Notes under the pieces: generated by a model | Database searches by the model: none | Told to the model about the DNA's origin: nothing | What the model saw: the letters and a program-made list of their open reading frames with translations, nothing else | Part shown: in pieces, positions 1 through 64,000 of the stretch | Numbering within the stretch: position 1 is the stretch's first letter | How the letters are laid out: each line of letters opens with the position of its first letter | From: Labilithrix sp. | Lineage (GTDB): Bacteria > Myxococcota_A > Polyangia > Polyangiales > Polyangiaceae | Direction: 5' to 3' | Length of the DNA stretch: 64,000 nucleotides | Assembly: GCA_046351255.1 (NCBI GenBank) | Contig: JAXLYU010000005.1 | Coordinates: 1,274,583-1,338,582, forward strand | Position numbers and translations under genes: made by a program

Positions 1-1
1 T

Positions 2-40
2 GTCCTCGTGAAGTTCGACGAGAGCCAGCTGAGCCAGTAG
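2..40 (+). CDS. 3' end of an upstream CDS (partial, truncated by window start)
   Basis: Open frame from the window edge with high GC3 (..VLVKFDESQLSQ*), ending at TAG 38-40. Too short to assign a function. Confidence 0.3.
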   Translation, partial: VLVKFDESQLSQ

Positions 41-49
41 GGGATGAAA

Positions 50-1588
50 TCAGGGGTCGTGCTGCGGCGTGGGCGACTGGTAGTGCACGGTGGAGACGCA
101 GGTCCGCGCGTCGAGCGAGAAGCAGAAGTCCTCGCGCAGGTAGCCGTCCGCGGTGGGCTCGAGGCGGACGCGTAGCACCAGCGTCTTTCCGTCGGGGAGG
201 ATGGCGATGTCGCGGAGGCTCATGCCGAGATCGAAGGAGGCGCGAGCGGCGAGATCGATCGAGTAGAGGTCGCCGCCGCGGCCGTTGTTCTTCAGCGTGA
301 ACACCTGCGAGCCGTCCGCGATCTGCACGAAACGATCGAGCGAGGCGGCCGGGCCCTGGAAGGGCGTGTAGTGCTTCGAGTCGAGCGTCCACACGCCGAA
401 GAGGCTGCCGCTCGCGTCGCCGAAGGCGCCGACCGTGACCTGCGCCTCGAGCTGGCCGTCGGGCGTGAGCTCGATCGACGCCTTCACGTCACCGCCCATC
501 TCCGTGCGCTCGACCGAGACCGACGCATCGACGAGGAGCGACTTGCCGTCCTTGCTCGGCGCAAAGCGTGGGAGCGTGTCGCCGACGGGATGCAGATCGA
601 AGGCGAGCGACTTCGGGTCGATCGTCATGAGCTGAAATTGCTTGGCGTCCTTGCCCGGCACCTGCGCTGGATTCGAGAACATCGCCGGATCCATGCGCTT
701 CGTGTCGAGGTACGCGACGGCGGTGCCGCCGAGGAGCGCCACCGGCCCGAAGCCAGGGAGGTTCTTCACGAACGAGAGCTCGTTCTTCGAGGCGTCGATG
801 TCGATCACGCTCACCGGGTCCGGGTTCGACCAGCCCTGCTTCCGCAGCTCCGCGCTCGGGGTGCAGAACGTGGGCGAGAGGAGGGCGCGGCTGCCGTTCT
901 CGACGATCGCGATCGGCGCAGCGCAGTTTGGGACGTCGATCGTCTTCGACGCGCTGCCGTCGAGCGGGACGAGGGAGACCGGCGTGTGCGGGCCGCCGTC
1001 TTCCCATCGCGTGGTGCCGACCGCGATCGCGCTCTTGCCGCCGGGGAGGAGATCGAGATCGACGATCCCGGCCGCGCTGCTCGTCGCGAACCGGATGTCG
1101 CCGGTCTCCGAGTCGAGGAAGAGGACGCGCGAGTCGTCGGCGAGGAGCAGCGTGCGATCGTCGTCCGAGAGCCGCGCGAGGACCGTGCGCGCCTCGGCCT
1201 CGAAGATGGGCTCCGAGCGCCAGAGCTCCTTCGTGGACCCGAGATCGAGCGCCACCACGCCCTCGCGATCGGGGAGGACGACGTACACGACGTTCTTCGA
1301 CTTCGCGAAGAGGAAGCGCTCCGCCGCGAGGGGGAGCTCCGTCAGGCTCGATCCTTTCACGTCGACGATGAGCGTTGTCGTGTTTCGCCGCGCCACGATG
1401 TAGTCGCCCGTCGGCGAGACCGCCATCGCGCCCGTCTCCAGGAGCTCGCTGTCGCCATTGCCGCTCGACCGGTCGTTCGCATTGGCGCCGCCTTCGTCGC
1501 CCGTAGAGCCCGACTGGTCCCCAACCGGACCGCACCCCACCGCGAAAAGCGCCACCAAGAGACCGCTCAAGCCAAGGAATTTCTTCAT
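50..1588 (-). CDS. secreted lipoprotein, beta-propeller-like repeats (hypothetical)
   Basis: N-terminal MKKFLGLSGLLVALFAVGC carries a lipobox; 512 aa with high GC3 and protein-like composition. The overlapping R-rich ORFs in other frames look like shadow ORFs. Confidence 0.8.
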   Translation of the reverse strand: MKKFLGLSGLLVALFAVGCGPVGDQSGSTGDEGGANANDRSSGNGDSELLETGAMAVSPTGDYIVARRNTTTLIVDVKGSSLTELPLAAERFLFAKSKNVVYVVLPDREGVVALDLGSTKELWRSEPIFEAEARTVLARLSDDDRTLLLADDSRVLFLDSETGDIRFATSSAAGIVDLDLLPGGKSAIAVGTTRWEDGGPHTPVSLVPLDGSASKTIDVPNCAAPIAIVENGSRALLSPTFCTPSAELRKQGWSNPDPVSVIDIDASKNELSFVKNLPGFGPVALLGGTAVAYLDTKRMDPAMFSNPAQVPGKDAKQFQLMTIDPKSLAFDLHPVGDTLPRFAPSKDGKSLLVDASVSVERTEMGGDVKASIELTPDGQLEAQVTVGAFGDASGSLFGVWTLDSKHYTPFQGPAASLDRFVQIADGSQVFTLKNNGRGGDLYSIDLAARASFDLGMSLRDIAILPDGKTLVLRVRLEPTADGYLREDFCFSLDARTCVSTVHYQSPTPQHDP

Positions 1589-1692
1589 GAAGGAGAGACG
1601 GACGCGGCGCGCGCTCGCTCGTCACCCGTTCGGGTGATTTGACTCTGACAAAGCTGTCGCGACGCGCCGCTCGCGCGTTCACGTGGCGGGGG

Positions 1693-2613
1693 TCACTGCA
1701 CGTCGAGCGTCAGGTTGTCCGTCCGGATTTGCGCGGCGGGCGTGTGCTTCTGCGCGAAGGGCATCCCCGGATGAAGCTCGACGGCGTCCGACGTGACGAA
1801 CCGGGGGTCCAGCGCGATGGGGCCGAACGGCGTCGTCCCGGTCGGCTTCGTGAGGCTGCCGCTCACGGTGCGGGCCTCGAGATCGAGCGTGATGTCGTAC
1901 GTGAGCCAGGCCCCGAGGACGCTCCCGACGTCGAGGGCCGCGATGTCGTGATTCACCTGATCGGGTGCGCCCTGATCCGGGCAGAACTCGTTGAGCTGAG
2001 CGCTGCCGCTCACCACCGTCGGCTGCAGCGCGCACTTGCCGGTCGAGTAGCCGAACTCGATCTCGTTGACCTCGACCCCGACACCGAGCGCGACGATCTG
2101 GAGGTCGAACTTCAGCTGGAGCTTCTTCGGGCTCTTGGGCAGCGGCACCACGTGAAAGCACTGCACGGAGACGTCGTTGACGCCGGTGCAGTGAAGGGCG
2201 TTGGTCGAGTCGCGACCGGGGCCCTCCACGGCGAGGGTCGAGCCGACGTGGTACTGCTCCGCGCTTGGACCGAGCGACTTCGAGTCGTAGTCGAGGCAGA
2301 CCTCGACGCTCGCCGGGACGCCGTCGCAGTAGTTCGCCGTGAGGCGCGCGTCGGCGCCGGTGTCCATGGTGGTGATGACGTCGGCCGGTGCGTCCGCGGG
2401 GGCGTCCGCGCTGCTGCCATCGAGCACGTCGACGGTGGTGACGTCCGAGCCGGGGGTCGCGTCGGTCGCCCCGATGACGTTGCCATCGCTATTCGAACCA
2501 CCTTCGGCGCCGCCGCCGTCTTCGCCCACCGCCTCGAGATCGCCCACGCCCGAGATCAGCGTGCAGCCGGCGCCGACCATCAGCACGATCGAGACAGCGG
2601 TGACGCGGCGCAC
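1693..2613 (-). CDS. lipoprotein (hypothetical), paralog of 2660..3490
   Basis: Signal peptide plus lipobox (VLMVGAGC). Shares colinear motifs with the upstream lipoprotein (CALQ..., ...TYD..L....V), indicating a tandem paralog pair. Confidence 0.8.
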   Translation of the reverse strand: MRRVTAVSIVLMVGAGCTLISGVGDLEAVGEDGGGAEGGSNSDGNVIGATDATPGSDVTTVDVLDGSSADAPADAPADVITTMDTGADARLTANYCDGVPASVEVCLDYDSKSLGPSAEQYHVGSTLAVEGPGRDSTNALHCTGVNDVSVQCFHVVPLPKSPKKLQLKFDLQIVALGVGVEVNEIEFGYSTGKCALQPTVVSGSAQLNEFCPDQGAPDQVNHDIAALDVGSVLGAWLTYDITLDLEARTVSGSLTKPTGTTPFGPIALDPRFVTSDAVELHPGMPFAQKHTPAAQIRTDNLTLDVQ

Positions 2614-2659
2614 CTCTCGGATGCTACCTCCTCCCCCCGTTGGCGGCGAGGCGCGCCCG

Positions 2660-3490
2660 TCACCGAGCGTAGGCGGCGAAATTGTCGAAGTAGAGGGAGA
2701 AAGGCTGGGTCTTCGACGGGCCGTACGTGCATCCTACGCGAACGCTGGCCGCGCTGGAGGGCATGGCGTGCGCGATGGATCCCGCGCTCGTGATCGCCGG
2801 AGCGTTTTCGGGCGTGACCGTCATGCTGAACTTCTTCGTGTCGAGGTGCGCGTCGATCCAGACGTTGACCCACTGTCCAGGCACGTCGGGAAGCGTCACA
2901 AAGCCGCGCTCCACGTCGTCGCCGTTCGAGCAGAACTCGTAGAGCGTCAGCTGCTTGTTGCTCGGGTCGAAGTGAAGCTGCAGCGCGCACTCATCGTTGT
3001 CGAACGGGAGATTCAGCTCGCCGAGCTCCATATCGAACACGATGTCGGCCGTGAGCTTCAGGTCGTAGGTCCAGATGATCTCGTTCGCGAGGCCGACCGC
3101 TTGCTGCACGAACGCGAGCCCCTCCTTGTCGGTCGTGGTCATCGCCGCGCGGAGGCAGCGGCCGGTGCTCCCGCTACCGGGGCTCTCGAGGCTCAGCGCA
3201 CCATTGCCTTGCTTGACCAGCGGAGGCACGCTGCCGTTGTCGAAGTCCTCGCACAGCTTCGGCTTCGCGGGGCGAGCCGCGCACGAGACGCCGACGCCGG
3301 AGGGGCCCGGTGGCCAGTCGGCGGTGCTGCCGCTGCTGCTGCTGCCGCTGCTGCTGCTGCTGCTGCTGCTCGCGCTCGTGGAGCCTCCATCGGACGCTCC
3401 CGCGTCCTTCGTCGCGCTGCTCTCTCCGCCGAACGACGAGCAGGCAAAGAGCCCGGTGGCCAGCACGCCGGCGATCGTTCGGGAGCGCAT
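2660..3490 (-). CDS. lipoprotein with poly-Ser linker (hypothetical), paralog of 1693..2613
   Basis: Lipobox LFAC, then a poly-Ser tract encoded by the (GCT/AGC)n repeat at 3326..3371. Colinear similarity to the neighbouring lipoprotein. Confidence 0.8.
   Translation of the reverse strand: MRSRTIAGVLATGLFACSSFGGESSATKDAGASDGGSTSASSSSSSSSGSSSSGSTADWPPGPSGVGVSCAARPAKPKLCEDFDNGSVPPLVKQGNGALSLESPGSGSTGRCLRAAMTTTDKEGLAFVQQAVGLANEIIWTYDLKLTADIVFDMELGELNLPFDNDECALQLHFDPSNKQLTLYEFCSNGDDVERGFVTLPDVPGQWVNVWIDAHLDTKKFSMTVTPENAPAITSAGSIAHAMPSSAASVRVGCTYGPSKTQPFSLYFDNFAAYAR
3326..3371. repeat. (GCT)n trinucleotide repeat encoding poly-Ser in lipoprotein 2660..3490
   Basis: Visible run of gctgctgctgccgctgctgct.... 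Confidence 0.8.
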
Positions 3491-3499
3491 CGGTCGATG

Positions 3500-4693
3500 C
3501 TATCGGCTTCGCGCGCCCTCGGCGAGGAGCTCCGCGTGGGCGACCACCGCGCGCGGGCTCATCTTGCCTTTGTAGACATAGAGCGACGCCGGGGCCGTCG
3601 CGTCGAGCACCTCCGCGCTCACGCGGAGCCGGGAGCTCACGGCGAAGACGACGAGCGCGCCGAGCGCGCCGGACTCGGCCAGCTCCACGCGCTTCCACAC
3701 CGCGTCGCGGCTCCAGTAGCCGAGCACCTCCACGAAGACGGACTTCTTGCTGCCTTTGCGGGTCAGCTCGAGGTCCGGGATGCACACGCCGAGGCCCGGC
3801 ACGTCGAGGATCGCCGTCGCCGGCTTGGCCTTCCAGTCGCCCTTGATGCCATCGATGAGCTCGCGCACCTCGTCGCTGAGGTGAAGGTCGTCGGCGGACG
3901 GAGCGCGGCCCTCGTCACGAGACTCCAGGTGGAACGTGAGCGGCTCGCGCCCCTTGCCCCAGCGGATGTCGGCGTCGAGCGTCCAGTGCTCCACCGGCCG
4001 CAAGGCGTTCAGGACGAGCGCGAGCTTCAGCCCGTACTTCGTGACCGCATCGAACATCGAGTAAGGACCGTCGATCGTGATCTTCCAGCCATCGTCGCTT
4101 CGCTCCGCGGCGAAGAGGAGCTGATGGAACTTGAGCTTCGAGAAGAAGGCGCGGACGAGGCCGGGAGAAGAAGAATGTATGGTGCACGTGACGCGCACGG
4201 CGGTGAGCAGCACCGCCTGCGCCTGGCCGAGCTCCCACTGCTCGACGAGCTCCGGCGCGCTCACGGCGGGCATCTCCTGGAGGACGTGCTCGCTCTTGAG
4301 ATCGGAGAAGAGCGTGCGCTCGATCTGCGCCGCGTCTCCCACGCTCGCGAGCACCGCGGCGCGATCGAACGAGCCCGCCTTTCGCGCCTCCGCCGCGCGG
4401 AGGAAGACCTCTCGGCGGAGCGCGATCGGGTCGAGCTCGGAGGACGCCTCGAAGTTGCACGCGTCCGCGGCGAGCTTCTTCAGGCCCGCGGCGAGCTTCG
4501 GGCGCTTCGCCTCCGCGATCGACGCGTCCCACGCGTCTTCCACCTCGTCGCGGCGCGCGCCGACCATCGCCTTCGCGTGATCGAGCAGGAGGGTCGCGAG
4601 GGCGAGCGCCTCCGCCCGAGCGCCGGCGTCGAAGGGGCGAAGGAGGAGCTGCCCGTCCTTGCGGCGCGCGTCGACGAGGTCAGCGGTAAGCAT
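3500..4693 (-). CDS. Bax1-like (DUF790) nuclease partner of XPB helicase
   Basis: 397 aa. Its start lies inside the last 14 bp of the XPB-like helicase gene (coupled operon), which is the known XPB-Bax1 arrangement. The DUF790 assignment is by context and size only, not by a motif-level match. Confidence 0.6.
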   Translation of the reverse strand: MLTADLVDARRKDGQLLLRPFDAGARAEALALATLLLDHAKAMVGARRDEVEDAWDASIAEAKRPKLAAGLKKLAADACNFEASSELDPIALRREVFLRAAEARKAGSFDRAAVLASVGDAAQIERTLFSDLKSEHVLQEMPAVSAPELVEQWELGQAQAVLLTAVRVTCTIHSSSPGLVRAFFSKLKFHQLLFAAERSDDGWKITIDGPYSMFDAVTKYGLKLALVLNALRPVEHWTLDADIRWGKGREPLTFHLESRDEGRAPSADDLHLSDEVRELIDGIKGDWKAKPATAILDVPGLGVCIPDLELTRKGSKKSVFVEVLGYWSRDAVWKRVELAESGALGALVVFAVSSRLRVSAEVLDATAPASLYVYKGKMSPRAVVAHAELLAEGARSR

Positions 4694-6056
4694 CGTGCTC
4701 GCGCCTCCGGTCGCTCGTGAAGGTCTCCGTCGTGGACTTGGTGACCACCTCGTAGAGGAGGGCGCGCTTGCCCTGCCGCTGGCGCAGGATGCGGCCGAGG
4801 CGCTGGACGTGCTCGCGCACGGAGCCCGAGCCCGAGAGCACCACCGCCACGTTCGCGTCCGGGACGTCGACGCCCTCGTTCAGCACCTTCGAGGTCGCGA
4901 CGGCGGTGTACTCGCCGCGCGCGAAGGCGCTCAGGATCTCGCTTCGCTCCGTCACCTTCGTCTGGTGCGTGATGACCGGCACGAGGTAGCGCCGCGCCAC
5001 GAGGTGCGCCGTCGCGTTGTCCTGCGTGAAGATGATCGTGCGATCGTTGCGGTGCACGTCGAGGAGGTGCTCGAGCCACACGAGCTTCGCGGTGGCGGCG
5101 AACGCGAGCTCGCGCTGGCGTCGGTACGCCTTCATCGCGCGGCGACCCTCCGGCGAGCGCGCCGCGCGCATGATGAACTCGCCGAAGCCGCGCGGGCTCG
5201 ACATGACGATGTGGTTCATGCCGATGAAGTCGCGGTAGATCTTGCGCTCTCGGTCGTGCTCGGCGCGCTCCTCCTCGGTGAGCTCGACCTCGACGCGCTC
5301 CGTCTCGTACTCGGCGAGGTACTCACCCGCGAGCTCGCCGATCTCGCGGCGGTACACCATCGGGCCGACGAGCTGATGGAACGCGGCCTCCATGCCGTCG
5401 GTTCGCTCCGGCGTCGCGGTGAGGCCGAGCCGGAACGGCGCGAGGCAGAGGCGCGCCGCGAGCGAGTAGCTCGGGCTCGGGAGGTGATGTACCTCGTCGA
5501 AGACGACCATCCCGAACTTCGCGCCGAAGTGCTCCATGTGGAGATGCGCGGAGTCGTAGGTCGTCACGGTGAGCGGCAGCACGGTGTGCTCGCCGCCACC
5601 GACGATACCGACGGGCACGCCGAACGTGGCGCGGAGCACGTCGTACCACTGGCGCACGAGCTCGAGGGTCGGCGCGACGACGAGCGAGCTCCGCTTCTTG
5701 TCGTCGATCGCCATCGTCGCGACCTGCGTCTTGCCAGCGCCGGTCGGCAGCACGACGACGCCGCGGCCGTGCGCCTTCTTCCACGCCGCGAGCGCCTCCG
5801 ACTGATACGGGCGCGGCTCGCGATGAACGAGCATGCCGTGCGGGAGCTCGGCGTACTGGCGCGCCTCGTCCTTGTATTCGATCCCGGCCTTGCGCAGCGC
5901 GAGCACGATCGGCGCGTACGCCACGGCGGGCGCACGATGGCAGCCAGTGCGTGCGTCCCAGCTCAGGTAGTCGGGCAGACGTGCGTCGTCCTTGTCCGCG
6001 CCTCTCAGCGCGAGCGTCCCGTTCTCGAAGGCGAGGATCACGATCGTGTGAGCCAC
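4680..6056 (-). CDS. XPB/ERCC3-like superfamily-2 DNA helicase
   Basis: Walker A VVLPTGAGKTQVA and DEAH-box motif II VVFDEVHHL are present. The N-terminal region resembles bacterial XPB homologs (PRPYQSEALAAW), and a helicase C domain is present (TSKVLNEGVDVP). Confidence 0.85.
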   Translation of the reverse strand: MAHTIVILAFENGTLALRGADKDDARLPDYLSWDARTGCHRAPAVAYAPIVLALRKAGIEYKDEARQYAELPHGMLVHREPRPYQSEALAAWKKAHGRGVVVLPTGAGKTQVATMAIDDKKRSSLVVAPTLELVRQWYDVLRATFGVPVGIVGGGEHTVLPLTVTTYDSAHLHMEHFGAKFGMVVFDEVHHLPSPSYSLAARLCLAPFRLGLTATPERTDGMEAAFHQLVGPMVYRREIGELAGEYLAEYETERVEVELTEEERAEHDRERKIYRDFIGMNHIVMSSPRGFGEFIMRAARSPEGRRAMKAYRRQRELAFAATAKLVWLEHLLDVHRNDRTIIFTQDNATAHLVARRYLVPVITHQTKVTERSEILSAFARGEYTAVATSKVLNEGVDVPDANVAVVLSGSGSVREHVQRLGRILRQRQGKRALLYEVVTKSTTETFTSDRRREHDAYR

Positions 6057-6080
6057 ACGATACGAGCTCTCGAAGGTCGC

Positions 6081-6977
6081 TCAGACGACGAAGTCGAGGA
6101 GCTGCACGCGCGTCGTGTAGTCGTCGAGCTTCGCTTTGTACTCGTCGATCGGCTTGTCGAGCTTCACGACCGTGCCGTTGTCGGCGGTCTCGCGGAGCAC
6201 GGAGCCGGAGAGGAGGATCTCGTCGGTCGGAACGACGAGCACGCCCGTCCAGAACTGGGGATCGGTGGCGACCTCGGAGGCCTTGCCCTCGATCTTCATG
6301 TAGCCCTCGGAGAGCTCGAGGACCGGCACCGTCTTGCCGTCGTCGAGGCGGACGTGCGCCGGATACGACGGCGTGGGCGACACGCGGTAGTTTCCGCGGC
6401 GGTTGTTGTTGATGAGCTGATCGAGCGTCTCGTAGAGCGGCTTCGACAGCGCGGTCTCTTCCGCCTCCTCGATCTGCTCGCGCATCTTCTTCATCGACTT
6501 CTGCGTGCGAACGAGGTTCGTGCGCATGTCGTCGAGGCGGCTGCGGTCGCGGCGGATCTTGTCGCTCACGAGCGAGAGGAGGTTCTTGTAGAAGTGAAGG
6601 CCGAGCTCCGGGTTCTTGTCGAAGAACCCGAGGAGGTCGTTGATGCCGATGGAGAGGACCTCGACGTCCGAGGTGGCCTTCGCCGTCGTGCTGCGCGGGA
6701 GGCCGGTGAGGGCGCCGAGCTCGCCGAGCGGGGCGAGGTTACGGAGGACGAGCCGCGTGCCCGCCGCGGCGGAGGGCTTGTCGCTCGAGGAGGTCTCCTC
6801 GATGACGACCTCGCCGGTCAGCAGGATCTCGAACTTGCTCGCGATCTCACCGGCTTCGAACAGGATGGTCCCCGTCGGATGCTTCACGGTGCGGAAGGCA
6901 TCGACGAGCGCGCCGAGGCGATCCTCGGGGATGCTCTGGAACAGCGGCAACGAGCGGAGGTCTTGGACGATCGTCAC
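6081..6977 (-). CDS. cyclic-nucleotide-binding domain protein with C-terminal PilZ-like domain
   Basis: The N-terminal half looks like a cNMP-binding (CAP-family) domain (ILFEAGE..., GELGAL...). The C-terminal half carries RRGNYR followed by ELSEGYM spaced like the PilZ RxxxR / DxSxGG motifs. Start codon is ambiguous: GTG 6977 preferred over ATG 7052, because 7052 would overlap the divergent gene at 7044. Confidence 0.65.
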   Translation of the reverse strand: MTIVQDLRSLPLFQSIPEDRLGALVDAFRTVKHPTGTILFEAGEIASKFEILLTGEVVIEETSSSDKPSAAAGTRLVLRNLAPLGELGALTGLPRSTTAKATSDVEVLSIGINDLLGFFDKNPELGLHFYKNLLSLVSDKIRRDRSRLDDMRTNLVRTQKSMKKMREQIEEAEETALSKPLYETLDQLINNNRRGNYRVSPTPSYPAHVRLDDGKTVPVLELSEGYMKIEGKASEVATDPQFWTGVLVVPTDEILLSGSVLRETADNGTVVKLDKPIDEYKAKLDDYTTRVQLLDFVV

Positions 6978-7043
6978 GGCTGACCCGTTAGCCTCGATCC
7001 GGGCGCGCCACAAGCAGGGCGAGCCCCGGCCGCTTTGTGATAC

Positions 7044-8360
7044 TTGGCGCACATGCGCGGCGTGGTCCGGGTCTTTTGCGGGCTTTTTGTGCTTCTCGGC
7101 CTCCTTGTCCCGCGAGCCGCCCTCGCGAATGGCCGATTTCCCGCGTCAAATGCGGTGATCTTCGATCCGCACGACGAGAAGACGATTTACGTCCGCGTCA
7201 CCTTCGGCCTCCTCGCGACGCACGATGGCGGCCAGACCTGGCGCTGGGTCTGCGAGCGGGCGATCGGCTTCAGCGGGGTCGAGGACCCGACCTACGTGGT
7301 CACCCCCAAGGGCACCCTCGTCGGCGGCACCTTCTCCGGGATCTCCGTGTCCCGGGACGGCGGCTGCGGCTGGGCTTTCGCGGGCGGGGCGGGGAGCGAG
7401 CTCGTGTCGGACCTCGCGATGCGCCCCGACGGGTCCATCGTGGGCATCAAGTCCGTCTACCGGAAGCCGAACGAGTACGACAACCGCGTCCTCGTCTCGA
7501 AGGACGACGCGCTCACCTTCAGCGCGTCGGGCGCCGCCATCGACCCGTCGCTGCTCCTCGAGAGTATCGAGATCTCGGACTCGGATCCCGTCCGCCTCTA
7601 CATCTCCGCCGTGCGCGGCGACTCGAAGGAGCGCGCCTCCGCCGTATTCCTTGCATCTTACAACGACGGCATGTCGTGGGCGGAGCGGAAGATCGACCTC
7701 CTCCCCGGTGAGACGGCGGCCTTCATCGCGATCGTCGATCCGAAGAAGCCCGATCGCGTCTACGTGCGTACGTCGGGCGCGCCGGAGGCGAAGACGCGCC
7801 TCCTCGTGACGGACGACGCGGGCAAGACCTGGCGCAAGGTCTTCGACTCGCCGAGCCCGCTCCTCGGCTTCGCCCTCAACGAGGACGGCAGCAAGGTCGT
7901 CATCGGCGCGAAGGAAGGTGTGCAGTATGCAACGACCGATACGTTCACCTTCACGAAGGGCTCCTCCGCCGAGATCCAGTGCCTCGGCATGAAGGGCGAC
8001 ACGCTCTGGTCTTGCTCGACCGAGCGCAGCGGGTTCTTCGTCGGGACCTCGAAGACGGGCGGCCGGAGCTTCAACGCGATGGTGCACCTCGAGGAGATCA
8101 AGGGACCGCTCGAGTGCCCGGGCGAGAGCGCGGTCGGGAAGCAGTGCGTGGTGGACTGGGTGAAGCAGCGCCGAGAGCTCGGCCTCCCGGACCCGAGCGA
8201 CAAGGGCAAGTCGGCCGACCCCGGCGCGCCGGCGCTCCGCGGGAGTGGGACGCAGACGAAGCGGCGCGGCCCCTCTCCGCTCGCAGCCGCCTTCGGCATC
8301 GCGGCGGTCGGGCTCATCGGCTACGAGATCCTCAAGCGATTGAGGCGCGGCCGGAAATGA
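7044..8360 (+). CDS. secreted BNR/Asp-box repeat protein (sialidase/Ycf48-like fold) with C-terminal TM anchor
   Basis: Signal peptide present. Several Asp-box repeats (DGGQTW, SRDGGCGW, NDGMSW, DDAGKTW). The C-terminal hydrophobic helix is followed by a basic tail RLRRGRK. Confidence 0.8.
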   Translation: MAHMRGVVRVFCGLFVLLGLLVPRAALANGRFPASNAVIFDPHDEKTIYVRVTFGLLATHDGGQTWRWVCERAIGFSGVEDPTYVVTPKGTLVGGTFSGISVSRDGGCGWAFAGGAGSELVSDLAMRPDGSIVGIKSVYRKPNEYDNRVLVSKDDALTFSASGAAIDPSLLLESIEISDSDPVRLYISAVRGDSKERASAVFLASYNDGMSWAERKIDLLPGETAAFIAIVDPKKPDRVYVRTSGAPEAKTRLLVTDDAGKTWRKVFDSPSPLLGFALNEDGSKVVIGAKEGVQYATTDTFTFTKGSSAEIQCLGMKGDTLWSCSTERSGFFVGTSKTGGRSFNAMVHLEEIKGPLECPGESAVGKQCVVDWVKQRRELGLPDPSDKGKSADPGAPALRGSGTQTKRRGPSPLAAAFGIAAVGLIGYEILKRLRRGRK

Positions 8361-9256
8361 TGGGCCTGGCGCGAAGGCCCATCCTGCTGCCTTTCCTGGA
8401 GCGGCGGGTGCGCGGGGCGCTCGGCCGGCGCGGCGTCGTCCATCGCTTCGTGGAGACGAGCGCCGGACGCATCGGCCTCTACGACATCCCCGGGAACGGA
8501 GACCTGCCCACGATCGTCATCCTGCATGGCATCTCCGCGTCGGGGACCGGCTTCGCCTCGCTCTTCATGCGTCTACGCCAGCACTGCAAGCGGGTGATCG
8601 TGCCCGACTATCCCGGCCATGGCCTCAGCTCGGATCCGACCGTGCCCCTCACCGTGGACGCGCTCTTCGACGCGATGGAAGGGGCGCTCGACGAGCTGCT
8701 CGGTGACGCCCCTGTCGTCGTGATCGGCAACTCCCTCGGCGGCGCCGTCGGGCTCGACTACGTCGCCAAGCGCGAGGCCAAGCGGCCCGGCTCCGTGAAG
8801 GCCGTCATCCTCCTCTCCCCGGCCGGCGCGCGCTCCTCCGCCGAGGAGTTCCGCGCGCTGATGGGCTCGTTCGGGGTGACGAACCGAGGCGAGGCGCTGG
8901 CGTTCTTGCGCCGCGTCTACCACCGGCCGCAGTGGATCTTTCAGCTCCTCGCGCACGAGCTGCCGGCGAACTTGCGGCGCCGGGGCGTGGCCGACCTCTT
9001 CGACTCGATCACGGTCGAGCGGAGCGTGCCCGAGGACGATCTGTCGAGGCTCGGCATGCCGATGCTGCTCGTGTGGGGGCAGTCGGAGCGGCTCTTCCCC
9101 GGCTCGCATCTCGACTGGTGGAAGCGGCACCTGCCCGAGCACGCGATCGTCGAGCAGCCGGAGGGCATGGGGCACTGTCCGCACGTCGACGCGCCGGGCC
9201 GACTCGCGCACCGGATCGTGTCCTTTCTCCGCGAAAATGTGACGATGCCGGCGTGA
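8358..9256 (+). CDS. alpha/beta-fold hydrolase
   Basis: HGxxxxG oxyanion region (VILHGISASG) and nucleophile elbow GNSLGG. Likely catalytic Asp/His lie in the C-terminal part (MGHCPH). Confidence 0.8.
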
Positions 9257-10239
9257 GCAGGAAGAGCGCCGGGAAGATCGAGAAGCTCGTTCGTATCGCC
9301 GTGCTCGTGGCGATGGCGGGCGCGCTCGTGGCCGCGGTCGCGCTGCCGCTCAACGCGAAGGACGCCTCGAAGGTGACGCGCTTCCTCGGGCGATTCCACA
9401 TCCTCGCGCTGCACGTGCCCATCGGCGTGCTCGTCCTCGCGCTGACGGGGGAGGCGGCCACGTTCCTGCGTCGCGGGCGTCGCATCGGCGACGTCGTCGT
9501 CGGCTTCGCGCTGCCGATGCTCGTCCTCACGGGCTTCGCCGCCGTCGTGCTCGGCCTGATGCTCGCGAACGGCGGCCACTACCCGAACAAGCTCGTCGCG
9601 CCGCACCGGAACCTCACCATCATCGGCATCTGCATCGCCGGCGTGGCGCGCTTGCTCTGGTCGAAGCGCCGGACGCGATGGCTTCACCGCGGGCTCCTCG
9701 CGAGCTCCGGCGGCGTCATGATGATCGGCGCGCACTTCGGCGGCTCGATGACCCACGGCGCGGACTACCTCTTCGCGCCGGTCGAGGACAAGCCGGCGCC
9801 GATCGTCGAGGACACGGACGCCGGCGCAGAGCCCGAGGTCATGGCTGGGAAGGACGCGTCCGCCAACGCGGTGGCGGCGACGGAGGCGGGCGCGCCGGCG
9901 GACGCCGCGGTCGTCGCGGATGCAGCGGTCGTCGCCGACGCCGCGCCGCCCGACGCGGGACCGCCGAAGCCCTCGTCGAAGCAGCAGGCGCAGGCGGTCG
10001 TGAATCGAAGGTGCTCGCCCTGCCACACGACGAACATGAAGGGCGGCCTCCGCATGACGGACGTCTCGAAGCCCGGCAAGCGCGGTGTCCTCGTGCCGGG
10101 CAACCCCGAGGCGAGCAGCATGTACACGCGGCTTCTCCTGCCGAAGGACGACGACGATCACATGCCGCCCGAGAACGAAGCGCAGCTGACGCGCGGAGAA
10201 ATCGCGATCATTCGCGCATTTATCGCCGATCAGAAGTAG
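9253..10239 (+). CDS. membrane protein with C-terminal c-type cytochrome-like domain (single CSPCH heme motif)
   Basis: GTG start overlaps the upstream stop (GTGA junction). About five predicted TM helices. C-terminal soluble domain carries a CxxCH motif (RCSPCHTT), resembling a planctomycete-type cytochrome c domain. Confidence 0.6.
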   Translation: MSRKSAGKIEKLVRIAVLVAMAGALVAAVALPLNAKDASKVTRFLGRFHILALHVPIGVLVLALTGEAATFLRRGRRIGDVVVGFALPMLVLTGFAAVVLGLMLANGGHYPNKLVAPHRNLTIIGICIAGVARLLWSKRRTRWLHRGLLASSGGVMMIGAHFGGSMTHGADYLFAPVEDKPAPIVEDTDAGAEPEVMAGKDASANAVAATEAGAPADAAVVADAAVVADAAPPDAGPPKPSSKQQAQAVVNRRCSPCHTTNMKGGLRMTDVSKPGKRGVLVPGNPEASSMYTRLLLPKDDDDHMPPENEAQLTRGEIAIIRAFIADQK

Positions 10240-10287
10240 CCGTGTTTTTGTGCGCAACCGGTCGCACAACCGGTCGATAGGCCGTCC

Positions 10288-11079
10288 ATGACCACGATCT
10301 CACGGGCTCATGCGGACATGGCGCGCTATCCGGTGAACGCGGAGGAGCCGAGCGACGTCTCGGGCCTCCTCACCCAGCAGAGCGACGACCTCGCCGGGAT
10401 GGCGAAGGAGCACGTCCAGGGCCACGAGGAGACCGCGACGCCGTCGACCCGGATGGATCGGATCGCGCAAGGCGTCGCGGCTCGCCAGTACCGCGAGCAG
10501 CTCCAGACCACGAACGGCATCCTCCAGGCCCAAGGCCTCGACGTCGCGCTCGCCGGCCACGATCCGAGCTACCGCGAGGCGATGGCCGCGCCGATCGATC
10601 CGCGCGACCTCCGCTCGGTCGCCGGCCACCACACCGCGGTCGCGCAGGCGTACGAGAAGGAGGTCGTCCACGTGGGCCTCCTCGGCGCGCTCGACCTCCC
10701 CGGCGGCTACAAGGACGTCCGCGCGAACGACTTCAGCGTGCCGCCCGGCTCGGACGCGGCGACGAACGTGACCGCGAAGCTGAAGGCCGATCCGCTGGCG
10801 ATGGCGCGTCTCCAGGCGAAAGCGGATCTCGGCATGGCTGCGGCGCGCGACATGATCCCGACGCTCGAGCGAACCGGGATGTCGCGAGAGGACTTCTTCG
10901 CGTCGAGGCCGGAGGTCGCGCGCGCCTACGCGGAAGATCCGGCGTTCCGCGAGGGCTTCGACGCGTACGTGTATGCCACCAACCACGCGAAGCAGGAGCT
11001 CCCCGCGCTCGACGCGCGGCTCGACCGCGAAGCGATCGAGGATCACCGCGCGCTGGCCTACCTCTCGCTCCCGGCTTGA
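10288..11079 (+). CDS. hypothetical protein
   Basis: Protein-like composition with high GC3. The opposite-strand ORF 10300..11115 is R-rich and rejected. Confidence 0.55.
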   Translation: MTTISRAHADMARYPVNAEEPSDVSGLLTQQSDDLAGMAKEHVQGHEETATPSTRMDRIAQGVAARQYREQLQTTNGILQAQGLDVALAGHDPSYREAMAAPIDPRDLRSVAGHHTAVAQAYEKEVVHVGLLGALDLPGGYKDVRANDFSVPPGSDAATNVTAKLKADPLAMARLQAKADLGMAAARDMIPTLERTGMSREDFFASRPEVARAYAEDPAFREGFDAYVYATNHAKQELPALDARLDREAIEDHRALAYLSLPA

Positions 11080-11121
11080 GGCTATGGTCACCGCGCCAAC
11101 GGGGGCGGGACCCACGAACCA

Positions 11122-13764
11122 ATGTCGAAGCTCGTTTCATCGCTCCTCTTCGCGTCGCTCCTCGTCGTAGCAGCGTGCGGCTCCGACTCCGGCGGCGCGG
11201 CCCCGGCGACGACCGCGGACGAGGTCGACGTGGTCCCTTTCGCGTCGACGAAGATGCTGACGGCCGCGGACCTCGCGTCGCTCCAGCCCGATCGCGAGGA
11301 CGGGAGGCTCGTCTTCGATCGCGCTCCGGCGATCCTCGCCGACGTGGCGCCTGGGACCGTGATGGTCGCGGGCGTGTCGCCGTCGACGCCGCATGGTCTC
11401 TTGCGCATGGTGACCAACGTCGCGCGCTCGGGCGACGTGCTCGCGCTCGACACGGCCGGAGCGCCCCCGCAGCTCGCGTTCAGGAAGCTGCATGCGCGCG
11501 TCGCGCGTCCCGTGTCGCTCGACGACGCCGAGCCGCAGGTGAACGCGTCCATCGAGCCGCTCGCGAACGTGGGGGGGACGTCGGAGCGGAAGCAGCCCGT
11601 GAACGTGATCCTCTTCGACGGCGACGGGGACAAGGCGACGACGGACGATCAGCTCCGCATCGAGGGCTCGTTCCAGGGCGCGATTCGCTACGACCTCTCG
11701 CTCGACGTCGACTGGGGCGCCGTCGACAAGCTGCCGGACGTGGTGCAGAGCTGCCTGACCGCCCTCGCGGACGCGATCCGCGGCAAGAAGAAGCCGAGCT
11801 GCAAGGTCACCGATCTCCTGCCGGAGGTCCGGGTGAAGTTCACGGTCGATCCGAGCGTCGCCGCCGACCTCCACATGGTCGGGCAAGCCTCGCTCGCCTT
11901 CGAGAAGGAGCTCGACATCGCGGTCGTGCCGCTGGCACCGCTCGTGCTCGGCCCCCTCGTGTTCCTGCCGCGGCTCGAGGTGATCGCGAAGGTGGAAGGC
12001 GGCGCGAGCGCGTCCTTCAAGACGGGCGTCGCGGGCCACATGACGCTCACCACCGCCGTCTCCGTCACGTCGAAGACGGCCGGCAACCCGCAGTTCTCGC
12101 CGCCCGCGATCAAGGACAAGGGCTACACCGTCGACGAGCCGGAGGTCGGTCTCCACGCGCATGCGCAGGCGAACGCGGGCGTTCGGCTCACGATGCCGCT
12201 CTACGGAACGGTCGGCCCGTACGCGACCGCAGAGGCGACGATGGCGCTCGAGGCCGATCCGTCGAAGACGCCTTGCTGGTCACTCCGCGCGGGCCTCGAG
12301 AGCGTCATCGGCGTTCGCATCACGACGCCCGCGCTCCCGTTCCTCGGGGCGGTGGAGCTCGTCGACTGGAAGACCGCGCCCTTCAAGGCGATCGACGAGG
12401 TGGTGGCGAGCGGCGCGTGCAAGGATCCGCCGCCGGGTCAGTCGCGTCTCCCTCCGGGCAGCGGCCCGGACGCGCCGGCGCTGCGCGATCCGCTCTTCAC
12501 GCCGTGGTCGCACGTCGAGGAGGGCACCGTCGATACGGCGGCCGCGTCTGGCCCCTCGGTCACGGGCATCGTGTTCTCGGACCTCGTGCGCGCGATCGAC
12601 GGGCGCTGGCTCGTGGCGGGCAGCGACGCGCGCACGCTCGTGAAGATCGACGACGCGGGCAAGCTGATCTGGCGCGCGGGCTACGTCACGGGCGATCCGG
12701 AGACGCCGCTCTCCGTCCTGCGCACGCTGCCGCGACGCGACGCGTCCATCACCGCCCTCGCGCTCGGCGCCACGGGCAGCTCGTTCACGCTCCTCGATCT
12801 GGGCCAGTCGGGCGCGGTGCGGCGCGCCACCTCGTACTCGCTCCCGCTCGACGTCTGCGCCGCCCCCACGCCACGCGTGCTGGCGACGGACGCAGGCACG
12901 GGCCTCCTCGTCATGGGCGAGTGCGCGAGCCAGGGCAAGACGTTCGTGGTGCACGTCGACCGCGGCGGCGCCCTCCTCGACGCGCGCCTCTGGTCGATCG
13001 ACGGCTCGAGCCACTTCGGTCCCACCACCTTCACGCGCACGATGACCGGCCAGCTGGTCCTCGCGGGAGAGGTGAGCGGGGCGGACGGCGACGGCATGTT
13101 CGTCGCGCGCCTCGACGACGCGGCGACGATCACGTCGATCGACGCGTACACCGCGTGCGAGAGCGCGTTCAACCTCTCGCCCACGACCGCGGTGCCCGCG
13201 GAGTCGAACGGCCTCACCGTGGTCGGCGGCAGCTTCGCGCAGTCGCGAGCCTTCGTCGCGCGCCTCCACGAGGACGGCACGGTCGGCTTCGTGACCTATC
13301 CCGGCATCAAGGACGGCGCGTCGCCCGTCTTCGTCGCAGGCAGCATCGCGGAGCTCCCCACCACGGGCTTCGTGATGGGCGTCTCGACGGTGGAGCTGAC
13401 GGCGGACGGCCCAGGCAACGTGCCAGGCATCGCGCTCCTGGGCCTCGACGCGCAGGGCAAGTCGGTGTGGAACCGGCGCTACACGCTCGCCGGTCACTCG
13501 GCGTCGTTCCCCTCGCTCCGTCTGACCACCGACGGCGGCGCGCTCGTCTCGAGCTTCGCCACGACGACGGACCTCGCGAGCGCAGCGACGTGGTCGATGA
13601 AGGCCTTCGCGAAGGACGGCACCGTGAACGACGCCGCCGTCACGTCGACGAGCCTCGCGCTCGACGACGGCCCCGCCGACTGCGCGCTGAAGCGCGGCGC
13701 CCTCGCCCCCAAGGTCGAGGACGTCGCGATCGAGACGACCGCGCTCAGCGTCACCCGACGCTGA
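11122..13764 (+). CDS. large secreted lipoprotein (hypothetical, 880 aa)
   Basis: Lipobox LLVVAAC; long continuous high-GC3 frame. Antisense ORFs 11137..12162 and 12280..13497 look like shadows. Confidence 0.8.
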   Translation: MSKLVSSLLFASLLVVAACGSDSGGAAPATTADEVDVVPFASTKMLTAADLASLQPDREDGRLVFDRAPAILADVAPGTVMVAGVSPSTPHGLLRMVTNVARSGDVLALDTAGAPPQLAFRKLHARVARPVSLDDAEPQVNASIEPLANVGGTSERKQPVNVILFDGDGDKATTDDQLRIEGSFQGAIRYDLSLDVDWGAVDKLPDVVQSCLTALADAIRGKKKPSCKVTDLLPEVRVKFTVDPSVAADLHMVGQASLAFEKELDIAVVPLAPLVLGPLVFLPRLEVIAKVEGGASASFKTGVAGHMTLTTAVSVTSKTAGNPQFSPPAIKDKGYTVDEPEVGLHAHAQANAGVRLTMPLYGTVGPYATAEATMALEADPSKTPCWSLRAGLESVIGVRITTPALPFLGAVELVDWKTAPFKAIDEVVASGACKDPPPGQSRLPPGSGPDAPALRDPLFTPWSHVEEGTVDTAAASGPSVTGIVFSDLVRAIDGRWLVAGSDARTLVKIDDAGKLIWRAGYVTGDPETPLSVLRTLPRRDASITALALGATGSSFTLLDLGQSGAVRRATSYSLPLDVCAAPTPRVLATDAGTGLLVMGECASQGKTFVVHVDRGGALLDARLWSIDGSSHFGPTTFTRTMTGQLVLAGEVSGADGDGMFVARLDDAATITSIDAYTACESAFNLSPTTAVPAESNGLTVVGGSFAQSRAFVARLHEDGTVGFVTYPGIKDGASPVFVAGSIAELPTTGFVMGVSTVELTADGPGNVPGIALLGLDAQGKSVWNRRYTLAGHSASFPSLRLTTDGGALVSSFATTTDLASAATWSMKAFAKDGTVNDAAVTSTSLALDDGPADCALKRGALAPKVEDVAIETTALSVTRR

Positions 13765-13783
13765 GCGTGCGGTCGTCCGAGGA

Positions 13784-14425
13784 TCAGCCGCCCATCTGGG
13801 CGAGGATCGGCAGCGCCTCCTTGAGGACCTTCTGGAACGACGGGCGCTCCATGAGGCGATTCGCGTAGCCGACGACGTTCTTCTTGCCGTCGTACGGGTG
13901 CACCTTCTTGCAGTAGAAGAGGCACGGCGCGGCGGCGCAGTCGGCCATCGAGAAGTCGTCGCCCATCGCCCAGGTCTTGTTCGCCATCTGGGCGTCGAGC
14001 ATCGTGAGCGCCGTCTCGAGCCGCGCGTGCGCCTGCTCGACGCCGAAGGGGTCGTTCTTCCCCGCCGGGCGCATGCCGTCGAAGAAGACCTTCTGCATGG
14101 GGTCGTTGACGTAGCAGTCCATGAAGCGATCGCGGTGGCGCACCTGACGCGCGAGATCCGGATCGTCGGGGATCAGCTTGGTGCCGCCGGGGTGATGCCG
14201 GTCGATGTACTCGATGATGATCGAGGACTCCGGCACCAGCCAGTTGTCCTTGTCCTCCACCGCGAGGAACGGGACCTTGCCGATCGGGTAGATCTTCTCG
14301 TATTCGGCGCGGGCGGCGGGATCCATCAGGTTCACGACCGCGGGCGTGAAGTCGACGTTCTTTTCGTAGAGCGCCATGAGCGCCTTCATCGAGTACGACG
14401 ACACGGGATTGTAATAGAGCTTCAT
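13784..14425 (-). CDS. glutathione S-transferase
   Basis: GST N-terminal thioredoxin-like motifs (MKLYYNPVSSYSMK, IGKVPFL) and a C-terminal helical domain. Start chosen at MKLYY. Confidence 0.85.
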   Translation of the reverse strand: MKLYYNPVSSYSMKALMALYEKNVDFTPAVVNLMDPAARAEYEKIYPIGKVPFLAVEDKDNWLVPESSIIIEYIDRHHPGGTKLIPDDPDLARQVRHRDRFMDCYVNDPMQKVFFDGMRPAGKNDPFGVEQAHARLETALTMLDAQMANKTWAMGDDFSMADCAAAPCLFYCKKVHPYDGKKNVVGYANRLMERPSFQKVLKEALPILAQMGG

Positions 14426-14494
14426 CGAGCGTCCTCCTGTCGAGCCGCGGGCGATGAGACCCGGCGCCGGACAGGAGGTCAACCCACGCCGGGA

Positions 14495-16237
14495 TCACTT
14501 GATGGCGCTCGCGCAGGCCTCGCCGCAGGGGCCCTGGATGCAGGTGCCGATGGCCTCGCTCTTCGAGGCCTCGGGCGTCGCCCCGCACTTGTCGTCGCAG
14601 GCGACATCGACGGAGGCGCAGCTGCTGAGGCACTGGGAGTAGCAGCCCTCGCCCGAGCAGCCGGCGCAGGATTGATGGCACGCGCGGCGGGAGTCGTCGC
14701 ACTTCTGGTAGCAGCGATCGACGGTCTCGACGCACGTGGGATCACAGGCGGTGCACTGGCCACCACACGTCGAGTTGATGCATCGCTCGCACTCGGCGGG
14801 GAGCGTCACCTCGGAGTCGACGAGCTGCAGGACAGCCGAGCAATCGCCCTTGGCGCACGTGTTCTCGGCGATCGAGTAGGGGACGGTGAGCGCCGCGCTC
14901 GTGTCCACGCTGTACGACGTCGTGCCATGACAGTCGGTCGAGACGATGAGCGTGGCCGCACCGATGTCGGGGATCTGCACGACCTGCACGTTGGTCGCGC
15001 CATCGACCACGACCTGATGGATGCGCGAGGGCTGATTGACGGAGAGCGTTCCGTCGCCCTTCGCGATCGCGCCGATGAGGGAGATGAGCGGATCGACGAC
15101 GCTCCGGATCTTCGCGTCGATCGCGGAGGCGAACTCGGACAGCGTGGGGTCCGTGGACGACAGGACCTGTGTCGCGGCGTCGGGCGTCACGCCGGCCGGA
15201 GCGGCGGGCAGAGTGACCGTCTCCTTGGTCTTCGAAGCGACGGTGCCCTCGAGGTGACTCGCGAGTCGATCGAGCGGCTGGAGCGGCACGTTCGTCGCCT
15301 CGCTCACGGCGCTGATGGTGAGGTCGATGACGTTGCCCGCGCGCTCGCTCGCGCCGAGCGCCTGTGCCGCCTGGCTGTAGCCTTGACCGGAGAAGGTCGA
15401 CGCGGACACGGTCGCCTTCACCGCCGTCTTCCCGCACTCGACGCTGCTCTCCGCGACGGCGCGCTGCAGCTTCTCGGCCGGGATGGACTGCACGTCCGGT
15501 GTGTTGTTCGTCTCCGCGAGGCGAAGGTCCTGCTCGATGAGCTTCGCCTTGGCGAGCCGCGCGCCCATGCCGAGCTCGTCGAACGCCTTCTTGGCCTCCG
15601 CCTTCGTCGCGGTCGAGGGTAGGCCGAGCGACTGGTTGATGACGGTGAGGTCGCCGGACGAGGCGGAGTCGATCTTCTCGCCGGTGGGCGCGGTCCGGAT
15701 CTCGACCGCCTTGTGCACGCCCTTCGCGGCGCCGTAGGCCACGATGGCGAGGCCAACGATCACGACCGCGTCGTCGATGCCGAAGATCGCGCTACGAACA
15801 GCCCCCGTCCGGCCGTCGATCGTCCGCGGCCGAAGCGCGAGGACGCCCATGCCGCCGGTGCCGGTGCCGGTGCCCCCCGTCCCGCTCAGCGCCGAGGCGG
15901 TGGCGAGCCACGCGGCGTGCGCGTGGACCGCCGTGGCGAGGGCCTCGGCCTGCGCGCCGCTGACGTCGAGCGGCGGGAGCGCCTTCGTGAGATCGAGCGT
16001 GTAGTTCGCGCTCGCGATCTTGAGCACCTCGAGCTCCGTCGCGTACGCCTCGCTCGCCGCGCGCCCCTCGGCGCTCATGGCGACGGGCCGGACGTCGACC
16101 TTCGTCGGATTCGACGGCGAGCTCCCGCTGCTCGACGACGACGACGACGATGACGAGCCCGAGGAGGATGACGAGCAAGCAACCGCGAGCGTGGCGACGA
16201 CGCCAAACGCGCCCGCGAGGGCATTTCCAAATCGCAT
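14495..16237 (-). CDS. Cys-rich secreted lipoprotein with poly-Ser linker (hypothetical)
   Basis: Internal start at MRFGNALAGAFGVVATLAVAC (lipobox), then poly-Ser encoded by the (GAC/GTC)n repeat. The C-terminal approx 120 aa contain many CxxC/CxC pairs. Confidence 0.75.
   Translation of the reverse strand: MRFGNALAGAFGVVATLAVACSSSSSGSSSSSSSSSSGSSPSNPTKVDVRPVAMSAEGRAASEAYATELEVLKIASANYTLDLTKALPPLDVSGAQAEALATAVHAHAAWLATASALSGTGGTGTGTGGMGVLALRPRTIDGRTGAVRSAIFGIDDAVVIVGLAIVAYGAAKGVHKAVEIRTAPTGEKIDSASSGDLTVINQSLGLPSTATKAEAKKAFDELGMGARLAKAKLIEQDLRLAETNNTPDVQSIPAEKLQRAVAESSVECGKTAVKATVSASTFSGQGYSQAAQALGASERAGNVIDLTISAVSEATNVPLQPLDRLASHLEGTVASKTKETVTLPAAPAGVTPDAATQVLSSTDPTLSEFASAIDAKIRSVVDPLISLIGAIAKGDGTLSVNQPSRIHQVVVDGATNVQVVQIPDIGAATLIVSTDCHGTTSYSVDTSAALTVPYSIAENTCAKGDCSAVLQLVDSEVTLPAECERCINSTCGGQCTACDPTCVETVDRCYQKCDDSRRACHQSCAGCSGEGCYSQCLSSCASVDVACDDKCGATPEASKSEAIGTCIQGPCGEACASAIK
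16132..16170. repeat. (GAC)n-type imperfect trinucleotide repeat encoding poly-Ser in lipoprotein 14495..16237
   Basis: gacgacgacgacgacgatgacgag... (AGC-type Ser codons on the coding strand). Confidence 0.7.
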
Positions 16238-16399
16238 GATCGGCCATTCGAGCAAGGCGAGTACCAGCCTGCCGCACCACGAACATGCGCTCTTTCGCAG
16301 GCGCATCTCGCAGGACCTGCGCCGGCCGGCATGTCCTGCGTACGGCGCTTCGAGGCGGTCCTCATCGACGGGCGACGCCAAGCGGGCTACGAGGTGACG

Positions 16400-17041
16400 A
16401 TGTCGATCATTTTCGCGGCCGCAGGCAGGGATGGTTACGTGGTCGCGAGCGATAGCCGGCGCCACGCGCCCGATTCGACGAGCCTCACCGACGACGCGGA
16501 CCAGACCTTCGAGCTCTGCAGCAAGTACCTCGCGGCGAGCGCCGGTCTCCCCGAGATCGACGGCGTGTCCGTGCGCGATCTCGTCGTCCGCCGTCGCGGC
16601 GAGCGCTCGGAGCTCAACGCTCCGGACCGCATCGCGGACGATCTGGCAGAGCACCTCGTGGGGCTCCTCAACGCGACGAAGTCGGTCGAAGCGGTCGAGC
16701 TCGTCCTCGTCGGCGATCGACGCGGCCCGTCCGGCTTCCGCATCGAGACGAAGAACGACGAGCCGGGAACGTACGCGGCGACGCCGCGCGACCCAGCCAC
16801 CCTCAAGGCTCCGTACCTCACCGCGGGCGACGGCAGCGCGACCAGCGGCGCGCAGCTCGGCGTTCACAAGTTCATGGGCGCGAAGGACCGCACGCGGATG
16901 CTGAAGCAGCTCCCGGAGAACGCGCTCAAGGACTGCGCCCGCCAGACGATCGCGAAGGGCGTGGCGGCCACCACGAAGACGCCGAGCGGCGCCGACGCCT
17001 GCGGTGGCGACCCGCGCGTCCTCTACCGCGTGTATGTGTAG
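16400..17041 (+). CDS. hypothetical protein, possible Ntn-hydrolase/proteasome-beta-like fold
   Basis: N-terminal MSIIFAAAGRDGYVVASDSR resembles the proteasome/HslV N-terminal nucleophile segment (TxIxxGxxGVVxAxDxR). Weak inference only. Confidence 0.55.
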   Translation: MSIIFAAAGRDGYVVASDSRRHAPDSTSLTDDADQTFELCSKYLAASAGLPEIDGVSVRDLVVRRRGERSELNAPDRIADDLAEHLVGLLNATKSVEAVELVLVGDRRGPSGFRIETKNDEPGTYAATPRDPATLKAPYLTAGDGSATSGAQLGVHKFMGAKDRTRMLKQLPENALKDCARQTIAKGVAATTKTPSGADACGGDPRVLYRVYV

Positions 17042-17184
17042 CGTCGTCCCGGCCGCGTCTTGGCGGAGGCGGACCAGCCACGCCGGATGCGTGCATGGTC
17101 AATTCTTCACGGTCGCTCCGATCGAAGAGATCACTACGGACGATCGCGGTCGCGGACCGTATACCGATCTCCATCGGGGGGGCC

Positions 17185-18252
17185 ATGGAGGGGTGTTCGG
17201 CGTTGCTCGCGGCGCTCGCGCTGGCGGTTGGCCATCGGCGCAAGGGCGGCGCTCACGAGCCAAGACCGGGGCGTGCGGATCGCTTCTGGGGCGAGCTCGC
17301 GCTCCAGGACTGGGTCGCGTTCGCGTACCTCCTCCTCCTGCTCGCGTGCTCCATCGCCGGCGACGGGCCACGGCGCACGACCGCGATCACCTACGTGGGG
17401 TTCGATCTCGCGATCTTCTTCGGTGCGCTCGTCGCGGTGCGCGGCGGCTTCGTGTCGGGAGCGACCGCGGCTCTCGTCTATCGCGCGGCGCTCTTCGTCG
17501 CGATCTTCGGCTCGTTCACCCACCTCCAGTATGTCCTGCCTACCGCGCGCTCCGTCGTCGTGGACGGCGAGCTCTACGCGCTCGATCGCGCGCTCTTCGG
17601 CTTCGAGCCGGCGGAGCTGCTCGACCGATGGGTCACGCACGACACCACGGAATGGTTCGCCTTCTTCTACTTCGGCTACTTCCTGCTCCTCGCCGCACAC
17701 ATCGGGGGGTTCATGATGTCGCGACGCATCGGCCTCCTCGCCGAGGTGTCGCTTGGCGTCGTCCTGGTCTTCGCGATCGGACAGCTGCTGTACATTGCCG
17801 TGCCTGGGCATGGGCCGTACATCCACCTGGCGGATCGCTTCGAGCGGCCGCTCGAAGGCGGGTTCTGGTGGTCGCTCGTCAGGTCGACCGTCGACTCCGT
17901 CGATGAGAGCGCCCGCACGGATATCTTTCCGAGCCTCCATACCGCGGCGCCGACCTACCTCGCGCTCTTCTCTTTCCGCCATCGCCGCGAACGACCATTC
18001 CGCTACACGTGGCTGCCGCTCGGTCTCTTCACGTCGCAGATCGTTCTGTCGACGATGTTTCTTCGCTGGCACTACCTCGTCGATGTCGTGGCCGGTCTCG
18101 TGCTCGCGACGACCGTCTCACGCGTCGCGCATCGCCTCGCGACGCGTGAGTCGGCGCGCCGCCTCGCGACGGGGAAGTCTCCGGTGTGGACGCCGATCTG
18201 GGAGCTGCCCGCCGCGCCTGCCGTGCTCGACGTGCCGGTCGTGAAGACGTGA
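17185..18252 (+). CDS. PAP2-family membrane phosphatase / phosphotransferase
   Basis: Multi-TM protein with PSLH and RWHYLVD motifs matching PAP2 signatures C2 and C3. Antisense ORFs 17099..17371 and 17134..18072 rejected. Confidence 0.75.
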   Translation: MEGCSALLAALALAVGHRRKGGAHEPRPGRADRFWGELALQDWVAFAYLLLLLACSIAGDGPRRTTAITYVGFDLAIFFGALVAVRGGFVSGATAALVYRAALFVAIFGSFTHLQYVLPTARSVVVDGELYALDRALFGFEPAELLDRWVTHDTTEWFAFFYFGYFLLLAAHIGGFMMSRRIGLLAEVSLGVVLVFAIGQLLYIAVPGHGPYIHLADRFERPLEGGFWWSLVRSTVDSVDESARTDIFPSLHTAAPTYLALFSFRHRRERPFRYTWLPLGLFTSQIVLSTMFLRWHYLVDVVAGLVLATTVSRVAHRLATRESARRLATGKSPVWTPIWELPAAPAVLDVPVVKT

Positions 18253-18701
18253 CCGACGACGACACGCGTGCGGACATCGTCGTTCTACTGGCCGCGGTCG
18301 CGAGACGTGCGGGTGGCTCGCTCGAGAAGGAAGACGCCGCCGGGGCGCTCCGCGCCTGGCGCGGGCTTCTCGCGGGCCGGTGGTCGCTCGTCGATCAGTT
18401 CGATCGCGCCGGCCGGCGCTTCCTGGTCGCGCGGCCGACGGAGCCGACGGAGCAGGCAGCCGCGGCGCTGTCCGCGCGCGAGCAGCAGGTCGTCGTCTAT
18501 GCATCGCTCGCCCAGTCGAACAAGGCGATCGCCCTCGAGCTCGGGCTCTCCGAGGCCACCGTGTCCGAGCACCTCCACGCAGCGGCACGGAAGCTCGGCG
18601 TCCGCTCGCGCCTGGAGCTCGTTCGCCTCTTCGCGATGGCGCAGGTCGAGGTGGTCGACGGCTCAGCGCCCGAAGACCCGAGCCGCGAGCTCGACCCGTG
18701 A
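18249..18701 (+). CDS. LuxR-family HTH transcriptional regulator (small, solo)
   Basis: C-terminal GerE/LuxR HTH (LSAREQQVVVYASLAQSNKAIALELGLSEATVSEHLHAAARKLGV). GTG start overlaps the PAP2 stop (GTGA). Confidence 0.7.
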   Translation: MTDDDTRADIVVLLAAVARRAGGSLEKEDAAGALRAWRGLLAGRWSLVDQFDRAGRRFLVARPTEPTEQAAAALSAREQQVVVYASLAQSNKAIALELGLSEATVSEHLHAAARKLGVRSRLELVRLFAMAQVEVVDGSAPEDPSRELDP

Positions 18702-19007
18702 GGAGACGCGGACCTTCCTGAAGATCGCCGCGATCTGGTTGATGACGGTCCGCTGTGAGGTGCCGCGCTGCCGAGCGATCTCGGCATTGCTCGCTCCGTC
18801 GATGATCAAGCGCGCGACCTCCTGCTCCGACGGCGTGAGCATCGCCGGCCAGGTCGGCAGCGGTAGCGGAAAGGTGAGGAGGATCCGGCTCTCGCCGTTC
18901 CACGCGAGGTACATGACCTCGAGACCGCGCGGCGGCGGCAACAGCGCCGCGTCTTCGGGCGTGATGGGGCGCCGGTGCGACTTCGAGGTGGGGTCATTCG
19001 AGCCCAT
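18663..19007 (-). CDS. LuxR-family HTH transcriptional regulator (small, solo)
   Basis: LTPSEQEVARLIIDGASNAEIARQRGTSQRTVINQIAAIFRKV is a GerE/LuxR HTH. Its 3' end overlaps the convergent LuxR gene by about 39 bp. Confidence 0.7.
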   Translation of the reverse strand: MGSNDPTSKSHRRPITPEDAALLPPPRGLEVMYLAWNGESRILLTFPLPLPTWPAMLTPSEQEVARLIIDGASNAEIARQRGTSQRTVINQIAAIFRKVRVSSRVELAARVFGR

Positions 19008-19010
19008 CGA

Positions 19011-19361
19011 TCAGACCGCCCACGGCCAGCGCACGAGGTCGATGAGCGAAGCCGCGCCCAGTCTTGCGATCGCAGACCGGGCGAGGCCGGAGACGGTGGA
19101 CTGCGAGACGCCCAGCTCGTACGCGATCGCCTTGTTCGATCGACCGCGGCTGACCTGGGCCACGACCACACGCTCGAGCACACCCAGCGGTCGCTCGTGA
19201 GGAACGACGCGCCGCACGAGAAGGAACAGTCGTTGATCGCGATCGAAGCGATGGACGACCGCGGACCGCCCCTCGATCACGTCACTCCAAGCCGCGCGAG
19301 CGCGCTCCTCTGTGAGCATCGTTCCCCCTCCCGTGAAGGTGACGAGCTCAGCAAGAGTCAC
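19011..19361 (-). CDS. LuxR-family HTH transcriptional regulator (small, solo)
   Basis: VAQVSRGRSNKAIAYELGVSQSTVSGLARSAIARLG is a GerE/LuxR HTH. This is the third such gene in a row. Confidence 0.7.
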   Translation of the reverse strand: MTLAELVTFTGGGTMLTEERARAAWSDVIEGRSAVVHRFDRDQRLFLLVRRVVPHERPLGVLERVVVAQVSRGRSNKAIAYELGVSQSTVSGLARSAIARLGAASLIDLVRWPWAV

Positions 19362-19605
19362 ACCGCCGCCGAAAAACAGGGTCCTCGTTCGCGAAAGAGG
19401 CAGTTCTGATGGTCAAGTCATCGAACCAATATTTGATCGGTGATTCAACCACTACGCAGTTACGCACCCGGGTGCGAACGGGCGAGCGCACCCGAGCGAC
19501 CCTCGGCAGGTCGGCTCGCTCGGGTCGGACGCGAACGCCCCAGGCAGCGCCCCCTTGGGGTCAGGGCGATGAACGGGGCGTCGACGAAAACGACGATGAT
19601 GTCAG

Positions 19606-19692
19606 CGGAGAGGGCGAGATTCGAACTCGCGGGAGACTTGCGCCCCCACATGATTTCCAGTCATGCACCTTCGGCCACTCGGTCACCTCTCC
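19606..19692 (-). tRNA. tRNA-Ser (anticodon GGA)
   Basis: The reverse complement folds as a type-II tRNA: GGAGAGG acceptor, D-arm GTGACCGAGTGG, anticodon stem-loop GCATGA-CTGGAAA-TCATG (anticodon GGA), long variable arm, T-arm GAGTTCGAATCTC. CCA is not encoded. Confidence 0.85.
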
Positions 19693-19902
19693 AAAGGTGG
19701 TCGAGAACTACCACGGGCTGGCGCAAGAGAGGAAGGGGTCGCGTGGACGGGAGCTCGACCGCGGCGGCGGCGTGGGCCGCTCGGACGACCACGCTCGTGA
19801 CCGTCGGGGCGGGCGCGGGCGCGAGAAACGCGGAAATTTGCGCGGATTCGACCCCTCCTCGGGGCCGGCGCCACGGGCACGCTCCGTGCGACGGACCTCG
19901 CG

Positions 19903-20511
19903 ATGCGCTCTCTCCTCACCCTCGCGCTCCTCGCCGCGATGGGCTGCGACTCCGCCGACGCGCCGGCCCCCTTCGAGGCGCGAAGCCCGAGCTCGGCGCG
20001 CGAGCGGGACGAGCAGACGACGACCGCCGAAGCGACACCCGAGCCGCCCAGCATGCCGACGGAGCCGCCGGCGCCAGCGCCACGCGCGCGGAGCTGGGCC
20101 GGGACCATCCCCGCGACGCGCACCGTCGACTTCGGCGGCGACGGGTTCTGCCGGTACCGCGTCGTGCTCACGAACGTGCGCGTCCAGGTCACCTTCGACG
20201 CCGAGGGGAAGATCCTCGCGAGCAACATCGACAACACGATGACCGAGACCCTCGCGGAGGCGTGCGACGCCAAGCCGCTCGGCAAGCAGACGAACCGCTA
20301 CCTGGTGCAGGCGTCGCAGGCGCCGATCGACGCGCTCTTCGTGTCGTTCGAGCCCCAGCCCGAGAACCTCCCTCAGGCGCAGGTCATGCTCACGCTCGAG
20401 CCCGTCGATGACCGGACCATGAAGGGACACGTCACCGTGCAGCGCATCGGCGGCAGTACCCCCGCCCTCGACTGGAACGTCGACGCCGACGTGGAGCTCG
20501 CGCCGCAATGA
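19903..20511 (+). CDS. lipoprotein (hypothetical), paralog family A
   Basis: Lipobox LLAAMGC; shares a GGxxxCxYxV..TN..VQ core with 20508..21182 and 41317..41982. Confidence 0.75.
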   Translation: MRSLLTLALLAAMGCDSADAPAPFEARSPSSARERDEQTTTAEATPEPPSMPTEPPAPAPRARSWAGTIPATRTVDFGGDGFCRYRVVLTNVRVQVTFDAEGKILASNIDNTMTETLAEACDAKPLGKQTNRYLVQASQAPIDALFVSFEPQPENLPQAQVMLTLEPVDDRTMKGHVTVQRIGGSTPALDWNVDADVELAPQ

Positions 20512-21182
20512 AGCTCTCGCTCGCCGTCGTGCCGCTCCTCGTCCTCGCCGCCGCATGCAGCGTCACCGAAACGCCCGCGTCGTTCGAGGGACCGACCTCG
20601 AGCCGCGCCGCTGCGCGGGACGACGACGACGTCGCGGGACACGACGTCGACGACGCGGACCCCGCGCCCGAGGCGCCGAAGCGTGACACGCCGACCGATA
20701 CCTCCGGCGTCACCCCCATCGTCCCGGGCGCGAAGGGCATCACCACGTGGCGCGGGCGCGTCGAGGCCACGGCGCAGACCGACTTCGGCGGCGGACCCTG
20801 GTGCGACTACCACGTGAAGATCACCAACATCGACGTCCAGCTCGCGCTCGACGCGGACGGGAAGGTCGTCTCGAGCGATCTCTCGAGCACCATGAACGAG
20901 AGCGCGACCGCGTGCGACCGCGGCGACGGGCTCTCCGTGCAGCAGAACGCCTACTCGTTTCGCGCGCCGAAGGACGAGGCGGACGCGCTCACCGTGCTCC
21001 TGCCCGATCCGAAGAACCTGCCGCAGGCGAACGTCGCGCTCACTCTCGCGCCGCCCGATGGGGCGCGCATGCGGGCGCGGCTCGTGTTCCAGCGGACCGA
21101 CGGCGCGGACGCGGCGCTCGACTGGCGCGTCATCACGGAGCTCGAGCTCAGGTCCACCAGCGGGAACGCCGTCGTGCGGTGA
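20508..21182 (+). CDS. lipoprotein (hypothetical), paralog family A
   Basis: Lipobox LVLAAAC. ATGA overlap with the upstream paralog, so a tandem duplication (FGGGPWCDYHVKITNIDVQLALDADGKV vs FGGDGFCRYRVVLTNVRVQVTFDAEGKI). Confidence 0.75.
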   Translation: MKLSLAVVPLLVLAAACSVTETPASFEGPTSSRAAARDDDDVAGHDVDDADPAPEAPKRDTPTDTSGVTPIVPGAKGITTWRGRVEATAQTDFGGGPWCDYHVKITNIDVQLALDADGKVVSSDLSSTMNESATACDRGDGLSVQQNAYSFRAPKDEADALTVLLPDPKNLPQANVALTLAPPDGARMRARLVFQRTDGADAALDWRVITELELRSTSGNAVVR

Positions 21183-21192
21183 TCGGCGCTCG

Positions 21193-23499
21193 TCAGCGGC
21201 CCCACGCGTGGAGCGCGGCGGAGGTCGGGCCGTCGGCGTTGGCCCGGGGCGCGTTCGCGTTCGTGTCGTCGCGCGGGGCGTCGACCTTGAGGATGTCCGT
21301 CCATGCGAGCGCGTGCAGCGCTTCGGCCGCGATGGGATGGCTCGGGCGCACGTCGCTCACGCACTCCGCGTCGAGCGCGAGGTTGCACACCTTCGTCTCT
21401 CGCTCGCGCGCGCCCACGATGGCGAAGGTGCTCCAGCGCGCGGAGAAGCGCGACGCGGACGTGGCGACGAGCACGCGGTCCACCCTGGACGTCGCGAAGA
21501 GGCTCCGGCCCTGGAGCTGAGGCGGCGGGGCAAGCGCGAGCGCCTCGAGGATCGTCGGCGCGATGTCGATGCTGCTCGTGGGCGCGTCGTTGCGTGCGCG
21601 CGCGGGCGCGTTCGGCGAGCGCACCACGAGCGGGATCGCGAGCGTGCCCTCGTCCAGCGACTCCTCTTCGAGGAAGGGGACCTTGGCCGCCGCGTCGATG
21701 CCGATGTCGCCCGTGACGATCCACACCGTGTCGCGGTCGCGTCCGAGCGCCTTCACCTTCGCCGCGAAGGCGCCGAGCGCGATGTCGTGCGTCGCCAGCA
21801 CCTTCTGGTGCAACGCGAAGGCGCGCTCGCGGTCTGCGTCGGGGAGGCGGCCGCTGCCGATCTTCTTCTGCTTCGCGAGGACCTCGCCCGCGTGCTTCGG
21901 ATCGAGGCCGCCCTGGTAGTTCGCGGGCGGGAGGTCCTTCAGCTCCTCCGGAGTCACGTCCCACGGGGGATGGCCGCCGCGCGTGTGCACCACCACGAGG
22001 AAGCGATCGTCCTTGTGCTGCTCCAGCCAGTGCCCGGCCTCCTCGAACACGCTCGTCGCGGTCGTGTCCTCCGCCGGCATCTTCGCCGTGAACGTCTCCC
22101 AGCCGCGCGCGAAGCCGTACGCGGCGGTCGTGGTCGGGTTCGCGGTGAACATCGCCGTCATGATCCCTGCCTGGCGCGCCGCTTCGGCGACCGTGAACAC
22201 GGTGGAGGAGAGCGCTGCGTCCGGATCGTTCGCGCCGTTCTCGCGCGGACCGAGGCCCGTCAACATCGAGCCCACCGCGCCGCTCGCATAGCTGGAGCTC
22301 GCGCGGTGGGACTCGAAGACGGTGCCGTCCCTGGCGAGCGCGTCGAGCTCTGGCAGCGGGACCGTGCCGCCGTACATCGAGAGCATGCGACGCGACGTCG
22401 AGCCCATGGCCACCACGACGACGCCACGCGGCTTCATCGCGCCCTCGGCCTTTGGAGGCTCCGGCGTGGCCGACCCGACGACGCGCGCCTCGCCGAACGC
22501 CACGCGCGCGCCCTTCGTGCTCGTCTTCGCGACGAGCTCGAGGGCCGCGATCGTGCCGACGTCTCCGAGCGGCAGCGCCACCGGACGCCAGCCCGGCGGA
22601 TCCGTCGGGCCGCCGAGATGGAAGCTACCGATGACGCGCGGCTCGGAGCGATCGACGACCACGCGCACCTCCGCCTCCGCCTCGCCGCCCGTCACGCCGA
22701 TGAAACCCTCGAGCATCGCGCCGCTCGGAATGTAGGCGGTGCAGCGATCGAAGCCCGGCGCGCGGAGCGAGACCGAGCGACGCGGCGTGCCGCCGATGCT
22801 CACCGTCGTCAGCGCGTCGTTGCGCGTCGGCGCGGAGTAGGGCGCGTCACCGTCGTTCGGCCCCACGCGGATCCAGTCGATCTCGGCGAGCGCGTCGTGC
22901 TGCTGCTTCGAGCCACCGTTGAAGCGGAGGAGGAGCTCGTTCTGACCGCGCTGGATGGTGGCCGCCTGGAGGCGCGTGGACGTGATCGTGGTCTCGCCCT
23001 TCGTGAAGGAGAGGGAGCCGATGGGCTTCTGGTTCAGGTAGACGGACGCGCTCTTCGCGAGACCGCCTCGCGCGCGCGCCTCGATCGTCACGCCCGCCTC
23101 GCTCTTCAGCTCCGTCGACGACACGAACGACAGCTCGAGGGAGCGGCCGCGCGCGCTCACCCACGACGCGCCCTCGTGCTCGCGCACCTCGACGTCCGGC
23201 TTGCCGAGGCGCGTGCCCGACATGCGTGCGCGCATCGAGGGATCGCCGAGGTCGAGGAGGATGCCGCGATGACCGAACGTGCAGCCGTCGGCCTTGCCCA
23301 CGAAGTCGATCACGGTCGCGTCGGACGCCTTCGGCAGCGGCGGCGCGGTCGAGCCGAGCGGCTTCGCGGAGGCCGCCATCGACGTCGCCTCGCCGCTCGG
23401 CGCGTCCGAGCCGCTGCGCGAGCACGTGCAGCCGCTCAGCGTCATCACGAGCGCGATGAGCGAAATGGCAACGAGGCGGATGGTCCGGAAGGAGACCAT
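21193..23499 (-). CDS. sulfatase-like / alkaline-phosphatase-superfamily lipoprotein
   Basis: Lipobox LSGC. The C-terminal half has sulfatase-fold landmarks (VVVVAMGSTSRRM, DIAPTILEAL) but no canonical C/S-x-P-x-R. Confidence 0.75.
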   Translation of the reverse strand: MVSFRTIRLVAISLIALVMTLSGCTCSRSGSDAPSGEATSMAASAKPLGSTAPPLPKASDATVIDFVGKADGCTFGHRGILLDLGDPSMRARMSGTRLGKPDVEVREHEGASWVSARGRSLELSFVSSTELKSEAGVTIEARARGGLAKSASVYLNQKPIGSLSFTKGETTITSTRLQAATIQRGQNELLLRFNGGSKQQHDALAEIDWIRVGPNDGDAPYSAPTRNDALTTVSIGGTPRRSVSLRAPGFDRCTAYIPSGAMLEGFIGVTGGEAEAEVRVVVDRSEPRVIGSFHLGGPTDPPGWRPVALPLGDVGTIAALELVAKTSTKGARVAFGEARVVGSATPEPPKAEGAMKPRGVVVVAMGSTSRRMLSMYGGTVPLPELDALARDGTVFESHRASSSYASGAVGSMLTGLGPRENGANDPDAALSSTVFTVAEAARQAGIMTAMFTANPTTTAAYGFARGWETFTAKMPAEDTTATSVFEEAGHWLEQHKDDRFLVVVHTRGGHPPWDVTPEELKDLPPANYQGGLDPKHAGEVLAKQKKIGSGRLPDADRERAFALHQKVLATHDIALGAFAAKVKALGRDRDTVWIVTGDIGIDAAAKVPFLEEESLDEGTLAIPLVVRSPNAPARARNDAPTSSIDIAPTILEALALAPPPQLQGRSLFATSRVDRVLVATSASRFSARWSTFAIVGARERETKVCNLALDAECVSDVRPSHPIAAEALHALAWTDILKVDAPRDDTNANAPRANADGPTSAALHAWGR

Positions 23500-23521
23500 G
23501 CCGCCTCTTAGCGTTGGATGC

Positions 23522-26515
23522 TTACCGTGCCAAGTGCGCGAGACGGCTCAGGCCTTCGGCGTTGTCCGGCTTCGGGTTCATGCCCGTCGTCCTCGGCGTT
23601 TTCGCGCTGGAACCGGCGTCCTTGCCGGCTCCGGACGTCTCGTCCGTCTTCATCTCGCCCTGCTGCGACTTGTAGAACGCGTCGTCCGCGCGATCCTGCT
23701 CCGTCTGCGCGGTCACGCTTGGTGCGGGCAGCATCATCTCCACCGCCGGCGGCTCCGCCTGGTTCTGCTTCGGCATGCCCATCGGGTGCGACGTGAAGTG
23801 CAGCACCGCCCAGGCCACCACGCCCGTCGCGGTGATGAAGGCCAGCATCGGCCACGCCTTGCGCCTGGGCGCGGGCGTCTCCGTCGGCATCTCTCCCTGG
23901 CTCGGATCGTCCGTCACCGCCGCGAATGGCGTGAGCTCCGCGGGGATGGGGAGGCCGTCCTCGTCCGTGCCCGGGACGATCGCCTCGCTGTGATAGACGT
24001 CGTCTTCGTCGTCGGCCACCGCGGGCGACGAGGAGGCATAGACCGTGTTCTCGACGACGGTCGGCTCACCGAGCGCGACGATCTGCTCCGCGGGCGGCGT
24101 GCCGGTCGCCTCGTAGAACGTCGGCGACGGCGTGAGCTGGCGCGGCTTCAACGCCGCCGGATCGACGATCATCGGCGCCGGCGAGTCGAAGGGGAACATG
24201 TCCTTGAGCATCTGCACCGGCGCGGGCGACGGTGAGCGATTCATCGCCTCGCGCAGGACCGCTTCCTCGACGGAGGCGGCCGGCGACGGGGCGGGCGAGG
24301 CGCAGACCGGCTCGGAGGCCGCGTCCGTGCAGGAGCTCATCGGCGGCGGCGTCACGCCCCGGATGGGCAGGTCGGCGCGCGTGTCGACGTGCGGGAGGAG
24401 GGCCTGGATCGCGGGCGTCAGCATGTCTTCGCCGCCCTGGCCCTCGATCGCGACGACGAGGCCGCGCGAGGCGAGGTCGCAGAGGATGTCGTCGAGGAGC
24501 GCCGCTTCGCAGCCGCCGTGGAGGACGAGCTCGCGGGGCGTCGCGCCGTTCGCGAGGCGGCGCGCGACGAGGCGCGCCTTCTCGGGCGTGGCCTTGAGGT
24601 AGTCGACGAGCGCGTGCTCGTCGAAGCGGATGCGCGCCACGGTGTTCATGCGCGAGCCGGTGAGGAGCGAGGTGGCGGCGCGCGCCTTCGCGATCGGCTT
24701 CGCGAGCTGCGACGCGAGGTTGCCCTCGAGCTCCGACTCGACGGCGGAGGTCGACGTGGTCACCGCGAAGCGACCCGCGCCGACGCCGAGCATCTGCGCG
24801 AGCATCGCCTTGCCCTTCACGAAGCCGCCCTCGGCGTCGGTGCGCGTGACGCGACGCGGAGCGCCGCTGCGCATCTCGACCTCGTAGAGGAAGCTCGCGT
24901 CGCGGATGGAGACGCGCGCGTCCGGGCGGGTCTCGCTCACCGCTTCGAGGAGCGTCTTGATGCTGACGCCGTCGAGGCGGCCGCGGACCTCGCCGTCCTC
25001 GCGGAGGCGCGTCTCGATGCGGGCGCGGCCGCGGAGCGCCTCGCGGACGCGTGCGATGATGGCGCGCGTGTCGCTCTCCTTGCGGACGTAGCCGGACGCG
25101 TTCGCGCCGAGCTCGCGCACGCGCTGGAGAAGGTCTTCCTTCCAGGAGAGCAGGATGACCGGCGTGTCGCGGAGCGCGACGTCGCGGCGGATGGCGCGGC
25201 AGAGCGAGAAGCCGTCGAGGTTCGGCATCAGGATGTCGCTGATGACGAGATCGGGCGACGACTCGTACGCGAGCTCGAGCGCCTTCTTGCCATCGAAGGC
25301 CTCGAGGACGTCGCAGCCCGCCGTCTTGAGGAGGTCGGCGAGGAACCAGACCACGGCCGGATCGTCGTCCGCGACGACGACGCGACGGCCATCGAGGCGA
25401 ACGTCCGCCGCGGCGCTCCGCTTCTGGCTGCCGGTGGAGGTCGAGCGGTCCGAGCGCGCAGGCTCGTGGAGGAGCAGCGCCGGCGTGATGGCGCCTTCGG
25501 GGCCGCCCGCGAAGCGGACCGCGCCGTCGGTGCGCGCGGTGACGACCTCGCGCACGCGGGCGATCGCGCCCCACATCGCGCCGAGCACCTCGGTGCCTTC
25601 GCCGAGGGCGATGCGACGCGTGCGCGCGGCGGGGTCGGCGCGGCCGACGATGGCCTCGCGCACCTCGTTGGCGAGGCGGTCCGCGAGCTCCTCGAGGGTC
25701 GGCTCGCCGATGACGGCGTGCGCGGTGAGCGTGCCGCGATCCGGCGAGAGCGTCTCCTCGCACATCTCGCGCAGCGCCGACTTGGTCATCGGCTTCGCCA
25801 TCGTCTTCGCGACGCCCATCGCGACGAAGCGCGAGGCCTCGCCGTGCTCCTGGAACGAGCCGAGGACGACGATCGGGACCGTCTCCGTGAGCGGATCGTC
25901 CATCAGCGCGTCGACGAGATCGATCGCGTTGGGCAGATCCGCGTCGAGGATGATGAGGTCGGGCTCCGTCGTGCGAACGAGGTCGTACGCGGTCGTGACG
26001 TCGGGCGTCGTCTCCGCCGTGAACGCGATCGTCGCCGCACGCGTGGTGTGCGGGTCGTGGCCGAGCAGCGCCTCCGCGATCTGGGGCGCACCGACGACGA
26101 GGACCTCGCGCTTCGGGAGCGACTTCACGTGGTCGTTCGCCTCCGCGCGGGAGGAGCGCGCGATGCCATCGCCCCAGGCGAGGGCGGGGAGGTCCTCGAC
26201 GAGCTGCTCGACCGCGTCGAGGTCGTGATCGTGCTCGAGCTTGGCGATGGTCTCGCCGAGGGCGCGATCCATCGCCTCGAACTTCATCATCTTCGCCGCG
26301 GAGGCGAGGCTGCCGAGCCGCTTCTTCAGGTCTGCGCGGGCGTTCGGGGTGTCCGACTTCACCGCCGCGAGCGCGATGCGGAGGTCTGCGACCTTCCGTC
26401 CGAGCCCGGCGACGAAGTCGGCGCGGGCACCGCCGAGGCGCGCCCCGTTTCCCGCGCCTTCGCGGTGATGGTCCTTGAGGCGATTCCCGCGGGCACTCGT
26501 GGCTGCAGAATGCAT
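23522..26515 (-). CDS. multidomain response regulator: two receiver (REC) domains + DUF4388 + C-terminal TM segment
   Basis: Two REC domains (VLVVGAPQ...LIILDADLP..VPIVVLG and RVVVADDDPAVVWFLADLL...DLVISDILMPNLDGFSL...). A DUF4388-like region follows (GRLDGVSIKTLLEAV), then a Pro/Ser-rich linker and a hydrophobic helix. Start taken at MHSAATS; the upstream extension conflicts with the divergent GNAT gene. Confidence 0.75.
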   Translation of the reverse strand: MHSAATSARGNRLKDHHREGAGNGARLGGARADFVAGLGRKVADLRIALAAVKSDTPNARADLKKRLGSLASAAKMMKFEAMDRALGETIAKLEHDHDLDAVEQLVEDLPALAWGDGIARSSRAEANDHVKSLPKREVLVVGAPQIAEALLGHDPHTTRAATIAFTAETTPDVTTAYDLVRTTEPDLIILDADLPNAIDLVDALMDDPLTETVPIVVLGSFQEHGEASRFVAMGVAKTMAKPMTKSALREMCEETLSPDRGTLTAHAVIGEPTLEELADRLANEVREAIVGRADPAARTRRIALGEGTEVLGAMWGAIARVREVVTARTDGAVRFAGGPEGAITPALLLHEPARSDRSTSTGSQKRSAAADVRLDGRRVVVADDDPAVVWFLADLLKTAGCDVLEAFDGKKALELAYESSPDLVISDILMPNLDGFSLCRAIRRDVALRDTPVILLSWKEDLLQRVRELGANASGYVRKESDTRAIIARVREALRGRARIETRLREDGEVRGRLDGVSIKTLLEAVSETRPDARVSIRDASFLYEVEMRSGAPRRVTRTDAEGGFVKGKAMLAQMLGVGAGRFAVTTSTSAVESELEGNLASQLAKPIAKARAATSLLTGSRMNTVARIRFDEHALVDYLKATPEKARLVARRLANGATPRELVLHGGCEAALLDDILCDLASRGLVVAIEGQGGEDMLTPAIQALLPHVDTRADLPIRGVTPPPMSSCTDAASEPVCASPAPSPAASVEEAVLREAMNRSPSPAPVQMLKDMFPFDSPAPMIVDPAALKPRQLTPSPTFYEATGTPPAEQIVALGEPTVVENTVYASSSPAVADDEDDVYHSEAIVPGTDEDGLPIPAELTPFAAVTDDPSQGEMPTETPAPRRKAWPMLAFITATGVVAWAVLHFTSHPMGMPKQNQAEPPAVEMMLPAPSVTAQTEQDRADDAFYKSQQGEMKTDETSGAGKDAGSSAKTPRTTGMNPKPDNAEGLSRLAHLAR

Positions 26516-26530
26516 TGATCCGCGGGTAAC

Positions 26531-27712
26531 ATGCGGTCTGTGGACGGGCCCAATTTCCGGCAAGCGCACGAGCGCGATCGCGAACGACTGATCGAGCTCG
26601 AAGGGCAGGGTTACCCGTTCGAGAGCGGCCAGCTCGAGCTGGAACGCGCGATTTTCCACAATCCGCTCGGGGAGTTACGAGATTTTCACGTCGGCACCCT
26701 CGACGACGACATCGTCTGTCAGGCGTTCCTCTTTCGCCTGCGCGCGTACTTTGGCGGAGCGCGGGTGAAGATGGGCGGGATCGCGTCGGTGGCGGTGGCG
26801 GCGGAGGCCCGCGGGCGCGGGGCGGCGAGTGGGCTGATGGACCACCTCCACTCCCTCGCTCGGCGACGGGGCATGCCCATCACGATGCTCTACGCGTTCC
26901 GTCAGGGCTTCTACACGCGCCTCGGCTACGCGCCGTGCTCGTCGCGTAAGCGCCTCGTGATCGATGCGCGAGCGATCCCGCGCTCGTGGAACGCGCCCGT
27001 GCGGCGCGCGCGCGGCGCGGATCGAAGGCTCATCGAGCGCCTTCATCGCGAGGTCGCGCGCACGATGACGGGCGTGCACGAGCGACCGAAGGCGCTCTGG
27101 GATCTGAGGCTCGCGCGGCCGACGCGCATCATCCTCGTGACGGACGGCGGCTACCTCATGTTCGAGATCCGCCAGGAGGTGCATCACACGGAGGCCGTCG
27201 CCGTGGTCGACGAGCTCGTCGCCACGACCCTCGACGCCCGTCGCGCGCTGCTCGGCGCGCTCGGGCGCATGCGCGATCAGGTCTCGTCGATCGAGTACGA
27301 GGTCGCGGAGAACGATCCGATCGAGCTCGCGCTGATCGATCCCGACGGGCACCGGTACGGCGACCAGGAGGTGGAGCACGACCTCGGCCGTCTCGTCGGC
27401 GGTCCGCTCGTGCGGCTCACCGATGTGGAGCTCGGCCTCACCGCCCGCGGGTATCACGCCGATGGCGCGTTCACGGTCGCGCTCGACGATCGGCACCTCG
27501 GCGTGCAGGTGAAGGGGGGCGTGGCCGCGCTCGGAAGGCCGCGCGGGCCGGAGCTCGCGACGGGCCGCGCGACGCTCGGAGCCCTGCTTTATGGCGGTCT
27601 CGGCCTCCGCGAGGCGGTGCGCCTCGGCCTCGCGCGCATCGACGCGAAGGCTCTCGCGCGGGTGGATTCCATCCTCCGGCTGCCTCCGATCCTGCCGCTG
27701 GATCCGTTCTGA
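26531..27712 (+). CDS. GNAT N-acetyltransferase, Eis-like (GNAT + SCP2-like C-terminal domain)
   Basis: Acetyl-CoA-binding motif A (IASVAVAAEARGRGAASGLMDHL) and a tyrosine-containing region (YAFRQGFYTRLGY). Approx 390 aa, as in the Eis family. Confidence 0.8.
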   Translation: MRSVDGPNFRQAHERDRERLIELEGQGYPFESGQLELERAIFHNPLGELRDFHVGTLDDDIVCQAFLFRLRAYFGGARVKMGGIASVAVAAEARGRGAASGLMDHLHSLARRRGMPITMLYAFRQGFYTRLGYAPCSSRKRLVIDARAIPRSWNAPVRRARGADRRLIERLHREVARTMTGVHERPKALWDLRLARPTRIILVTDGGYLMFEIRQEVHHTEAVAVVDELVATTLDARRALLGALGRMRDQVSSIEYEVAENDPIELALIDPDGHRYGDQEVEHDLGRLVGGPLVRLTDVELGLTARGYHADGAFTVALDDRHLGVQVKGGVAALGRPRGPELATGRATLGALLYGGLGLREAVRLGLARIDAKALARVDSILRLPPILPLDPF

Positions 27713-27743
27713 CGCGGTCGCGCTATATTGCCCGGCTTCCGTG

Positions 27744-28574
27744 ATGCAGCATCAGCGGCCGCCTATGGACAGGGGGCATCGGCCCCAGCCGACGGGCGAG
27801 CCGTTGCACGAGGACGACGCCGATGCTGGCGCGTCGCTCATCCTCCGCATCGGGATCCTCGTCGCGGGCGGCGTCATCTCGGGGCTCGTCGCGTCGATGC
27901 CGGCGGCGCTGCGGCTCGGTGGCGAGGGATCGCTCGCCACGCTGCTCACGCGCTGGATCATCCTCGGCGCGCTCTGCCTGCCCACCGCGGTCGTCGCCGT
28001 CGCCGTGCTGCGTCGCGCGCGCGTCGGCCTGCGCGAGCTGCTCGGCGAGCGCGCGCAGCTCCTCGTCATCGGTGTCCTGTGGTGGTCCGTCATCATGCTC
28101 GGCCTCCTCGCCGTCGTCGGCGCGGTCCTTCGAAAGACGACCCACCACCACGCGCTCGCGGGCGTGACCTTCGCCGTCTTCGCCGTGATGTCCGGCATCG
28201 TCGTCGCGCTGCTCGCGAGGCGCACCACCGCCATGCTCGATCGCGGCGGGGGCAAGCTGCAGAAGGTGGGGCTCACGATCGTCGGCGGTTGCGCGGTCGT
28301 GGTGATCGCCCTCGTGCTCGTGCGCACCGCGAAGGCGACCGAGCTGCACGCCGCGGCCGGCATCGTCGACGCGATCGCGCTCGCGATCTGCGCGCTCATG
28401 ACCTCGTCGCGTGCGTTCACGAAGCTCCGGCCGCTCGCCGTGATCGGACTCCCGGTCGCGATCCTCGTGCTGGTCATCGGGCTCACGCTCCTGCGCTTCG
28501 ATCCGAAGCTCTATCCTGTGCTCGCCGCGGGCGCGCCGCTCCACACGCTGGTCCTCGATCTCTTCGGACACTGA
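27744..28574 (+). CDS. polytopic membrane protein (hypothetical)
   Basis: Multiple hydrophobic helices; start chosen at MQHQRPP. The upstream part of the listed ORF is R/S-rich. Confidence 0.6.
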   Translation: MQHQRPPMDRGHRPQPTGEPLHEDDADAGASLILRIGILVAGGVISGLVASMPAALRLGGEGSLATLLTRWIILGALCLPTAVVAVAVLRRARVGLRELLGERAQLLVIGVLWWSVIMLGLLAVVGAVLRKTTHHHALAGVTFAVFAVMSGIVVALLARRTTAMLDRGGGKLQKVGLTIVGGCAVVVIALVLVRTAKATELHAAAGIVDAIALAICALMTSSRAFTKLRPLAVIGLPVAILVLVIGLTLLRFDPKLYPVLAAGAPLHTLVLDLFGH

Positions 28575-28592
28575 GGCTAAGGTCCGGCCGCC

Positions 28593-29300
28593 TTGCATCG
28601 GCTGCTCGTCCTCCTGTCCGTGATTGTTTGCGTTCTGTTTGCGTCCTCGCGTGCGTCCGCCGCGCAGGGCGTGGCGGTGCTCGGGACGAACGGCGCGCGC
28701 GAGGACGCCTTCGCGCTCGCGCGAGCGGTCTACGTCACCTCGCTGCGGCCGAAGAAGCTCGACGAGGTGCGGGCGCGGGTCCTCGGCGGCGATCCGCCGC
28801 CGGAGGTGGCGACGAAGGAAGTGAAGGAGCTCGGGGACCTGCGCGCGGCGGTGAACGGCGAGGACGCCGCGAGCCGCCAGATCCTCGGCGGTATCGCCCG
28901 CCAGATCGACGTCCAGGCCATCCTGGTCGTCACGAAGGCGCCGCCGCCTGCGGATTCCGACGCGGGGGCGGGAACACCGGCGCAGGCTCGCCTGTTCGTC
29001 GCGGAACAGGGCGATTTCGACGCGGCGCGGTACGAATTCGACGGGAGCTGGCAGGCGACCGTGGCCTCCGTCTCCGCCCGCTTTCCCCAGGCACCGCCGC
29101 CTCCGGCGAACCCGGTCATCGTCGCCGCCCCGTCATTTCCCCGTCCTCCCGTCGACAAGAAGGAAGATCGACCGTTCTACAAGTCGCCCTGGCTCTGGGG
29201 CGCCATCGCCGGCGCCCTCCTCATCGGAGGCATTTTCTTCTTTGCTTCCCAGGACAAAAGCGACGACCCGATCCATGTTCGGATGAACGTTCCTCGCTAG
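28593..29300 (+). CDS. secreted protein with C-terminal TM anchor (hypothetical)
   Basis: Signal peptide MHRLLVLLSVIVCVLFASSRASA; Pro-rich C-terminal region; TM helix near the C-terminus. Confidence 0.65.
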   Translation: MHRLLVLLSVIVCVLFASSRASAAQGVAVLGTNGAREDAFALARAVYVTSLRPKKLDEVRARVLGGDPPPEVATKEVKELGDLRAAVNGEDAASRQILGGIARQIDVQAILVVTKAPPPADSDAGAGTPAQARLFVAEQGDFDAARYEFDGSWQATVASVSARFPQAPPPPANPVIVAAPSFPRPPVDKKEDRPFYKSPWLWGAIAGALLIGGIFFFASQDKSDDPIHVRMNVPR

Positions 29301-29340
29301 CCCGCCACCTCAGGCGGGCGGCGGCATCCTAAGAAACACC

Positions 29341-30510
29341 ATGTCCCGCCCGCTCCGCTTCCTCATCACGCTCACGCTCGCGCTCGTCGTGTTGCTCGGG
29401 CTGGATCGATGGGCGCGCGCGGCCGGCCCCGAGCTCGGACCGCTCCCAGGGACGGTGCAGGGGACTGCGCTCGAGGCGCCGCGCGACGAGCTCGTCGCGC
29501 ACGGCGCGCTTCCGCCGCTTCCTCCTCACTACGTGACGAAGGACCTCGGGTGGATGGAGCTGTCGTATCCGCCCGCCGCGAACGAGCGCGTCGAGTCGAT
29601 CCTCGCGAACGCGAACACGTGGAAGGCGCAGATCGACGATGCGTTCGCGCAGCCGGTGCTCTCCAAGGTGACGGTTCGCATCGCGCCGACGTTCGGTGAC
29701 ATGGCGCGCCTCGCGCCGGAAGACGCGCCTCCGCCGGGCTACGCGAGCGGCGTCGCCTATCACGGTCGCCACCTCGTTCTCCTCACGATGATGAGCCCGC
29801 GCGGCGCCGAGGCGACGGACCTCGACGAGACGCTTCGTCACGAGCTCGCGCACGTCGCGCTCGAAGACGCGGTCGGCGGCAAGCACGTGCCGGTGTGGTT
29901 CAACGAAGGCCTCGCGATCTGGCTCTCCGGCGAGGCGCCGTGGGCGCGCACGCAGATCCTCGCGCAGGCCACGATGCAGGATCGCCTGATCCCGCTCTCC
30001 GATCTCGATCGGAGCATGCCGCCGAACCCGTTCGAGGTGAACATCGCCTACGCGGAGAGCGCGGACTTCACCGCGTACCTCCTTCGCAAGTCGGATCGCC
30101 TCCGCTTCAACTCGATGATCGAGCGCGTGCGCGAGGGGCAGGGCTTCGACCGCGCGGTGGCGGAGGCGTACAACGCCGACCTCCGGAAGCTCGAGCTCGA
30201 GTGGCATCACAAGCTCGAACGAAACTACTCCGTCGTCCCCATTCTCCTCGGCGGCTCGCTGCTCTGGGTCGGTGTGATGGCCCTCGTCGTCGTTGCCTGG
30301 GCCAAGCGCCGCAAGCGCACGAAGGCGATCCTCGCGCGCTGGGAGCGCGAGGAGGCCCTCGAGGACGCGCGCCTCGCGAAGGCGGCCGCCGAGTCGATCC
30401 GTGCCGCCGCGGACGAAGCGGCCCGCAGCGGCTCGGACGTCGCCGCTCCCTCGATCATCAAGGTCACCCTCAAGACCGAGCAGAACGGCGACTTTCACAC
30501 GCTCCACTGA
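29341..30510 (+). CDS. gluzincin-like zinc metallopeptidase (HExxH...NEGLA), membrane-anchored
   Basis: Signal/anchor at the N-terminus. HELAH is followed about 18 residues later by NEGLA (M1-like gluzincin spacing), and there is a TM helix near residue 300. Confidence 0.75.
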   Translation: MSRPLRFLITLTLALVVLLGLDRWARAAGPELGPLPGTVQGTALEAPRDELVAHGALPPLPPHYVTKDLGWMELSYPPAANERVESILANANTWKAQIDDAFAQPVLSKVTVRIAPTFGDMARLAPEDAPPPGYASGVAYHGRHLVLLTMMSPRGAEATDLDETLRHELAHVALEDAVGGKHVPVWFNEGLAIWLSGEAPWARTQILAQATMQDRLIPLSDLDRSMPPNPFEVNIAYAESADFTAYLLRKSDRLRFNSMIERVREGQGFDRAVAEAYNADLRKLELEWHHKLERNYSVVPILLGGSLLWVGVMALVVVAWAKRRKRTKAILARWEREEALEDARLAKAAAESIRAAADEAARSGSDVAAPSIIKVTLKTEQNGDFHTLH

Positions 30511-30531
30511 GCGGCGAGCCTCGGGCGGGGG

Positions 30532-31305
30532 TCAGGGAAACGTGACCTCGCCCGAGCCGGCGTACTGGCGCGTCTGACCGCCGGCGGTGGTCGTCGCGGT
30601 GCCGTTGACGGTGAGGCTGCCGCCGGTCGCCTGGTGAGTCGTGCGGTCGAACGTCACGCGGTGGTACGTCGACCTCACGTCCCACGTGGACGAGTAGGCG
30701 TTCTGTCCGAGGTTCGTCGACGTGCTGCCCGACGACTGGACGAAGCCGTCGATCGAGGAGTCGGTCACGGTGAGATCGCAGTTCAGCGTGACGACCGTGT
30801 TCGTCGAGAGCGTGCCGCCGCCGAGGTTGTTGCCGCTGAAGGTGTATTTGAGGTCGCTACAGACGACGTGGCCGCCGCCCCACGAGTACGAGCCGTCGAT
30901 CGTGAACGACACCGAGCCGTTGTTGTTGGTCGCGCCGAACGAGCAGGCGTTGAAGGTGCAGCTCGTGGCGGTGCAGGAGCAGCCCGGGTCGCCGATGTCG
31001 AGCACGTGAATGCTCTCGGTGTCGAGGCCGAGGCCCTGCGCGACGCTTCGCGTGCCGGCCGCCGGCTGCGCGGAGAGGAGGCTCTGCGAGGACTGCGCGG
31101 CGGCGGAGAGCGCGCCGACCGAGGCCCCGTTCTCGGAGCCGTTCACGGTGGACGCGAGCGCAGTGATGGTGGCGGTGGCGCTCGACTTCGCCGCTGCGTT
31201 GTCGACGGTCGCGATCTCCGGCGCGGGTTTGTCCGCCTCGTCGTCGCCGCAAGCCACGACCGTAAGCGCCACGCCCATGCACACTGCAAGTTGCTTGATG
31301 TTCAT
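30532..31305 (-). CDS. lipoprotein (hypothetical, Ser/Thr/Gly-rich, Cys-containing)
   Basis: Lipobox LTVVAC; continuous high-GC3 frame. Confidence 0.7.
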   Translation of the reverse strand: MNIKQLAVCMGVALTVVACGDDEADKPAPEIATVDNAAAKSSATATITALASTVNGSENGASVGALSAAAQSSQSLLSAQPAAGTRSVAQGLGLDTESIHVLDIGDPGCSCTATSCTFNACSFGATNNNGSVSFTIDGSYSWGGGHVVCSDLKYTFSGNNLGGGTLSTNTVVTLNCDLTVTDSSIDGFVQSSGSTSTNLGQNAYSSTWDVRSTYHRVTFDRTTHQATGGSLTVNGTATTTAGGQTRQYAGSGEVTFP

Positions 31306-31348
31306 GGGGGGAGGACGACGCGTCGTCCCCGACCCTGACGGCAGCCCG

Positions 31349-32524
31349 CTACTTTGGGTAAATCGTGGGACATCCCGCGATGATACGGACGCTCAGCACG
31401 TCGCCGCTCTTCACGCGCGCGCAGGCATTGCCCACGAGCGTCACGGACTTGCCCGCGAGGGTCCATCCGTTGAGCGGCTCCTGGGGCAGGACGGCGTCGT
31501 CGATGTAGACGTTCACGAGCTTCGGGTCGGGCGGCGCTTCTCTGAGATCGAAGACGCAGGTACCGGTGATCTGCGCGGCGATCTTCTTGAGCGGGCCGAG
31601 GAGCTCCGCCGACGAGCCGCCGGAGACCGCGAAGTACTGGGTCGCGCTGCCGGTCTGGGGCTTGCCGCCAGCGACCGCCATCTGGTTCAAGAGCTGGGCA
31701 TAGACGGTGGTGCCGGGGAGGCCGACGACGTAGACCGGAACGCCGCGCGCGCCGAGCTTCTGGATCGCCTGGATGGTGGCCGGACCGTCGTTGCAGTTGC
31801 CGCCCGAGCCGTACGGAGACGCGCAGCAGTTCGTCGCGCTGCCGGGCGCGCAGTCCACGTTCTCGTCGCGGTAGTGCTCGATGTTGGGCTGGCACTGATC
31901 GACCGTGCACGATGCGCTCTCGTTGCAGTTCGGCCCGCCGTCGGTCGCGAGGATCACGAAGGCGCGTCCGGAGATGCCCTGCAGGTACTCGTCGACCTTG
32001 GTGAGCGTCGCGCTCGTGGGCGTGCCGCCGCCCGGGTAGAACGCGGTCGCGGCGATGAGCTTCTTCACGGTCGGTCCGTCGGCGGTGGATGACGGCGGAT
32101 CGCCGGCCGTGATCGGCAGCACCTCCACGCCGGGCGCGCACATGCCCGAGGAAGCGGGAAAGGCGGTCGCGCCGAAGTTCGCGCGCGGGCCGAGCGAGCG
32201 CATCACGCTGGCGACCGTCGAGCGGACCTGGAACCAGCGGTTGTCCTGGTTCATGCTGCCGGAGGCATCGAGCACGAAGTAGATCGTGGGGGGATCGATG
32301 TAGAGCGGCGCGTCCACGCACTCGCACGCGGTGCCGTCGTCCTTGACCCCGCAGCCCGGCGGCAGGACCGCGCCTGCGTCGTCCGTGTTGAAGAGCGTCT
32401 TTCCGCCGCCGCCGCCCGCCGGGGGCGAGTAGCTCTCCTCCGCCGCCTTCGGGCGCTCCGAGCCACACGCGGCGACGACCGCCAGCATCGCGAGTCCCGA
32501 AGACAAGGCCGGCGCGACCCGCAC
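31349..32524 (-). CDS. von Willebrand factor type A (VWA) domain lipoprotein
   Basis: Lipobox AVVAAC. MIDAS motif DASGSM (YFVLDASGSMNQ) with downstream T and D residues; Cys-rich segments. Confidence 0.8.
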   Translation of the reverse strand: MRVAPALSSGLAMLAVVAACGSERPKAAEESYSPPAGGGGGKTLFNTDDAGAVLPPGCGVKDDGTACECVDAPLYIDPPTIYFVLDASGSMNQDNRWFQVRSTVASVMRSLGPRANFGATAFPASSGMCAPGVEVLPITAGDPPSSTADGPTVKKLIAATAFYPGGGTPTSATLTKVDEYLQGISGRAFVILATDGGPNCNESASCTVDQCQPNIEHYRDENVDCAPGSATNCCASPYGSGGNCNDGPATIQAIQKLGARGVPVYVVGLPGTTVYAQLLNQMAVAGGKPQTGSATQYFAVSGGSSAELLGPLKKIAAQITGTCVFDLREAPPDPKLVNVYIDDAVLPQEPLNGWTLAGKSVTLVGNACARVKSGDVLSVRIIAGCPTIYPK

Positions 32525-32582
32525 CTCGAAAAGGTAGCAGGGAAGCTTCGACGGCGCCGATGGTTGTGCTGGTATCGGGAGG

Positions 32583-35528
32583 TTGGGCCGGGAATTTACG
32601 ATCGTGATGGATCGGTTTCGGCAGGCGCTTTTCGCGCTCGCTGCGCTCCTTTACGTGGCCGGCGTCCCGGGCAGCGTCCTCCGTGGGATCGCGGTCGAGC
32701 TCACCGCGCCGGAGGTCCCGAAGAGCATCCAGGGCCGCGACGGCATTCTCGACGTCATCGTGCGCGGCAAGGCGGAGGCCGGACCGCTCGCGGGCGCGCA
32801 CGTGCACGCGTTCGCGATCCTCGACGGCAAGGCGCACGCCGCGGGCGAGGCGGACACGGACGCGGATGGCCGCGCGACGCTGAAGGACCTCCCGATCGCG
32901 GAGCACTGGGTCGTCGCCGAGGCGCCCGGTCACGCGCGCGCCTCGCAGATGGTCGCGGTCGCCGCCGGCGCACGGCGGCTCGACCTCGAGCTGCCGCCGG
33001 AGCATCGCCTGGAAGTACAGGTCGCGACGGAGCGCGGCGAGCCGGTCGCGAACGCGGAGATCGAGACGCGCGGGCCGGATCCGTTCCCGGTCGGAGCGCG
33101 CACGGACTCGGAGGGGGTCGCGCACGTCGGTCGCCTCGGCGAGGGGCCGTATACCGTCGTCGCGCGCGCCCCCGGCTTCGAGGAGACGACGCGCCGGCGC
33201 GTGCAGGAAGGCGAGCGTCTCGTCATCGTGCTCGGCAAGCAGGGGGCGCTCCTCGTCGAGGTGGTGGACGAGGCGGGCGAGCGCGCGAACGCGAAGGTGT
33301 ACGTCGACTCCTCCGTGCTCGGCTCCGCGCGCGTGGCGGACGCGAAGGAAGGTCGCGTGCGCATCGCCGGGCTCGATCGCGGCAGCTATGCGCTCCGCGC
33401 CGTCAGCGGCACGAAGGTCTCGCCCATCGAGCTCGGCCTCGTCCTCGAGAAGGGCGAGGAGAAGCAGGTCACGCTCACGCTGCAGCAAGGCGTGATGGTG
33501 AGCGTCCACGTCACCGACGCGGCGACGGAGGACGACGTGCGCGATGCGCGCATCACGCTCGCGGAGGGCGGGCTCTCGCCGTTCCCGGTGGAAGGCGTGT
33601 CGGACAGGAAAGGTCATGCCTCGCTCGGGCCGATCCTGCGCGGCGAGGCGACGCTCTCCGCGCGCGCCGACGGCTACGTGCCGAAGTCCGCCATCGGGCT
33701 CGACGAGGAGGCGATGGCGAAGGAGATCCCGGTCGCCCTCGCGCGTGGCGGGGCGCTCGTCGGCAAGGTCACGGAGGCGAACGGCCGCGCCATCGACGGG
33801 GCCACCATCCGCGTGGTGGGCACGGACCTCGAGGGCATGCCCATCGACGAGGATCCGGCGCGCACGAACTTCCGCGAGGCGCACTTCGCCGCCAACCTCG
33901 CCGGTCCCTCGGCGCTGATCCCCGCGGGTGAGCTCGGCGTCATGCCAGGCCCCGTCCCCGCCATCCCGCACGGGCCGCACGTGAGCCTCGCCTTTGGCTC
34001 GCCCGTCCCGAGCACGAACGCGGCGCGCGCGGAGCCGTGGGTCACGTCGCACGCGGGCGAGTTCCGCGCCACGCCCATCCCGCCGGGGCGCGTGCGCGCG
34101 CTCGTGCATCATCCGCAGTTCGTCGACGCGATGAGCGAGGTCGTCCTCATCGAGTCCGACAAGGAGGCGAAGGTCGTCGTGGTGCTCCAGAAGGGCGGCA
34201 CGCTCGAGGGCAAGGTCGTCGACTCGAAGGGCCGCGGGATCGACGGCGCCCACGTCACCGCGCTCGCGACGCACGGGTCGCTCGAGCACCTCACGCGCAC
34301 CGGGAGCGATGGCTCGTTCGCGTTCGCGTCGATGCCGGACTCCATCGTGCTCCTCGTGTCGCGCGACGAGGACCCGACCGCGATCGTGGCGCGCCTCGAG
34401 GTGCAGGTGCCCGAGGGCGGGAAAAAGGACGTGCGCATCGTCATCCCCGAGCCGCGTCCTCCGCTCCCGGTCCGGGTCGTGGACCTCCGCGGCAGCGGCA
34501 TCGAGGCGGCGCAGGTCTCCGCGGTGTCGCTCGACGCGAGCGACGCGCTCCGCAACACGTCGTTCACGGATCCCCGCGGCGACACGCGAATCATGGGCGG
34601 AAAAGGCCTCGCGCTGCGCGTCGAGGTGCACGCGCCGGGGCGCGCGGGCCGCGTCCTCACCACGACGGCCGAAACGGAAGAGCTCAAGATCGAGCTCGCT
34701 CCAGCGGAGGGCGTGACGGGCGTGGTGATGACGAAGCGCCGCGAGCCGATCCCGAACGCAGAGGTGGCGCTCCAGACCGACTCCGGCACGCGTCACGCGC
34801 GAACGAACAAGGACGGCGTGTACTCGTTCGCGGAGGTCGCGCCCGGGCGCGCGCGCGTTCGCGTACGCGCCGCCGGGCGCGCGCCGGACGAGAAGGCGAT
34901 CGCGATCGAGGAGCGCGGCGGCCGGAAGCCCACCGAGGTGCCGCGCTTCGAGCTCGGCGAGGAGGGCATCGTCGAGGGCGTCATCGTGAACGATCGCGGG
35001 AACCCCATCCCCGGCGCGCGCGTGGCGAAGGACGCGGTGCCGACGTATCTGCCGGTCGGCGCCGCGCCGGTGGGGATGGCGGTCACGGACGGGAAGGGCC
35101 GCTTCAAGCTGACGGAGCTACCGGAGGGCGTGATCACGCTCGAGGCCTACGCGGCCGACATCGGGCGGACGCGGAAGAGCGACGTGCGCGTGAACGCGGG
35201 GCGCACCACGTCGGACGTGAAGATCGTGATCGTTCGCGGCGAGGCCTCGAGCAAGGAGCCGATCGCCACCGGCGGCGTGGCGGTGACGCTCGCCGACAAC
35301 GACAACGACGAGGTCTTCGTGATCGCCGTCTCGCAGGGCAGCGAGGCGGAGCGCGGCGGCGTGGCCGTGAACGACGTGCTCCTCGAGGTCGGTGGAAGAC
35401 CGGTGGGTACGATCGAGGAGGCCCGGGCGCGGCTCTCGGGCCCCGTCAGCGACGACGTCCTCATCAAGGTGCGCCGCGGCGAGCGAACGACGGTCCTCCG
35501 CGTCTCGCGCGAGGCGGTCCGCCGCTGA
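32583..35528 (+). CDS. large secreted protein with multiple carboxypeptidase-regulatory-like (Ig/transthyretin-like) repeats and C-terminal PDZ domain
   Basis: Repeated approx 80-aa modules (e.g. G.V.D..G.PI.GA.V.) and a C-terminal PDZ-like region (GGVAVTLADN...GVAVNDVLLEVGGRPVGTIEEA). Alternative start at 32607. Confidence 0.7.
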   Translation: MGREFTIVMDRFRQALFALAALLYVAGVPGSVLRGIAVELTAPEVPKSIQGRDGILDVIVRGKAEAGPLAGAHVHAFAILDGKAHAAGEADTDADGRATLKDLPIAEHWVVAEAPGHARASQMVAVAAGARRLDLELPPEHRLEVQVATERGEPVANAEIETRGPDPFPVGARTDSEGVAHVGRLGEGPYTVVARAPGFEETTRRRVQEGERLVIVLGKQGALLVEVVDEAGERANAKVYVDSSVLGSARVADAKEGRVRIAGLDRGSYALRAVSGTKVSPIELGLVLEKGEEKQVTLTLQQGVMVSVHVTDAATEDDVRDARITLAEGGLSPFPVEGVSDRKGHASLGPILRGEATLSARADGYVPKSAIGLDEEAMAKEIPVALARGGALVGKVTEANGRAIDGATIRVVGTDLEGMPIDEDPARTNFREAHFAANLAGPSALIPAGELGVMPGPVPAIPHGPHVSLAFGSPVPSTNAARAEPWVTSHAGEFRATPIPPGRVRALVHHPQFVDAMSEVVLIESDKEAKVVVVLQKGGTLEGKVVDSKGRGIDGAHVTALATHGSLEHLTRTGSDGSFAFASMPDSIVLLVSRDEDPTAIVARLEVQVPEGGKKDVRIVIPEPRPPLPVRVVDLRGSGIEAAQVSAVSLDASDALRNTSFTDPRGDTRIMGGKGLALRVEVHAPGRAGRVLTTTAETEELKIELAPAEGVTGVVMTKRREPIPNAEVALQTDSGTRHARTNKDGVYSFAEVAPGRARVRVRAAGRAPDEKAIAIEERGGRKPTEVPRFELGEEGIVEGVIVNDRGNPIPGARVAKDAVPTYLPVGAAPVGMAVTDGKGRFKLTELPEGVITLEAYAADIGRTRKSDVRVNAGRTTSDVKIVIVRGEASSKEPIATGGVAVTLADNDNDEVFVIAVSQGSEAERGGVAVNDVLLEVGGRPVGTIEEARARLSGPVSDDVLIKVRRGERTTVLRVSREAVRR

Positions 35529-35540
35529 CGTCGAGCCCGG

Positions 35541-35936
35541 CTAGCGCGGCTCGGGCGGGAGCTTCTTGAACCAGATCCGGCGCGTCTCGTCGATGCGCCA
35601 GACCATCGTGTCGCCCTTCTCGTTGAAGGTGAACGTCTCGGCGTTCGGGTCGCGGTCGGTGTGGATGACGAGCGTCGTCGCGTCTTCCTTGTCGATGGTG
35701 TAGGTCGACGTCTGGCTGCGTCCAGCGGGGGTCTGGATCGCGATCTTGTCGCCGATGGCGACGATCTCGGTGCTCGTGGCGAAGAGCTCTGCCTTCTGCG
35801 CCGAGGTGGGATCCACGCCTTCTGCGCGTACACCCTTCCATCGGCCTTCCAGCTTGGCCGAACCCCGCCTGCATCCGGCGAGGAGGAGGAGGAGGGTCGC
35901 CACGACGACGACCCGAGGCAGGACGAGCTTGCGCAT
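35541..35936 (-). CDS. small lipoprotein (hypothetical)
   Basis: Lipobox LLLLAGC; 131 aa. Confidence 0.7.
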   Translation of the reverse strand: MRKLVLPRVVVVATLLLLLAGCRRGSAKLEGRWKGVRAEGVDPTSAQKAELFATSTEIVAIGDKIAIQTPAGRSQTSTYTIDKEDATTLVIHTDRDPNAETFTFNEKGDTMVWRIDETRRIWFKKLPPEPR

Positions 35937-36011
35937 CGGCGCGTCGCGGAGAGTATCTCAGTTCGGCGAAACCGCGCGCGTGTTCCGTCGCCCTGAGATA
36001 AAGATTGGGCA

Positions 36012-37418
36012 GTGGTTGGCGCCGGCCTGCAGGATGCTTTCGGCCTCGCGGGCACGGTGCTCGAGGGGCAGTATCGCGTCGACCGCGTGGTCGGCGAGGG
36101 CGGGTTTGGCGTCGTCTACCGCGGCCAGCACCTCTCCCTGGACCAGCCGGTCGCGATCAAGGTCCTGAAGGGCCTCGACGGCGGCGATCCGAAGATCAAC
36201 GCGCTCATCCTCGAGAAATTCCGGGCCGAGGCGCGTCTCCTCTACACGTTATCCCAGACGTCTCTGAACATCGTTCGCGCCCTGCACTTCAGCGCGATCA
36301 CGACGCCCTCCGGAGCCTGGGCGCCGTTCATGGTCCTCGAGTGGCTCGAGGGCCAGCCGCTCGACGACGAGCTCGCCAGGCGCGGGGGCGGTCGCTCCGT
36401 GAAGGACGCGCTTCCCATCCTGACCGGGGTGGCGGAGGCGCTCTCGGTCGCGCACCGTCATCAGGTCGCGCACCGCGACATCAAGCCCGCGAATGTCTTC
36501 CTCGTGCACGGCCCCGAGGGCCAGCGCGTGAAGGTGCTCGACTTCGGCATCGCGAAGATCATGAAGGAGGGCGAGGCGGCGGGGACGAAGGGCACCTTCG
36601 CCTCGTTCACCTGGCTCTACGCCGCGCCCGAGCAGCTCGATCCGCGTCTCGGGCAGACCGGCCTGCCGACGGACGTCTATGCGTTCGGCCTCCTCGTCAC
36701 GGAGCTCCTCACGGGACGCCCGCCGATGGACGCGCCCGACGTGATCGGGATCATGCGCGCCGCGATGGACACGTCCCGGCGCCCCACGCCGCGCACGATG
36801 GGCGCCAACGTCACGGACGAGATCGAGGCGATCTGCCGGAAGGCGCTCGCCGTGAATCCCGGCGACCGTTACCCCTCCATCGTCGAGATGTGGACCGCGT
36901 TCTCCGCCGCCGCGAAGACGCGGAGCGCGACCACGATGCAGCGCGTGGTCGCGCCCCCCAGCGGAGCCGTGAACCCCGTGAATCCGCTCGCGGCCACGGG
37001 CGTCGCGGGGCCGATGCCGCCGTCGGGCGTCATGCCGCCCTCCGCGATCCCGCCTGGCTCCGGCGTCAATCCGATGGCTGCGACCGGCATGGCGCCGCCG
37101 TCGGCGGCGCAGTCCGCGCCCGCGAACATCGGCCGGCCGTCGCTGCCGTCGGCCGCGCAGTGGACCCCGCCACCGCCGACGCCGCCAGGCTACGGCGTGC
37201 CGCAGGGGTACGCCCCGCCGCAACCTCCGCCGCAGCAGTGGGGCCCGCCGCCGCCGCCCATGGGCATGCAACCGCAGCATCCGCAGTGGGTGCAGCGCCT
37301 GCCGATCCGCCCTCCGGAGTCGATGAGTCAGACGGCGGTCATCGTCATCCTGGTGCTCTTCGTGGTGCTCGTCTCCGGCAGCTGCGCCATGTGCAGCGCG
37401 TGCCTGCAGCTGATGTGA
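36012..37418 (+). CDS. Hanks-type serine/threonine protein kinase with Pro-rich linker and C-terminal TM
   Basis: Gly-rich loop GEGGFGVVY, VAIK, HRDIKPANVFL, DFGIAK and APE motifs are all present. A Pro/Gln-rich tail precedes the C-terminal hydrophobic helix. GTG start. Confidence 0.9.
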   Translation: MVGAGLQDAFGLAGTVLEGQYRVDRVVGEGGFGVVYRGQHLSLDQPVAIKVLKGLDGGDPKINALILEKFRAEARLLYTLSQTSLNIVRALHFSAITTPSGAWAPFMVLEWLEGQPLDDELARRGGGRSVKDALPILTGVAEALSVAHRHQVAHRDIKPANVFLVHGPEGQRVKVLDFGIAKIMKEGEAAGTKGTFASFTWLYAAPEQLDPRLGQTGLPTDVYAFGLLVTELLTGRPPMDAPDVIGIMRAAMDTSRRPTPRTMGANVTDEIEAICRKALAVNPGDRYPSIVEMWTAFSAAAKTRSATTMQRVVAPPSGAVNPVNPLAATGVAGPMPPSGVMPPSAIPPGSGVNPMAATGMAPPSAAQSAPANIGRPSLPSAAQWTPPPPTPPGYGVPQGYAPPQPPPQQWGPPPPPMGMQPQHPQWVQRLPIRPPESMSQTAVIVILVLFVVLVSGSCAMCSACLQLM

Positions 37419-37853
37419 TCAGCGTCCCGGCGAGAGCAGGACCTCGCGCATGTCCTCCGGGATCTTGAGGAGCCCGTGCTGCGCGTCGATGCACGCGAGG
37501 CGCGTGTGACCCTCGACGAGGAGGTGCTCGCCGCGCTTCACCCGGTACGCGAACTTGAACGACACCGAGCGGAGCTCCACGAGCGTGGCCTCGACCGTGA
37601 GCAGATCGTCGAACCTGGCGGGCGCCTTGTAGAGGAGGTTCGCCTCGACCACGGGGAGCTGCACCCCCTTGGCGGCCCAGTCCGCGTAGGTGACGCCGCG
37701 CGCGCGGAGCCACTCCACGCGGCCGGCCTCGAAATAGAGGAGATACGAGGAGTGATGGGCGATCCCCATCAGGTCCGTCTCCGCGAAGCGCACGCGAAGC
37801 TCCATGCTCGTGGTCGCACGGGCGGCGTCGATGGGCGGATAGATCGAGCTCAC
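37419..37853 (-). CDS. acyl-CoA thioesterase, 4HBT/YbgC-like hotdog fold
   Basis: RVRFAETDLMGIAHHSSYLLYFEAGR is typical of the 4HBT family. An alternative start lies at MELRV. Confidence 0.8.
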   Translation of the reverse strand: MSSIYPPIDAARATTSMELRVRFAETDLMGIAHHSSYLLYFEAGRVEWLRARGVTYADWAAKGVQLPVVEANLLYKAPARFDDLLTVEATLVELRSVSFKFAYRVKRGEHLLVEGHTRLACIDAQHGLLKIPEDMREVLLSPGR

Positions 37854-37911
37854 GGGCCGCGATTACCACAATTCGCCGCCCGTCCGGCGCTGCTAAGGTG
37901 AGACGTAGGTC

Positions 37912-38391
37912 ATGGCTGGTCGTCGGCTGCCCGTCCTCAACAACAACGCGCCGGAGGAGCCGGAGGAGGACGAGCGTCCGCCGTGGCACTGGGCGGGGTT
38001 CGGCGTCGTGGCGATCTTCTCCGCGTGGGTCCCGCTCTCGTACCTGGGCGGCGCGATCTCGAACAGGCTCATCGCCGGGGTGACCCCCGAGCAGATGCAG
38101 AATGCATCCGATCTGGAGCGCGCGAAGCTGATGCTCATGATCGGCCTGCCCACGCTCGTCGCGCTCGCGCTCGCGTCGTTCGGCGGCGGTTACATCGTGG
38201 GCCGCTTCGGCACGGGCCCCGGTCAGCGGATCGGGATGGTGAGCGGCGGCGTGGTGACCATCATCGCGGTGGCGCTCGCGCGCACGATCATGACGCCGAC
38301 GGTGCTCGCGATCTCCCTCGTGATCGTCGGGGCGGTCGCGGTGGGGTTTGCCGGACTGGGCGGTCGTGTAGGCGCGAAGCGTCGGACCTGA
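37912..38391 (+). CDS. small membrane protein (hypothetical)
   Basis: Three or four hydrophobic Gly/Ala-rich helices; high-GC3 frame. Confidence 0.55.
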   Translation: MAGRRLPVLNNNAPEEPEEDERPPWHWAGFGVVAIFSAWVPLSYLGGAISNRLIAGVTPEQMQNASDLERAKLMLMIGLPTLVALALASFGGGYIVGRFGTGPGQRIGMVSGGVVTIIAVALARTIMTPTVLAISLVIVGAVAVGFAGLGGRVGAKRRT

Positions 38392-38425
38392 ACGGTTCGA
38401 CGGAGACTCGTGGTACTTTTTCGCC

Positions 38426-39034
38426 ATGCTCTGCCTCCGCGCAGCGACGGACGAGGCCTGGGCGCGCGAGGCGGTGAAAGACCTCGACGCGGTCCTCGTC
38501 GATCACGCGCACTGCGAGATGAAGGCCGCGACCAACGCCCTGTCGCTCGTGGTGCGCCATCCCGCGGACCTCGAGCTCGTCCGCTCGCTCACCGCGATCG
38601 CGCAGGAGGAGCTCGAGCATTTCGATCGCGTCGTGGCGTTCCTCGGCGAGCGCGGGCTCGCGCTCGGCATCCCGCCCGTCGACGACTACGCGGCACAGCT
38701 CCGGCGCGCGATGAACGCGCTCCCGGTGTCGGACCTCCCGCTCGTCACGAACCGCCTGCTCGTGGGCGCGCTCATCGAGGCGCGGTCGTGCGAGCGCTTC
38801 AAGCTCTTGCTCGCCGCGCTGCCCGAGTCGACGCCCGACGAGCTGCGTGTATTTTACCAGGAGCTCTTCGAGTGCGAGGCGCGCCACTATCGCGACTACA
38901 TCGACCTCGCGAAGCGCGCCGCGGGTCCGCTCGCGCACCTCGTGGACGCGCGGCTCGAGCTCCTCGCGGAGGCCGAGGCGCGGATCGTGCGGGCGCTGCC
39001 CTCGAACGACGTGCGCGGATCGGTGCACGGGTGA
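38426..39034 (+). CDS. miaE: MiaE-like tRNA (ms2io6A37) hydroxylase (ferritin-like di-iron)
   Basis: Paired E...ExxH-type motifs (HAHCEMKAATN, QEELEHF, IEARSCERF, ECEARH) in a protein of about 200 aa, consistent with the MiaE family. Confidence 0.65.
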   Translation: MLCLRAATDEAWAREAVKDLDAVLVDHAHCEMKAATNALSLVVRHPADLELVRSLTAIAQEELEHFDRVVAFLGERGLALGIPPVDDYAAQLRRAMNALPVSDLPLVTNRLLVGALIEARSCERFKLLLAALPESTPDELRVFYQELFECEARHYRDYIDLAKRAAGPLAHLVDARLELLAEAEARIVRALPSNDVRGSVHG

Positions 39035-40426
39035 TCGACCTCGGCCTCCTCGACGGCCGCGTCGCGCGAGCGAGTGCCTCGCTGCAGCGCGGCGGCGATG
39101 ATCCGCTCGGGGAGTATCGCGATGTCTCCGGCAAGAACGCGTACGACGCGCTGAAGGCCTACGAGGCCGGCCCCGTTCACGGCGCGCATCGCGACGCGCT
39201 CCTCCGCTGGATCGCGTTCTTCACGGAGGCGCGGATCGGCTGGGACCTCGTGCTGGAAGAGGCAGAGCGCGAGAAGGCGCCGGATCCGCGGCTCGAGACG
39301 GCGCGGAAAGACCTCCTCGCGTCGACGACGTTCGCGAAGACGTGGGAAGAGGCCCGCGCGGCGCTCTTCCAGGCCCCGAACGTGGTGGAGCTCGAGAAGG
39401 CGCTCACGCGGCTCGACGAGCTCGCGGACCCGATCGCGGCCGTCCGACGCGAGCGTCGCGCGCGCACCTTCGAGGTGGCGCGGCGCATCGGCCTCGAGCA
39501 TCCGTGGGCGAACGTCCTCGATCGCGAGGCGACGCTGTCCGCGGCGCCGGCGCAAGGGCAGCTCATCGTGGTCGCGACGGCCGAAGAGTCGTCGAGCGTG
39601 AAGGTGCTCCGCGAGCTCTCGGACGCGGTCCTCGAAGTGACGGAGCCGCTCGCGCGCGACTGGCTGAAGCGCGTGGGCGCGACGCCAGCACTCGTCATCG
39701 AGAGCACGTTCGCGCGGGACGCGACGGAGGGCTGGCCGGCGCGGCTGACGGCGCGCTGGCTCGAGGACGCATTCAAGACGATCGCGCCGCGCACGCCGAG
39801 AGACGCGCCGCTCCCCGAGGCCCTCGGCGGCGCGAGCTTCCTCCGCGCGGCCGCGGCGTGGGGCTATGCGCTCCGCACCGGGAGCACCGCGAAGTCGCTG
39901 CCGTTCGCGCTCGCGCGCGATCCCGCGCCGACGGACGCCTTCGTCTACGGCGATCTCCTCGCGCTCGCGGTGGCGAGCCGCACGTTCGCGCGGAGGAAGC
40001 TCGACCTGCCCGTGCGCGTCGCGGAGGCGCAGGAGCGCGCGCTCGCGCGGACCGCGTTCGTGGCGCTGCGCGAGCTCGCGGTGCTCGTGCGGCTGGGGCT
40101 CTCGGAGGGCATCGTCGCCGACGACACCGACGACGCGAGCGCTCGCGTGTTCGGCCGGCCGCTGCCGCACGCGCTCGGCATGGTGTGGGCGCATGGCGGC
40201 ATCAGCGGACGCAGGCGCAGCGACGCGGGCGCGCGCTTCCTCGCCGCGCTCCGGGCGGACGCTGCGCGACGAGCTCGTGCAGATGCACGACGAAGACTGG
40301 TTCGACAACCCGCGCGCGGCGCAGCGACTGGCCAACGTCGCGTCGGGTCCGATCCGGCAGAGCGAGAAGCCGGACCCGACGCTCGCGCCACGCATCGCGC
40401 GCGCGTTCGAGGAGGCGATGGGATGA
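39031..40426 (+). pseudogene. hypothetical protein, reading frame interrupted by an apparent +1 nt (frameshift near 40258-40262)
   Basis: GC3 shows coding frame A for 39031-40260 and frame A+1 for 40262-40426. Removing one nucleotide gives a continuous ..FLAALRADLRDELVQMHDEDWF.. sequence. Start is GTGA-coupled to miaE, and the end is ATGA-coupled to the next gene. Confidence 0.5.
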
Positions 40427-41196
40427 GGGGCACGCGACGCGCGCTCGCGTGTGCCCTGCTCGCCGCGTCACCGGCGCTCGCCGCGCCGCCGAAGCCTCCG
40501 CCCGCGCCGCCGCCGCAACCTCCGCCTCCGCTCGCGATGCTGCCCTCGATCGCGCGCGTGAAGGTCACGTTCCACGGCGGCCACACGTACGCCGTCGTCC
40601 ACGAAGTGAACCTCCCGCGCGGCGAATGGAAAGGCGAGACGCTTCGCTTTCACGTCGCGTTCGGTGCGCCGGGGCCTCGCGCCATCGACGCTCATCTCGT
40701 GGCGGTCGGCGATGGCGCGCTCGAGGCGGAGGACGACGAAGCGGGCGAGGTGCTCGCGATCGAGCGCGTGCCTCGTCGTCCCGTGAACGCTCACCCGTTG
40801 CTCGGGCGCGAGACCATGGCGGGGATCGTCGTCACGATCAAAGGCGAGCAGCTCACGAAGGCGCTCGCGCGCGGAGAGATGGCGTCGCTCCGCATCCGAT
40901 CGCTCGTCGATGCGACGGAGCCCGATCCGACCGGCGCGTCGTCGCTGCTGCTCCGGCTCGGCGCCTCGCGCGGCACGCCGCTCACGCTCGGGCGCATCGT
41001 CGCGCTCTCCGCGCCCCAGCAGCCGGCCCTCAGCCGCGTCGCGGCGAACCTCTGCGGTCAGGAGGCAGACGCGCATCCGCTCGCCGTCAACAAGGTGCCC
41101 AAGCAACCGGGCGAGGCGGCGATCGCACCCGTGCTCGCGGTACGGCACGCGAGCGACGATCTGTGCTTGCGCATTTGGAGCAACACCCCGAAATGA
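40423..41196 (+). CDS. secreted protein with Pro-rich N-terminal segment (hypothetical)
   Basis: Signal peptide MRGTRRALACALLAASPALA, followed by PPKPPPAPPPQPPPP. Confidence 0.7.
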   Translation: MRGTRRALACALLAASPALAAPPKPPPAPPPQPPPPLAMLPSIARVKVTFHGGHTYAVVHEVNLPRGEWKGETLRFHVAFGAPGPRAIDAHLVAVGDGALEAEDDEAGEVLAIERVPRRPVNAHPLLGRETMAGIVVTIKGEQLTKALARGEMASLRIRSLVDATEPDPTGASSLLLRLGASRGTPLTLGRIVALSAPQQPALSRVAANLCGQEADAHPLAVNKVPKQPGEAAIAPVLAVRHASDDLCLRIWSNTPK

Positions 41197-41316
41197 CCGA
41201 TGGATCCGCCTCGCCCGCCTGGTGACAGGCGACATCCACCGACAGGCTGAAATCTTCGTGGGATCGTCGTCGCTCGCTGGCCCGGTCGATGGACCGACGG
41301 TTGCTCCATCCCGGGT

Positions 41317-41982
41317 ATGCGTTCCAAGACGCTCCTTGGCCTGCTGGCTCTCGTGGGATCCACGTTCGTCGTCGCGTGTGCGGCGACGCCCGCGCCGGAC
41401 TCGTTCGACAACGGGCAGCCCTCTTCCGCGTCGCGCTCCAACAAGAAGAGCGCCGCCGACGACACGGAAGGAGACACCGGCAACGCCACGCCGCCCGCGT
41501 CGACGGGGACGATGCCCGACCGCCCGACGCCAGCGGAGCCGACCGCGCCGCCGGTGCAGGCGAGCGACACGGTGTGGACCGGCACGCTCGCGAAGACGGT
41601 GACCTCGAAGTTCGGCGGCTCTCCCTACTGCGAGTACCAGACTCACTTCGAGAACATGAACGTGAAGGTCGTCATCGGCCCCGACGGCAAGGTGAAGTCG
41701 GCGACCGTCACCGGCAAGGCGGTAGAGGAGTCGCTCAACGGCTGTCCCAACTCGCCGATCCCGGCGAACCTCCACGACTACTCGCTCACGACCGCCGCGG
41801 ATGGAACCACCTTCTCCATCGACGGCGGCGGTAGCGCGGCGGAGCCGCACGCGAAGCTCGACGCGGACGTCTCTGCCGCGGGCGCGAGCGGCAGCATCTC
41901 GCTCAAGATCCAGCGCAACGATCAGACCGCGCCGCTCGTGTGGACGATCAACGCCGACGTCCCGCTCACGAAGCAGCCGTGA
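41317..41982 (+). CDS. lipoprotein (hypothetical), paralog family A
   Basis: Lipobox FVVAC. Shares the FGGSPYCEYQTHFENMNVKVVIGPDGKV core with 19903..21182. Confidence 0.75.
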   Translation: MRSKTLLGLLALVGSTFVVACAATPAPDSFDNGQPSSASRSNKKSAADDTEGDTGNATPPASTGTMPDRPTPAEPTAPPVQASDTVWTGTLAKTVTSKFGGSPYCEYQTHFENMNVKVVIGPDGKVKSATVTGKAVEESLNGCPNSPIPANLHDYSLTTAADGTTFSIDGGGSAAEPHAKLDADVSAAGASGSISLKIQRNDQTAPLVWTINADVPLTKQP

Positions 41983-43477
41983 CGTTGACGTGATGTACCT
42001 CGAGTCGCTCGACCACGACCTCGAGGAAGCTCCTCGGATCCTCGCGTGAGCGCGGCTGAAAGTCGAGGCGATCGCCCTCGAGCGTGAGGACGCCCATCGG
42101 ACCGTCGAGCACGAGCCGCTCGAGCTGCTTGCCGCGCGCGTCGGAGCGGATGCCGAGCACGAGCTCCGGCTCGGCGTCGATCTCGAAGTCGACGATGGCC
42201 GGCCACCGCTCGAGGAGCGCGAGGATCTCGTCGGCGTTCACGAAGAAGTTGTCGTCGCTCTCGGCGCGCACCGAGAGCTTTCGCGCGGCGGGGAAGACCG
42301 CCTGTGGCCCCTCCTCGAGGCTCGCGCAGTAGACCCAGTGCGAGGTCACGAACCCGACGGAGAGCCAGGGCATCGGCTGCCCTCGGTTCCGTAGCCGCGC
42401 GAGGTCCTCGACCGGATTCACTCCCGTCACGTGACGTAGGTTGCGCGCCGCGTCCGACCACAGGAGATCCGGCGCGCTGTCGTCCCACGCGCTCTTCGCG
42501 CTCACGTCGAGATGCGTGAGGGTCGACCACTCCCGCGCCCCGATCGACTTCGCGCCGGCGGCGCCGCGAACGTAGCGGCCGCGGGCGACGAAGCCGCGCT
42601 CGAACACCACTCCTTGCTTCTGCAGCGCGGGCTCGAGCGGGCCGAGCCATACGCGTCCCCACTGCTGAATGAGCTTCTTCTCCGCGGGGCTCGGCTCCGT
42701 GTCCGTGCCATGCCGTGCGAGCTGCATCGCGATGAGCTCGCCGCGTGGATCGCCGCGCTGCTGGAGCAGATCCGCGAGCACGGCACGCGCCTCGTCGTCC
42801 GTGGGGTCGTCGTAGATGCGCGTGAAGAGCGCCTCCTCGTCGGCGGCGGTGCCGGCGCTCGGCTTCGGCGCGCGCACGAGCTTCGCGATCGCAGCGAGCG
42901 TCAGCGTGTCGTCGCGATCGAGGTCGGGCACCTTTCGCTTCGCGAGCTGCGCCGCAGCGGCGACGAGCGGTCTCCAGGTCTGGACGCCGTACGCTCGGTT
43001 CGCGGCGGACTGGTTCCTCGGCTCCGTGAGCGCGACGAGGAAGGGCGCGAGCCGCACGTCTCCCGTGCGTTCGATGAGCCGGACGACGCGATGGAAGAAC
43101 GGCGCCCGGCTCGTGGCGCGCACCGGCGGCGACTCGAGCCACTTCTTCGCCGCCGTCGCCATGCGCGGGTCGGCCGGCATCGCGAGGAGCACGTCGATCT
43201 GAAGATGGCGATCCGTGCTGTCCGAGATCGCCTCGAGGAGGCGTCCCATCACGGCGGCCCGCTTCGAGCTCGCCGCCTCGCCCCACGCCGCCCGGGCGGA
43301 CGTGCCGCCGGTGGCGCGGATCGGCGTCTCCTTCGCGGTGAGCGTGGCGCTCAGCAGCTCGATCGCGTCCGCGATCGCCGGATGCCGCTTGCTCGCGCGC
43401 CAGGCGTCGAGCAGCGCTTCGAGCGCCGGCTCCGGATGTGTATTCTGCAAGTGATGGAGCGCGTCGCGCAGGCTCAC
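41966..43477 (-). CDS. TIGR02996-like repeat-companion domain protein, paralog 2
   Basis: Contains DDPTDDEARAVLADLLQQRGDPRGELIAMQ, the TIGR02996 signature. GTG start in a GTGA overlap with the paralog 1 stop. The listed 1019-aa ORF is an out-of-frame upstream extension. Confidence 0.7.
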   Translation of the reverse strand: MSLRDALHHLQNTHPEPALEALLDAWRASKRHPAIADAIELLSATLTAKETPIRATGGTSARAAWGEAASSKRAAVMGRLLEAISDSTDRHLQIDVLLAMPADPRMATAAKKWLESPPVRATSRAPFFHRVVRLIERTGDVRLAPFLVALTEPRNQSAANRAYGVQTWRPLVAAAAQLAKRKVPDLDRDDTLTLAAIAKLVRAPKPSAGTAADEEALFTRIYDDPTDDEARAVLADLLQQRGDPRGELIAMQLARHGTDTEPSPAEKKLIQQWGRVWLGPLEPALQKQGVVFERGFVARGRYVRGAAGAKSIGAREWSTLTHLDVSAKSAWDDSAPDLLWSDAARNLRHVTGVNPVEDLARLRNRGQPMPWLSVGFVTSHWVYCASLEEGPQAVFPAARKLSVRAESDDNFFVNADEILALLERWPAIVDFEIDAEPELVLGIRSDARGKQLERLVLDGPMGVLTLEGDRLDFQPRSREDPRSFLEVVVERLEVHHVNVTAAS

Positions 43478-45162
43478 GAGAAGCTCTTCCCCTGCACGTC
43501 GAGCGGGACGCCCGCGTCCTTCGCCGCGTCGACGATTGGCTTCATCGAGGCTCGTGCGCTCTTCATCACGAGGGTGGGACCGTCCTCGAGCGCGGCCTTG
43601 CCGTCGCCGTGAACGGCGACGCTCGTGGGCTCGACGGCGCGCATCAGCCGGACCACCTCCGCCACCGACGTGGTGGTCAGACGGCGGAGCGCGATCGTCA
43701 GCTTTCGTCTCTCGACCGTCACCGTCATCGCCGGATCGATCACCACGAGGCGGGCCAGCTTCTCCCCGCGCTCGCTCGCGAGGATGGTCGAGACGTGCCG
43801 GGTCTCGGCTCCGATCGTGAACGCCTCGATGTTCGGCCACGCCGAGAGGATGCCGAGGATCGCCTCCGTCGGGACGGTGAAGGCATGCGACTCGACCTGC
43901 ATGACGACCAGCGCTCGCGCCGCGGCAAAGAGGGACCCCGCGCCCTTCGCGATCGGCTCGAGGTAGTCCCAGCCCCAGGCGCGCCAGCCGACCGTCTCCC
44001 ACGGGAGCTCGCCTCGCGCGGAGAGCGTCGGGAGATCGGCCGGCGAGAGCCCCGTCACGTGTCGCACGTGGCGAAGATGCGGGGACCGGAAGAGCGCGCT
44101 GCTGCCCGCGACGTAGCGGCTGGCGCGCGAGACGTCGAGGTGGGTCACGGTCATCCACTCCTTCGCGCCCGCGGCCTCGCCGCCGGCGAAGCGACACCGG
44201 GCGAGGAAGCCCCGCTCGTACTCGACGCCCTCCTTGAGGAGCACATCGTCGAGCGGACCGAGCCAGGTGCGGCCCCATTGCTGGACGAGCTTTCGCTCGG
44301 CGGGGGTCGCGGGCCGGTCCGTGCCGTGTCGCCCCATCTGCAGCGCGATGAATTCGCCGCGCGGATCGCCGCGCTGCAGGAGCAGGTCCGCGAGGACGGC
44401 GCGCGGCTCGTCGTCGGTCGGATCGGCGTAGATGCGCGCGTAGAGGTCGTCCTCGTCGGCGCTCGTGCCGCCGGTCGCCTTCGGCGGCGGCTCCGCGAGC
44501 CGCGCCTCGACGCGCGAGGCCGCCGCGATCGCGTCCGGCCCGAGCGGGAGGGGCGCGGGCAGCTGCTCGAAGCGCTCGGCGAGCTCGGTCAGGGCGACCC
44601 ACGAACGTAGCCCGAAGGCGTTCACCGACGTCGGTCGCGCGGTCGACGTGCTGATGCGCGCGATGACGGGAGCGAGCCGCGCATCGCGTGTGTGCTCGAT
44701 GAGCTTCCAGAGCGCGTTGAAGAACCCGGGCCGGTTCGAGCCCTGGACCGGCGGCGCCTCGATCCACGCACGCGCCGCGCTCCCGATGCGTGGATCGGCG
44801 GGCCAGGCGAGGAGCGCCTCGAGGCGCTTCACGCGGTCGATCCCGTCGGGCAGCGCCTCGAGCAGGCGCCCGAGCGCCGCGGGCCGCCGCGCGTCGCAGG
44901 CCTGGTACCACGCCGTCTTCGCGGAGGTGCTGCCCACGGCGACGATCGGCTTCTCCGTCTCCGTGACGATCGCGGACAGGCGATCGATCGCGTCCGCGAT
45001 GCGCCCATCGCCGCAGGCGCGCCATGCGTCGAGCAGCGAGGCGAGCGCCGGTGCGTGCTCCGCGCGCTCGAGACGGTCGAGCGCCGCGTTCAGTGCGGGG
45101 AGAGGATCAGAGGGGGTCCGCTTCGCCTGAGCCATTGCCGCCACCGCTGCCGCCCAGCGCAT
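43474..45162 (-). CDS. TIGR02996-like repeat-companion domain protein, paralog 1
   Basis: DDLYARIYADPTDDEPRAVLADLLLQRGDPRGEFIALQ; colinear with paralog 2 over the full length (LLDAWRA...IADAI..LSA...). Alternative start 45135. Confidence 0.7.
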   Translation of the reverse strand: MRWAAAVAAMAQAKRTPSDPLPALNAALDRLERAEHAPALASLLDAWRACGDGRIADAIDRLSAIVTETEKPIVAVGSTSAKTAWYQACDARRPAALGRLLEALPDGIDRVKRLEALLAWPADPRIGSAARAWIEAPPVQGSNRPGFFNALWKLIEHTRDARLAPVIARISTSTARPTSVNAFGLRSWVALTELAERFEQLPAPLPLGPDAIAAASRVEARLAEPPPKATGGTSADEDDLYARIYADPTDDEPRAVLADLLLQRGDPRGEFIALQMGRHGTDRPATPAERKLVQQWGRTWLGPLDDVLLKEGVEYERGFLARCRFAGGEAAGAKEWMTVTHLDVSRASRYVAGSSALFRSPHLRHVRHVTGLSPADLPTLSARGELPWETVGWRAWGWDYLEPIAKGAGSLFAAARALVVMQVESHAFTVPTEAILGILSAWPNIEAFTIGAETRHVSTILASERGEKLARLVVIDPAMTVTVERRKLTIALRRLTTTSVAEVVRLMRAVEPTSVAVHGDGKAALEDGPTLVMKSARASMKPIVDAAKDAGVPLDVQGKSFS

Positions 45163-46090
45163 CCACGAAGAAGCGGAGGCCGATGGAGATCATGGTAGCC
45201 GGATTGTCGCCGACGATGTCGCGCCGGCCGGCGACCTCGACCGAGAAGCGCTTGTCGACGTACCCCGCGCCGAGCGAGAGCGCGTGGTTGCGCGTGCCGT
45301 CGTCGTAGCGATAGCCGGCGCGCACGGGGATGTGGTCGGCGAGGAGGACCTCGGCGCCCACCATCGCGCGAGCACGGGCCTTCTGGTACGTCGTGAAGTC
45401 GATCAGCGAGTCCGCCTCGACGGACACGGTCTGGTTGGACCAGCCGAGGCCACCCGCGAGGGCGGTCGGCATGAGGCCGATGCCGGGCGCGGTGAGGTTT
45501 CGCCCGCTCACTCCGAAGCGCAGGCCTTCCGTGATCGCGATCGCGGCGCCGGCGTCGAACGTGAACTGGCTCGTCAGCGGATCGTCCGGCTTGCCGTCGG
45601 ACGCGAGTGACGCACCGAAGGGGCCGCGCGCCACCGCCTGCGTCGCGCGGAGGTAGCGTCCCGTCATCCCGAGGTGGAATCGATCGCCGAGCGGGTACGC
45701 GAGCGTGAGTCGAAGGTCCGTCCACTGCCGCTTGATCCCGTCTGGATCCATCTGCGACCACGTGCCGCCAAAGCCGCCCGCGAGCTTGCTCGTGCTCGAG
45801 TCGACCACGGCGCCGCCGTAGCTCTGCCGCCGCGCCTCGGGACTGAACGCCGCAAGGGCCTCGAGGTGGTAAACGCGGTAAAGCGGGAGATTTGCGGGAT
45901 TCGCGAAGATCGCCGACGTGGAGCCGCCCCACACCTGGTTGGCGCCGCCCATCGCGACGGTGCGCGGGTGCTGCACCTCGCCGAGGTCGTATCCCTGTTC
46001 GATCGAGGTCGTGGAGGGCGAAGCGTGCACGCGCGTCTCGGCGCCGAAGACGGCGCCCGCACAGAGCAAAGCGACGCCGGTTTTCTTCAT
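45107..46090 (-). CDS. putative outer-membrane beta-barrel protein
   Basis: Signal peptide MKKTGVALLCAGAVFGA. Alternating hydrophobic beta-strand-like segments with aromatic residues near the C-terminus (ISIGLRFF). The 3' end overlaps the next gene's possible start. Confidence 0.55.
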   Translation of the reverse strand: MKKTGVALLCAGAVFGAETRVHASPSTTSIEQGYDLGEVQHPRTVAMGGANQVWGGSTSAIFANPANLPLYRVYHLEALAAFSPEARRQSYGGAVVDSSTSKLAGGFGGTWSQMDPDGIKRQWTDLRLTLAYPLGDRFHLGMTGRYLRATQAVARGPFGASLASDGKPDDPLTSQFTFDAGAAIAITEGLRFGVSGRNLTAPGIGLMPTALAGGLGWSNQTVSVEADSLIDFTTYQKARARAMVGAEVLLADHIPVRAGYRYDDGTRNHALSLGAGYVDKRFSVEVAGRRDIVGDNPATMISIGLRFFVDALGGSGGGNGSGEADPL

Positions 46091-46602
46091 GAGGCGGTGC
46101 ACCGCTGCCGACCTAACCAATTCGTATGGGGCCCGTACAAGTTTTCGGCAAAACCGCGCGGGCGCTCGATCCGTTCCTCGCTCGAGAAATTCGGGCGATC
46201 GTCGACTCTTGACACGATTTCCGCCGACGATCCGCGGCGTTGTCATTTCGTGTCCGGCCGATGACAGGCCGATTACGAAAAGACGTCGGGCACTTATCAA
46301 CACCCCTCCGAAATTGCATGCGAAGCGCCTGCATTTTGGAGGTGGTCTACAAGCAATAAAACGTAAGGCGTTCGATAACTTGCGACTTCTTTTGCGATGG
46401 TCGTTGTCGTTCTCGAATCGACGGTGCTAGCTCCATCTTTCCCGTTACGACGGGGCTTCGAGCTGGGCGGTTCAGTGGCTGGCGGGTGGCTTTGCGTTCG
46501 AGCGCGCCTTCCGACTGCTGAGGGGGAATTTTGTGAAGCGATAGGGCGGGCTGTCCTCCACAGCCCTGTGGAGAAGTTGTGCGCGGAGTGGAACGAATCG
46601 AG
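46091..46602. promoter_or_regulatory. candidate oriC / dnaA promoter region with DnaA-box-like motifs
   Basis: 512-bp non-coding stretch, visibly less GC-rich than its flanks. TTATCAACA at 46294-46302; inverted pair TCCTCCACA / TGTGGAGAA at 46553-46576 just upstream of the dnaA start; an AT-rich patch at 46351-46368; TTGACA at 46210. Confidence 0.45.
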
Positions 46603-48039
46603 ATGCAGCACGAGGCTCTCTGGAACGAAGCTGTCGCATTCACGCGGGCGAAGTCGCCTGCGAGCTTCGAGCAGTGGTTCTCCGGTGTGCAGTACGACGG
46701 CATGACCGACGGCGTCGTGAGCCTCCGCGCCCGCGACGAGTTCGTCCGGGAATGGGTCGATCAACATTTTCTCCCGACGTTGATCGACTACCTCCGTAGC
46801 CAGACGGGTTGGAGCGTTCAAATCGCGTGGAGCATCGGTGGTGACCTCGACCGTCCCGTGTCCGGCCCTGTGGCTCCGGCGCTGGGCGACGATGTGCCGT
46901 CCGGTATGCGCGCACGTGCAAACGGAACAAGTGGGATTGCGCCCCAAATGATCACCGAAGAAGCACCTGCCTCGCGCCGTACACAGTCTTCGCAGATGAA
47001 GGCACCGCCGCTCGAGGGTCTGAACCCGAAGTACACGTTCGCGAACTTCGTGGTCGGGCCGTCGAACCAGCTCGCGCATGCGGCCGCCATCGGCGCGGCC
47101 GGCGGCGGGGGGCCGCGTCATAACCCGCTGTTCTTGTGCGGCGGCACGGGCCTCGGCAAGACGCACCTCGTCCATGCCGTCGCGCACCGGATCCGCGCCG
47201 AGCGCCCCCAGTCGCGCATCCTGTACGTGTCGGCGGAGAAGTTCGTGAACGAGTTCGTGCAGTCGCTGCAGGAGAACCGCATGAGCGAGTTCCGCAGCCG
47301 CTACCGCGAGCGTTGCGACCTCCTCCTCGTCGACGACATCCAGTTCCTCGCCTCGAAGACGCAGACGCAGGAAGAGTTCTTCCACGCGTTCAACGCGCTC
47401 CACCAGGCGGACAAGCAGATCATCGTCACGAGCGACAAGTACCCCCAGCAGCTCGAGCGCATGGAGGAGCGGCTCGTGTCGCGCTTCTCGTGGGGCCTCG
47501 TCGCCGACATCCAGGGCCCCGAGCTCGAGACGCGCGTCGCCATCCTGCGGAAGAAGGCGCAGATGGAGCAGATCGACCTCGCCGACGAGGTCGTGCTCTA
47601 CCTCGCGCAGACGATCCGCTCGAACGTCCGCGAGCTCGAGGGCACCCTCATCCGCCTCGCCGCGAAGACCTCGCTCCTCGGCCGCGCCATCGACCTCGAG
47701 TTCGCGCGTCAGGAGCTCGCCGCCACGTCGAGCACGAAGCCGAACGAGGCGGGCGTCGACGACATCCAGCGCGTCGTCTGCCACCACTTCAAGCTCCGCA
47801 CGTCCGACCTCCTCTCGAAGGACCGCCACAAGAGCATCGCCTTCGCCCGTCACGTCGCGATGTACCTCTGCAAGCAACGCCTCAAGTGCAGCTTCCCGGA
47901 GCTCGGTCGCGCGTTCGGCAACCGCGATCACACGACCGTCATGAGCGCCGTGCGCAAGGTCGAGCACCTCCGCTCGACGGACCCCGAGGTCCGCGCGCAC
48001 CTCGAGGCGATCGAGCGGAAGCTCGGCACCGGCGACTGA
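46603..48039 (+). CDS. dnaA: chromosomal replication initiator protein DnaA
   Basis: Domain III/IV hallmarks: LNPKYTFANFVVGPSNQLAHAAA, Walker A GGTGLGKTHL, Walker B LLLVDDIQF, sensor motifs and a C-terminal DNA-binding domain (KDRHKSIAFARHVAMYLCK). Confidence 0.95.
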   Translation: MQHEALWNEAVAFTRAKSPASFEQWFSGVQYDGMTDGVVSLRARDEFVREWVDQHFLPTLIDYLRSQTGWSVQIAWSIGGDLDRPVSGPVAPALGDDVPSGMRARANGTSGIAPQMITEEAPASRRTQSSQMKAPPLEGLNPKYTFANFVVGPSNQLAHAAAIGAAGGGGPRHNPLFLCGGTGLGKTHLVHAVAHRIRAERPQSRILYVSAEKFVNEFVQSLQENRMSEFRSRYRERCDLLLVDDIQFLASKTQTQEEFFHAFNALHQADKQIIVTSDKYPQQLERMEERLVSRFSWGLVADIQGPELETRVAILRKKAQMEQIDLADEVVLYLAQTIRSNVRELEGTLIRLAAKTSLLGRAIDLEFARQELAATSSTKPNEAGVDDIQRVVCHHFKLRTSDLLSKDRHKSIAFARHVAMYLCKQRLKCSFPELGRAFGNRDHTTVMSAVRKVEHLRSTDPEVRAHLEAIERKLGTGD

Positions 48040-48075
48040 CTCGCTCCTCCGCCCGCGGACCGATATGCTCGGGAT

Positions 48076-48777
48076 GTGGGCGGTCGGCGCTGGTCTGTCA
48101 TCGCAACCGCGCTGCTGCTGGCCGGCGCCTGCGGGCTCCCGAGCGCGGACGAGTTCGCGTCGGGATCGCCCGACGGCGGCTCGAGCCTGGGCGACGTGGC
48201 GCGCGCCGATGGCGGCGTCACGAAGGACGCGGAGACGCTCACGCCGAACCCGACCGACGGCGGTACGGACGGGGCGTCGGCGGTCGACTCGTCGACCCCG
48301 ATCGTCAATCTGCTCGCGAAGAACAACGCCGACTTCGAGGCCGGCTGCACCGACTCTGGCGGGTACGAGGCCGTGATCTCCGGCTCGAACGTCGCGCGCT
48401 CCGGGGCGCAGGCGTGCAACGTGTGTCGGGGCCCGAACGCGACGACCGAGATCTGGTCGATCGACAACGGATACGCGGGCGAGCCCGCGGCCGGGCAGGA
48501 GTATCGCTCCACCGTCTGGGTGCGCCGTCCCCCGGGCAGCACCGACGCCCTGTACGTCACGCTCGTTCTGCGGTCGCAGACGAAATCCTACGCGAGGATA
48601 GAGGTGAGCGAGTCCGCGCCGCTGCTCCTCACGGACGAGTGGCAGATGCTCTCTGTCACCTTCACGCTCACGAAGCCCGCGAACAACATGGACACGTACA
48701 CCTACGCGGAGAACGGCGCCGGGCTCACCACCGCCTGCTTCCTGATCGACGACTACGTCGTGTGGCGGACCCGGTGA
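48076..48777 (+). CDS. lipoprotein (hypothetical), paralog family B
   Basis: Lipobox LLLAGAC...LPSADEF; colinear with 51738..52418 (ACNVCRG vs ACQACRK; CFLIDDYVV vs CFVIDEVSV). Confidence 0.75.
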   Translation: MGGRRWSVIATALLLAGACGLPSADEFASGSPDGGSSLGDVARADGGVTKDAETLTPNPTDGGTDGASAVDSSTPIVNLLAKNNADFEAGCTDSGGYEAVISGSNVARSGAQACNVCRGPNATTEIWSIDNGYAGEPAAGQEYRSTVWVRRPPGSTDALYVTLVLRSQTKSYARIEVSESAPLLLTDEWQMLSVTFTLTKPANNMDTYTYAENGAGLTTACFLIDDYVVWRTR

Positions 48778-48797
48778 TCGACGCGGGCTGCGCCCGT

Positions 48798-49658
48798 TCA
48801 GCTCGCCTGGAAGAACATGAAGAGCTTCGTGAGCATGAAGTCGGCGATGAGGATCGCGATCGAGACCGCCACGACCGTGCGCGTGGTCGACAGGCCGACG
48901 CCTTCGGTGCCGCCGCTCGTCCGCAGGCCGAAGTGGCAGCCGACGATCGAGATGATGTAGCCAAAAAATGGGGTCTTGGCGACGCCGACGAGGAAGTCGG
49001 AGATACGCGTGACCTCGAGTGACGACGAGATGAAGAACGTGGGGGTGATGTCGAACTGCCCCCAGCACACGATGATGCCGCCGATGACGCCGAGCGCGAG
49101 CGCGTAGACGCTCAGGATGGGCATCACGAGGATCGCGGCGAGCATGCGCGGGAGGACGAGCTTCTTCGCGGGATCGGCGCCGAGCGCGCGGATCGCGTCG
49201 ACCTGCTCCGTCACGTTCATCGCGCCGACCTCGGCCGCCATGCCGCTCCCGATGCGTCCGCCGACGATGATGGCGGTCAGGGTCGGCGCGAGCTCGCGGC
49301 AGAACGAGAGCACGACGACGCGCGGGATGTACTCGAGGCCGCCGAAGCGACGGAGACCGAACGCGAACTGGATCGTCATGACCATGCCGATGAACACGGA
49401 GGTCACGGTGACGATGCCCATGGAGCGGACGCCGAGCGACTCCATCTGCTGGATGGTGGAGCGGATCTCGAGCGGCCGCCGGAAGATCGATCGCACGGTG
49501 CGCGAGGTGAGGAGGGCGACCTCGCCGAGCTCTTCGATGAACCGGCGCCAGCGCGCGAGATGAAACTCGAAGAACGACGGCTCGGGCGGCGGAGGCGGGA
49601 GCGAGAAGCCTCCCGGTCGAAGCGACTCGCGCCCGCGGTCGGTGGGCGGCGGATTCAC
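48798..49658 (-). CDS. mlaE: MlaE-family ABC transporter permease
   Basis: Typical MlaE N-terminal region (LEIRSTIQQMESLGVRSMGIVT) and five TM helices. GTG start in a GTGA overlap with the upstream lipoprotein stop. Confidence 0.8.
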   Translation of the reverse strand: MNPPPTDRGRESLRPGGFSLPPPPPEPSFFEFHLARWRRFIEELGEVALLTSRTVRSIFRRPLEIRSTIQQMESLGVRSMGIVTVTSVFIGMVMTIQFAFGLRRFGGLEYIPRVVVLSFCRELAPTLTAIIVGGRIGSGMAAEVGAMNVTEQVDAIRALGADPAKKLVLPRMLAAILVMPILSVYALALGVIGGIIVCWGQFDITPTFFISSSLEVTRISDFLVGVAKTPFFGYIISIVGCHFGLRTSGGTEGVGLSTTRTVVAVSIAILIADFMLTKLFMFFQAS

Positions 49659-50174
49659 TTCACGACCCCAGAGCCGGGCAGCGTGCGAAAGCCGCGGACC
49701 CACGCCTCGTACCCGTCCTCGCCGTCGCGCTTCGCGCCCACGCGCGCGAAGTCGTAGGTGCAGCCGTCCTTCGACAGGACGAACACGTCGAGGTTCATCG
49801 GCACGCCGTCCCATTTGGCGACGAGCGTCGTGTGCAGTGCCTCACGCCCGTCGAACGGCTCCGTCTTCTGCTCGCGGATCTCGCGCTCGCTGGCGCCGAT
49901 GAGCAGCTGATTGGTGAGCGCGACGAGCGGCGTGCGCGCGTCGGCGGAGCGGCACCGCGCATTGACGAGGATGGACGCGCCATGCGCGTCGTCCTGGTAT
50001 GCGAGGGAGGCGTCGCGCACGTCGAGGCGAGACCAGCCGTTCGGCACCGCAGGGACGGTGAACGCGACCGGTCCCTGGCGAAAAACCTGGCCGTCGAACG
50101 ACGCAGAAGCGCCTCCGCACGCGAAAAAGGCGATGCAGAGCGCAAATCGAGGGTTAGATTCGTGGCTCCGCATA
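49655..50174 (-). CDS. small lipoprotein, possibly ABC-transport auxiliary component
   Basis: Lipobox AFFAC; 173 aa; translationally coupled to mlaE. Its start codon is back-to-back with the cysS start (CATATG). Confidence 0.6.
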
Positions 50175-51709
50175 TGCCGATCCGTCTCTACAATACGCTC
50201 ACCCAGAAGGTTGAAGACTTCGTCCCGCTCGAACCGGGCAAGGTGAAGCTCTACGTCTGCGGCATCACGGTTTACGACCTCGCTCATGCCGGTCACGGCC
50301 GCACCTATACGACGTTCGACGTCCTGGTGCGGTTTCTCCGGGCTCGCGGCTTCGAGGTCACCCACTGCCAGAACGTCACGGACGTCGATGACAAGATCGT
50401 GAACCGCGCCAAGGAGCGTGGCGAGGAGCCCCTCGCCCTCTCGAAGCGGATGGGCGAGCTCGCCGACGAGCACCTCCGCGCCATCGGCTGCCTCAAGCCC
50501 ACGATGATGCCGCGCGTCTCGACGACCATCGACGGCATCGCCAAGATCACGAAGACGCTCATCGACAAGGAGCACGCCTACGTCTCGGAGACCCCGAACG
50601 GCAAGGACGTCTACTACTCCGTCCGGAGCTTCAAGGACTACGCGAAGCTCTCGCGGCGCAACATCGACGAGATGCGCGCCGGCGCGAGCGAGCGCCTCGC
50701 CGAGAACTCCGGCGAGGTGAAGAAGGATCCGCTCGACTTCGCGCTGTGGAAGTCACAGCCGAAGGACGCGTTCGGCTTCGAGTCGCCGTGGGGACACGGT
50801 CGTCCTGGCTGGCACATCGAGTGCTCGGCCATGGCGAACGAGAACCTCGGCGAGCAGATCGACATCCACGGAGGCGGGATGGATCTCATCTTTCCGCATC
50901 ACGAGAACGAGGTCGCGCAGTCGGAGGCCGCGAACGGCAAGCAGTTCGCGCGCTACTGGATGCACGGAGGCTTTCTCGAGATCGACAAGGAGAAGATGGC
51001 GAAGTCGCTCGGCAACTTCGTCACCATCAAGGACGTCCTCGAGAAGAACGATCCCGAGGCCTACCGTTACTTCATCCTCGGCACGCACTACCGCGGTCCG
51101 CTCTCGTTCGACGTCGACAAGTCCGACGCGAACGGCCGCGTGACGTTTCCCGGCCTCGACGAGGCGGAGCGGCGTGTGGACTACTTGTATTCAGCACGCG
51201 ATGCTCTCGCCGCCCTCGCGGGCGACATCGAGCCAGCGGAGTCGAACGTGCTCCAGGGCCAGCAGACGGTCGTTCTGGAAGCGAAGGAGAAGGTCCTCGA
51301 GGCCCTCGATCGCGACCTCAACACGCCGGTTGCGCTCAGCGTCCTCGCCGACCTCGGCAAGGCGATGAACGAGATCGCGATGCAGGCTCCGAAGATGAAG
51401 AAGGATCCGGCAAAGCACGAAGCGGTGCGGAAGCTCGCGGCCCTGGCGGTGAAATCCCTCCGGGACGCGACCGCTCCGCTGGGCCTGATGCAGGCGACGT
51501 CGGAGGAGTACGCCGCGCGGACGAAGGCGCGAAGGCTCGAGATTCGTGGGCTCGAGGCGTCGCAGATCGACGCGAAGGTCGCGGAGCGAGCGGAGGCTCG
51601 CAAGGCGAAGGACTTCGCGAAGAGCGACGCCATCCGCAAGGAGCTCGCCGAGCTCGGGGTCGAGGTGTTCGACGCCGGTGACACGAGCAGCTGGAAGATC
51701 GGGATCTAG
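50174..51709 (+). CDS. cysS: cysteinyl-tRNA synthetase
   Basis: N-terminus MPIRLYNTLTQKVEDF...YVCGITVYDLAHAGHGRTY (HIGH-type motif) and KMAKSLGN (KMSKS). Zinc-binding Cys and His residues are present. Confidence 0.95.
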   Translation: MPIRLYNTLTQKVEDFVPLEPGKVKLYVCGITVYDLAHAGHGRTYTTFDVLVRFLRARGFEVTHCQNVTDVDDKIVNRAKERGEEPLALSKRMGELADEHLRAIGCLKPTMMPRVSTTIDGIAKITKTLIDKEHAYVSETPNGKDVYYSVRSFKDYAKLSRRNIDEMRAGASERLAENSGEVKKDPLDFALWKSQPKDAFGFESPWGHGRPGWHIECSAMANENLGEQIDIHGGGMDLIFPHHENEVAQSEAANGKQFARYWMHGGFLEIDKEKMAKSLGNFVTIKDVLEKNDPEAYRYFILGTHYRGPLSFDVDKSDANGRVTFPGLDEAERRVDYLYSARDALAALAGDIEPAESNVLQGQQTVVLEAKEKVLEALDRDLNTPVALSVLADLGKAMNEIAMQAPKMKKDPAKHEAVRKLAALAVKSLRDATAPLGLMQATSEEYAARTKARRLEIRGLEASQIDAKVAERAEARKAKDFAKSDAIRKELAELGVEVFDAGDTSSWKIGI

Positions 51710-51737
51710 TTGAATCACCGAGCGCACGCTCGGTGAT

Positions 51738-52418
51738 TCAGTCCCGGGAGACGCTGACTTCGTCGATCACGAAGCAGCGCTGGCCCGCCGTGGCCGGCGT
51801 GGCCGCCCCGACGAAGACGTCGAGCTCCTGTCCCGTCTTCGTGACGGTGAGGGTCGCCTCGAGGAGCTGCCAGGTGTCGGAGAGGGTGACGTGATTCGAC
51901 TCGATCTCCTCGATCGCCTCGAAGGCCGGGTCGTCGTTCGCCACGCGGATCGTGAGCCATGCGTTCTGGTCCTTGAACGAGTCCTGCCCGCGCTTGATGA
52001 AGGCACGTGCGTGGTACGTCTGGCCGGCGACCGGGCCGGGCTTCACGACGAGGTAGTACGGATTCCACGTGTAGAAATCCGTCGCCTCGTTCTTCCGGCA
52101 CGCCTGACACGCGCTTACGCCGGCGTGCGCCTCGTCCGAGTGGCCGCCCTCACCCTGGAAGAAGTTCGCGGGACCGCAGGTGCCGTCCTCGAAGTCGGCC
52201 GCGAAGATGACGCCCGCCTCGGCGGCGCCTCCTTCGGTGGCCGCCTCGGCGCCGGCTTCGGCCCTCGGGCCCAGCCCCGCCTCGTTCGACGGCGAGCCCG
52301 AGCTCGCGGACGATCCAGCGCCGCCGTCCGGCGCGCCGTTCGAGTACTCGTCGGCGCTCGGGAGCTCGCACGCCACGAAGAGCGCGAGCGGAACGGCGAG
52401 GATGGCTCGACGAGACAT
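51738..52418 (-). CDS. lipoprotein (hypothetical), paralog family B
   Basis: Lipobox LALFVAC...LPSADEY; paralogous to 48076..48777. Confidence 0.75.
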   Translation of the reverse strand: MSRRAILAVPLALFVACELPSADEYSNGAPDGGAGSSASSGSPSNEAGLGPRAEAGAEAATEGGAAEAGVIFAADFEDGTCGPANFFQGEGGHSDEAHAGVSACQACRKNEATDFYTWNPYYLVVKPGPVAGQTYHARAFIKRGQDSFKDQNAWLTIRVANDDPAFEAIEEIESNHVTLSDTWQLLEATLTVTKTGQELDVFVGAATPATAGQRCFVIDEVSVSRD

Positions 52419-52460
52419 CGAGCCGGCATTTACCACGTCTCTTCGAGCGCGCGAGCGCGT

Positions 52461-53810
52461 TCAATCCTGAGCGGCGCTCGGACCGTCGGTCGTGGCGGCG
52501 TCGCCGCGGCTGTTCGACGAGGCGCAGCTCTTCCGGCCGCAGGTCTGGAAGCCGAGGTACTTCTCGAACGAGCCCGCGTTCGCGGCGTAGCAGGCGCGGT
52601 TGCACGTCTGCTGCGCGGCGGCGTCGCCGCCCGCGGTGCTGCAGTCGTTGAAGCACTGGCTCAGCGCCGCGCAGCCCTGGTCGCCGAAGCACGCGGACAC
52701 CTCCGCGCAGCACTCCGCCGCGAGGCACGCGACGTAGGGCGAGGCGGGCGTCGGCTCGAGTCCGTTCGCGGACGGCGGACCGGTGAGGATGCTGCACGAG
52801 GTCTGCTCGCTCGCGAGGCCGCAGGCGAGGACGCCGTCGTCACCGACGCCGCAGTGATCGCCGACCTTCGACGCGATGAGGTTGCGCGTGCTGGCGCCGA
52901 ACACGGCGTACATGCCGCCGAGCTTGCAGAGGTTGTTCGACTCCGCCATCGTCGTCGAAGCGACGCCGTGAACGACCCACTTGCCCGCCGCGTCCTTCTT
53001 GAGGAGCGGACCGCCCGAGTCGCCGTGGCAGACCTGCGAGTCGCCGGGCGCGCCGCCCGCGTAGACCTCGTACGAGTCGCTGAGCGGCGTCATGTACTGC
53101 TGGCGAAGCGCCGCCTTCTGCGGCTCCGTGAACGTGTGACCGACGTTCTGCTGGATGAACGCGATGTAGTCATCGGCGGTCGGGAACGCGAGCGGGCCCG
53201 GCGAGCCCTTGACCATGCGCAGCGTGACCTGGCCCTTCTTGCGGGTGCCTTTGTGGCCCGCCGCGTCCTGACGGCCGTAGCCGACGGCGAGGAACGGCGT
53301 GTTCACGTCGGCCTCGCCCGGCGGGAGAGCGGCCACCTGGAGCGGAGTGATCCCCTGGATGGGCTGCTGAAGCGTGTAGAGCGCAACGTCCGAGCCGAGG
53401 CTCGTGTAGCCGCCCTGGTAGAGGAAGGACGGGGTCGCGTCGATCGCCTGCGCGCCGGCCGTCGGGTGCTGGCCATTCTGGCCGATGAGGAAGAGCACGC
53501 GACCGTTCTGCACGTTCGTCGGCGAGCCCTCCTGGCTCGGATTCCGCATCGCGCAGTGCTTCGCAGTGAGGACGACGTTCGGCGCGATGAGCGTGCCGGT
53601 GCAGAGCGACGTCGTACCGTCGTTGCCCTGCGACACGAGCAGGCCGACCGCATCGAACTCGCTGCCGATGGCGTCCGTGCCCTGAATGAGATCCTGGTCG
53701 CCGTCGTGGGTGACGTCGTCACCGCTGCTACAGCCAGCGAGCACCGCGAGCGAGGAGACGACAGCACCAAGACCCAGGGCGACGCGAAGTGTCATGCGAG
53801 GCGCCGGCAT
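52461..53810 (-). CDS. trypsin-like (S1 family) serine protease lipoprotein with Cys-rich C-terminal domain
   Basis: Lipobox LAVLAGC. Catalytic triad context LTAKHC (His), DVAL (Asp), CHGDSGGPL (Ser). C-terminal approx 120 aa are rich in Cys pairs. Confidence 0.85.
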   Translation of the reverse strand: MPAPRMTLRVALGLGAVVSSLAVLAGCSSGDDVTHDGDQDLIQGTDAIGSEFDAVGLLVSQGNDGTTSLCTGTLIAPNVVLTAKHCAMRNPSQEGSPTNVQNGRVLFLIGQNGQHPTAGAQAIDATPSFLYQGGYTSLGSDVALYTLQQPIQGITPLQVAALPPGEADVNTPFLAVGYGRQDAAGHKGTRKKGQVTLRMVKGSPGPLAFPTADDYIAFIQQNVGHTFTEPQKAALRQQYMTPLSDSYEVYAGGAPGDSQVCHGDSGGPLLKKDAAGKWVVHGVASTTMAESNNLCKLGGMYAVFGASTRNLIASKVGDHCGVGDDGVLACGLASEQTSCSILTGPPSANGLEPTPASPYVACLAAECCAEVSACFGDQGCAALSQCFNDCSTAGGDAAAQQTCNRACYAANAGSFEKYLGFQTCGRKSCASSNSRGDAATTDGPSAAQD

Positions 53811-53922
53811 ACTCTCGATTTCGTTGGGCGCAATGACGTGACGGAGTTGAGACGCTGCGTTTTGCAACACCGATTTCAGGGGAGGTCGATACGCGCGCAA
53901 ATGGGCGTGATATGAGCGATTT

Positions 53923-54246
53923 GTGCCTCAATCGCGCGCGAAGATGATCGCCTTGGCGCTCGTCGTGAGCCCGCTGCTCGTCATCGCGGCGCTGACCGCA
54001 GATGCCCGCATGCGACGGGCGCGCGCGCGGGCCGAGCAGCCCGCGATCGACGCGGTCGCGGCGCGCCTTCCGACGAGCGACCTCGCGCTGTCCGGCGGCG
54101 CGCGCTGGCTTCGCTCGCCCTCGCTCGAGGAGCCGAACGCAGCGTTCCAGGATGGCCCCGCGCTCCCCGATCCCGATCCGGCGGGCGGCGCCATGGCCCC
54201 TCCGACCAGCGCGTGGCCGGAGCGGCAGGGGAGGGGCTATCCGTGA
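53923..54246 (+). CDS. small hypothetical protein (possible membrane peptide)
   Basis: Hydrophobic N-terminus. Its stop overlaps the GTG start of the next gene (GTGA). Composition is weakly protein-like. Confidence 0.3.
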   Translation: MPQSRAKMIALALVVSPLLVIAALTADARMRRARARAEQPAIDAVAARLPTSDLALSGGARWLRSPSLEEPNAAFQDGPALPDPDPAGGAMAPPTSAWPERQGRGYP

Positions 54247-55412
54247 AGCTCTCGCTCCTCGCGCACGCGTTCCACGCCGTCGGCCGGCGCAAGGCGCGGT
54301 CGTTCGCGCTCGGCGGCGGCCTCGCGTTCGCGGTCGCGCTCATCGCCGCGGTGCTGTTTCTCACCGAGTCGCTGCGGGCCGAGTCCGAGCGGGCGCGCGC
54401 GGCGCAGCCCGACATCGTCGTGCAGAAGCTCGTCGGCGGACGACCGACGACGATCGCGAAGTCGGAGAGCGACAGGCTCGCGGACATCGCCTCCGTCCGC
54501 AAGGCGACGCCGCGCGTCTGGGGCTATGTCTTCCTTCCCGCGCTGCAGGGCAACGTCACCATCGTCGGCACTGCGAAGGGCGCGCCTGCGCTCTCCATGG
54601 CGAACGGCGTCCTCGAGCACGGCCGTGACATCACGCCCGGCCAGCACGAGATGATCGCGGGCGTCGAGCTCGCGCATTTCCTCGGCATGCTCCCCGGCGA
54701 CGAGCTCGGTCTGCCTTCCGCGGATCCGCGCGCGCACGCGATGAAGCTCGTCGGCACGTTCCGCTCCTCGCTCGATCTCTGGACCGCAGACGTCGTCATC
54801 TGTGACGAAGACGACGCGCGCGCGCTGCTCTCGATCCCGGAGGGCGATGCGACCGACGTCTCCGTGGTGCTCGCCAATCCCGCGGAGGCGCGCGTGGTGG
54901 CGCGCACCATCCTCGAGCGCGTCCCGAACGGCCGCGTCATCGAGCGCGATCTGCTCGAGCGCGTCTATCACCTCGCGTACGGGCGCCGCGCGGGCCTCGT
55001 GCTCGGCGCCGCGATCCCAGCCATCCTCGCGCTCCTCGTGCTCGCGTGGGATCGGGCGAGCGGCATCGGCGCCGACGAGCGTCGCGAGATCGCGATCTTG
55101 AAGGCGGTCGGCTGGTCGACGGCGGACGTGCTGTGGGCCAAGCTCTCCGAGTCGATCCTCGTGGGCGCGGCGGCGACGGCGCTCGGGCTGTTACTGGGCT
55201 ATGGCTGGGTCTATTGGCTCGGCGCGCCTGGCCTGCGTCCGGCGCTCGTCGGCTGGAGCGTTCTGTATCCCCGAACCGCGCTTACACCCGTCGTCGATGT
55301 GGCCGAGCTGCTCGGCGTCGCGACTGCGATCCTCGGCCCGTTCGTGCTTTTGAGTGTGGTTCCTGCGTGGAAGGCAGCGACCGCGGACCCGCTCGAATCG
55401 ATGCGCACGTAG
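54243..55412 (+). CDS. FtsX-like ABC transporter permease (MacB/LolE-type)
   Basis: N-terminal TM, a large periplasmic domain, then the FtsX 3-TM C-terminal bundle (AILKAVGWSTADVLW...). No ATPase gene is adjacent. Confidence 0.7.
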   Translation: MKLSLLAHAFHAVGRRKARSFALGGGLAFAVALIAAVLFLTESLRAESERARAAQPDIVVQKLVGGRPTTIAKSESDRLADIASVRKATPRVWGYVFLPALQGNVTIVGTAKGAPALSMANGVLEHGRDITPGQHEMIAGVELAHFLGMLPGDELGLPSADPRAHAMKLVGTFRSSLDLWTADVVICDEDDARALLSIPEGDATDVSVVLANPAEARVVARTILERVPNGRVIERDLLERVYHLAYGRRAGLVLGAAIPAILALLVLAWDRASGIGADERREIAILKAVGWSTADVLWAKLSESILVGAAATALGLLLGYGWVYWLGAPGLRPALVGWSVLYPRTALTPVVDVAELLGVATAILGPFVLLSVVPAWKAATADPLESMRT

Positions 55413-55438
55413 GAGCGGCGTTCGCCTATCATCGAAGC

Positions 55439-55882
55439 GTGACGGGCTCCGACGCACGCGTGTTCACGCTGGAAGAGGTCAACGACCTCGTTCCCAAGCT
55501 CGCGCCCGTCGTGAAGCGCCAGCTCGAGCGCCGCTCGGCGATCGAGTCGCTCTTGATCAAGCTCGGTCGCGAGCTCGGTGACGTGCCCGAGCGCATCGTG
55601 CTCGACCCCGCCGACCCTCACGACGTCCGCGAGATGAAGCGCGATCTCGTGAAGCGCATCGAGGAGTATCGCGCGGGCTGGCGCGCGGTGGAGGAGATGG
55701 GCGCCGTGCTCAAGGACGCGCGCCTCGGCCTGGTCGATTTCTACGGCAACGTCGACGGCAAGCTCGTCTGGCTCTGCTGGAAGTACGGCGAAGACGCGGT
55801 GAACCACTACCACGCGCTCGAGGAAGGCTTCTCGTGCCGGAAGCCGATCGCCGAGAGCATGCGGCATCGTCTGCTCAACTGA
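55439..55882 (+). CDS. DUF2203-like small protein
   Basis: VFTLEEVNDLVPKL...DGKLVWLCWKYGEDAVNHYHALEEGFSCRKPI resembles the DUF2203 family. GTG start; the upstream in-frame ORF segment is junk-like. Confidence 0.55.
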   Translation: MTGSDARVFTLEEVNDLVPKLAPVVKRQLERRSAIESLLIKLGRELGDVPERIVLDPADPHDVREMKRDLVKRIEEYRAGWRAVEEMGAVLKDARLGLVDFYGNVDGKLVWLCWKYGEDAVNHYHALEEGFSCRKPIAESMRHRLLN

Positions 55883-56412
55883 TGGCCTCGGATCGCCGGG
55901 CGGCGGCTGCCGCGATCGACGCATTTCTCCGCGCGCTCGGGCTCGACTCGGCGGACACCGCGGGCACGGGCGAGCGCGTGGCGCAGATGTTCGCCGAGGA
56001 TCTCTGCGCGGGGCAGCTCGTCGACACCCGCCAGCTCGTCGTCGAGTCGACGCTCACGGTGAACAAGTCGTCGATCGTCGCGGTGCGAGACATCGCCGTC
56101 ACCACGACGTGCCCGCATCATCTCCTGCCCGCGATCGGCCGCGCGACCGTGGCGTTCAAGGCCACGAACAAGGTCATCGGCCTCGGCACGGTGGCGGCCC
56201 TCGTCGACGCTCATGCGCGTCGTCTCGCGCTGCAGGAGAACATCGGCGAAGCCATCGTCGACGACCTCGTCGCCGTGCTCGCGCCGGAGTGGGTCGGCTG
56301 CCGCCTCGTCCTCACGCATGGCTGCATGATCGCGCGAGGCGAGCGCGCGCACGGGACCTCCGTGGAGACGCTCGCCAGCCGCGGCAGCTTCGACACGAGC
56401 TTCCTGCGATGA
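55882..56412 (+). CDS. folE: GTP cyclohydrolase I
   Basis: VRDIAVTTTCPHHLLPAIGRATVAF...KVIGLGTVAALVDAHARRLALQE matches the FolE core including the CxHH zinc motif. Confidence 0.9.
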   Translation: MASDRRAAAAAIDAFLRALGLDSADTAGTGERVAQMFAEDLCAGQLVDTRQLVVESTLTVNKSSIVAVRDIAVTTTCPHHLLPAIGRATVAFKATNKVIGLGTVAALVDAHARRLALQENIGEAIVDDLVAVLAPEWVGCRLVLTHGCMIARGERAHGTSVETLASRGSFDTSFLR

Positions 56413-57089
56413 TCGCGGTCGTGACCGGGGCCGGACGCGGGATCGGCCGCGCCATCGCCGTCGAGCTCGCCGACCGTGGGATGGATGTGGCCTGCCTCGG
56501 GCGCGACGGCGCTGCGCTGGCGAGCGTGGCGGCAGACGTCGAGAGGCGCGGGCGCCGCGCGCTGATGGCGGTGTGCGACGTGGCCCGCTCCAACGAGGTC
56601 GCCGCCGCGACCAAACACGTTCTAAACGAGCTGGGGGTCCCGGCGGTCGTGATTCCCAACGCGGGCGTCGTCCACCGGCGTACGATCCTCGAGACCACCG
56701 AAGAGCAGTGGGACGAGCAACTCGACGTGAATCTGAAGGGCACGTTTTTGTTCATAAAAGCGTTTCTCCCCAGCATGCTGGCCCAGAAGTCCGGCCGCTT
56801 CGTGGCGATCGGTAGCATCTCGGGCACGATGGGGACCCCGCGCCTGGCGCCGTACTGCGCGTCGAAGTGGGGCACGGTAGGCCTGGTCAAGAGCCTGGCC
56901 GAGGAGCTCCGCGGAACGGGCCTTCAAGCAATGTGCGTGATGCCCGGCTCCGTGGACACGGATATGCTCAAAGGAAGCGGCTTCCCCCCCGCGATGCAAC
57001 CCGAGCATGTGGCGCGCATCGTGGCTTGGCTCTCGCTCGAAGCACCGAGCGCCATGAACGGAAGCTGCGTCGACGCCTTCGGACCTTGA
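56409..57089 (+). CDS. short-chain dehydrogenase/reductase (possible sepiapterin/pteridine reductase)
   Basis: TGAGRGIG Rossmann motif, NAG, and the Y...K catalytic pair (YCASK). ATGA-coupled to folE. Confidence 0.85.
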   Translation: MIAVVTGAGRGIGRAIAVELADRGMDVACLGRDGAALASVAADVERRGRRALMAVCDVARSNEVAAATKHVLNELGVPAVVIPNAGVVHRRTILETTEEQWDEQLDVNLKGTFLFIKAFLPSMLAQKSGRFVAIGSISGTMGTPRLAPYCASKWGTVGLVKSLAEELRGTGLQAMCVMPGSVDTDMLKGSGFPPAMQPEHVARIVAWLSLEAPSAMNGSCVDAFGP

Positions 57090-57099
57090 AGCCAATCCC

Positions 57100-57756
57100 A
57101 TGCTGCACGCCCAGACCGAAATCGACGACAAGGTTTTGGAGGAAGTCGCGGTCTTCCCGCTTCCGCAGGTTGTCCTCTTTCCACACGCGCAGCTTCCGCT
57201 TCACATCTTCGAGCCGCGCTACCGGACGATGCTCGAGGACTGCCTCGCTTCGAACGGCGCGATCGTCATCGCCCAGCTCGACCGCAAGGGGGGCGGGCGC
57301 ATCAACGAGTACGCCGGCGCGGGCGTGATCACGGAGCACACGAAGCTCCCGGACGGTCGCTCGAACATCATCGTCTCCGGGCGCGCCCGCGTGCGGCTCG
57401 AGGAGCTCGTGTTCGAGGATCCGCCGCGTTACCCGTACAAGCGGGCGCGCGCGACGCTCGTCACGGAGCGCTCCGTGCGCATCCAGGATCACGAGCGCGC
57501 GGCGCTGCTCGCGGCGGCGGCGATGTTCGCGAACGAGGTGAAGAAGCACGATCCTTCGTTCACCTTCAAGGTGCCGAAGGGCGTCGACGGCGGCGGCATG
57601 GCCGACGCGTGCGCGTTCCAGCTCGTGGTCGACCCCGCGATTCGCCAGGCGATCCTCGAGCAGCTCGATCCGCTGAAGCGCCTCCGCATGGTGACGAACC
57701 AGCTCGCGGTCCAGCATGGCGCTATGCTGGGGGAGACGGGACCCGTTCTGAATTGA
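57100..57756 (+). CDS. Lon N-terminal (LON substrate-binding) domain protein
   Basis: VFPLPQVVLFPHAQLPLHIFEPRYRTM is the canonical start of the LON N-domain. No AAA+ or protease domain is present. Confidence 0.8.
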   Translation: MLHAQTEIDDKVLEEVAVFPLPQVVLFPHAQLPLHIFEPRYRTMLEDCLASNGAIVIAQLDRKGGGRINEYAGAGVITEHTKLPDGRSNIIVSGRARVRLEELVFEDPPRYPYKRARATLVTERSVRIQDHERAALLAAAAMFANEVKKHDPSFTFKVPKGVDGGGMADACAFQLVVDPAIRQAILEQLDPLKRLRMVTNQLAVQHGAMLGETGPVLN

Positions 57757-57770
57757 AGCAAGTCGGTCGA

Positions 57771-58085
57771 GTGTCGCTGGCCGAGCTCAAGGAGAAAGAG
57801 CTCGTTCGCCTGACGTACCCCCCCTTCGATGTGCTCGTCGCGTGGGTGGATGGTGAGGTCTACGCGATCGAGGACGCCTGCAACCACGCGGGCGCGAGCC
57901 TCGCGGAGGGCTGGCTCGAGGGGCGCTGCGTGATCTGCCCGATGCACGCCTACGCGTTCGACCTGAAGGACGGTCATCTGGACCGCCCGAAGGGCCTCTG
58001 CGGCGATCAGCGGACCTACCGCGCGACGATCGAGGGCGACGAGGTCGCCGTCTACGACAACTTCAGCCTCGTGATCGGGCTCTGA
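57771..58085 (+). CDS. small Rieske [2Fe-2S] domain protein
   Basis: CNHAG and CPMHAYAF are the CxH...CxxH Rieske ligands. Alternative TTG start at 57753. Confidence 0.7.
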   Translation: MSLAELKEKELVRLTYPPFDVLVAWVDGEVYAIEDACNHAGASLAEGWLEGRCVICPMHAYAFDLKDGHLDRPKGLCGDQRTYRATIEGDEVAVYDNFSLVIGL

Positions 58086-58119
58086 CCGCTCCCGGTCTGC
58101 GTGGTGGGAAGCTCGTCCG

Positions 58120-58171
58120 ACAAAAGCAAAAACCCGCGCGGAGGGGCCGGGGGGGCAGCCACACTCCGCGC
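58120..58171 (-). terminator. rho-independent terminator candidate for the minus-strand gene 58336..61806
   Basis: 9-bp GC stem CGCGCGGAG/CTCCGCGCG (58134-58142 / 58163-58171) with a 20-nt loop. On the minus strand it is followed by TTTTTGCTTTTG. Confidence 0.5.
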
Positions 58172-58335
58172 GAGCGACTTCTTGCAATGCCAATTTCGTG
58201 CCAAGGTGCCGATAGGGCCGAAGTGCAAGAAATGACTATGCCTCAGATCTCCAACCGCCCGTTATGTCATGCAGATGTGGAAGGAGTGAACATGCGTTCT
58301 TGCACGACCGCAACCGACGTTAGCGTCTGCGGTGC

Positions 58336-61300
58336 TCATTTTGCGACACTGCACCGCAGCGGATAACGGGTGAGGGAGCTCATGGCGGAGACCAGGATGT
58401 CGCCCGGTCGGGGTGGCAGCGTGGTGCGTGACGCGGCGCCGGGGCGGGCGAGCTGGGCGGTCCGCTCGGAGCTCCCGTCGTAGCTCCCAGAGAGGCGCTC
58501 GATGCAGGCGCGATCGCTCGACAGGCGAAGGCGTGCGTTGGTGCTCGTGAGGACGCCGCCGCCCGTCGGGAGCTTCATGCGGACGGAGGTGGTGCTCGCG
58601 AGGGACATGTCGACGACCCAGCCGACCGTCTCCTCGGTGCAGGCCTCGAGCGTGCGACCCGCCAGATCGACGTAGCCGAGGAGCTCGGGCTCGCCGAGCG
58701 CACCGGTCTCGAGATCGATCGGAAGGACCCAGCGTGTGTTCGTGCCGGTGCGGTCCGCGCTCGGCTGGCCATCGGCGACGAGGCCGACCGCGCGACCGTT
58801 CGAGCGACGCGCCATGCGCGTGCCGCGGTTGCTCACGTAGCCGCCGCTCATGTACGCGCCTCCGACCTCGCTCATCGCGCGTGGCACGCGGACAAGCTCG
58901 CGCGCGATCGCGCCTTCGATCTGCCAGATGACGGTCGTCGTGTTCGGCTGCGCGTTGTAGACCTGCACCTGGTTCGTCGGCGGCGTGGCGAGGTACCAGC
59001 GCCCAGCGACGCGCACCGCGCCTTCGATCTCGCCGAACGGCTCACCGTCCGCGCGGCGCACCTCGAGCGGGGCGCGATCGGCCTCGAGCTCGAAGAGCGA
59101 GTTGTCGTTGCGCTGCACGCGACGCGCGACGAGGAGCGCATGCGAGCCGTCGTCGCCGGGGACGAACTGGTAGTTCTGGCTCCCGTAGTACCCGCCGTAT
59201 CCGCCACCGTAATAGCCGCCGCCGGTGCGAGTCGCGTCGACGATGAACGCGGGCGGGAGCGTGGGGAGGCTCGCGCGGAGATCGGGCCAGCCGTTGTAAG
59301 GTGAGAGCCACTTCACCTGCCAGCGGCCCTGCGTGTCCCAGTCCCCCGTCTTCGGTCCCCAGCCATAGAGCTTCGCGAGGTTCGTGAAGCCGGGGCTTCG
59401 ATCGACGGTCTCCTTCACGTCGTGTGCGAGCCCGCGCTCCGGATCGCGAAGCGCTTGCGGAGGCTGGTGGAAGAACGCAGGCAGCTCTTGCAGCCCGTTG
59501 TACGAGCCGAGGACGCCGGAGGAGCCGCCGTACACCGATGCCGAGATCGAGGGACCGTGGCGCGACGTCGATGCGGCGGAGGCGGCGCGCTCCGGCGCCG
59601 GCCGCGCGGCAGCGGTGATCGTGGGCGGGACGGTCGCCATTGGCTCGCAGACGAGCGAGACGGACGGCGCGAAGAGCGACGAGGCCTTCGACGTGAGGGG
59701 CGCCACGGGCGGCGGCGCCTCGTGTTTCACCTCGCCCCATCCCACGCGGAGCCAGCCGTTCGCGAGGCATCCGACGGGCCCGCAGGCGCGTCGCTCGACC
59801 TTGCCCATCGGCACGAGCGCGTCGGGGAGATCGATCGACGTCCACGTCATGCCGCCGTCGACCGTCTCGTAGCCGCGGCGCGAGGCGGTCCAGCCGAGGC
59901 CGTACTTGCCGGAGACGAACGGGAACCCCGCGTCGCGGATGAACTGACCCGGCGTCGCCTTGCCGTCGAGCGCGATCTCGATGCCGAGGAAGATCCCGCC
60001 CGCCTCGATCCACCCGCCGACCACGCCGGGCTTGCGCTCCTCGAAGCCGTCGAGCCACAGGCCGAGGCGCAGCACGCGCGCGACCTCGGGCGAGAGCTTC
60101 GGGAACGCGACCGGCGCCGTGGTGGCCTTGCCCTTGTCGAGGATCGTGATGCGCGCGGGTGAGCCAATGCCCTGCGGCGGCGACACGACGACGATGCGGC
60201 CGTCCGTGAGGACGACCACACGCTCACCGCCGACGTCTCCGCGCACGTGGATCTCGCGCCACGTGTCATCGTGTCCGAGCACGCAGTACGGGTGAATCTC
60301 GGTCGGGGGCGGCGGCGGCGCGGCAGAGCTGATCGCGCTCGCGACGCTCGCCGACTTTTCGGGCTTCTCGTCCGTCGCCGTCTTGCCCTTGAGATCTCGC
60401 TCCTTGTCCTTGCCGTCGCGATCGCGGTCGCGCTCCTCCTTCGTCTTCTCGAGCTTGGCGGGCTCGGGACGCGCGGGCGGCGTCGGCTCTCCGTCTTCTG
60501 CGCACGGACCGCGCACCGCGAGCGCACCGTTGCCCGAGGACGTGACGACGCGCGGCTTGTCGAAGCGCTTCAGCTCGAGGAGCCGGCCCTTCAGCGGCTC
60601 GTACGCGTAGAGGACGGTCGTGCCGCGCGGCTCTCCGCAGACGAAGCCGAACGCGCCGAGCGCGCGCGGGCGATTGAGCGACACGGGGTGGCAGCGCGCC
60701 GGCTTCAGCGGGAACGCGTCGCGCGCGACCTCGGTGATCGCCCCGTCGGCGAGGCGGATGCGCGCGAGCGCGCCGTCGCGCGCGACGACCGCGGTGCCGT
60801 CGGTGAGCGGCCAGCCGTCCTCGATCGCGCTCGCGAGCGGTCGCTTGCCGAAGGTCTTCGCTTCGAAGTCCTCCTTCTCGTTCTTCTCCTCGCCCGCCTT
60901 CGGAGGCTCCGGCGCAGCGGTGGCCGAGGGCGGGGGACGGAAGCCGCCGTAATACGAAGCGGCGGGGCGCACCGTGATCGGCACGAGCTTCTCCTTCACG
61001 TCGCGCGGCGCGCCGGTCATACGCGTGATGCTCCCGTCGGGACGGATCTCGTACCAGGCCTCGCCCTTCGCGTTCTGGGAGTCGAGGCCGCCGATGGCGA
61101 GCGAGTCGCGATCGGCGACGACGCGCTTTGCCTCGAACGGCAGATCGAGCGTGCGCCACGTGGCGCCTGCGTCGTAGGTAGCCACGACCCCGCGGAGGTC
61201 GGTCACGGCGGCCGCGCGCCAGCCGTCGGCCGCGGCGTAGCTCGCCACGTACGGGCTCGCGGGCCACGGACCGAGATCGAGGAGGCGGCCGCTGCGTCCG

Positions 61301-61806
61301 TCGATGGCGGTGGTCGTGTTCGGACCGCGGACGTAGACGCGATCGAGGCCGGGGATCACGGCCTGGATGGCTTGCGACGACTTGTAGATGGGCTTGGCCG
61401 GGCCGAGCCAGCGATCCGCGCGCCAGATGTCGACGCCGAGCACGAAGAGGAACCCGCCGCCGAGCCGCTCCGGGAGCGAGATCGTGCTCGACGGGGCCTG
61501 CGGGAGGCGCTCGTCCGCAGCGACGACGGCGCCGCCGGGCGACGAGACGACGCGGAGGCCGGCCGTGATCGCGCGCGTGCCGCCGGTGCCCGAGGCGGAG
61601 GCCTCGGCGCCGTAGCCCTGGCTGTCGTCGACGAGCTCCGGCACGAGCCGCGCCGGCCGGATCGTGGGGTCGACGTTGGCGCCGACGAACGGACCGTGGA
61701 AGGCAGCGCTCTCCGAGGTTCGGGCGCCGGAACCTCGACAGCCGGAGACGACCGCAGCGGTGAAGAGGCAGAAGCCGACGCTTCCGAGGACGAGAACACG
61801 ACGCAT
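58336..61806 (-). CDS. giant secreted lipoprotein (1156 aa, hypothetical) with Gly/Tyr-rich low-complexity insert
   Basis: Lipobox AAVVSGC; continuous high-GC3 frame; GGGYYGGGYGGYYGSQNY segment; a K/E/D-rich charged linker. Confidence 0.8.
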   Translation of the reverse strand: MRRVLVLGSVGFCLFTAAVVSGCRGSGARTSESAAFHGPFVGANVDPTIRPARLVPELVDDSQGYGAEASASGTGGTRAITAGLRVVSSPGGAVVAADERLPQAPSSTISLPERLGGGFLFVLGVDIWRADRWLGPAKPIYKSSQAIQAVIPGLDRVYVRGPNTTTAIDGRSGRLLDLGPWPASPYVASYAAADGWRAAAVTDLRGVVATYDAGATWRTLDLPFEAKRVVADRDSLAIGGLDSQNAKGEAWYEIRPDGSITRMTGAPRDVKEKLVPITVRPAASYYGGFRPPPSATAAPEPPKAGEEKNEKEDFEAKTFGKRPLASAIEDGWPLTDGTAVVARDGALARIRLADGAITEVARDAFPLKPARCHPVSLNRPRALGAFGFVCGEPRGTTVLYAYEPLKGRLLELKRFDKPRVVTSSGNGALAVRGPCAEDGEPTPPARPEPAKLEKTKEERDRDRDGKDKERDLKGKTATDEKPEKSASVASAISSAAPPPPPTEIHPYCVLGHDDTWREIHVRGDVGGERVVVLTDGRIVVVSPPQGIGSPARITILDKGKATTAPVAFPKLSPEVARVLRLGLWLDGFEERKPGVVGGWIEAGGIFLGIEIALDGKATPGQFIRDAGFPFVSGKYGLGWTASRRGYETVDGGMTWTSIDLPDALVPMGKVERRACGPVGCLANGWLRVGWGEVKHEAPPPVAPLTSKASSLFAPSVSLVCEPMATVPPTITAAARPAPERAASAASTSRHGPSISASVYGGSSGVLGSYNGLQELPAFFHQPPQALRDPERGLAHDVKETVDRSPGFTNLAKLYGWGPKTGDWDTQGRWQVKWLSPYNGWPDLRASLPTLPPAFIVDATRTGGGYYGGGYGGYYGSQNYQFVPGDDGSHALLVARRVQRNDNSLFELEADRAPLEVRRADGEPFGEIEGAVRVAGRWYLATPPTNQVQVYNAQPNTTTVIWQIEGAIARELVRVPRAMSEVGGAYMSGGYVSNRGTRMARRSNGRAVGLVADGQPSADRTGTNTRWVLPIDLETGALGEPELLGYVDLAGRTLEACTEETVGWVVDMSLASTTSVRMKLPTGGGVLTSTNARLRLSSDRACIERLSGSYDGSSERTAQLARPGAASRTTLPPRPGDILVSAMSSLTRYPLRCSVAK

Positions 61807-61873
61807 CTTTCTGCGAGCGTAACAGAGGGGGGCGTTGACCGAGATAGACGTAGGCGGATAGCGCTTTCGGCCG

Positions 61874-63412
61874 TCAGTTGCCGCAGCGGATCTCCGTCTC
61901 GGTGCCGCCGATGCACTTCTTCGCCGGGTCGCACTGGAGGCCCGAGGCGACCTGGCCGCCCTTGCAGACGATGCCCGAGTAGGTGCTCTCGACGCTGCAA
62001 TAGAAACCGTCCGTGCGACCGACGCAGCTGTCCTTGGTCTTCAGCTCGCACGTCTGCTTGTCACCGACGAGGTACTTCTCTTCGCTCTTCGCGGTGTGAA
62101 CCGTGAGGAGCGGGAAGTCCTTGCCGATGCCCACGACGGGGATCTGGGCGCGGGCCGAGAACTGGAGCTGGAGCCCATGCTGCTCGGCGAGGGTGAAGCC
62201 GCCGTCGACGGTCTGCGTCTGCACGTTGCCGTTCACGCAGGCGGTGAGGTCGAGGCCGACGTAGGGGCCGACCTCGCCCGAGAGGCCGACCGCGTCGAAC
62301 GCGAGGACCTCGGGCACCGCCACGATCTCGCACTCCGCGCCGATGGTCGCCTTGATCTGGCCGCCCTTGAACTGGAACGTCGGCGAGAGGGTCGGCGACT
62401 CCGAGAGATCCTTGCTGTCGATGCCGCCGAAGCCCGCGTCCGCCTCGAAGCCGACCGCGGCGTGTGCGCGGAGCTCGGCGCGCACCGTGACCGTCGCCTC
62501 GCCGTTGCCGCTGAGCGAGCACTTGATGCGCGGGTGGAAGCGAACCGTGATCGGGATGGGCGCCGCGATCGGGATGACGACGCCCGGGAAGTCGACCGTC
62601 TTCTCCGCGATCGTGATGCCCGGCGTGACGCCGACGTGGAGGCCGCTCTCGCTGCCGATCGCCTTCACGCCGACCGTGATGTCGGTGCCGACGTAAGGGT
62701 CGACGGTGAGGAGAGACTTCATCTTCACGCCCGTCGGGAAGCCCCACGTCGAGCGGATGCGGAAGTAGCCGTCGTAGTTCGTGTTGAGCTGCAGCGAGCC
62801 GTTCGAGAACGAGATCTTCGGACGGATCTTGTAGCCGGGCTCGCCGACCTCTTCGCCCTCGAAGTCGCCGTTGAGCGCGCCCGAGCCGCTGCCCGACCCT
62901 CCGCCCTCGTCCGCCTGGATCTTGAGCGTGCGCGTCTCTACGCCGCCCTTCTTCGCGGTGCTCGTGAAGAGCGAGGTCGGGTCGTTGTAATAGATGTCGC
63001 CGTTCTTGATCCACTCGTCGAGCGTCGCCGCCTGCGTCACGATGACGGTGTTCGCGCCATCCTTCTTGATCTCGACGACCTTGCGGAGGAAGCCGAACGG
63101 GTTCTTCGACGTGTTGATGTCGTCCTTCGAGTTGCGATCGCCGGCGAGGATGCTGCCGACCTCGATCTTGGAGAGCACGGCGTCGTTGCCGGAGGTCGGG
63201 ACGATCAGCTTGTTCGCCTGCGTCGCGTCGACCGTGTCCGAGAAGTGCCGGTCTGCGTTGACGGCGTTGTCGTTGTACGTGACGGGCTCGCGCGTGTTGA
63301 ACCGGTCCTCCGCCGTCTTCGGGCGTCCGTCGTCCTCGGGCTCGGAGGAGCAGGCCTGGAGGAGGGCGAAGGAAGCGACGGTAAAAGCGAGCGCGAGGCG
63401 CGACGTCTTCAT
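61874..63412 (-). CDS. secreted lipoprotein (hypothetical), Cys-rich C-terminus
   Basis: Start at MKTSRLALAFTVASFALLQAC (lipobox). The C-terminal 80 aa have multiple Cys. Confidence 0.75.
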   Translation of the reverse strand: MKTSRLALAFTVASFALLQACSSEPEDDGRPKTAEDRFNTREPVTYNDNAVNADRHFSDTVDATQANKLIVPTSGNDAVLSKIEVGSILAGDRNSKDDINTSKNPFGFLRKVVEIKKDGANTVIVTQAATLDEWIKNGDIYYNDPTSLFTSTAKKGGVETRTLKIQADEGGGSGSGSGALNGDFEGEEVGEPGYKIRPKISFSNGSLQLNTNYDGYFRIRSTWGFPTGVKMKSLLTVDPYVGTDITVGVKAIGSESGLHVGVTPGITIAEKTVDFPGVVIPIAAPIPITVRFHPRIKCSLSGNGEATVTVRAELRAHAAVGFEADAGFGGIDSKDLSESPTLSPTFQFKGGQIKATIGAECEIVAVPEVLAFDAVGLSGEVGPYVGLDLTACVNGNVQTQTVDGGFTLAEQHGLQLQFSARAQIPVVGIGKDFPLLTVHTAKSEEKYLVGDKQTCELKTKDSCVGRTDGFYCSVESTYSGIVCKGGQVASGLQCDPAKKCIGGTETEIRCGN

Positions 63413-63667
63413 GTGTTGTTCGATGAACAACAGTCGTGCCCGACCAGTACCTACACCAAGTGTGCGGTTTTGTTCGCGTGAGGTTGCTCGTTGCGCAACA
63501 TTCCACTCTCACCCGACTTCCCAACCCCAGGAAACCGAGATCCAGGGGAGGCCCAACTGCGCAATTCGGGCAATTTTGCTCACCACTGCGGAGCAGGGGG
63601 GAGCGGCCACGCAAAACATGGCGGGACGGTAGGGCGGTGCCCGGCGTTTTGCTAAGAATGCCGCATC

Positions 63668-64000
63668 ATGTCGAAACAGTTCGTCGTCGCCGTCGCCGGC
63701 GCGACCGGCGCAGTCGGTCGCGAGATGCTGAAGACCCTCGAGCAGCGGAATTTCCCTGTCTCGAAGCTCGTTTGCCTCGCCTCGAAGAAGAGCGCAGGCA
63801 CGACGCTTCCCTTCAAGGGAGGAGAGGTCGTCGTCAGCGAGCTCGGGCCGAAGTCGTTCGAAGGCGTCGACATCGCCCTCTTCTCGGCCGGTGCCTCCGT
63901 CTCGAAGGAGTTCGCCCCCATCGCGGCGAAGTCCGGCGCGATCGTCATCGACAACTCCAGCGCCTGGCGCATGGACCCCGACTGCCCGCTCGTCGTGCCC
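63668..64000 (+). CDS. asd: aspartate-semialdehyde dehydrogenase (5' part, truncated by window end)
   Basis: MSKQFVVAVAGATGAVGREMLKTLEQRNFP...SAGASVSKEF is the typical Asd N-terminal NADP-binding domain. Confidence 0.9.
   Translation, partial: MSKQFVVAVAGATGAVGREMLKTLEQRNFPVSKLVCLASKKSAGTTLPFKGGEVVVSELGPKSFEGVDIALFSAGASVSKEFAPIAAKSGAIVIDNSSAWRMDPDCPLVVP

Follow-up and report, generated by a model that had tools for sequence, protein, structure and literature searches.

The closest described counterpart of the locus analyzed here is the archaeal XPB-Bax1 helicase-nuclease pair of A. fulgidus and S. tokodaii, which is encoded by adjacent genes (PDB 6P66, 6P4F/6P4O/6P4W; PMC7293015, PMC7672443). 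The acidic triad of the Bax1 nuclease was reported from the structure as E275/D305/E318 (PMC7293015). XPB/Rv0861c of M. tuberculosis is likewise a bacterial XPB homolog, and according to the 2012 paper on it no XPB-Bax1 complex had then been identified in bacteria (PMC3353954). The same two protein families, again encoded side by side, were found in the window, a 64,000-nucleotide stretch of DNA from a bacterial, Labilithrix-like Polyangia host, where, unlike in the archaeal pair, a signaling gene lies ahead of them.

The open reading frames, their GC3 values and the reading of the junctions confirmed the three co-directional, overlapping minus-strand genes of the preliminary description, in the order receptor, XPB and Bax1 (Table 1). 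The frames at 3500-4693, 4680-6056 and 6081-7052, all on the minus strand, are of coding type with GC3 of 0.92-0.94. The receptor start was assigned to the GTG at 6977, because homologs open with M[ST]IVxDLRSLPLFQ at exactly that position.

Table 1. Features of the XPB-Bax1 locus and its surroundings in the window
Feature	Position	Strand	Description
Receptor gene	6081-6977	-	298 aa; cNMP-binding domain, long helical linker, predicted PilZ-fold C-terminal domain
Cyclic-nucleotide-binding domain	6612-6887	-	Residues 31-122; Pfam PF00027
Helical linker	6402-6611	-	Residues 123-192; predicted long helices, low confidence
Predicted PilZ-fold domain	6084-6401	-	Residues 193-298; AF2 model, Foldseek and motifs
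Receptor-XPB spacer	6057-6080	-	24 nt, receptor stop to XPB start
XPB (Rad25/ERCC3-type) SF2 helicase	4680-6056	-	458 aa; damage-recognition domain, two helicase domains, thumb region
XPB/Bax1 overlap	4680-4693	-	14 nt, with GGAGG upstream at 4704-4708
Bax1/DUF790 PD-(D/E)XK-type endonuclease	3500-4693	-	397 aa; Pfam PF05626
Divergent intergenic region	6978-7052	.	75 nt, between receptor gene and BNR/sortilin-like gene
Two lipoprotein genes	2660-3490, 1693-2613	-	Lipoboxes LFAC and GAGC
Secreted BNR/sortilin-like gene	7053-8360	+	Divergent from receptor gene

The 14-nt overlap, which had been given correctly beforehand, and the GGAGG located 10 nt ahead of the Bax1 ATG imply that XPB and Bax1 would be translationally coupled. 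The junction previously given as 25 bp is a coordinate difference, the spacer between receptor and XPB being 24 nt. This spacer measures -4, +1 and +6 nt in the nearest relatives and 34-106 nt in others, and a scan of the 24 nt in the window reported no terminator-like hairpin; the three genes are therefore probably co-transcribed in the window. The divergent intergenic region presumably holds the promoter for this run of minus-strand genes. A consensus sigma-70 scan of it gave no match, such a scan being uninformative for the host phylum. Alternatively, the adjacency might be neutral, with XPB-Bax1 expressed from its own promoter inside or just past the receptor gene. Spacers of 67-106 nt in some relatives (L007, L008, L010 and L027) are long enough for a promoter, and XPB-Bax1 is a two-gene unit elsewhere; however, the spacers in the window and its nearest relatives leave no space for a separate promoter outside coding sequence, and this, together with the lack of a hairpin, makes the alternative improbable.

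The XPB-type helicase named in the preliminary description was borne out by Pfam matches to XPB_DRD (3.5e-18), ResIII (5.9e-25) and ERCC3_RAD25_C (1.6e-19). As in the archaeal proteins, the damage-recognition domain, HD1, thumb and HD2 are present, and nearly whole-length alignments (E approximately 1e-104) were obtained with XPB of S. tokodaii (query residues 23-453, E 4e-104) and A. fulgidus (residues 6-452, E 1.4e-103). Walker A reads LPTGAGKT and motif II DEVH, whereas the RED motif differs from the archaeal one and reads R-T-D. The Bax1(DUF790)-like nuclease was likewise recognized, by a Pfam DUF790 match over its full length (1.9e-73, 247.9 bits, profile positions 1-385 of 387) and by alignment to PDB chains 6p4f, 6p4o, 6p66 and 8gy8. 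Acidic residues in its DEVRE, IPD and VEV motifs are conserved and correspond to the archaeal triad. Judged from these sequences, both enzymes look catalytically intact. Both proteins score far under the NCBIfam archaeal equivalog cut-offs (206 versus 610 bits for XPB, 101 versus 500 bits for Bax1), and the window Bax1 is shorter; its alignments extend over only the first 326-345 residues of the archaeal chains, so that the region of the archaeal C-terminal domain is unmatched.

The XPB-Bax1 pair is the real unit of the locus, because the 14-nt overlap is constant among relatives. It was identical in every relative for which gene coordinates were read (L001, L003, L022, L087, L088 and L090-L093), including plasmid unnamed5 of Deinococcus sp. 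KNUC1210 (L094), which has the same helicase-DUF790 order with proteins only 47% (XPB) and 31% (Bax1) identical to those of the window and has no receptor gene. The HSP offset was consistent with this overlap at 55 of the metagenomic loci with an XPB match. Among 30 fairly close metagenomic XPB-Bax1 loci with adequate flanks, the receptor gene was present in 2 and absent in 28.

In the product of the first gene, a cNMP-binding domain was confirmed by Pfam (E 2e-10, 40.9 bits versus a cut-off of 27.5). Its phosphate-binding cassette, GELGALTGLPRSTTA, is intact; G85, E86 and L87 are kept in 75 of 76 homologs and R95 in 73 of 76. Among the best Foldseek matches of the domain were the cNMP-binding domains of M. 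tuberculosis CRP, GlxR, MloK1 and Thermus CAP. As in CRP/FNR proteins, the N-terminal beta-roll is followed by a long helix; the linker was modeled as helices at residues 123-171 and 178-191 with pLDDT of 48-69.

The PilZ-like C-terminus of the preliminary description held at the level of predicted fold and motif only, because Pfam PilZ (PF07238) gave no match in the receptor, even with the isolated C-terminus at E ≤ 1. When residues 172-298 were modeled with AlphaFold (pLDDT 84, pTM 0.74) and the model was compared with the PDB by Foldseek, nearly all of the top approximately 30 matches were PilZ structures (E 2e-4 to 4e-2, TM 0.45-0.6), among them the c-di-GMP receptors BcsA, Alg44, MrkH, PlzA, MotI/DgrA, MapZ/PA4608 and YcgR, with which the model shares a predicted beta-barrel and C-terminal helix. 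The RRGNYR and ELSEGY motifs are located where they had been described, the former, an RRxxxR motif, right ahead of the barrel and the latter, a conserved Ser-containing motif, on an early strand of it; the C-terminal helix ends in an invariant LLDFVV. R194 and S223 are invariant in all 76 homologs, and R198 is kept in 55. The second motif of the family, E-x-S-E-G-[YHF], differs from the canonical PilZ [DN]xSxxG, and the receptor further differs from PilZ receptors in its fused N-terminal cNMP-binding domain and its tiny family. The C-terminus thus appears to have a divergent PilZ fold. Neither the domain search nor the model revealed a helix-turn-helix, DNA-binding or enzymatic output domain. 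The database name, 'Crp/Fnr family transcriptional regulator' (NCBI and JGI annotation), is misleading, since the predicted PilZ-fold barrel replaces the C-terminal helix-turn-helix of such regulators.

The receptor family is small and Polyangia-specific (about 77 clusters at 50% identity); nearly all full-length clusters have the same two-domain layout, and the gene is single-copy and highly conserved in Polyangia. Its surroundings were compared at 80 species-representative loci from Labilithrix, Polyangium, Kofleriaceae and Haliangium. XPB/Bax1 lay within 7 kb in 8 of these and was absent in 55 with adequate flanks (2 kb or more on each side), the flanks of the other 17 being too short for judging linkage. 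No conserved gene partner emerged across the compared loci, where neighbors are mixed and include genes for PP2C, an acyltransferase-like protein, enoyl-CoA hydratase and membrane proteins. In the sister-clade MAG RYN_370, the receptor gene is beside PP2C, and XPB-Bax1 is on a separate contig, preceded by a gene for a secreted poly-Ser protein. Linked and unlinked receptors show only two fixed differences, both conservative.

The neighborhood comparison did place the receptor beside XPB-Bax1 in related genomes. In one Labilithrix-like clade, the trio persists although its flanks have changed many times, and its gaps range from -4 to 106 nt; it was intact in all of the approximately 13 directly inspected loci, with receptor identity down to about 61% and both flanks changed at least 4-5 times. 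In the L. luteola lineage the receptor gene instead follows the pair (XPB-Bax1-receptor), after a 34-nt gap in L114 and behind one inserted gene in L. luteola itself. Neighbor-joining trees, which are rough guides only, suggest one or two linkage events in one family-level group.

The locus is chromosomal and non-mobile, on a syntenic backbone whose sulfatase and response-regulator genes are common to the window and its relatives. The lipoprotein genes, the first of which begins 9 nt past Bax1, appear from the comparison of loci to be co-directional passengers outside the conserved unit: they gave no Pfam match and no sequence-cluster match in any of 86 compared loci. They had been described as paralogs with poly-Ser linkers; the paralogy is distant (24% identity, E 1e-7), and the poly-Ser run is confined to the first, the second having an Asp/Ala/Pro-rich linker. 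The nearest relatives L091 and L092 have unannotated genes that are comparable in size and location. In clade B, a poly-Ser secreted protein gene lies 22-28 nt ahead of XPB, and in these genomes it is normal for genes to be closely packed with secreted-protein genes that are plainly unrelated to them.

The preliminary description also likened the locus to signal-activated nucleic-acid-targeting systems. By analogy with CBASS, Thoeris or type III CRISPR effectors, an infection-made nucleotide signal would be sensed by the cNMP-binding/PilZ protein, which would unleash the helicase-nuclease on phage or plasmid DNA. A nucleotide-binding sensor does adjoin a helicase and a PD-(D/E)XK nuclease, variable genes are inserted on either side of the trio, and the helicase core resembles PbeA and Dnd-restriction helicases (PADLOC, NCBIfam). 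However, this likeness is superficial: the PbeA matches cover the generic helicase core only, PADLOC gave no match for Bax1 or the receptor, and a scan of the window genes from position 50 to 30510 turned up no nucleotide cyclase or other source of a signal. The sensor is a separate, conserved gene, mostly away from the nuclease. No phage-encoded Bax1 homolog was found, and Bax1 matches occurred on 37 of 72,556 plasmids, mainly Deinococcus and haloarchaeal records, of which 35 were non-mobilizable megaplasmids. Across species, XPB is 77-80% and Bax1 55-64% identical on the shared chromosomal backbone, a housekeeping pattern rather than that of a defense island. The defense reading is not supported, and we regard it as highly improbable.

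The explanation that we consider moderately probable is a chromosomal XPB-Bax1 repair operon and a general second-messenger adaptor coupled at the level of co-expression. The core is identified as a predicted bacterial counterpart of the archaeal pair by homology and by the conservation of residues and gene structure, and its activity is inferred from the archaeal enzymes. XPB, with its N-terminal damage-recognition domain and SF2 motor, would open or translocate on distorted DNA, and Bax1, produced in step with it through the overlap and internal Shine-Dalgarno, would cut at the single-strand/double-strand junction via its acidic triad. The upstream gene would encode a stand-alone second-messenger receptor which, having no output domain, must work by protein-protein contact. 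The receptor gene would have been placed beside XPB-Bax1 in the ancestor of a single Labilithrix-like clade, and in the window they would use one promoter. Since the receptor family predates the linkage and extends beyond it, and its sequence is unchanged where linked, coupling is most likely at the co-expression level, and the receptor is probably a general signaling adaptor rather than a dedicated nuclease switch or defense component. The receptor gene is stand-alone and widespread and adjoins the pair only in a few related lineages, so that the locus amounts to an ordinary repair operon, if one whose neighbor is interesting, and not to a new signal-triggered nuclease system.

Some observations stand as counterpoints to coupling by co-expression. 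The trio stays together although both flanks reshuffle, and a neighborhood that outlasts reshuffling classically hints at functional coupling; the alternative gene order also exists; and a receptor that lacks an output domain requires a partner. The receptor might thus truly regulate the helicase-nuclease, the ligand-bound adaptor docking on XPB or Bax1 so that binding of cAMP/cGMP and/or c-di-GMP would start or stop the opening or incision of DNA, with the same control in trans where the genes are unlinked. Consistent with this are the short junctions conserved with the trio, the conserved cNMP pocket and RRxxxR motif, and the near identity of linked and unlinked receptors at conserved positions, which would fit one function performed either in cis or in trans; PilZ adaptors, moreover, typically act by protein contact, as do MapZ-CheR1, YcgR and MotI, which are among the fold matches. 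Against it are the lack of linkage at most loci of both receptor and pair, the few linkage events, the ordinariness of tight packing in these genomes and the Deinococcus pair without a receptor-type partner. The observation in the preliminary description is thus confirmed and its interpretation partly supported: regulation of the module by the receptor, which that description itself gave as an inference, we consider possible though rather unlikely. If it were true, DNA repair in these bacteria would be tied to their nutritional or developmental second-messenger state.

The window has a G+C content of about 69%, and third-position GC identified a run of six minus-strand genes that is divergent from a plus-strand gene starting at 7053. 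Three genes of this run encode a receptor with a cNMP-binding domain, an XPB-type helicase and a Bax1 (DUF790) nuclease, and the positions assigned to all three in a preliminary description of the sequence coincided exactly with the gene calls; the receptor start proposed there, a GTG at 6977, agrees with the conserved N-terminus of the homologs. A GGAGG is located 10 nt 5' of the Bax1 ATG, and the receptor-XPB spacer, 24 nt long in the window, measures between -4 and +6 nt in the closest relatives. Separate transcription of the receptor and of XPB-Bax1 is quite improbable, and a terminator scan found no site between the receptor gene and Bax1; a sigma-70 promoter scan returned 0 sites with a consensus that is not informative for this phylum. 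Judging from the gene layout, the three genes are almost certainly carried on a single transcript, and co-transcription of the receptor with XPB-Bax1 is well supported for the window's lineage.

Coordinates of features in the window and in compared loci of relatives (L numbers)
Feature	Location	Coordinates	Strand	Remark
Gene of the run	Window	50-1588	-	Third-position GC
Gene of the run	Window	1693-2613	-	Third-position GC
Gene of the run	Window	2660-3490	-	Third-position GC
Bax1	Window	3500-4693	-	Third-position GC
XPB	Window	4680-6056	-	Third-position GC
Receptor	Window	6081-6977	-	Third-position GC
XPB/Bax1 overlap	Window	4680-4693		14 nt
Receptor-XPB spacer	Window	6057-6080		24 nt
Block of mostly secreted/unknown-function genes	Window	7053-21182		~14 kb
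tRNA-Ser(GGA)	Window	19605-19692		Within 7053-21182 block
Sulfatase and response-regulator genes	Window	21193-26659		
tRNA-Ala(GGC)	Window	21202-21279		ARAGORN; probable false positive
zf-PARP gene	L001	13028-13585		
zf-PARP gene	L003	13064-13621		
zf-PARP gene	L088	12570-13124		
zf-PARP gene	L091	13314-13868		
Split XPB homolog	L022	3279-4648		tblastn: 3279-3710, residues 3-146; 3716-4645, residues 149-458
Secreted esterase-like gene	L022	5960-6919		
XPB-Bax1-receptor	L114	1593-5035		
Gene for 578-629-aa protein	L087	3799-5535		
Gene for 578-629-aa protein	L090	3729-5618		
Helicase-DUF790 pair	L094	3389-5987		

The Bax1 product matched DUF790 (PF05626) over the full length of the profile (positions 1-385 of 387; 247.9 bits, E 1.9e-73) and could be aligned to the crystallised Bax1 proteins of PDB entries 8gy8 and 6p4f. 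Its motifs DEVRE, cIPDl (IPD) and fVEVlGyW (VEV), in which the acidic nuclease-domain residues are kept, correspond in the alignment to the acidic triad E275/D305/E318 of the PD-(D/E)XK/VRR-Nuc-like domain of Bax1 (numbering of PMC7293015). The XPB product contains the N-terminal damage-recognition domain (XPB_DRD, PF18458, residues 8-65, 3.5e-18) and, by the Pfam matches ResIII (5.9e-25) and ERCC3_RAD25_C (1.6e-19), an SF2 core and the XPB-specific C-terminal helicase domain with the thumb, with LPTGAGKT as Walker A and FDEVHH (DEVH) as DExH motif. It was aligned nearly full length to two archaeal XPB sequences with solved structures, those of Sulfurisphaera tokodaii (residues 23-453, E 4e-104) and Archaeoglobus fulgidus (E 1.4e-103). 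At the RED-motif site the window protein reads TATPERTDG (R-T-D) where S. tokodaii has R-D-D, so that the first and last positions (Arg, Asp) are conserved and the central acidic residue is not. XPB scored 206 bits against an NCBIfam equivalog cut-off of 610 (NF045503) and Bax1 fell far under the corresponding archaeal cut-off, and both are best regarded as homologs, not strict equivalogs, of the archaeal proteins.

The 14-nt overlap between XPB and Bax1 was kept in every relative for which gene coordinates were read, and the same overlap was found, without a receptor, on plasmid unnamed5 of Deinococcus sp. KNUC1210 (L094), whose helicase and DUF790 proteins share 47% and 31% identity with the XPB and Bax1 of the window, respectively. 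The overlap appears to be an ancient trait of the helicase-DUF790 gene pair, and XPB-Bax1 is predicted to be an invariant, translationally coupled unit; production of an intact helicase and an intact nuclease in a fixed ratio is well supported. In families and gene pairing the locus is like the archaeal XPB-Bax1 complex. A homologous bacterial XPB, that of Mycobacterium tuberculosis, was described in 2012 without a reported Bax1 complex, none being known in bacteria at that time (PMC3353954). The XPB homolog on the chromosome of Labilithrix luteola DSM 27648 (NZ_CP012333.1, locus L022), the only cultured relative, is split across two reading frames, either by a frameshift that would make it a pseudogene or by an error in the sequencing.

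Residues 31-122 of the receptor matched cNMP_binding (PF00027) at 40.9 bits against a gathering score of 27.5, which bears out the cNMP-binding call of the preliminary description, and Foldseek analysis of a full-length receptor model gave the CNB domains of CRP, GlxR and MloK1 as best matches, with PKG also among the hits (E ~1e-8). The phosphate-binding cassette (G-E ... R-[ST]) is GELGALTGLPRSTT, in which G85 and E86 are present in 75 of 76 homologs and R95 in 73 of 76; the cassette residues are presumably ligand contacts, as we assume from CAP and PKA. In locus L114, from metagenome contig Ga0123357_10001195, the cassette of the receptor is degenerate (GEL to SEL, PRST to PHTT) and its RRANYR and EVSEGY motifs are intact.

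The C-terminus had been described as PilZ-like. Pfam gave no match to PilZ (PF07238) at E ≤ 0.1 for the whole receptor or at E ≤ 1 for residues 172-298, the C-terminal 105 residues matched no Pfam family at all even at E ≤ 1, the NCBIfam profile search found no PilZ in the receptor, and a phmmer comparison of the C-terminus with sequences in the PDB returned only noise; the sole transitive profile link was through a distant relative (P0317), at 22.0 bits against a cut-off of 22.5. Since the profile and PDB sequence searches gave no PilZ match, a fold search was required. The AlphaFold model of residues 172-298 (pLDDT 84, pTM 0.74) consists of a beta-barrel followed by a helix, and 29 of its top 31 Foldseek matches in the PDB were PilZ domains, including those of BcsA, Alg44, MrkH, PlzA, MotI, MapZ, PA4608 and YcgR; a PilZ fold was therefore obtained by the structure prediction that the preliminary description had proposed as a check. 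Ahead of the barrel lies RRGNYR, with R194 in 76/76 homologs and R198 in 55/76, and E-L-S-E-G-Y occupies the site of the PilZ motif [DN]xSxxG, with an invariant Ser, Glu in place of Asp, and Tyr, His or Phe in place of the final Gly. The term PilZ-like consequently holds for the fold and, in part, for the motif, and fails for a sequence match to PF07238. The near-invariance of the receptor's C-terminal end, DDYTTRVQLLDFVV, among Polyangia hints at a docking element.

The receptor and its homologs P0001-P0120 are named 'Crp/Fnr family transcriptional regulator' or 'CRP-like cAMP-binding protein' by NCBI and JGI. No helix-turn-helix family was found in the receptor with Pfam or NCBIfam, and the former name is therefore wrong in its second half: unlike CRP/FNR transcription factors, the receptor has a predicted beta-barrel and helix in place of their C-terminal helix-turn-helix. 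A receptor with a PilZ-fold domain, with a cNMP pocket that is intact and with no output domain is well supported, and the joining of pocket and PilZ fold marks it as a candidate for integrating two nucleotide signals. It resembles PilZ adaptor proteins in fold and, probably, in acting by protein contact. When 1.84 billion cluster representatives were searched exhaustively with the C-terminal domain, only 77 relatives were retrieved, of which about half were full length (~285-300 aa, with the domain C-terminal) and the remainder mostly shorter fragments; the cNMP-binding domain was present in all six longer relatives scanned. The receptor family is small, restricted to Polyangia and of fixed architecture. 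No description of this operon or architecture was found in the literature on DUF790, bacterial Bax1 and CNB-PilZ fusions.

A scan for the receptor in one genome per species gave 80 loci, one per assembly, at 38-71% identity, in Labilithrix, Polyangium, Kofleriaceae, Haliangium and other Polyangia. The gene-neighbourhood comparison, likewise suggested in the preliminary description, upheld the adjacency of receptor and XPB-Bax1 in one family-level group. XPB and/or Bax1 lay within 7 kb of the receptor in 8 of the 80 loci, in seven of them directly downstream as in the window and in L. luteola upstream, with one unrelated gene, for a secreted esterase-like protein, between; neither gene was present in 55 loci whose flanks extended 2 kb or more in each direction, and 17 were too short to judge. 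All-against-all clustering of flanking genes in the 80 loci revealed no conserved receptor partner, and the recurrent ~260-280-aa genes downstream of the receptor were rejected as partners, as they belong to unrelated families.

Neighbour-joining trees grouped every receptor of the receptor-XPB-Bax1 type in a single clade, and the trio was present in every inspected locus of it (L001, L003, L007-L011, L027, L051, L088, L091-L093). About 15 further cases are probable, with co-location deduced only from receptor and Bax1 clusters whose longest contigs are identical in length; they were drawn from 21 such cluster pairs, several of which duplicate loci inspected directly. Receptor-XPB junctions in this clade range from -4 to 106 nt, and the flanks vary both upstream (BNR protein, sulfatase, protein kinase) and downstream (lipoproteins, fatty-acid desaturase, SNF2 helicase). 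None of the receptor loci of the sister clade had XPB-Bax1 nearby. In the sister-clade MAG GCA_028287065.1, the receptor is located behind a PP2C phosphatase (L006) and XPB-Bax1 on a different contig, 22 nt behind a gene for a secreted poly-Ser protein (L087). Such a gene, 22-28 nt before XPB in L087 and L090 of this receptor-unlinked clade, encodes a protein of 578-629 aa with long poly-Ser/Asp tracts and, at the C-terminus, a hydrophobic-plus-basic tail that suggests a sorting-signal-like anchor; its Pfam matches did not rise above noise. A relationship of this protein to the receptor was rejected, as it resembles neither the receptor nor anything else encoded in the window.

A metagenome scan starting from Bax1 yielded 80 XPB-Bax1 loci with Bax1 identities of 43-79%. 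Thirty of these had sufficient flanking sequence on either side, and the receptor was present in two of the thirty: L098, with the gene order of the window, and L114, with the order XPB-Bax1-receptor, a 34-nt gap, and a receptor that groups with that of L. luteola. The other 28 (XPB 58-71% identity, one unclear; Bax1 44-55%) lie at roughly the same distance as the sister clade without the linkage. The distribution indicates that the receptor is a single-copy signalling gene, older and broader in occurrence than its linkage with XPB-Bax1, and that it became the pair's neighbour in one family-level group, in which there are two gene orders and several branches have lost the linkage.

Direct regulation of XPB-Bax1 by the receptor is, on this evidence, rather unlikely. 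The trio persists despite many changes of its flanks, and a second gene order exists, which keeps a functional link alive; against it, the independent linkage events number only one or two, close spacing to secreted-protein genes that are plainly unrelated is the norm in these genomes, and the linked receptors have undergone no sequence shift. A functional shift would be expected to appear as clade-specific fixed substitutions, and the only fixed substitutions between linked and unlinked receptors were the conservative T289V and V291L.

The preliminary description had likened the locus to signal-activated nucleic-acid targeting, a resemblance that was not sustained. A search of PADLOC-DB v2 with the six proteins of the gene run gave no match for Bax1, the receptor or the neighbours, and XPB matched PbeA and similar proteins only in their generic helicase region. 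Neither a cyclase nor any other gene for generating a signal was found among the window genes scanned (50-30510) or in the relatives' flanks, and the locus thus differs from CBASS-like signal-activated effectors in having no cognate cyclase. The locus lies on a chromosomal backbone common to relatives, with sulfatase and response-regulator genes that adjoin the receptor on its upstream side in L001, L003, L010, L011 and L051, and, in most relatives inspected with gene tables, a downstream block of CDP-alcohol phosphatidyltransferase, zf-PARP and ABC-F genes, of which L092 has the phosphatidyltransferase alone. XPB is 77-80% identical across species where Bax1 is 55-64% identical. A phage or plasmid origin of Bax1 was rejected, as it occurred in 0 of 50,697 phage records and in 37 of 72,556 plasmids, 35 of them non-mobilizable; these are mainly Deinococcus and haloarchaeal records, mostly non-mobilizable megaplasmids. 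That the trio is a defence system is thus highly improbable; the pattern is that expected of a conserved repair gene pair and not of a defence island, and the locus is not to be counted as a new defence system.

Several other features were observed in the flanks. The conserved zf-PARP protein (~185 aa; zf-PARP is a DNA-nick-binding domain) is encoded a few genes downstream of the trio, between the phosphatidyltransferase and ABC-F ATPase genes, and in L088 a LigD-like ligase/primase-polymerase is encoded two genes upstream of the receptor. Within the window, the block that lies between the receptor and the sulfatase/response-regulator genes is an insertion-prone region, containing a BNR/sortilin-like gene, a cytochrome-c-like gene, beta-propeller proteins, GST and a PAP2 gene. 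The tRNA-Ser was the only hit of an Rfam scan of the window; the predicted tRNA-Ala is probably false, because it overlaps the sulfatase 3' end on the other strand and was not confirmed by Rfam.

In conclusion, the locus is a known pair of families with a mis-annotated neighbour, and on balance it is best read as a repair operon with a co-expressed general adaptor, in which, by analogy with the archaeal enzymes, XPB would open DNA bubbles and Bax1 would incise at the junction (PMC7293015, PMC7672443). It is unlikely that the receptor, as a dual second-messenger adaptor (cNMP-binding and PilZ-like), physically gates the bacterial XPB-Bax1 helicase-nuclease; if it did, unwinding and incision would be licensed by cAMP/cGMP and/or c-di-GMP levels, and the locus would be the first example of an XPB-type repair machine under second-messenger control and would give the Polyangia-specific CNB-PilZ family its first assigned function. 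On present evidence the receptor is XPB-Bax1's neighbour and not its dedicated regulator. Bacterial XPB-Bax1 pairs are essentially uncharacterised, and this locus, together with the overlap shared from Labilithrix to Deinococcus, offers clean and apparently intact examples; for the receptor, the lineage-limited linkage provides one testable candidate target, XPB-Bax1.

Follow-up and report, generated by a model that had tools for sequence, protein, structure and literature searches.

An orphan dnaA gene with a conserved, probably autoregulatory DnaA-box module in Labilithrix-related Polyangiales

Gene content of the dnaA locus

The window, that is, the whole 64-kb stretch of DNA analysed here, carries a gene for the chromosomal replication initiator DnaA (46603..48039, plus strand; ORF 46579/46603..48039). 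Its 478-aa product comprises domain I (Pfam DnaA_N, 5e-8), the AAA+ domain III (Bac_DnaA, 2e-65) and the helix-turn-helix domain IV (Bac_DnaA_C, 3e-28), all above the curated cut-offs, in line with the identification of dnaA in a preliminary description of this DNA. The protein is 81% identical to DnaA of a Labilithrix sp. MAG and 66% identical to that of Sorangium So ce56. Alignment with the starts in relatives places the start codon at ATG 46603 (MQHEALW...) rather than at GTG 46579, and the spacer upstream of dnaA is therefore 512 bp long (46091-46602). The exact 486-aa version of the protein, called from GTG 46579, is encoded on the public ENA metagenome contig k141_409345; this 5.3-kb contig, identical to the window, was the sole match in exact-protein look-ups.

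Upstream of dnaA, on the minus strand, lies a divergent outer-membrane beta-barrel gene (45107..46090), the product of which weakly matches Pfam OMP_b-brl (E 8e-6; 26.5 bits, below the curated cut-off of 28.7). About 36 of 43 Polyangia loci have an orthologue upstream of dnaA, likewise in opposite orientation to it. Downstream, after a 36-bp gap devoid of DnaA boxes (48040-48075), dnaA is followed by a putative lipoprotein gene with a lipobox-like LLAGAC (48076-48777, plus strand) and then by the genes for MlaE (48798-49814, minus strand) and CysS. Thus, the lipoprotein and mla-type permease genes reported after dnaA are both present, with dnaA and its immediate neighbour on the plus strand as described and the MlaE gene on the minus strand, and three genes, rather than four, were called on the minus strand at 41966-46090. 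The reported flip of gene orientation at dnaA is real but carries no weight as a sign of divergent replication, because orientation changes 21 times among the 53 genes of the window. Coding sequence is split about equally between the strands, with 21.1 versus 22.3 kb to the left of dnaA and 7.8 versus 7.7 kb to the right.

A DnaN HMM found no match in any frame of the 64-kb window, and Pfam scans identified none of rpmH, rnpA, yidC, mnmG, rsmG, parAB, recF and gyrB among its called genes, which bears out the noted absence of rpmH-rnpA and dnaN-recF-gyrB near dnaA. Accordingly, no origin-region marker genes lie within 46 kb upstream or 16 kb downstream of dnaA. The missing rpmH-rnpA and dnaN-recF-gyrB genes are a trait of the lineage, already published for Sorangium cellulosum (PMC2650636, PMC8538405), and not a peculiarity of this locus.

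DnaA boxes and other elements in the dnaA-upstream spacer

With 58% GC, compared to 69.6% for the window, the dnaA-upstream spacer has the lowest GC content among the 12 spacers of at least 120 bp, consistent with its earlier description as AT-richer than its flanks. The GC minimum inside the spacer (44-50%) is at 46291-46440, and the spacer is one of three places in the window with a 30-mer of at most 37% GC. It contains three DnaA-box-like 9-mers with at most 2 mismatches to the consensus TTATCCACA and one degenerate box, and is enriched in such sites relative to the window: 2 of the 4 sites that match TTATCCACA in 64 kb with at most 1 mismatch are located inside the spacer, as are 3 of the 9 matches to a clade-derived weight matrix. 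Boxes of the TTATCCCCA type, as reported for Sorangium, do not form a cluster anywhere in the window.

Box A, TCCTCCACA (46554..46562, plus strand; 2 mismatches to TTATCCACA), and box B, TTCTCCACA (46567..46575, minus strand; 1 mismatch), which reads TGTGGAGAA on the plus strand, form the left and right arms of a perfect palindrome, CTCCACAG-CC-CTGTGGAG (8+8 with a 2-nt gap). The palindrome ends 28 nt before ATG 46603 and corresponds to the previously described inverted pair TCCTCCACA/TGTGGAGAA about 30 bp before dnaA. The degenerate box C (46578..46586, minus strand; TGTGCGCGG in plus-strand reading) is positioned 11 bp after box B and overlaps the GTG that a gene caller took for the dnaA start codon. 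With 2, 1 and 5 mismatches, respectively, boxes A, B and C are more degenerate than those in most relatives. The three boxes are located 17-49 nt before ATG 46603, between the promoter region and the dnaA start, as would be expected of an operator. The other 9-mer singled out in the preliminary description, TTATCAACA, is present at 46294..46302 on the plus strand (1 mismatch), but the sequences aligned with it in relatives, such as CTTACCATC in L002, are not boxes, so that among the spacer boxes the promoter-proximal trio alone is conserved.

Other parts of the spacer also harbour conserved motifs. Element E2 (46404..46433, plus strand) consists of a -35-like TTGTCG, an 18-nt spacer and an extended -10-like TGcTAGCT, and is immediately preceded by an AT-rich tract (46330-46400). 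The E2 motif GGTGCTAGC, with one mismatch allowed, was found in 15 of 22 relatives, compared to 2.4 expected, and is accompanied there by a -35-like TTGAAC/TGGACG 17-18 nt upstream, which makes E2 a candidate for the dnaA promoter. A simple sigma-70 scan found no consensus promoter, and a terminator scan returned three terminator-like matches, near the chance expectation. Element E1, CTCTTGACA (46206..46214, plus strand), is conserved in 15 of 22 relatives, compared to 1.8 expected. Nine loci contain both elements, and in 8 of them the distance from E1 to the downstream E2 is 215-219 bp. The presence of a structured RNA in the spacer was considered and rejected, because neither an Rfam search with the spacer nor a consensus fold of the interval between E1 and E2 yielded anything.

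Conservation of the box module in relatives

When the window is aligned with relatives that encode DnaA proteins of 67-81% identity (alignment A1), no part of the spacer can be aligned except for the box module, and box B, which occupies invariant columns, is the best-conserved element overall. The box B 9-mer, with one mismatch allowed, is present in the dnaA-upstream spacers of 19 of 22 relatives, compared to 2.4 expected from shuffles. Box A has an orthologue on the plus strand in L001-L004, L014-L016, L018-L020, L023, L024, L027-L030 and L060, and the region of box C is represented in relatives by a conserved TGTG/TGTGG 2 bp after box B. At the same position, Minicystis, Polyangium and Sandaracinaceae-like loci carry a tandem (direct) B-C pair, TGTGGAnAA-N2-TGTGGAnnn; the Polyangium and Minicystis relatives have three consensus boxes upstream of dnaA, and in L035, L039, L040 and L042 tandem pairs occupy -58 to -65 relative to the dnaA start. 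Overall, the module is found 45-400 bp before dnaA, and DnaA boxes, scarce elsewhere in the 10-20 kb loci of relatives, cluster within about 400 bp before the gene. The position of the orthologous boxes is thus conserved beyond the spacer background, with dnaN linked or not. Since the module precedes dnaA even in lineages in which dnaN still follows, such as L039 and L040, we favour its interpretation as a dnaA operator.

The palindrome formed by boxes A and B might instead be unrelated to DnaA and represent either the operator of a different, dimeric regulator or a hairpin in the dnaA-leader RNA, as its perfect 8+8 symmetry with a 2-nt gap and a 7-bp hairpin fold in the predicted leader could suggest. 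However, the distance between boxes A and B ranges from 2 to 4 bp among relatives, several lineages have direct rather than inverted copies, and the half-sites converge on the full 9-mer TTATCCACA; for these reasons, the architecture of the module points to recognition by DnaA monomers and not by a dimeric palindrome-binding regulator. The RNA hairpin was rejected because its fold is no more stable than those of shuffled sequences (z = +0.64), and it has no Rfam match. We regard a palindrome serving anything other than DnaA as highly improbable.

An origin-type module is associated with dnaN

In Polyangia, a module composed of tandem DnaA boxes, DnaA-trio-like repeats, an AT-rich stretch and AGATCT is located directly before dnaN. 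In the dnaA-dnaN spacers of L031, L032, L033, L037 and L039, it takes the textbook form of an unwinding module, in which TCATCCACA/CAATCCACA is followed by a 5-nt spacer, TAA GAC GAC GAA GAA and an AT-rich stretch. A homologous module has been kept directly before dnaN in five orphan dnaN-recF-gyrB loci, namely, those of a Polyangiaceae MAG, two metagenome scaffolds, Pendulispora rubella (CP089983) and Sandaracinus amylolyticus (CP011125), where the trio repeats are degenerate and fail the strict published search rule. The orphan loci were reached through a representative library and a second profile search, the first DnaN profile search having returned only Sandaracinaceae-like proteins; a third search for DnaN homologs yielded no Sorangium or Labilithrix DnaN by name. 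Judging from these loci, the predicted origin-type module stays with dnaN-recF-gyrB once dnaA is unlinked. This pattern is in accordance with the Ori-Finder prediction published for Sorangium cellulosum So ce56, which puts oriC beside dnaN at 11.355 Mb, far from dnaA at position 1 (PMC2650636; PMC8538405).

The upstream region of the window's dnaA does not resemble this module. According to the published rule, an unwinding region consists of a DnaA box with at most 2 mismatches, a spacer of 0-16 bp, at least 3 NAN DnaA-trios and an adjacent AT-rich element (PMC8287927). The box-spacer-trio pattern, recovered with 5 trios each in the positive controls L031, L032, L033, L037 and L039, is absent from 45991-46700 even at 3 trios required. 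An nhmmer profile of the dnaN-proximal core, which recovers the held-out dnaN locus L036 at E 2e-5, gave no match at E <= 10 in the window, and at least 40 dnaA loci were equally empty at this threshold, except for the dnaA-dnaN spacers from which the profile was built. Consistently, the basal unwinding system of bacterial origins, consisting of DnaA boxes, spacer and DnaA-trios (PMC8287927, PMC6669920), is recognizable in textbook form in the Sandaracinaceae-like dnaA-dnaN spacers and in degenerate form before the orphan dnaN of relatives, whereas the window boxes face each other, abut the coding sequence and are not accompanied by a run of NAN repeats. L039 has both features, the box module upstream of dnaA and the unwinding module downstream, and therefore the dnaA-upstream module is not the dnaA-dnaN origin module.

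Orientation-corrected GC3 skew, a low-power test in this clade, is +0.031±0.011 to the left of dnaA and +0.047±0.018 to the right, so that within the window neither the sign of the skew nor the gene-strand bias changes at dnaA. A Bacillales control locus switches from -0.12 to +0.10. Raw and orientation-corrected GC skew were also followed around dnaA in the loci of about 30 relatives; Polyangia loci display little or no signal, which is weak even where dnaA and dnaN are linked, and no switch was seen around three orphan dnaN loci. The Polyangia signal over 10 kb is too weak to locate an origin, and skew thus carries little weight.

These results bear on the alternative that the dnaA-upstream spacer is itself the chromosomal oriC; in that case, DnaA bound to the boxes would melt the AT-rich tract at about 46300-46440. 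The low GC content with its AT-rich 30-mer, the share of the weight-matrix matches and the three consensus boxes in Polyangium and Minicystis would all fit an origin, as would the length of the spacer in all relatives (about 390-1680 bp). Moreover, origins upstream of dnaA exist in other phyla, and the competing location next to dnaN is itself deduced purely from sequence. AT-richness, however, does not discriminate between dnaA-upstream and dnaN-upstream spacers, and the conserved part of the spacer is confined to the promoter-proximal boxes, to the exclusion of TTATCAACA. The spacer further lacks an unwinding module and any similarity to the conserved core in front of dnaN, L039 combines the same upstream module with a textbook unwinding module downstream of dnaA, and neither a skew switch (at low power), nor a strand bias, nor origin-region marker genes mark the locus. 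We therefore consider an origin at this position unlikely. Of the "autoregulatory or oriC element" proposed in the preliminary description, the autoregulatory half is well supported, because the box module, with its predicted DnaA binding, is conserved in front of dnaA across the class, whereas the oriC half is not upheld.

A model of dnaA autoregulation and comparison with known systems

Collectively, we find it quite probable that the dnaA locus of Labilithrix-related Polyangiales (Sorangiineae) is an orphan dnaA with an autoregulatory operator, the origin lying elsewhere, by dnaN. The spacer most likely carries conserved DnaA-binding sites for self-regulation, and the chromosome origin in this group most likely adjoins dnaN, elsewhere in the genome; for the genome of the window, this position of oriC is extrapolated from relatives and the in silico Sorangium prediction. 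In this lineage, a rearrangement has separated dnaA from dnaN-recF-gyrB, and it is most likely dnaN that kept the replication origin beside it, at another place on the chromosome. In the mechanism that we propose, transcription of dnaA would proceed from the candidate promoter E2 and would start near 46440, downstream of TGcTAGCT, which would place the boxes at about +115 to +145 in the leader. We infer that DnaA most likely binds the three-box module, with boxes A and B forming a head-to-head pair 28-50 nt before the ATG and the degenerate box C one helical turn further, and represses its own transcription, with the boxes acting as a roadblock, as in classical dnaA autoregulation. The AT-rich tract would then lie upstream of the promoter, in DNA that dnaA has in common with the divergent gene for the outer-membrane protein, and would not be an unwinding element.

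In E. coli, B. subtilis, Vibrio harveyi, Streptomyces lividans and mycobacteria, dnaA is known to be autoregulated through DnaA boxes in its promoter (PMC8203912). As in such promoters (E. coli dnaAp1/p2 and others), consensus-type boxes are located in the window downstream of the promoter region and ahead of the dnaA start codon and are conserved in orthologous position, and by analogy repression by DnaA would be the expected mechanism. Unlike in the known systems, the window has a head-to-head pair with a third box one helical turn away, and its predicted boxes are degenerate and probably located in a leader of about 160 nt. Sorangium cellulosum So ce56, a myxobacterium of the same order with a 66% identical DnaA, likewise has dnaA without dnaN-recF-gyrB downstream and no clear skew inversion at dnaA; unlike our analysis, the So ce56 prediction used TTATCCCCC boxes and Z-curves on a complete genome.

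Box clusters upstream of dnaA are also known from bipartite origins, which flank dnaA in Bacillus subtilis (incAB/incC) and Helicobacter pylori (oriC1/oriC2) (PMC3479198). By likeness to these, the module could be one half of a bipartite origin or an accessory site, comparable to incA/B or to oriC1, that in this lineage has come to regulate the availability of DnaA on its own, either by titrating the protein or as datA/DARS do. L039, in which dnaA and dnaN are linked, has boxes on both sides of dnaA, as in bipartite origins, and the 4-5 direct consensus boxes directly after dnaA in L028, where dnaN is absent, show that box clusters can persist after rearrangement. Yet the window has no second box or unwinding sub-region downstream of dnaA, where the 36-bp gap leads straight to the lipoprotein gene, two or three boxes are few for a titration locus, and a constant position just before the dnaA start codon is most simply explained by transcriptional control. 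Furthermore, dnaA genes that are no longer linked to dnaN have kept the module throughout the family, and therefore proximity to an origin is not needed. A bipartite-origin or accessory-site function is thus very unlikely, and regulation of dnaA by its own product remains our preferred interpretation.

Genome annotators often put oriC beside dnaA by default, a shortcut that is probably wrong in this group of very large myxobacterial genomes. Our comparative data lend sequence-level support to the Ori-Finder prediction for Sorangium and define a conserved module next to dnaN (boxes, trio-like repeats, AT-rich stretch and AGATCT), a putative three-box dnaA operator and a candidate promoter. They are mainly a clarification and leave the current understanding of replication initiation unchanged. 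Improbable as we judge it, the three-box module together with the AT-rich spacer might be a functional replication-control locus, either an additional or relocated origin or a site for the titration or reactivation of DnaA, through which a distant origin next to dnaN would be coupled to the expression of dnaA, in which case the fixed spacing of about 216 bp between E1 and E2 would reflect a phased nucleoprotein complex.

Gene content around dnaA

The gene at 46579..48039 (+) matches DnaA_N, Bac_DnaA (E 2e-65) and Bac_DnaA_C, confirming the dnaA assignment of the preliminary description. In a one-genome-per-species collection, the nearest relatives of the encoded protein are from Polyangiales myxobacteria; it shares 81% identity with DnaA of a Labilithrix sp. 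MAG, 67-76% with those of Polyangiaceae MAGs, 66% with that of Sorangium cellulosum So ce56 and 65% with that of Minicystis rosea. The start codon indicated by alignment with the relatives is ATG 46603 (MQHEALW...); the GTG at 46579, from which a 486-aa form is annotated on a public metagenome contig, falls within a conserved non-coding motif, where it is part of the TGTG of a DnaA-box-like 9-mer (box C). The intergenic spacer upstream of dnaA therefore spans 46091-46602 (512 bp), the length originally given. Its reported AT-richness was also upheld: in a window of ~70% GC, the spacer has 58% GC, the lowest value among the 12 window spacers of at least 120 bp, with a minimum of 44-50% at 46291-46440.

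Divergently from dnaA lies an outer-membrane beta-barrel-like gene (45107-46090, -), a pairing kept in nearly all Polyangia loci fetched for comparison. This gene is the divergent neighbor in loci L002-L043, whether or not dnaN follows dnaA, and we know of no functional tie between it and replication. On the other side, a gap of only 36 bp separates dnaA from a putative lipoprotein gene with a lipobox-like LLAGAC (48076-48777, +), which is followed by mlaE (48798-49814, -) and, further on, cysS, in agreement with the lipoprotein and mla-type permease described earlier. Compared with 4 relatives' loci (L003, L004, L015, and L020), where mlaE shares the strand of dnaA and cysS is convergent with it, the mlaE-cysS block (48798-51709) is inverted, pointing to a putative local inversion, one breakpoint of which would lie shortly past dnaA. 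Searching all frames of the 64 kb with a DnaN HMM trained on Bacillales dnaA-dnaN loci gave no match, and Pfam scans detected none of the usual origin-region genes among the called genes of the window, in keeping with the absence of rpmH-rnpA upstream and dnaN-recF-gyrB downstream stated in the preliminary description. At the far left of the window (3500-6056, -), a DUF790 (Bax1-type) gene adjoins a gene for an XPB/ERCC3-like helicase with an XPB damage-recognition domain, constituting an XPB-Bax1-type pair.

A conserved DnaA-box module upstream of dnaA

Every DnaA-box-like motif quoted previously was found in the spacer, namely, TTATCAACA starting at 46294, TCCTCCACA at 46554-46562 (+; box A) and TGTGGAGAA at 46567-46575 (-; box B), along with the perfect palindrome CTCCACAG-CC-CTGTGGAG. 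At the position aligned with TTATCAACA, relatives carry non-box sequence. The spacer is hardly alignable except for one block, T[TC]NTCCACAG-N2-3-TGTGGAnAA-C[CT]-TGTG. In Labilithrix/Polyangiaceae-like loci, box A (+) opposes box B (-) across a gap of 2-4 bp and a weaker box C (46578-46586, -, in the window) is located 11 bp past box B, whereas the Minicystis, Polyangium, and Sandaracinaceae-like loci have only the tandem B-C pair. Box B, with at most 1 mismatch, is present in 19 of the 22 relatives' spacers (2.4 expected from shuffles), and DnaA boxes, scarce in the 10-20 kb loci of the relatives, are concentrated within about 400 bp before dnaA. Beyond the spacer, the top-scoring DnaA-box-like 9-mer of the window is TTTTCCACA (26652-26660), in the start region between genes for a large response regulator (23522-26659, -) and a GNAT acetyltransferase (about 26531-27712, +); this single site is probably due to chance.

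Given that the gap varies, that inverted and direct arrangements switch and that the full 9-mer TTATCCACA is matched, the module appears to point to binding by DnaA itself rather than by a dimeric palindrome-binding regulator. The predicted RNA hairpin of the palindrome is unremarkable (z = +0.64), and Rfam yielded no match on the spacer. For several phyla, it is established that DnaA boxes at the dnaA promoter mediate autoregulation (PMC8203912). Judging from sequence conservation, we consider it likely that the orphan dnaA of the window has a conserved operator for DnaA, through which autoregulation is predicted.

Two further motifs are conserved in the spacer: E1 (CTCTTGACA, 46206-46214) and E2 (46404-46433), the latter consisting of a -35-like hexamer, 17-18 nt and GGTGCTA[GC]CT, which resembles an extended -10. 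Of the 9 loci carrying both motifs, 8 have them separated by 215-219 bp, despite poor conservation of the intervening sequence, in which no consensus RNA structure was found. A consensus scan detected no sigma-70 promoter. An AT-rich tract immediately precedes E2, which is a reasonable candidate and may be the dnaA promoter; if so, the box module would be placed in the dnaA leader.

Origin-type modules next to dnaN

In 6 Sandaracinaceae-like loci (L031, L032, L033, L037, L039, and L040), dnaN directly follows dnaA, and all dnaA-dnaN spacers but that of L040 contain a textbook basal unwinding module (criteria as in PMC8287927) about 95-135 bp before dnaN (L031:7369-7473, L032:7945-8050, L033:12586-12685, L037:7580-7679, and L039:11464-11569). 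It comprises tandem boxes TCATCCACA/CAATCCACA, then a 5-nt spacer, 5 NAN trios (TAA GAC GAC GAA GAA) and an AT-rich stretch containing AGATCT; L040 aligns at the same position without passing the strict trio rule. L039 carries this module downstream of dnaA plus a tandem pair upstream, at about -64; thus, the upstream box module is a separate element.

The dnaN-recF-gyrB genes without dnaA were reached at 5 loci (L082-L086), from a Polyangiaceae MAG, 2 long metagenome scaffolds and the complete genomes of Pendulispora rubella (CP089983; dnaN at 12.15 of 13.6 Mb) and Sandaracinus amylolyticus (CP011125; dnaN at 9.90 of 10.33 Mb). All 5 have a homologous block directly before dnaN (L082:9625-9700, L083:9905-9985, L084:9910-9990, L085:9920-9995, and L086:9860-9930), with one box and another, degenerate one that ends in CACAG, as well as CCCTA..GAC, AGATCT or GATC, an AT-rich stretch and a degenerate trio run that fails the strict rule. 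The gene order is dnaN-recF-gyrB(-x-clpB), with ccmF-type genes upstream in 4 of the 5. The dnaA of the window most likely belongs to a lineage with dnaA separated from dnaN-recF-gyrB and the origin-type module retained beside dnaN.

An nhmmer profile of the module core recovered the held-out dnaN locus L036 (E 2e-5), the remaining matches being the 6 training spacers; neither the window nor the Polyangiaceae-like dnaA loci gave a match at E<=10. Even the most permissive search setting revealed no box-spacer-trio pattern in the window spacer. Hence, of the autoregulatory or oriC element proposed in the preliminary description, the operator part is sustained by the conserved box module, whereas the spacer is quite improbable as a replication origin, lacking both the trio pattern and the dnaN-type core; accessory or other roles of the spacer account for the remaining likelihood. 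For So ce56, the genome authors failed to locate the origin by skew, and Gao and Zhang later assigned a predicted oriC at 11.355 Mb to the interval separating dnaN from a kinase gene, and not to dnaA, which is at position 1 (PMC2650636); the prediction was restated in a 2021 review (PMC8538405).

In an uncultured relative (L028), a 410-bp spacer separates dnaA from convergent dnaK and grpE, without dnaN, and this spacer holds 4-5 same-orientation DnaA boxes (11900-12105), 2 of them perfect TTATCCACA. These may be what is left of an origin region between dnaA and dnaN, or may belong to a dnaK promoter under DnaA control.

Gene orientation and skew

The gene orientation flip at dnaA, previously taken as consistent with divergent replication, does exist but is uninformative, because the 53 genes of the window (called by third-position GC) change orientation 21 times and the 2 strands carry nearly equal amounts of coding sequence to the left (21.1 versus 22.3 kb) as well as to the right (7.8 versus 7.7 kb) of dnaA. 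When skew was divided into transcription-linked and strand-independent components, the strand-independent third-position skew was positive on both sides (+0.031±0.011 left, +0.047±0.018 right), with no inversion at dnaA. The same approach revealed a large switch in Bacillales controls (-0.12 to +0.10), compared to +0.047±0.016 in Polyangia with linked dnaA-dnaN and +0.019±0.018 in Polyangiaceae-like loci, and no recognizable signal around 3 orphan dnaN genes. Because the Polyangia signal is so small relative to the controls, the missing inversion counts weakly, and the origin cannot be placed by local skew in Polyangia. The coding strand shows a marked excess of C at third codon positions in the window and the Polyangia loci, with a GC3 skew of about -0.10 to -0.19, far larger than any replication-linked skew, which probably explains the failure of classical GC-skew plots in these genomes.
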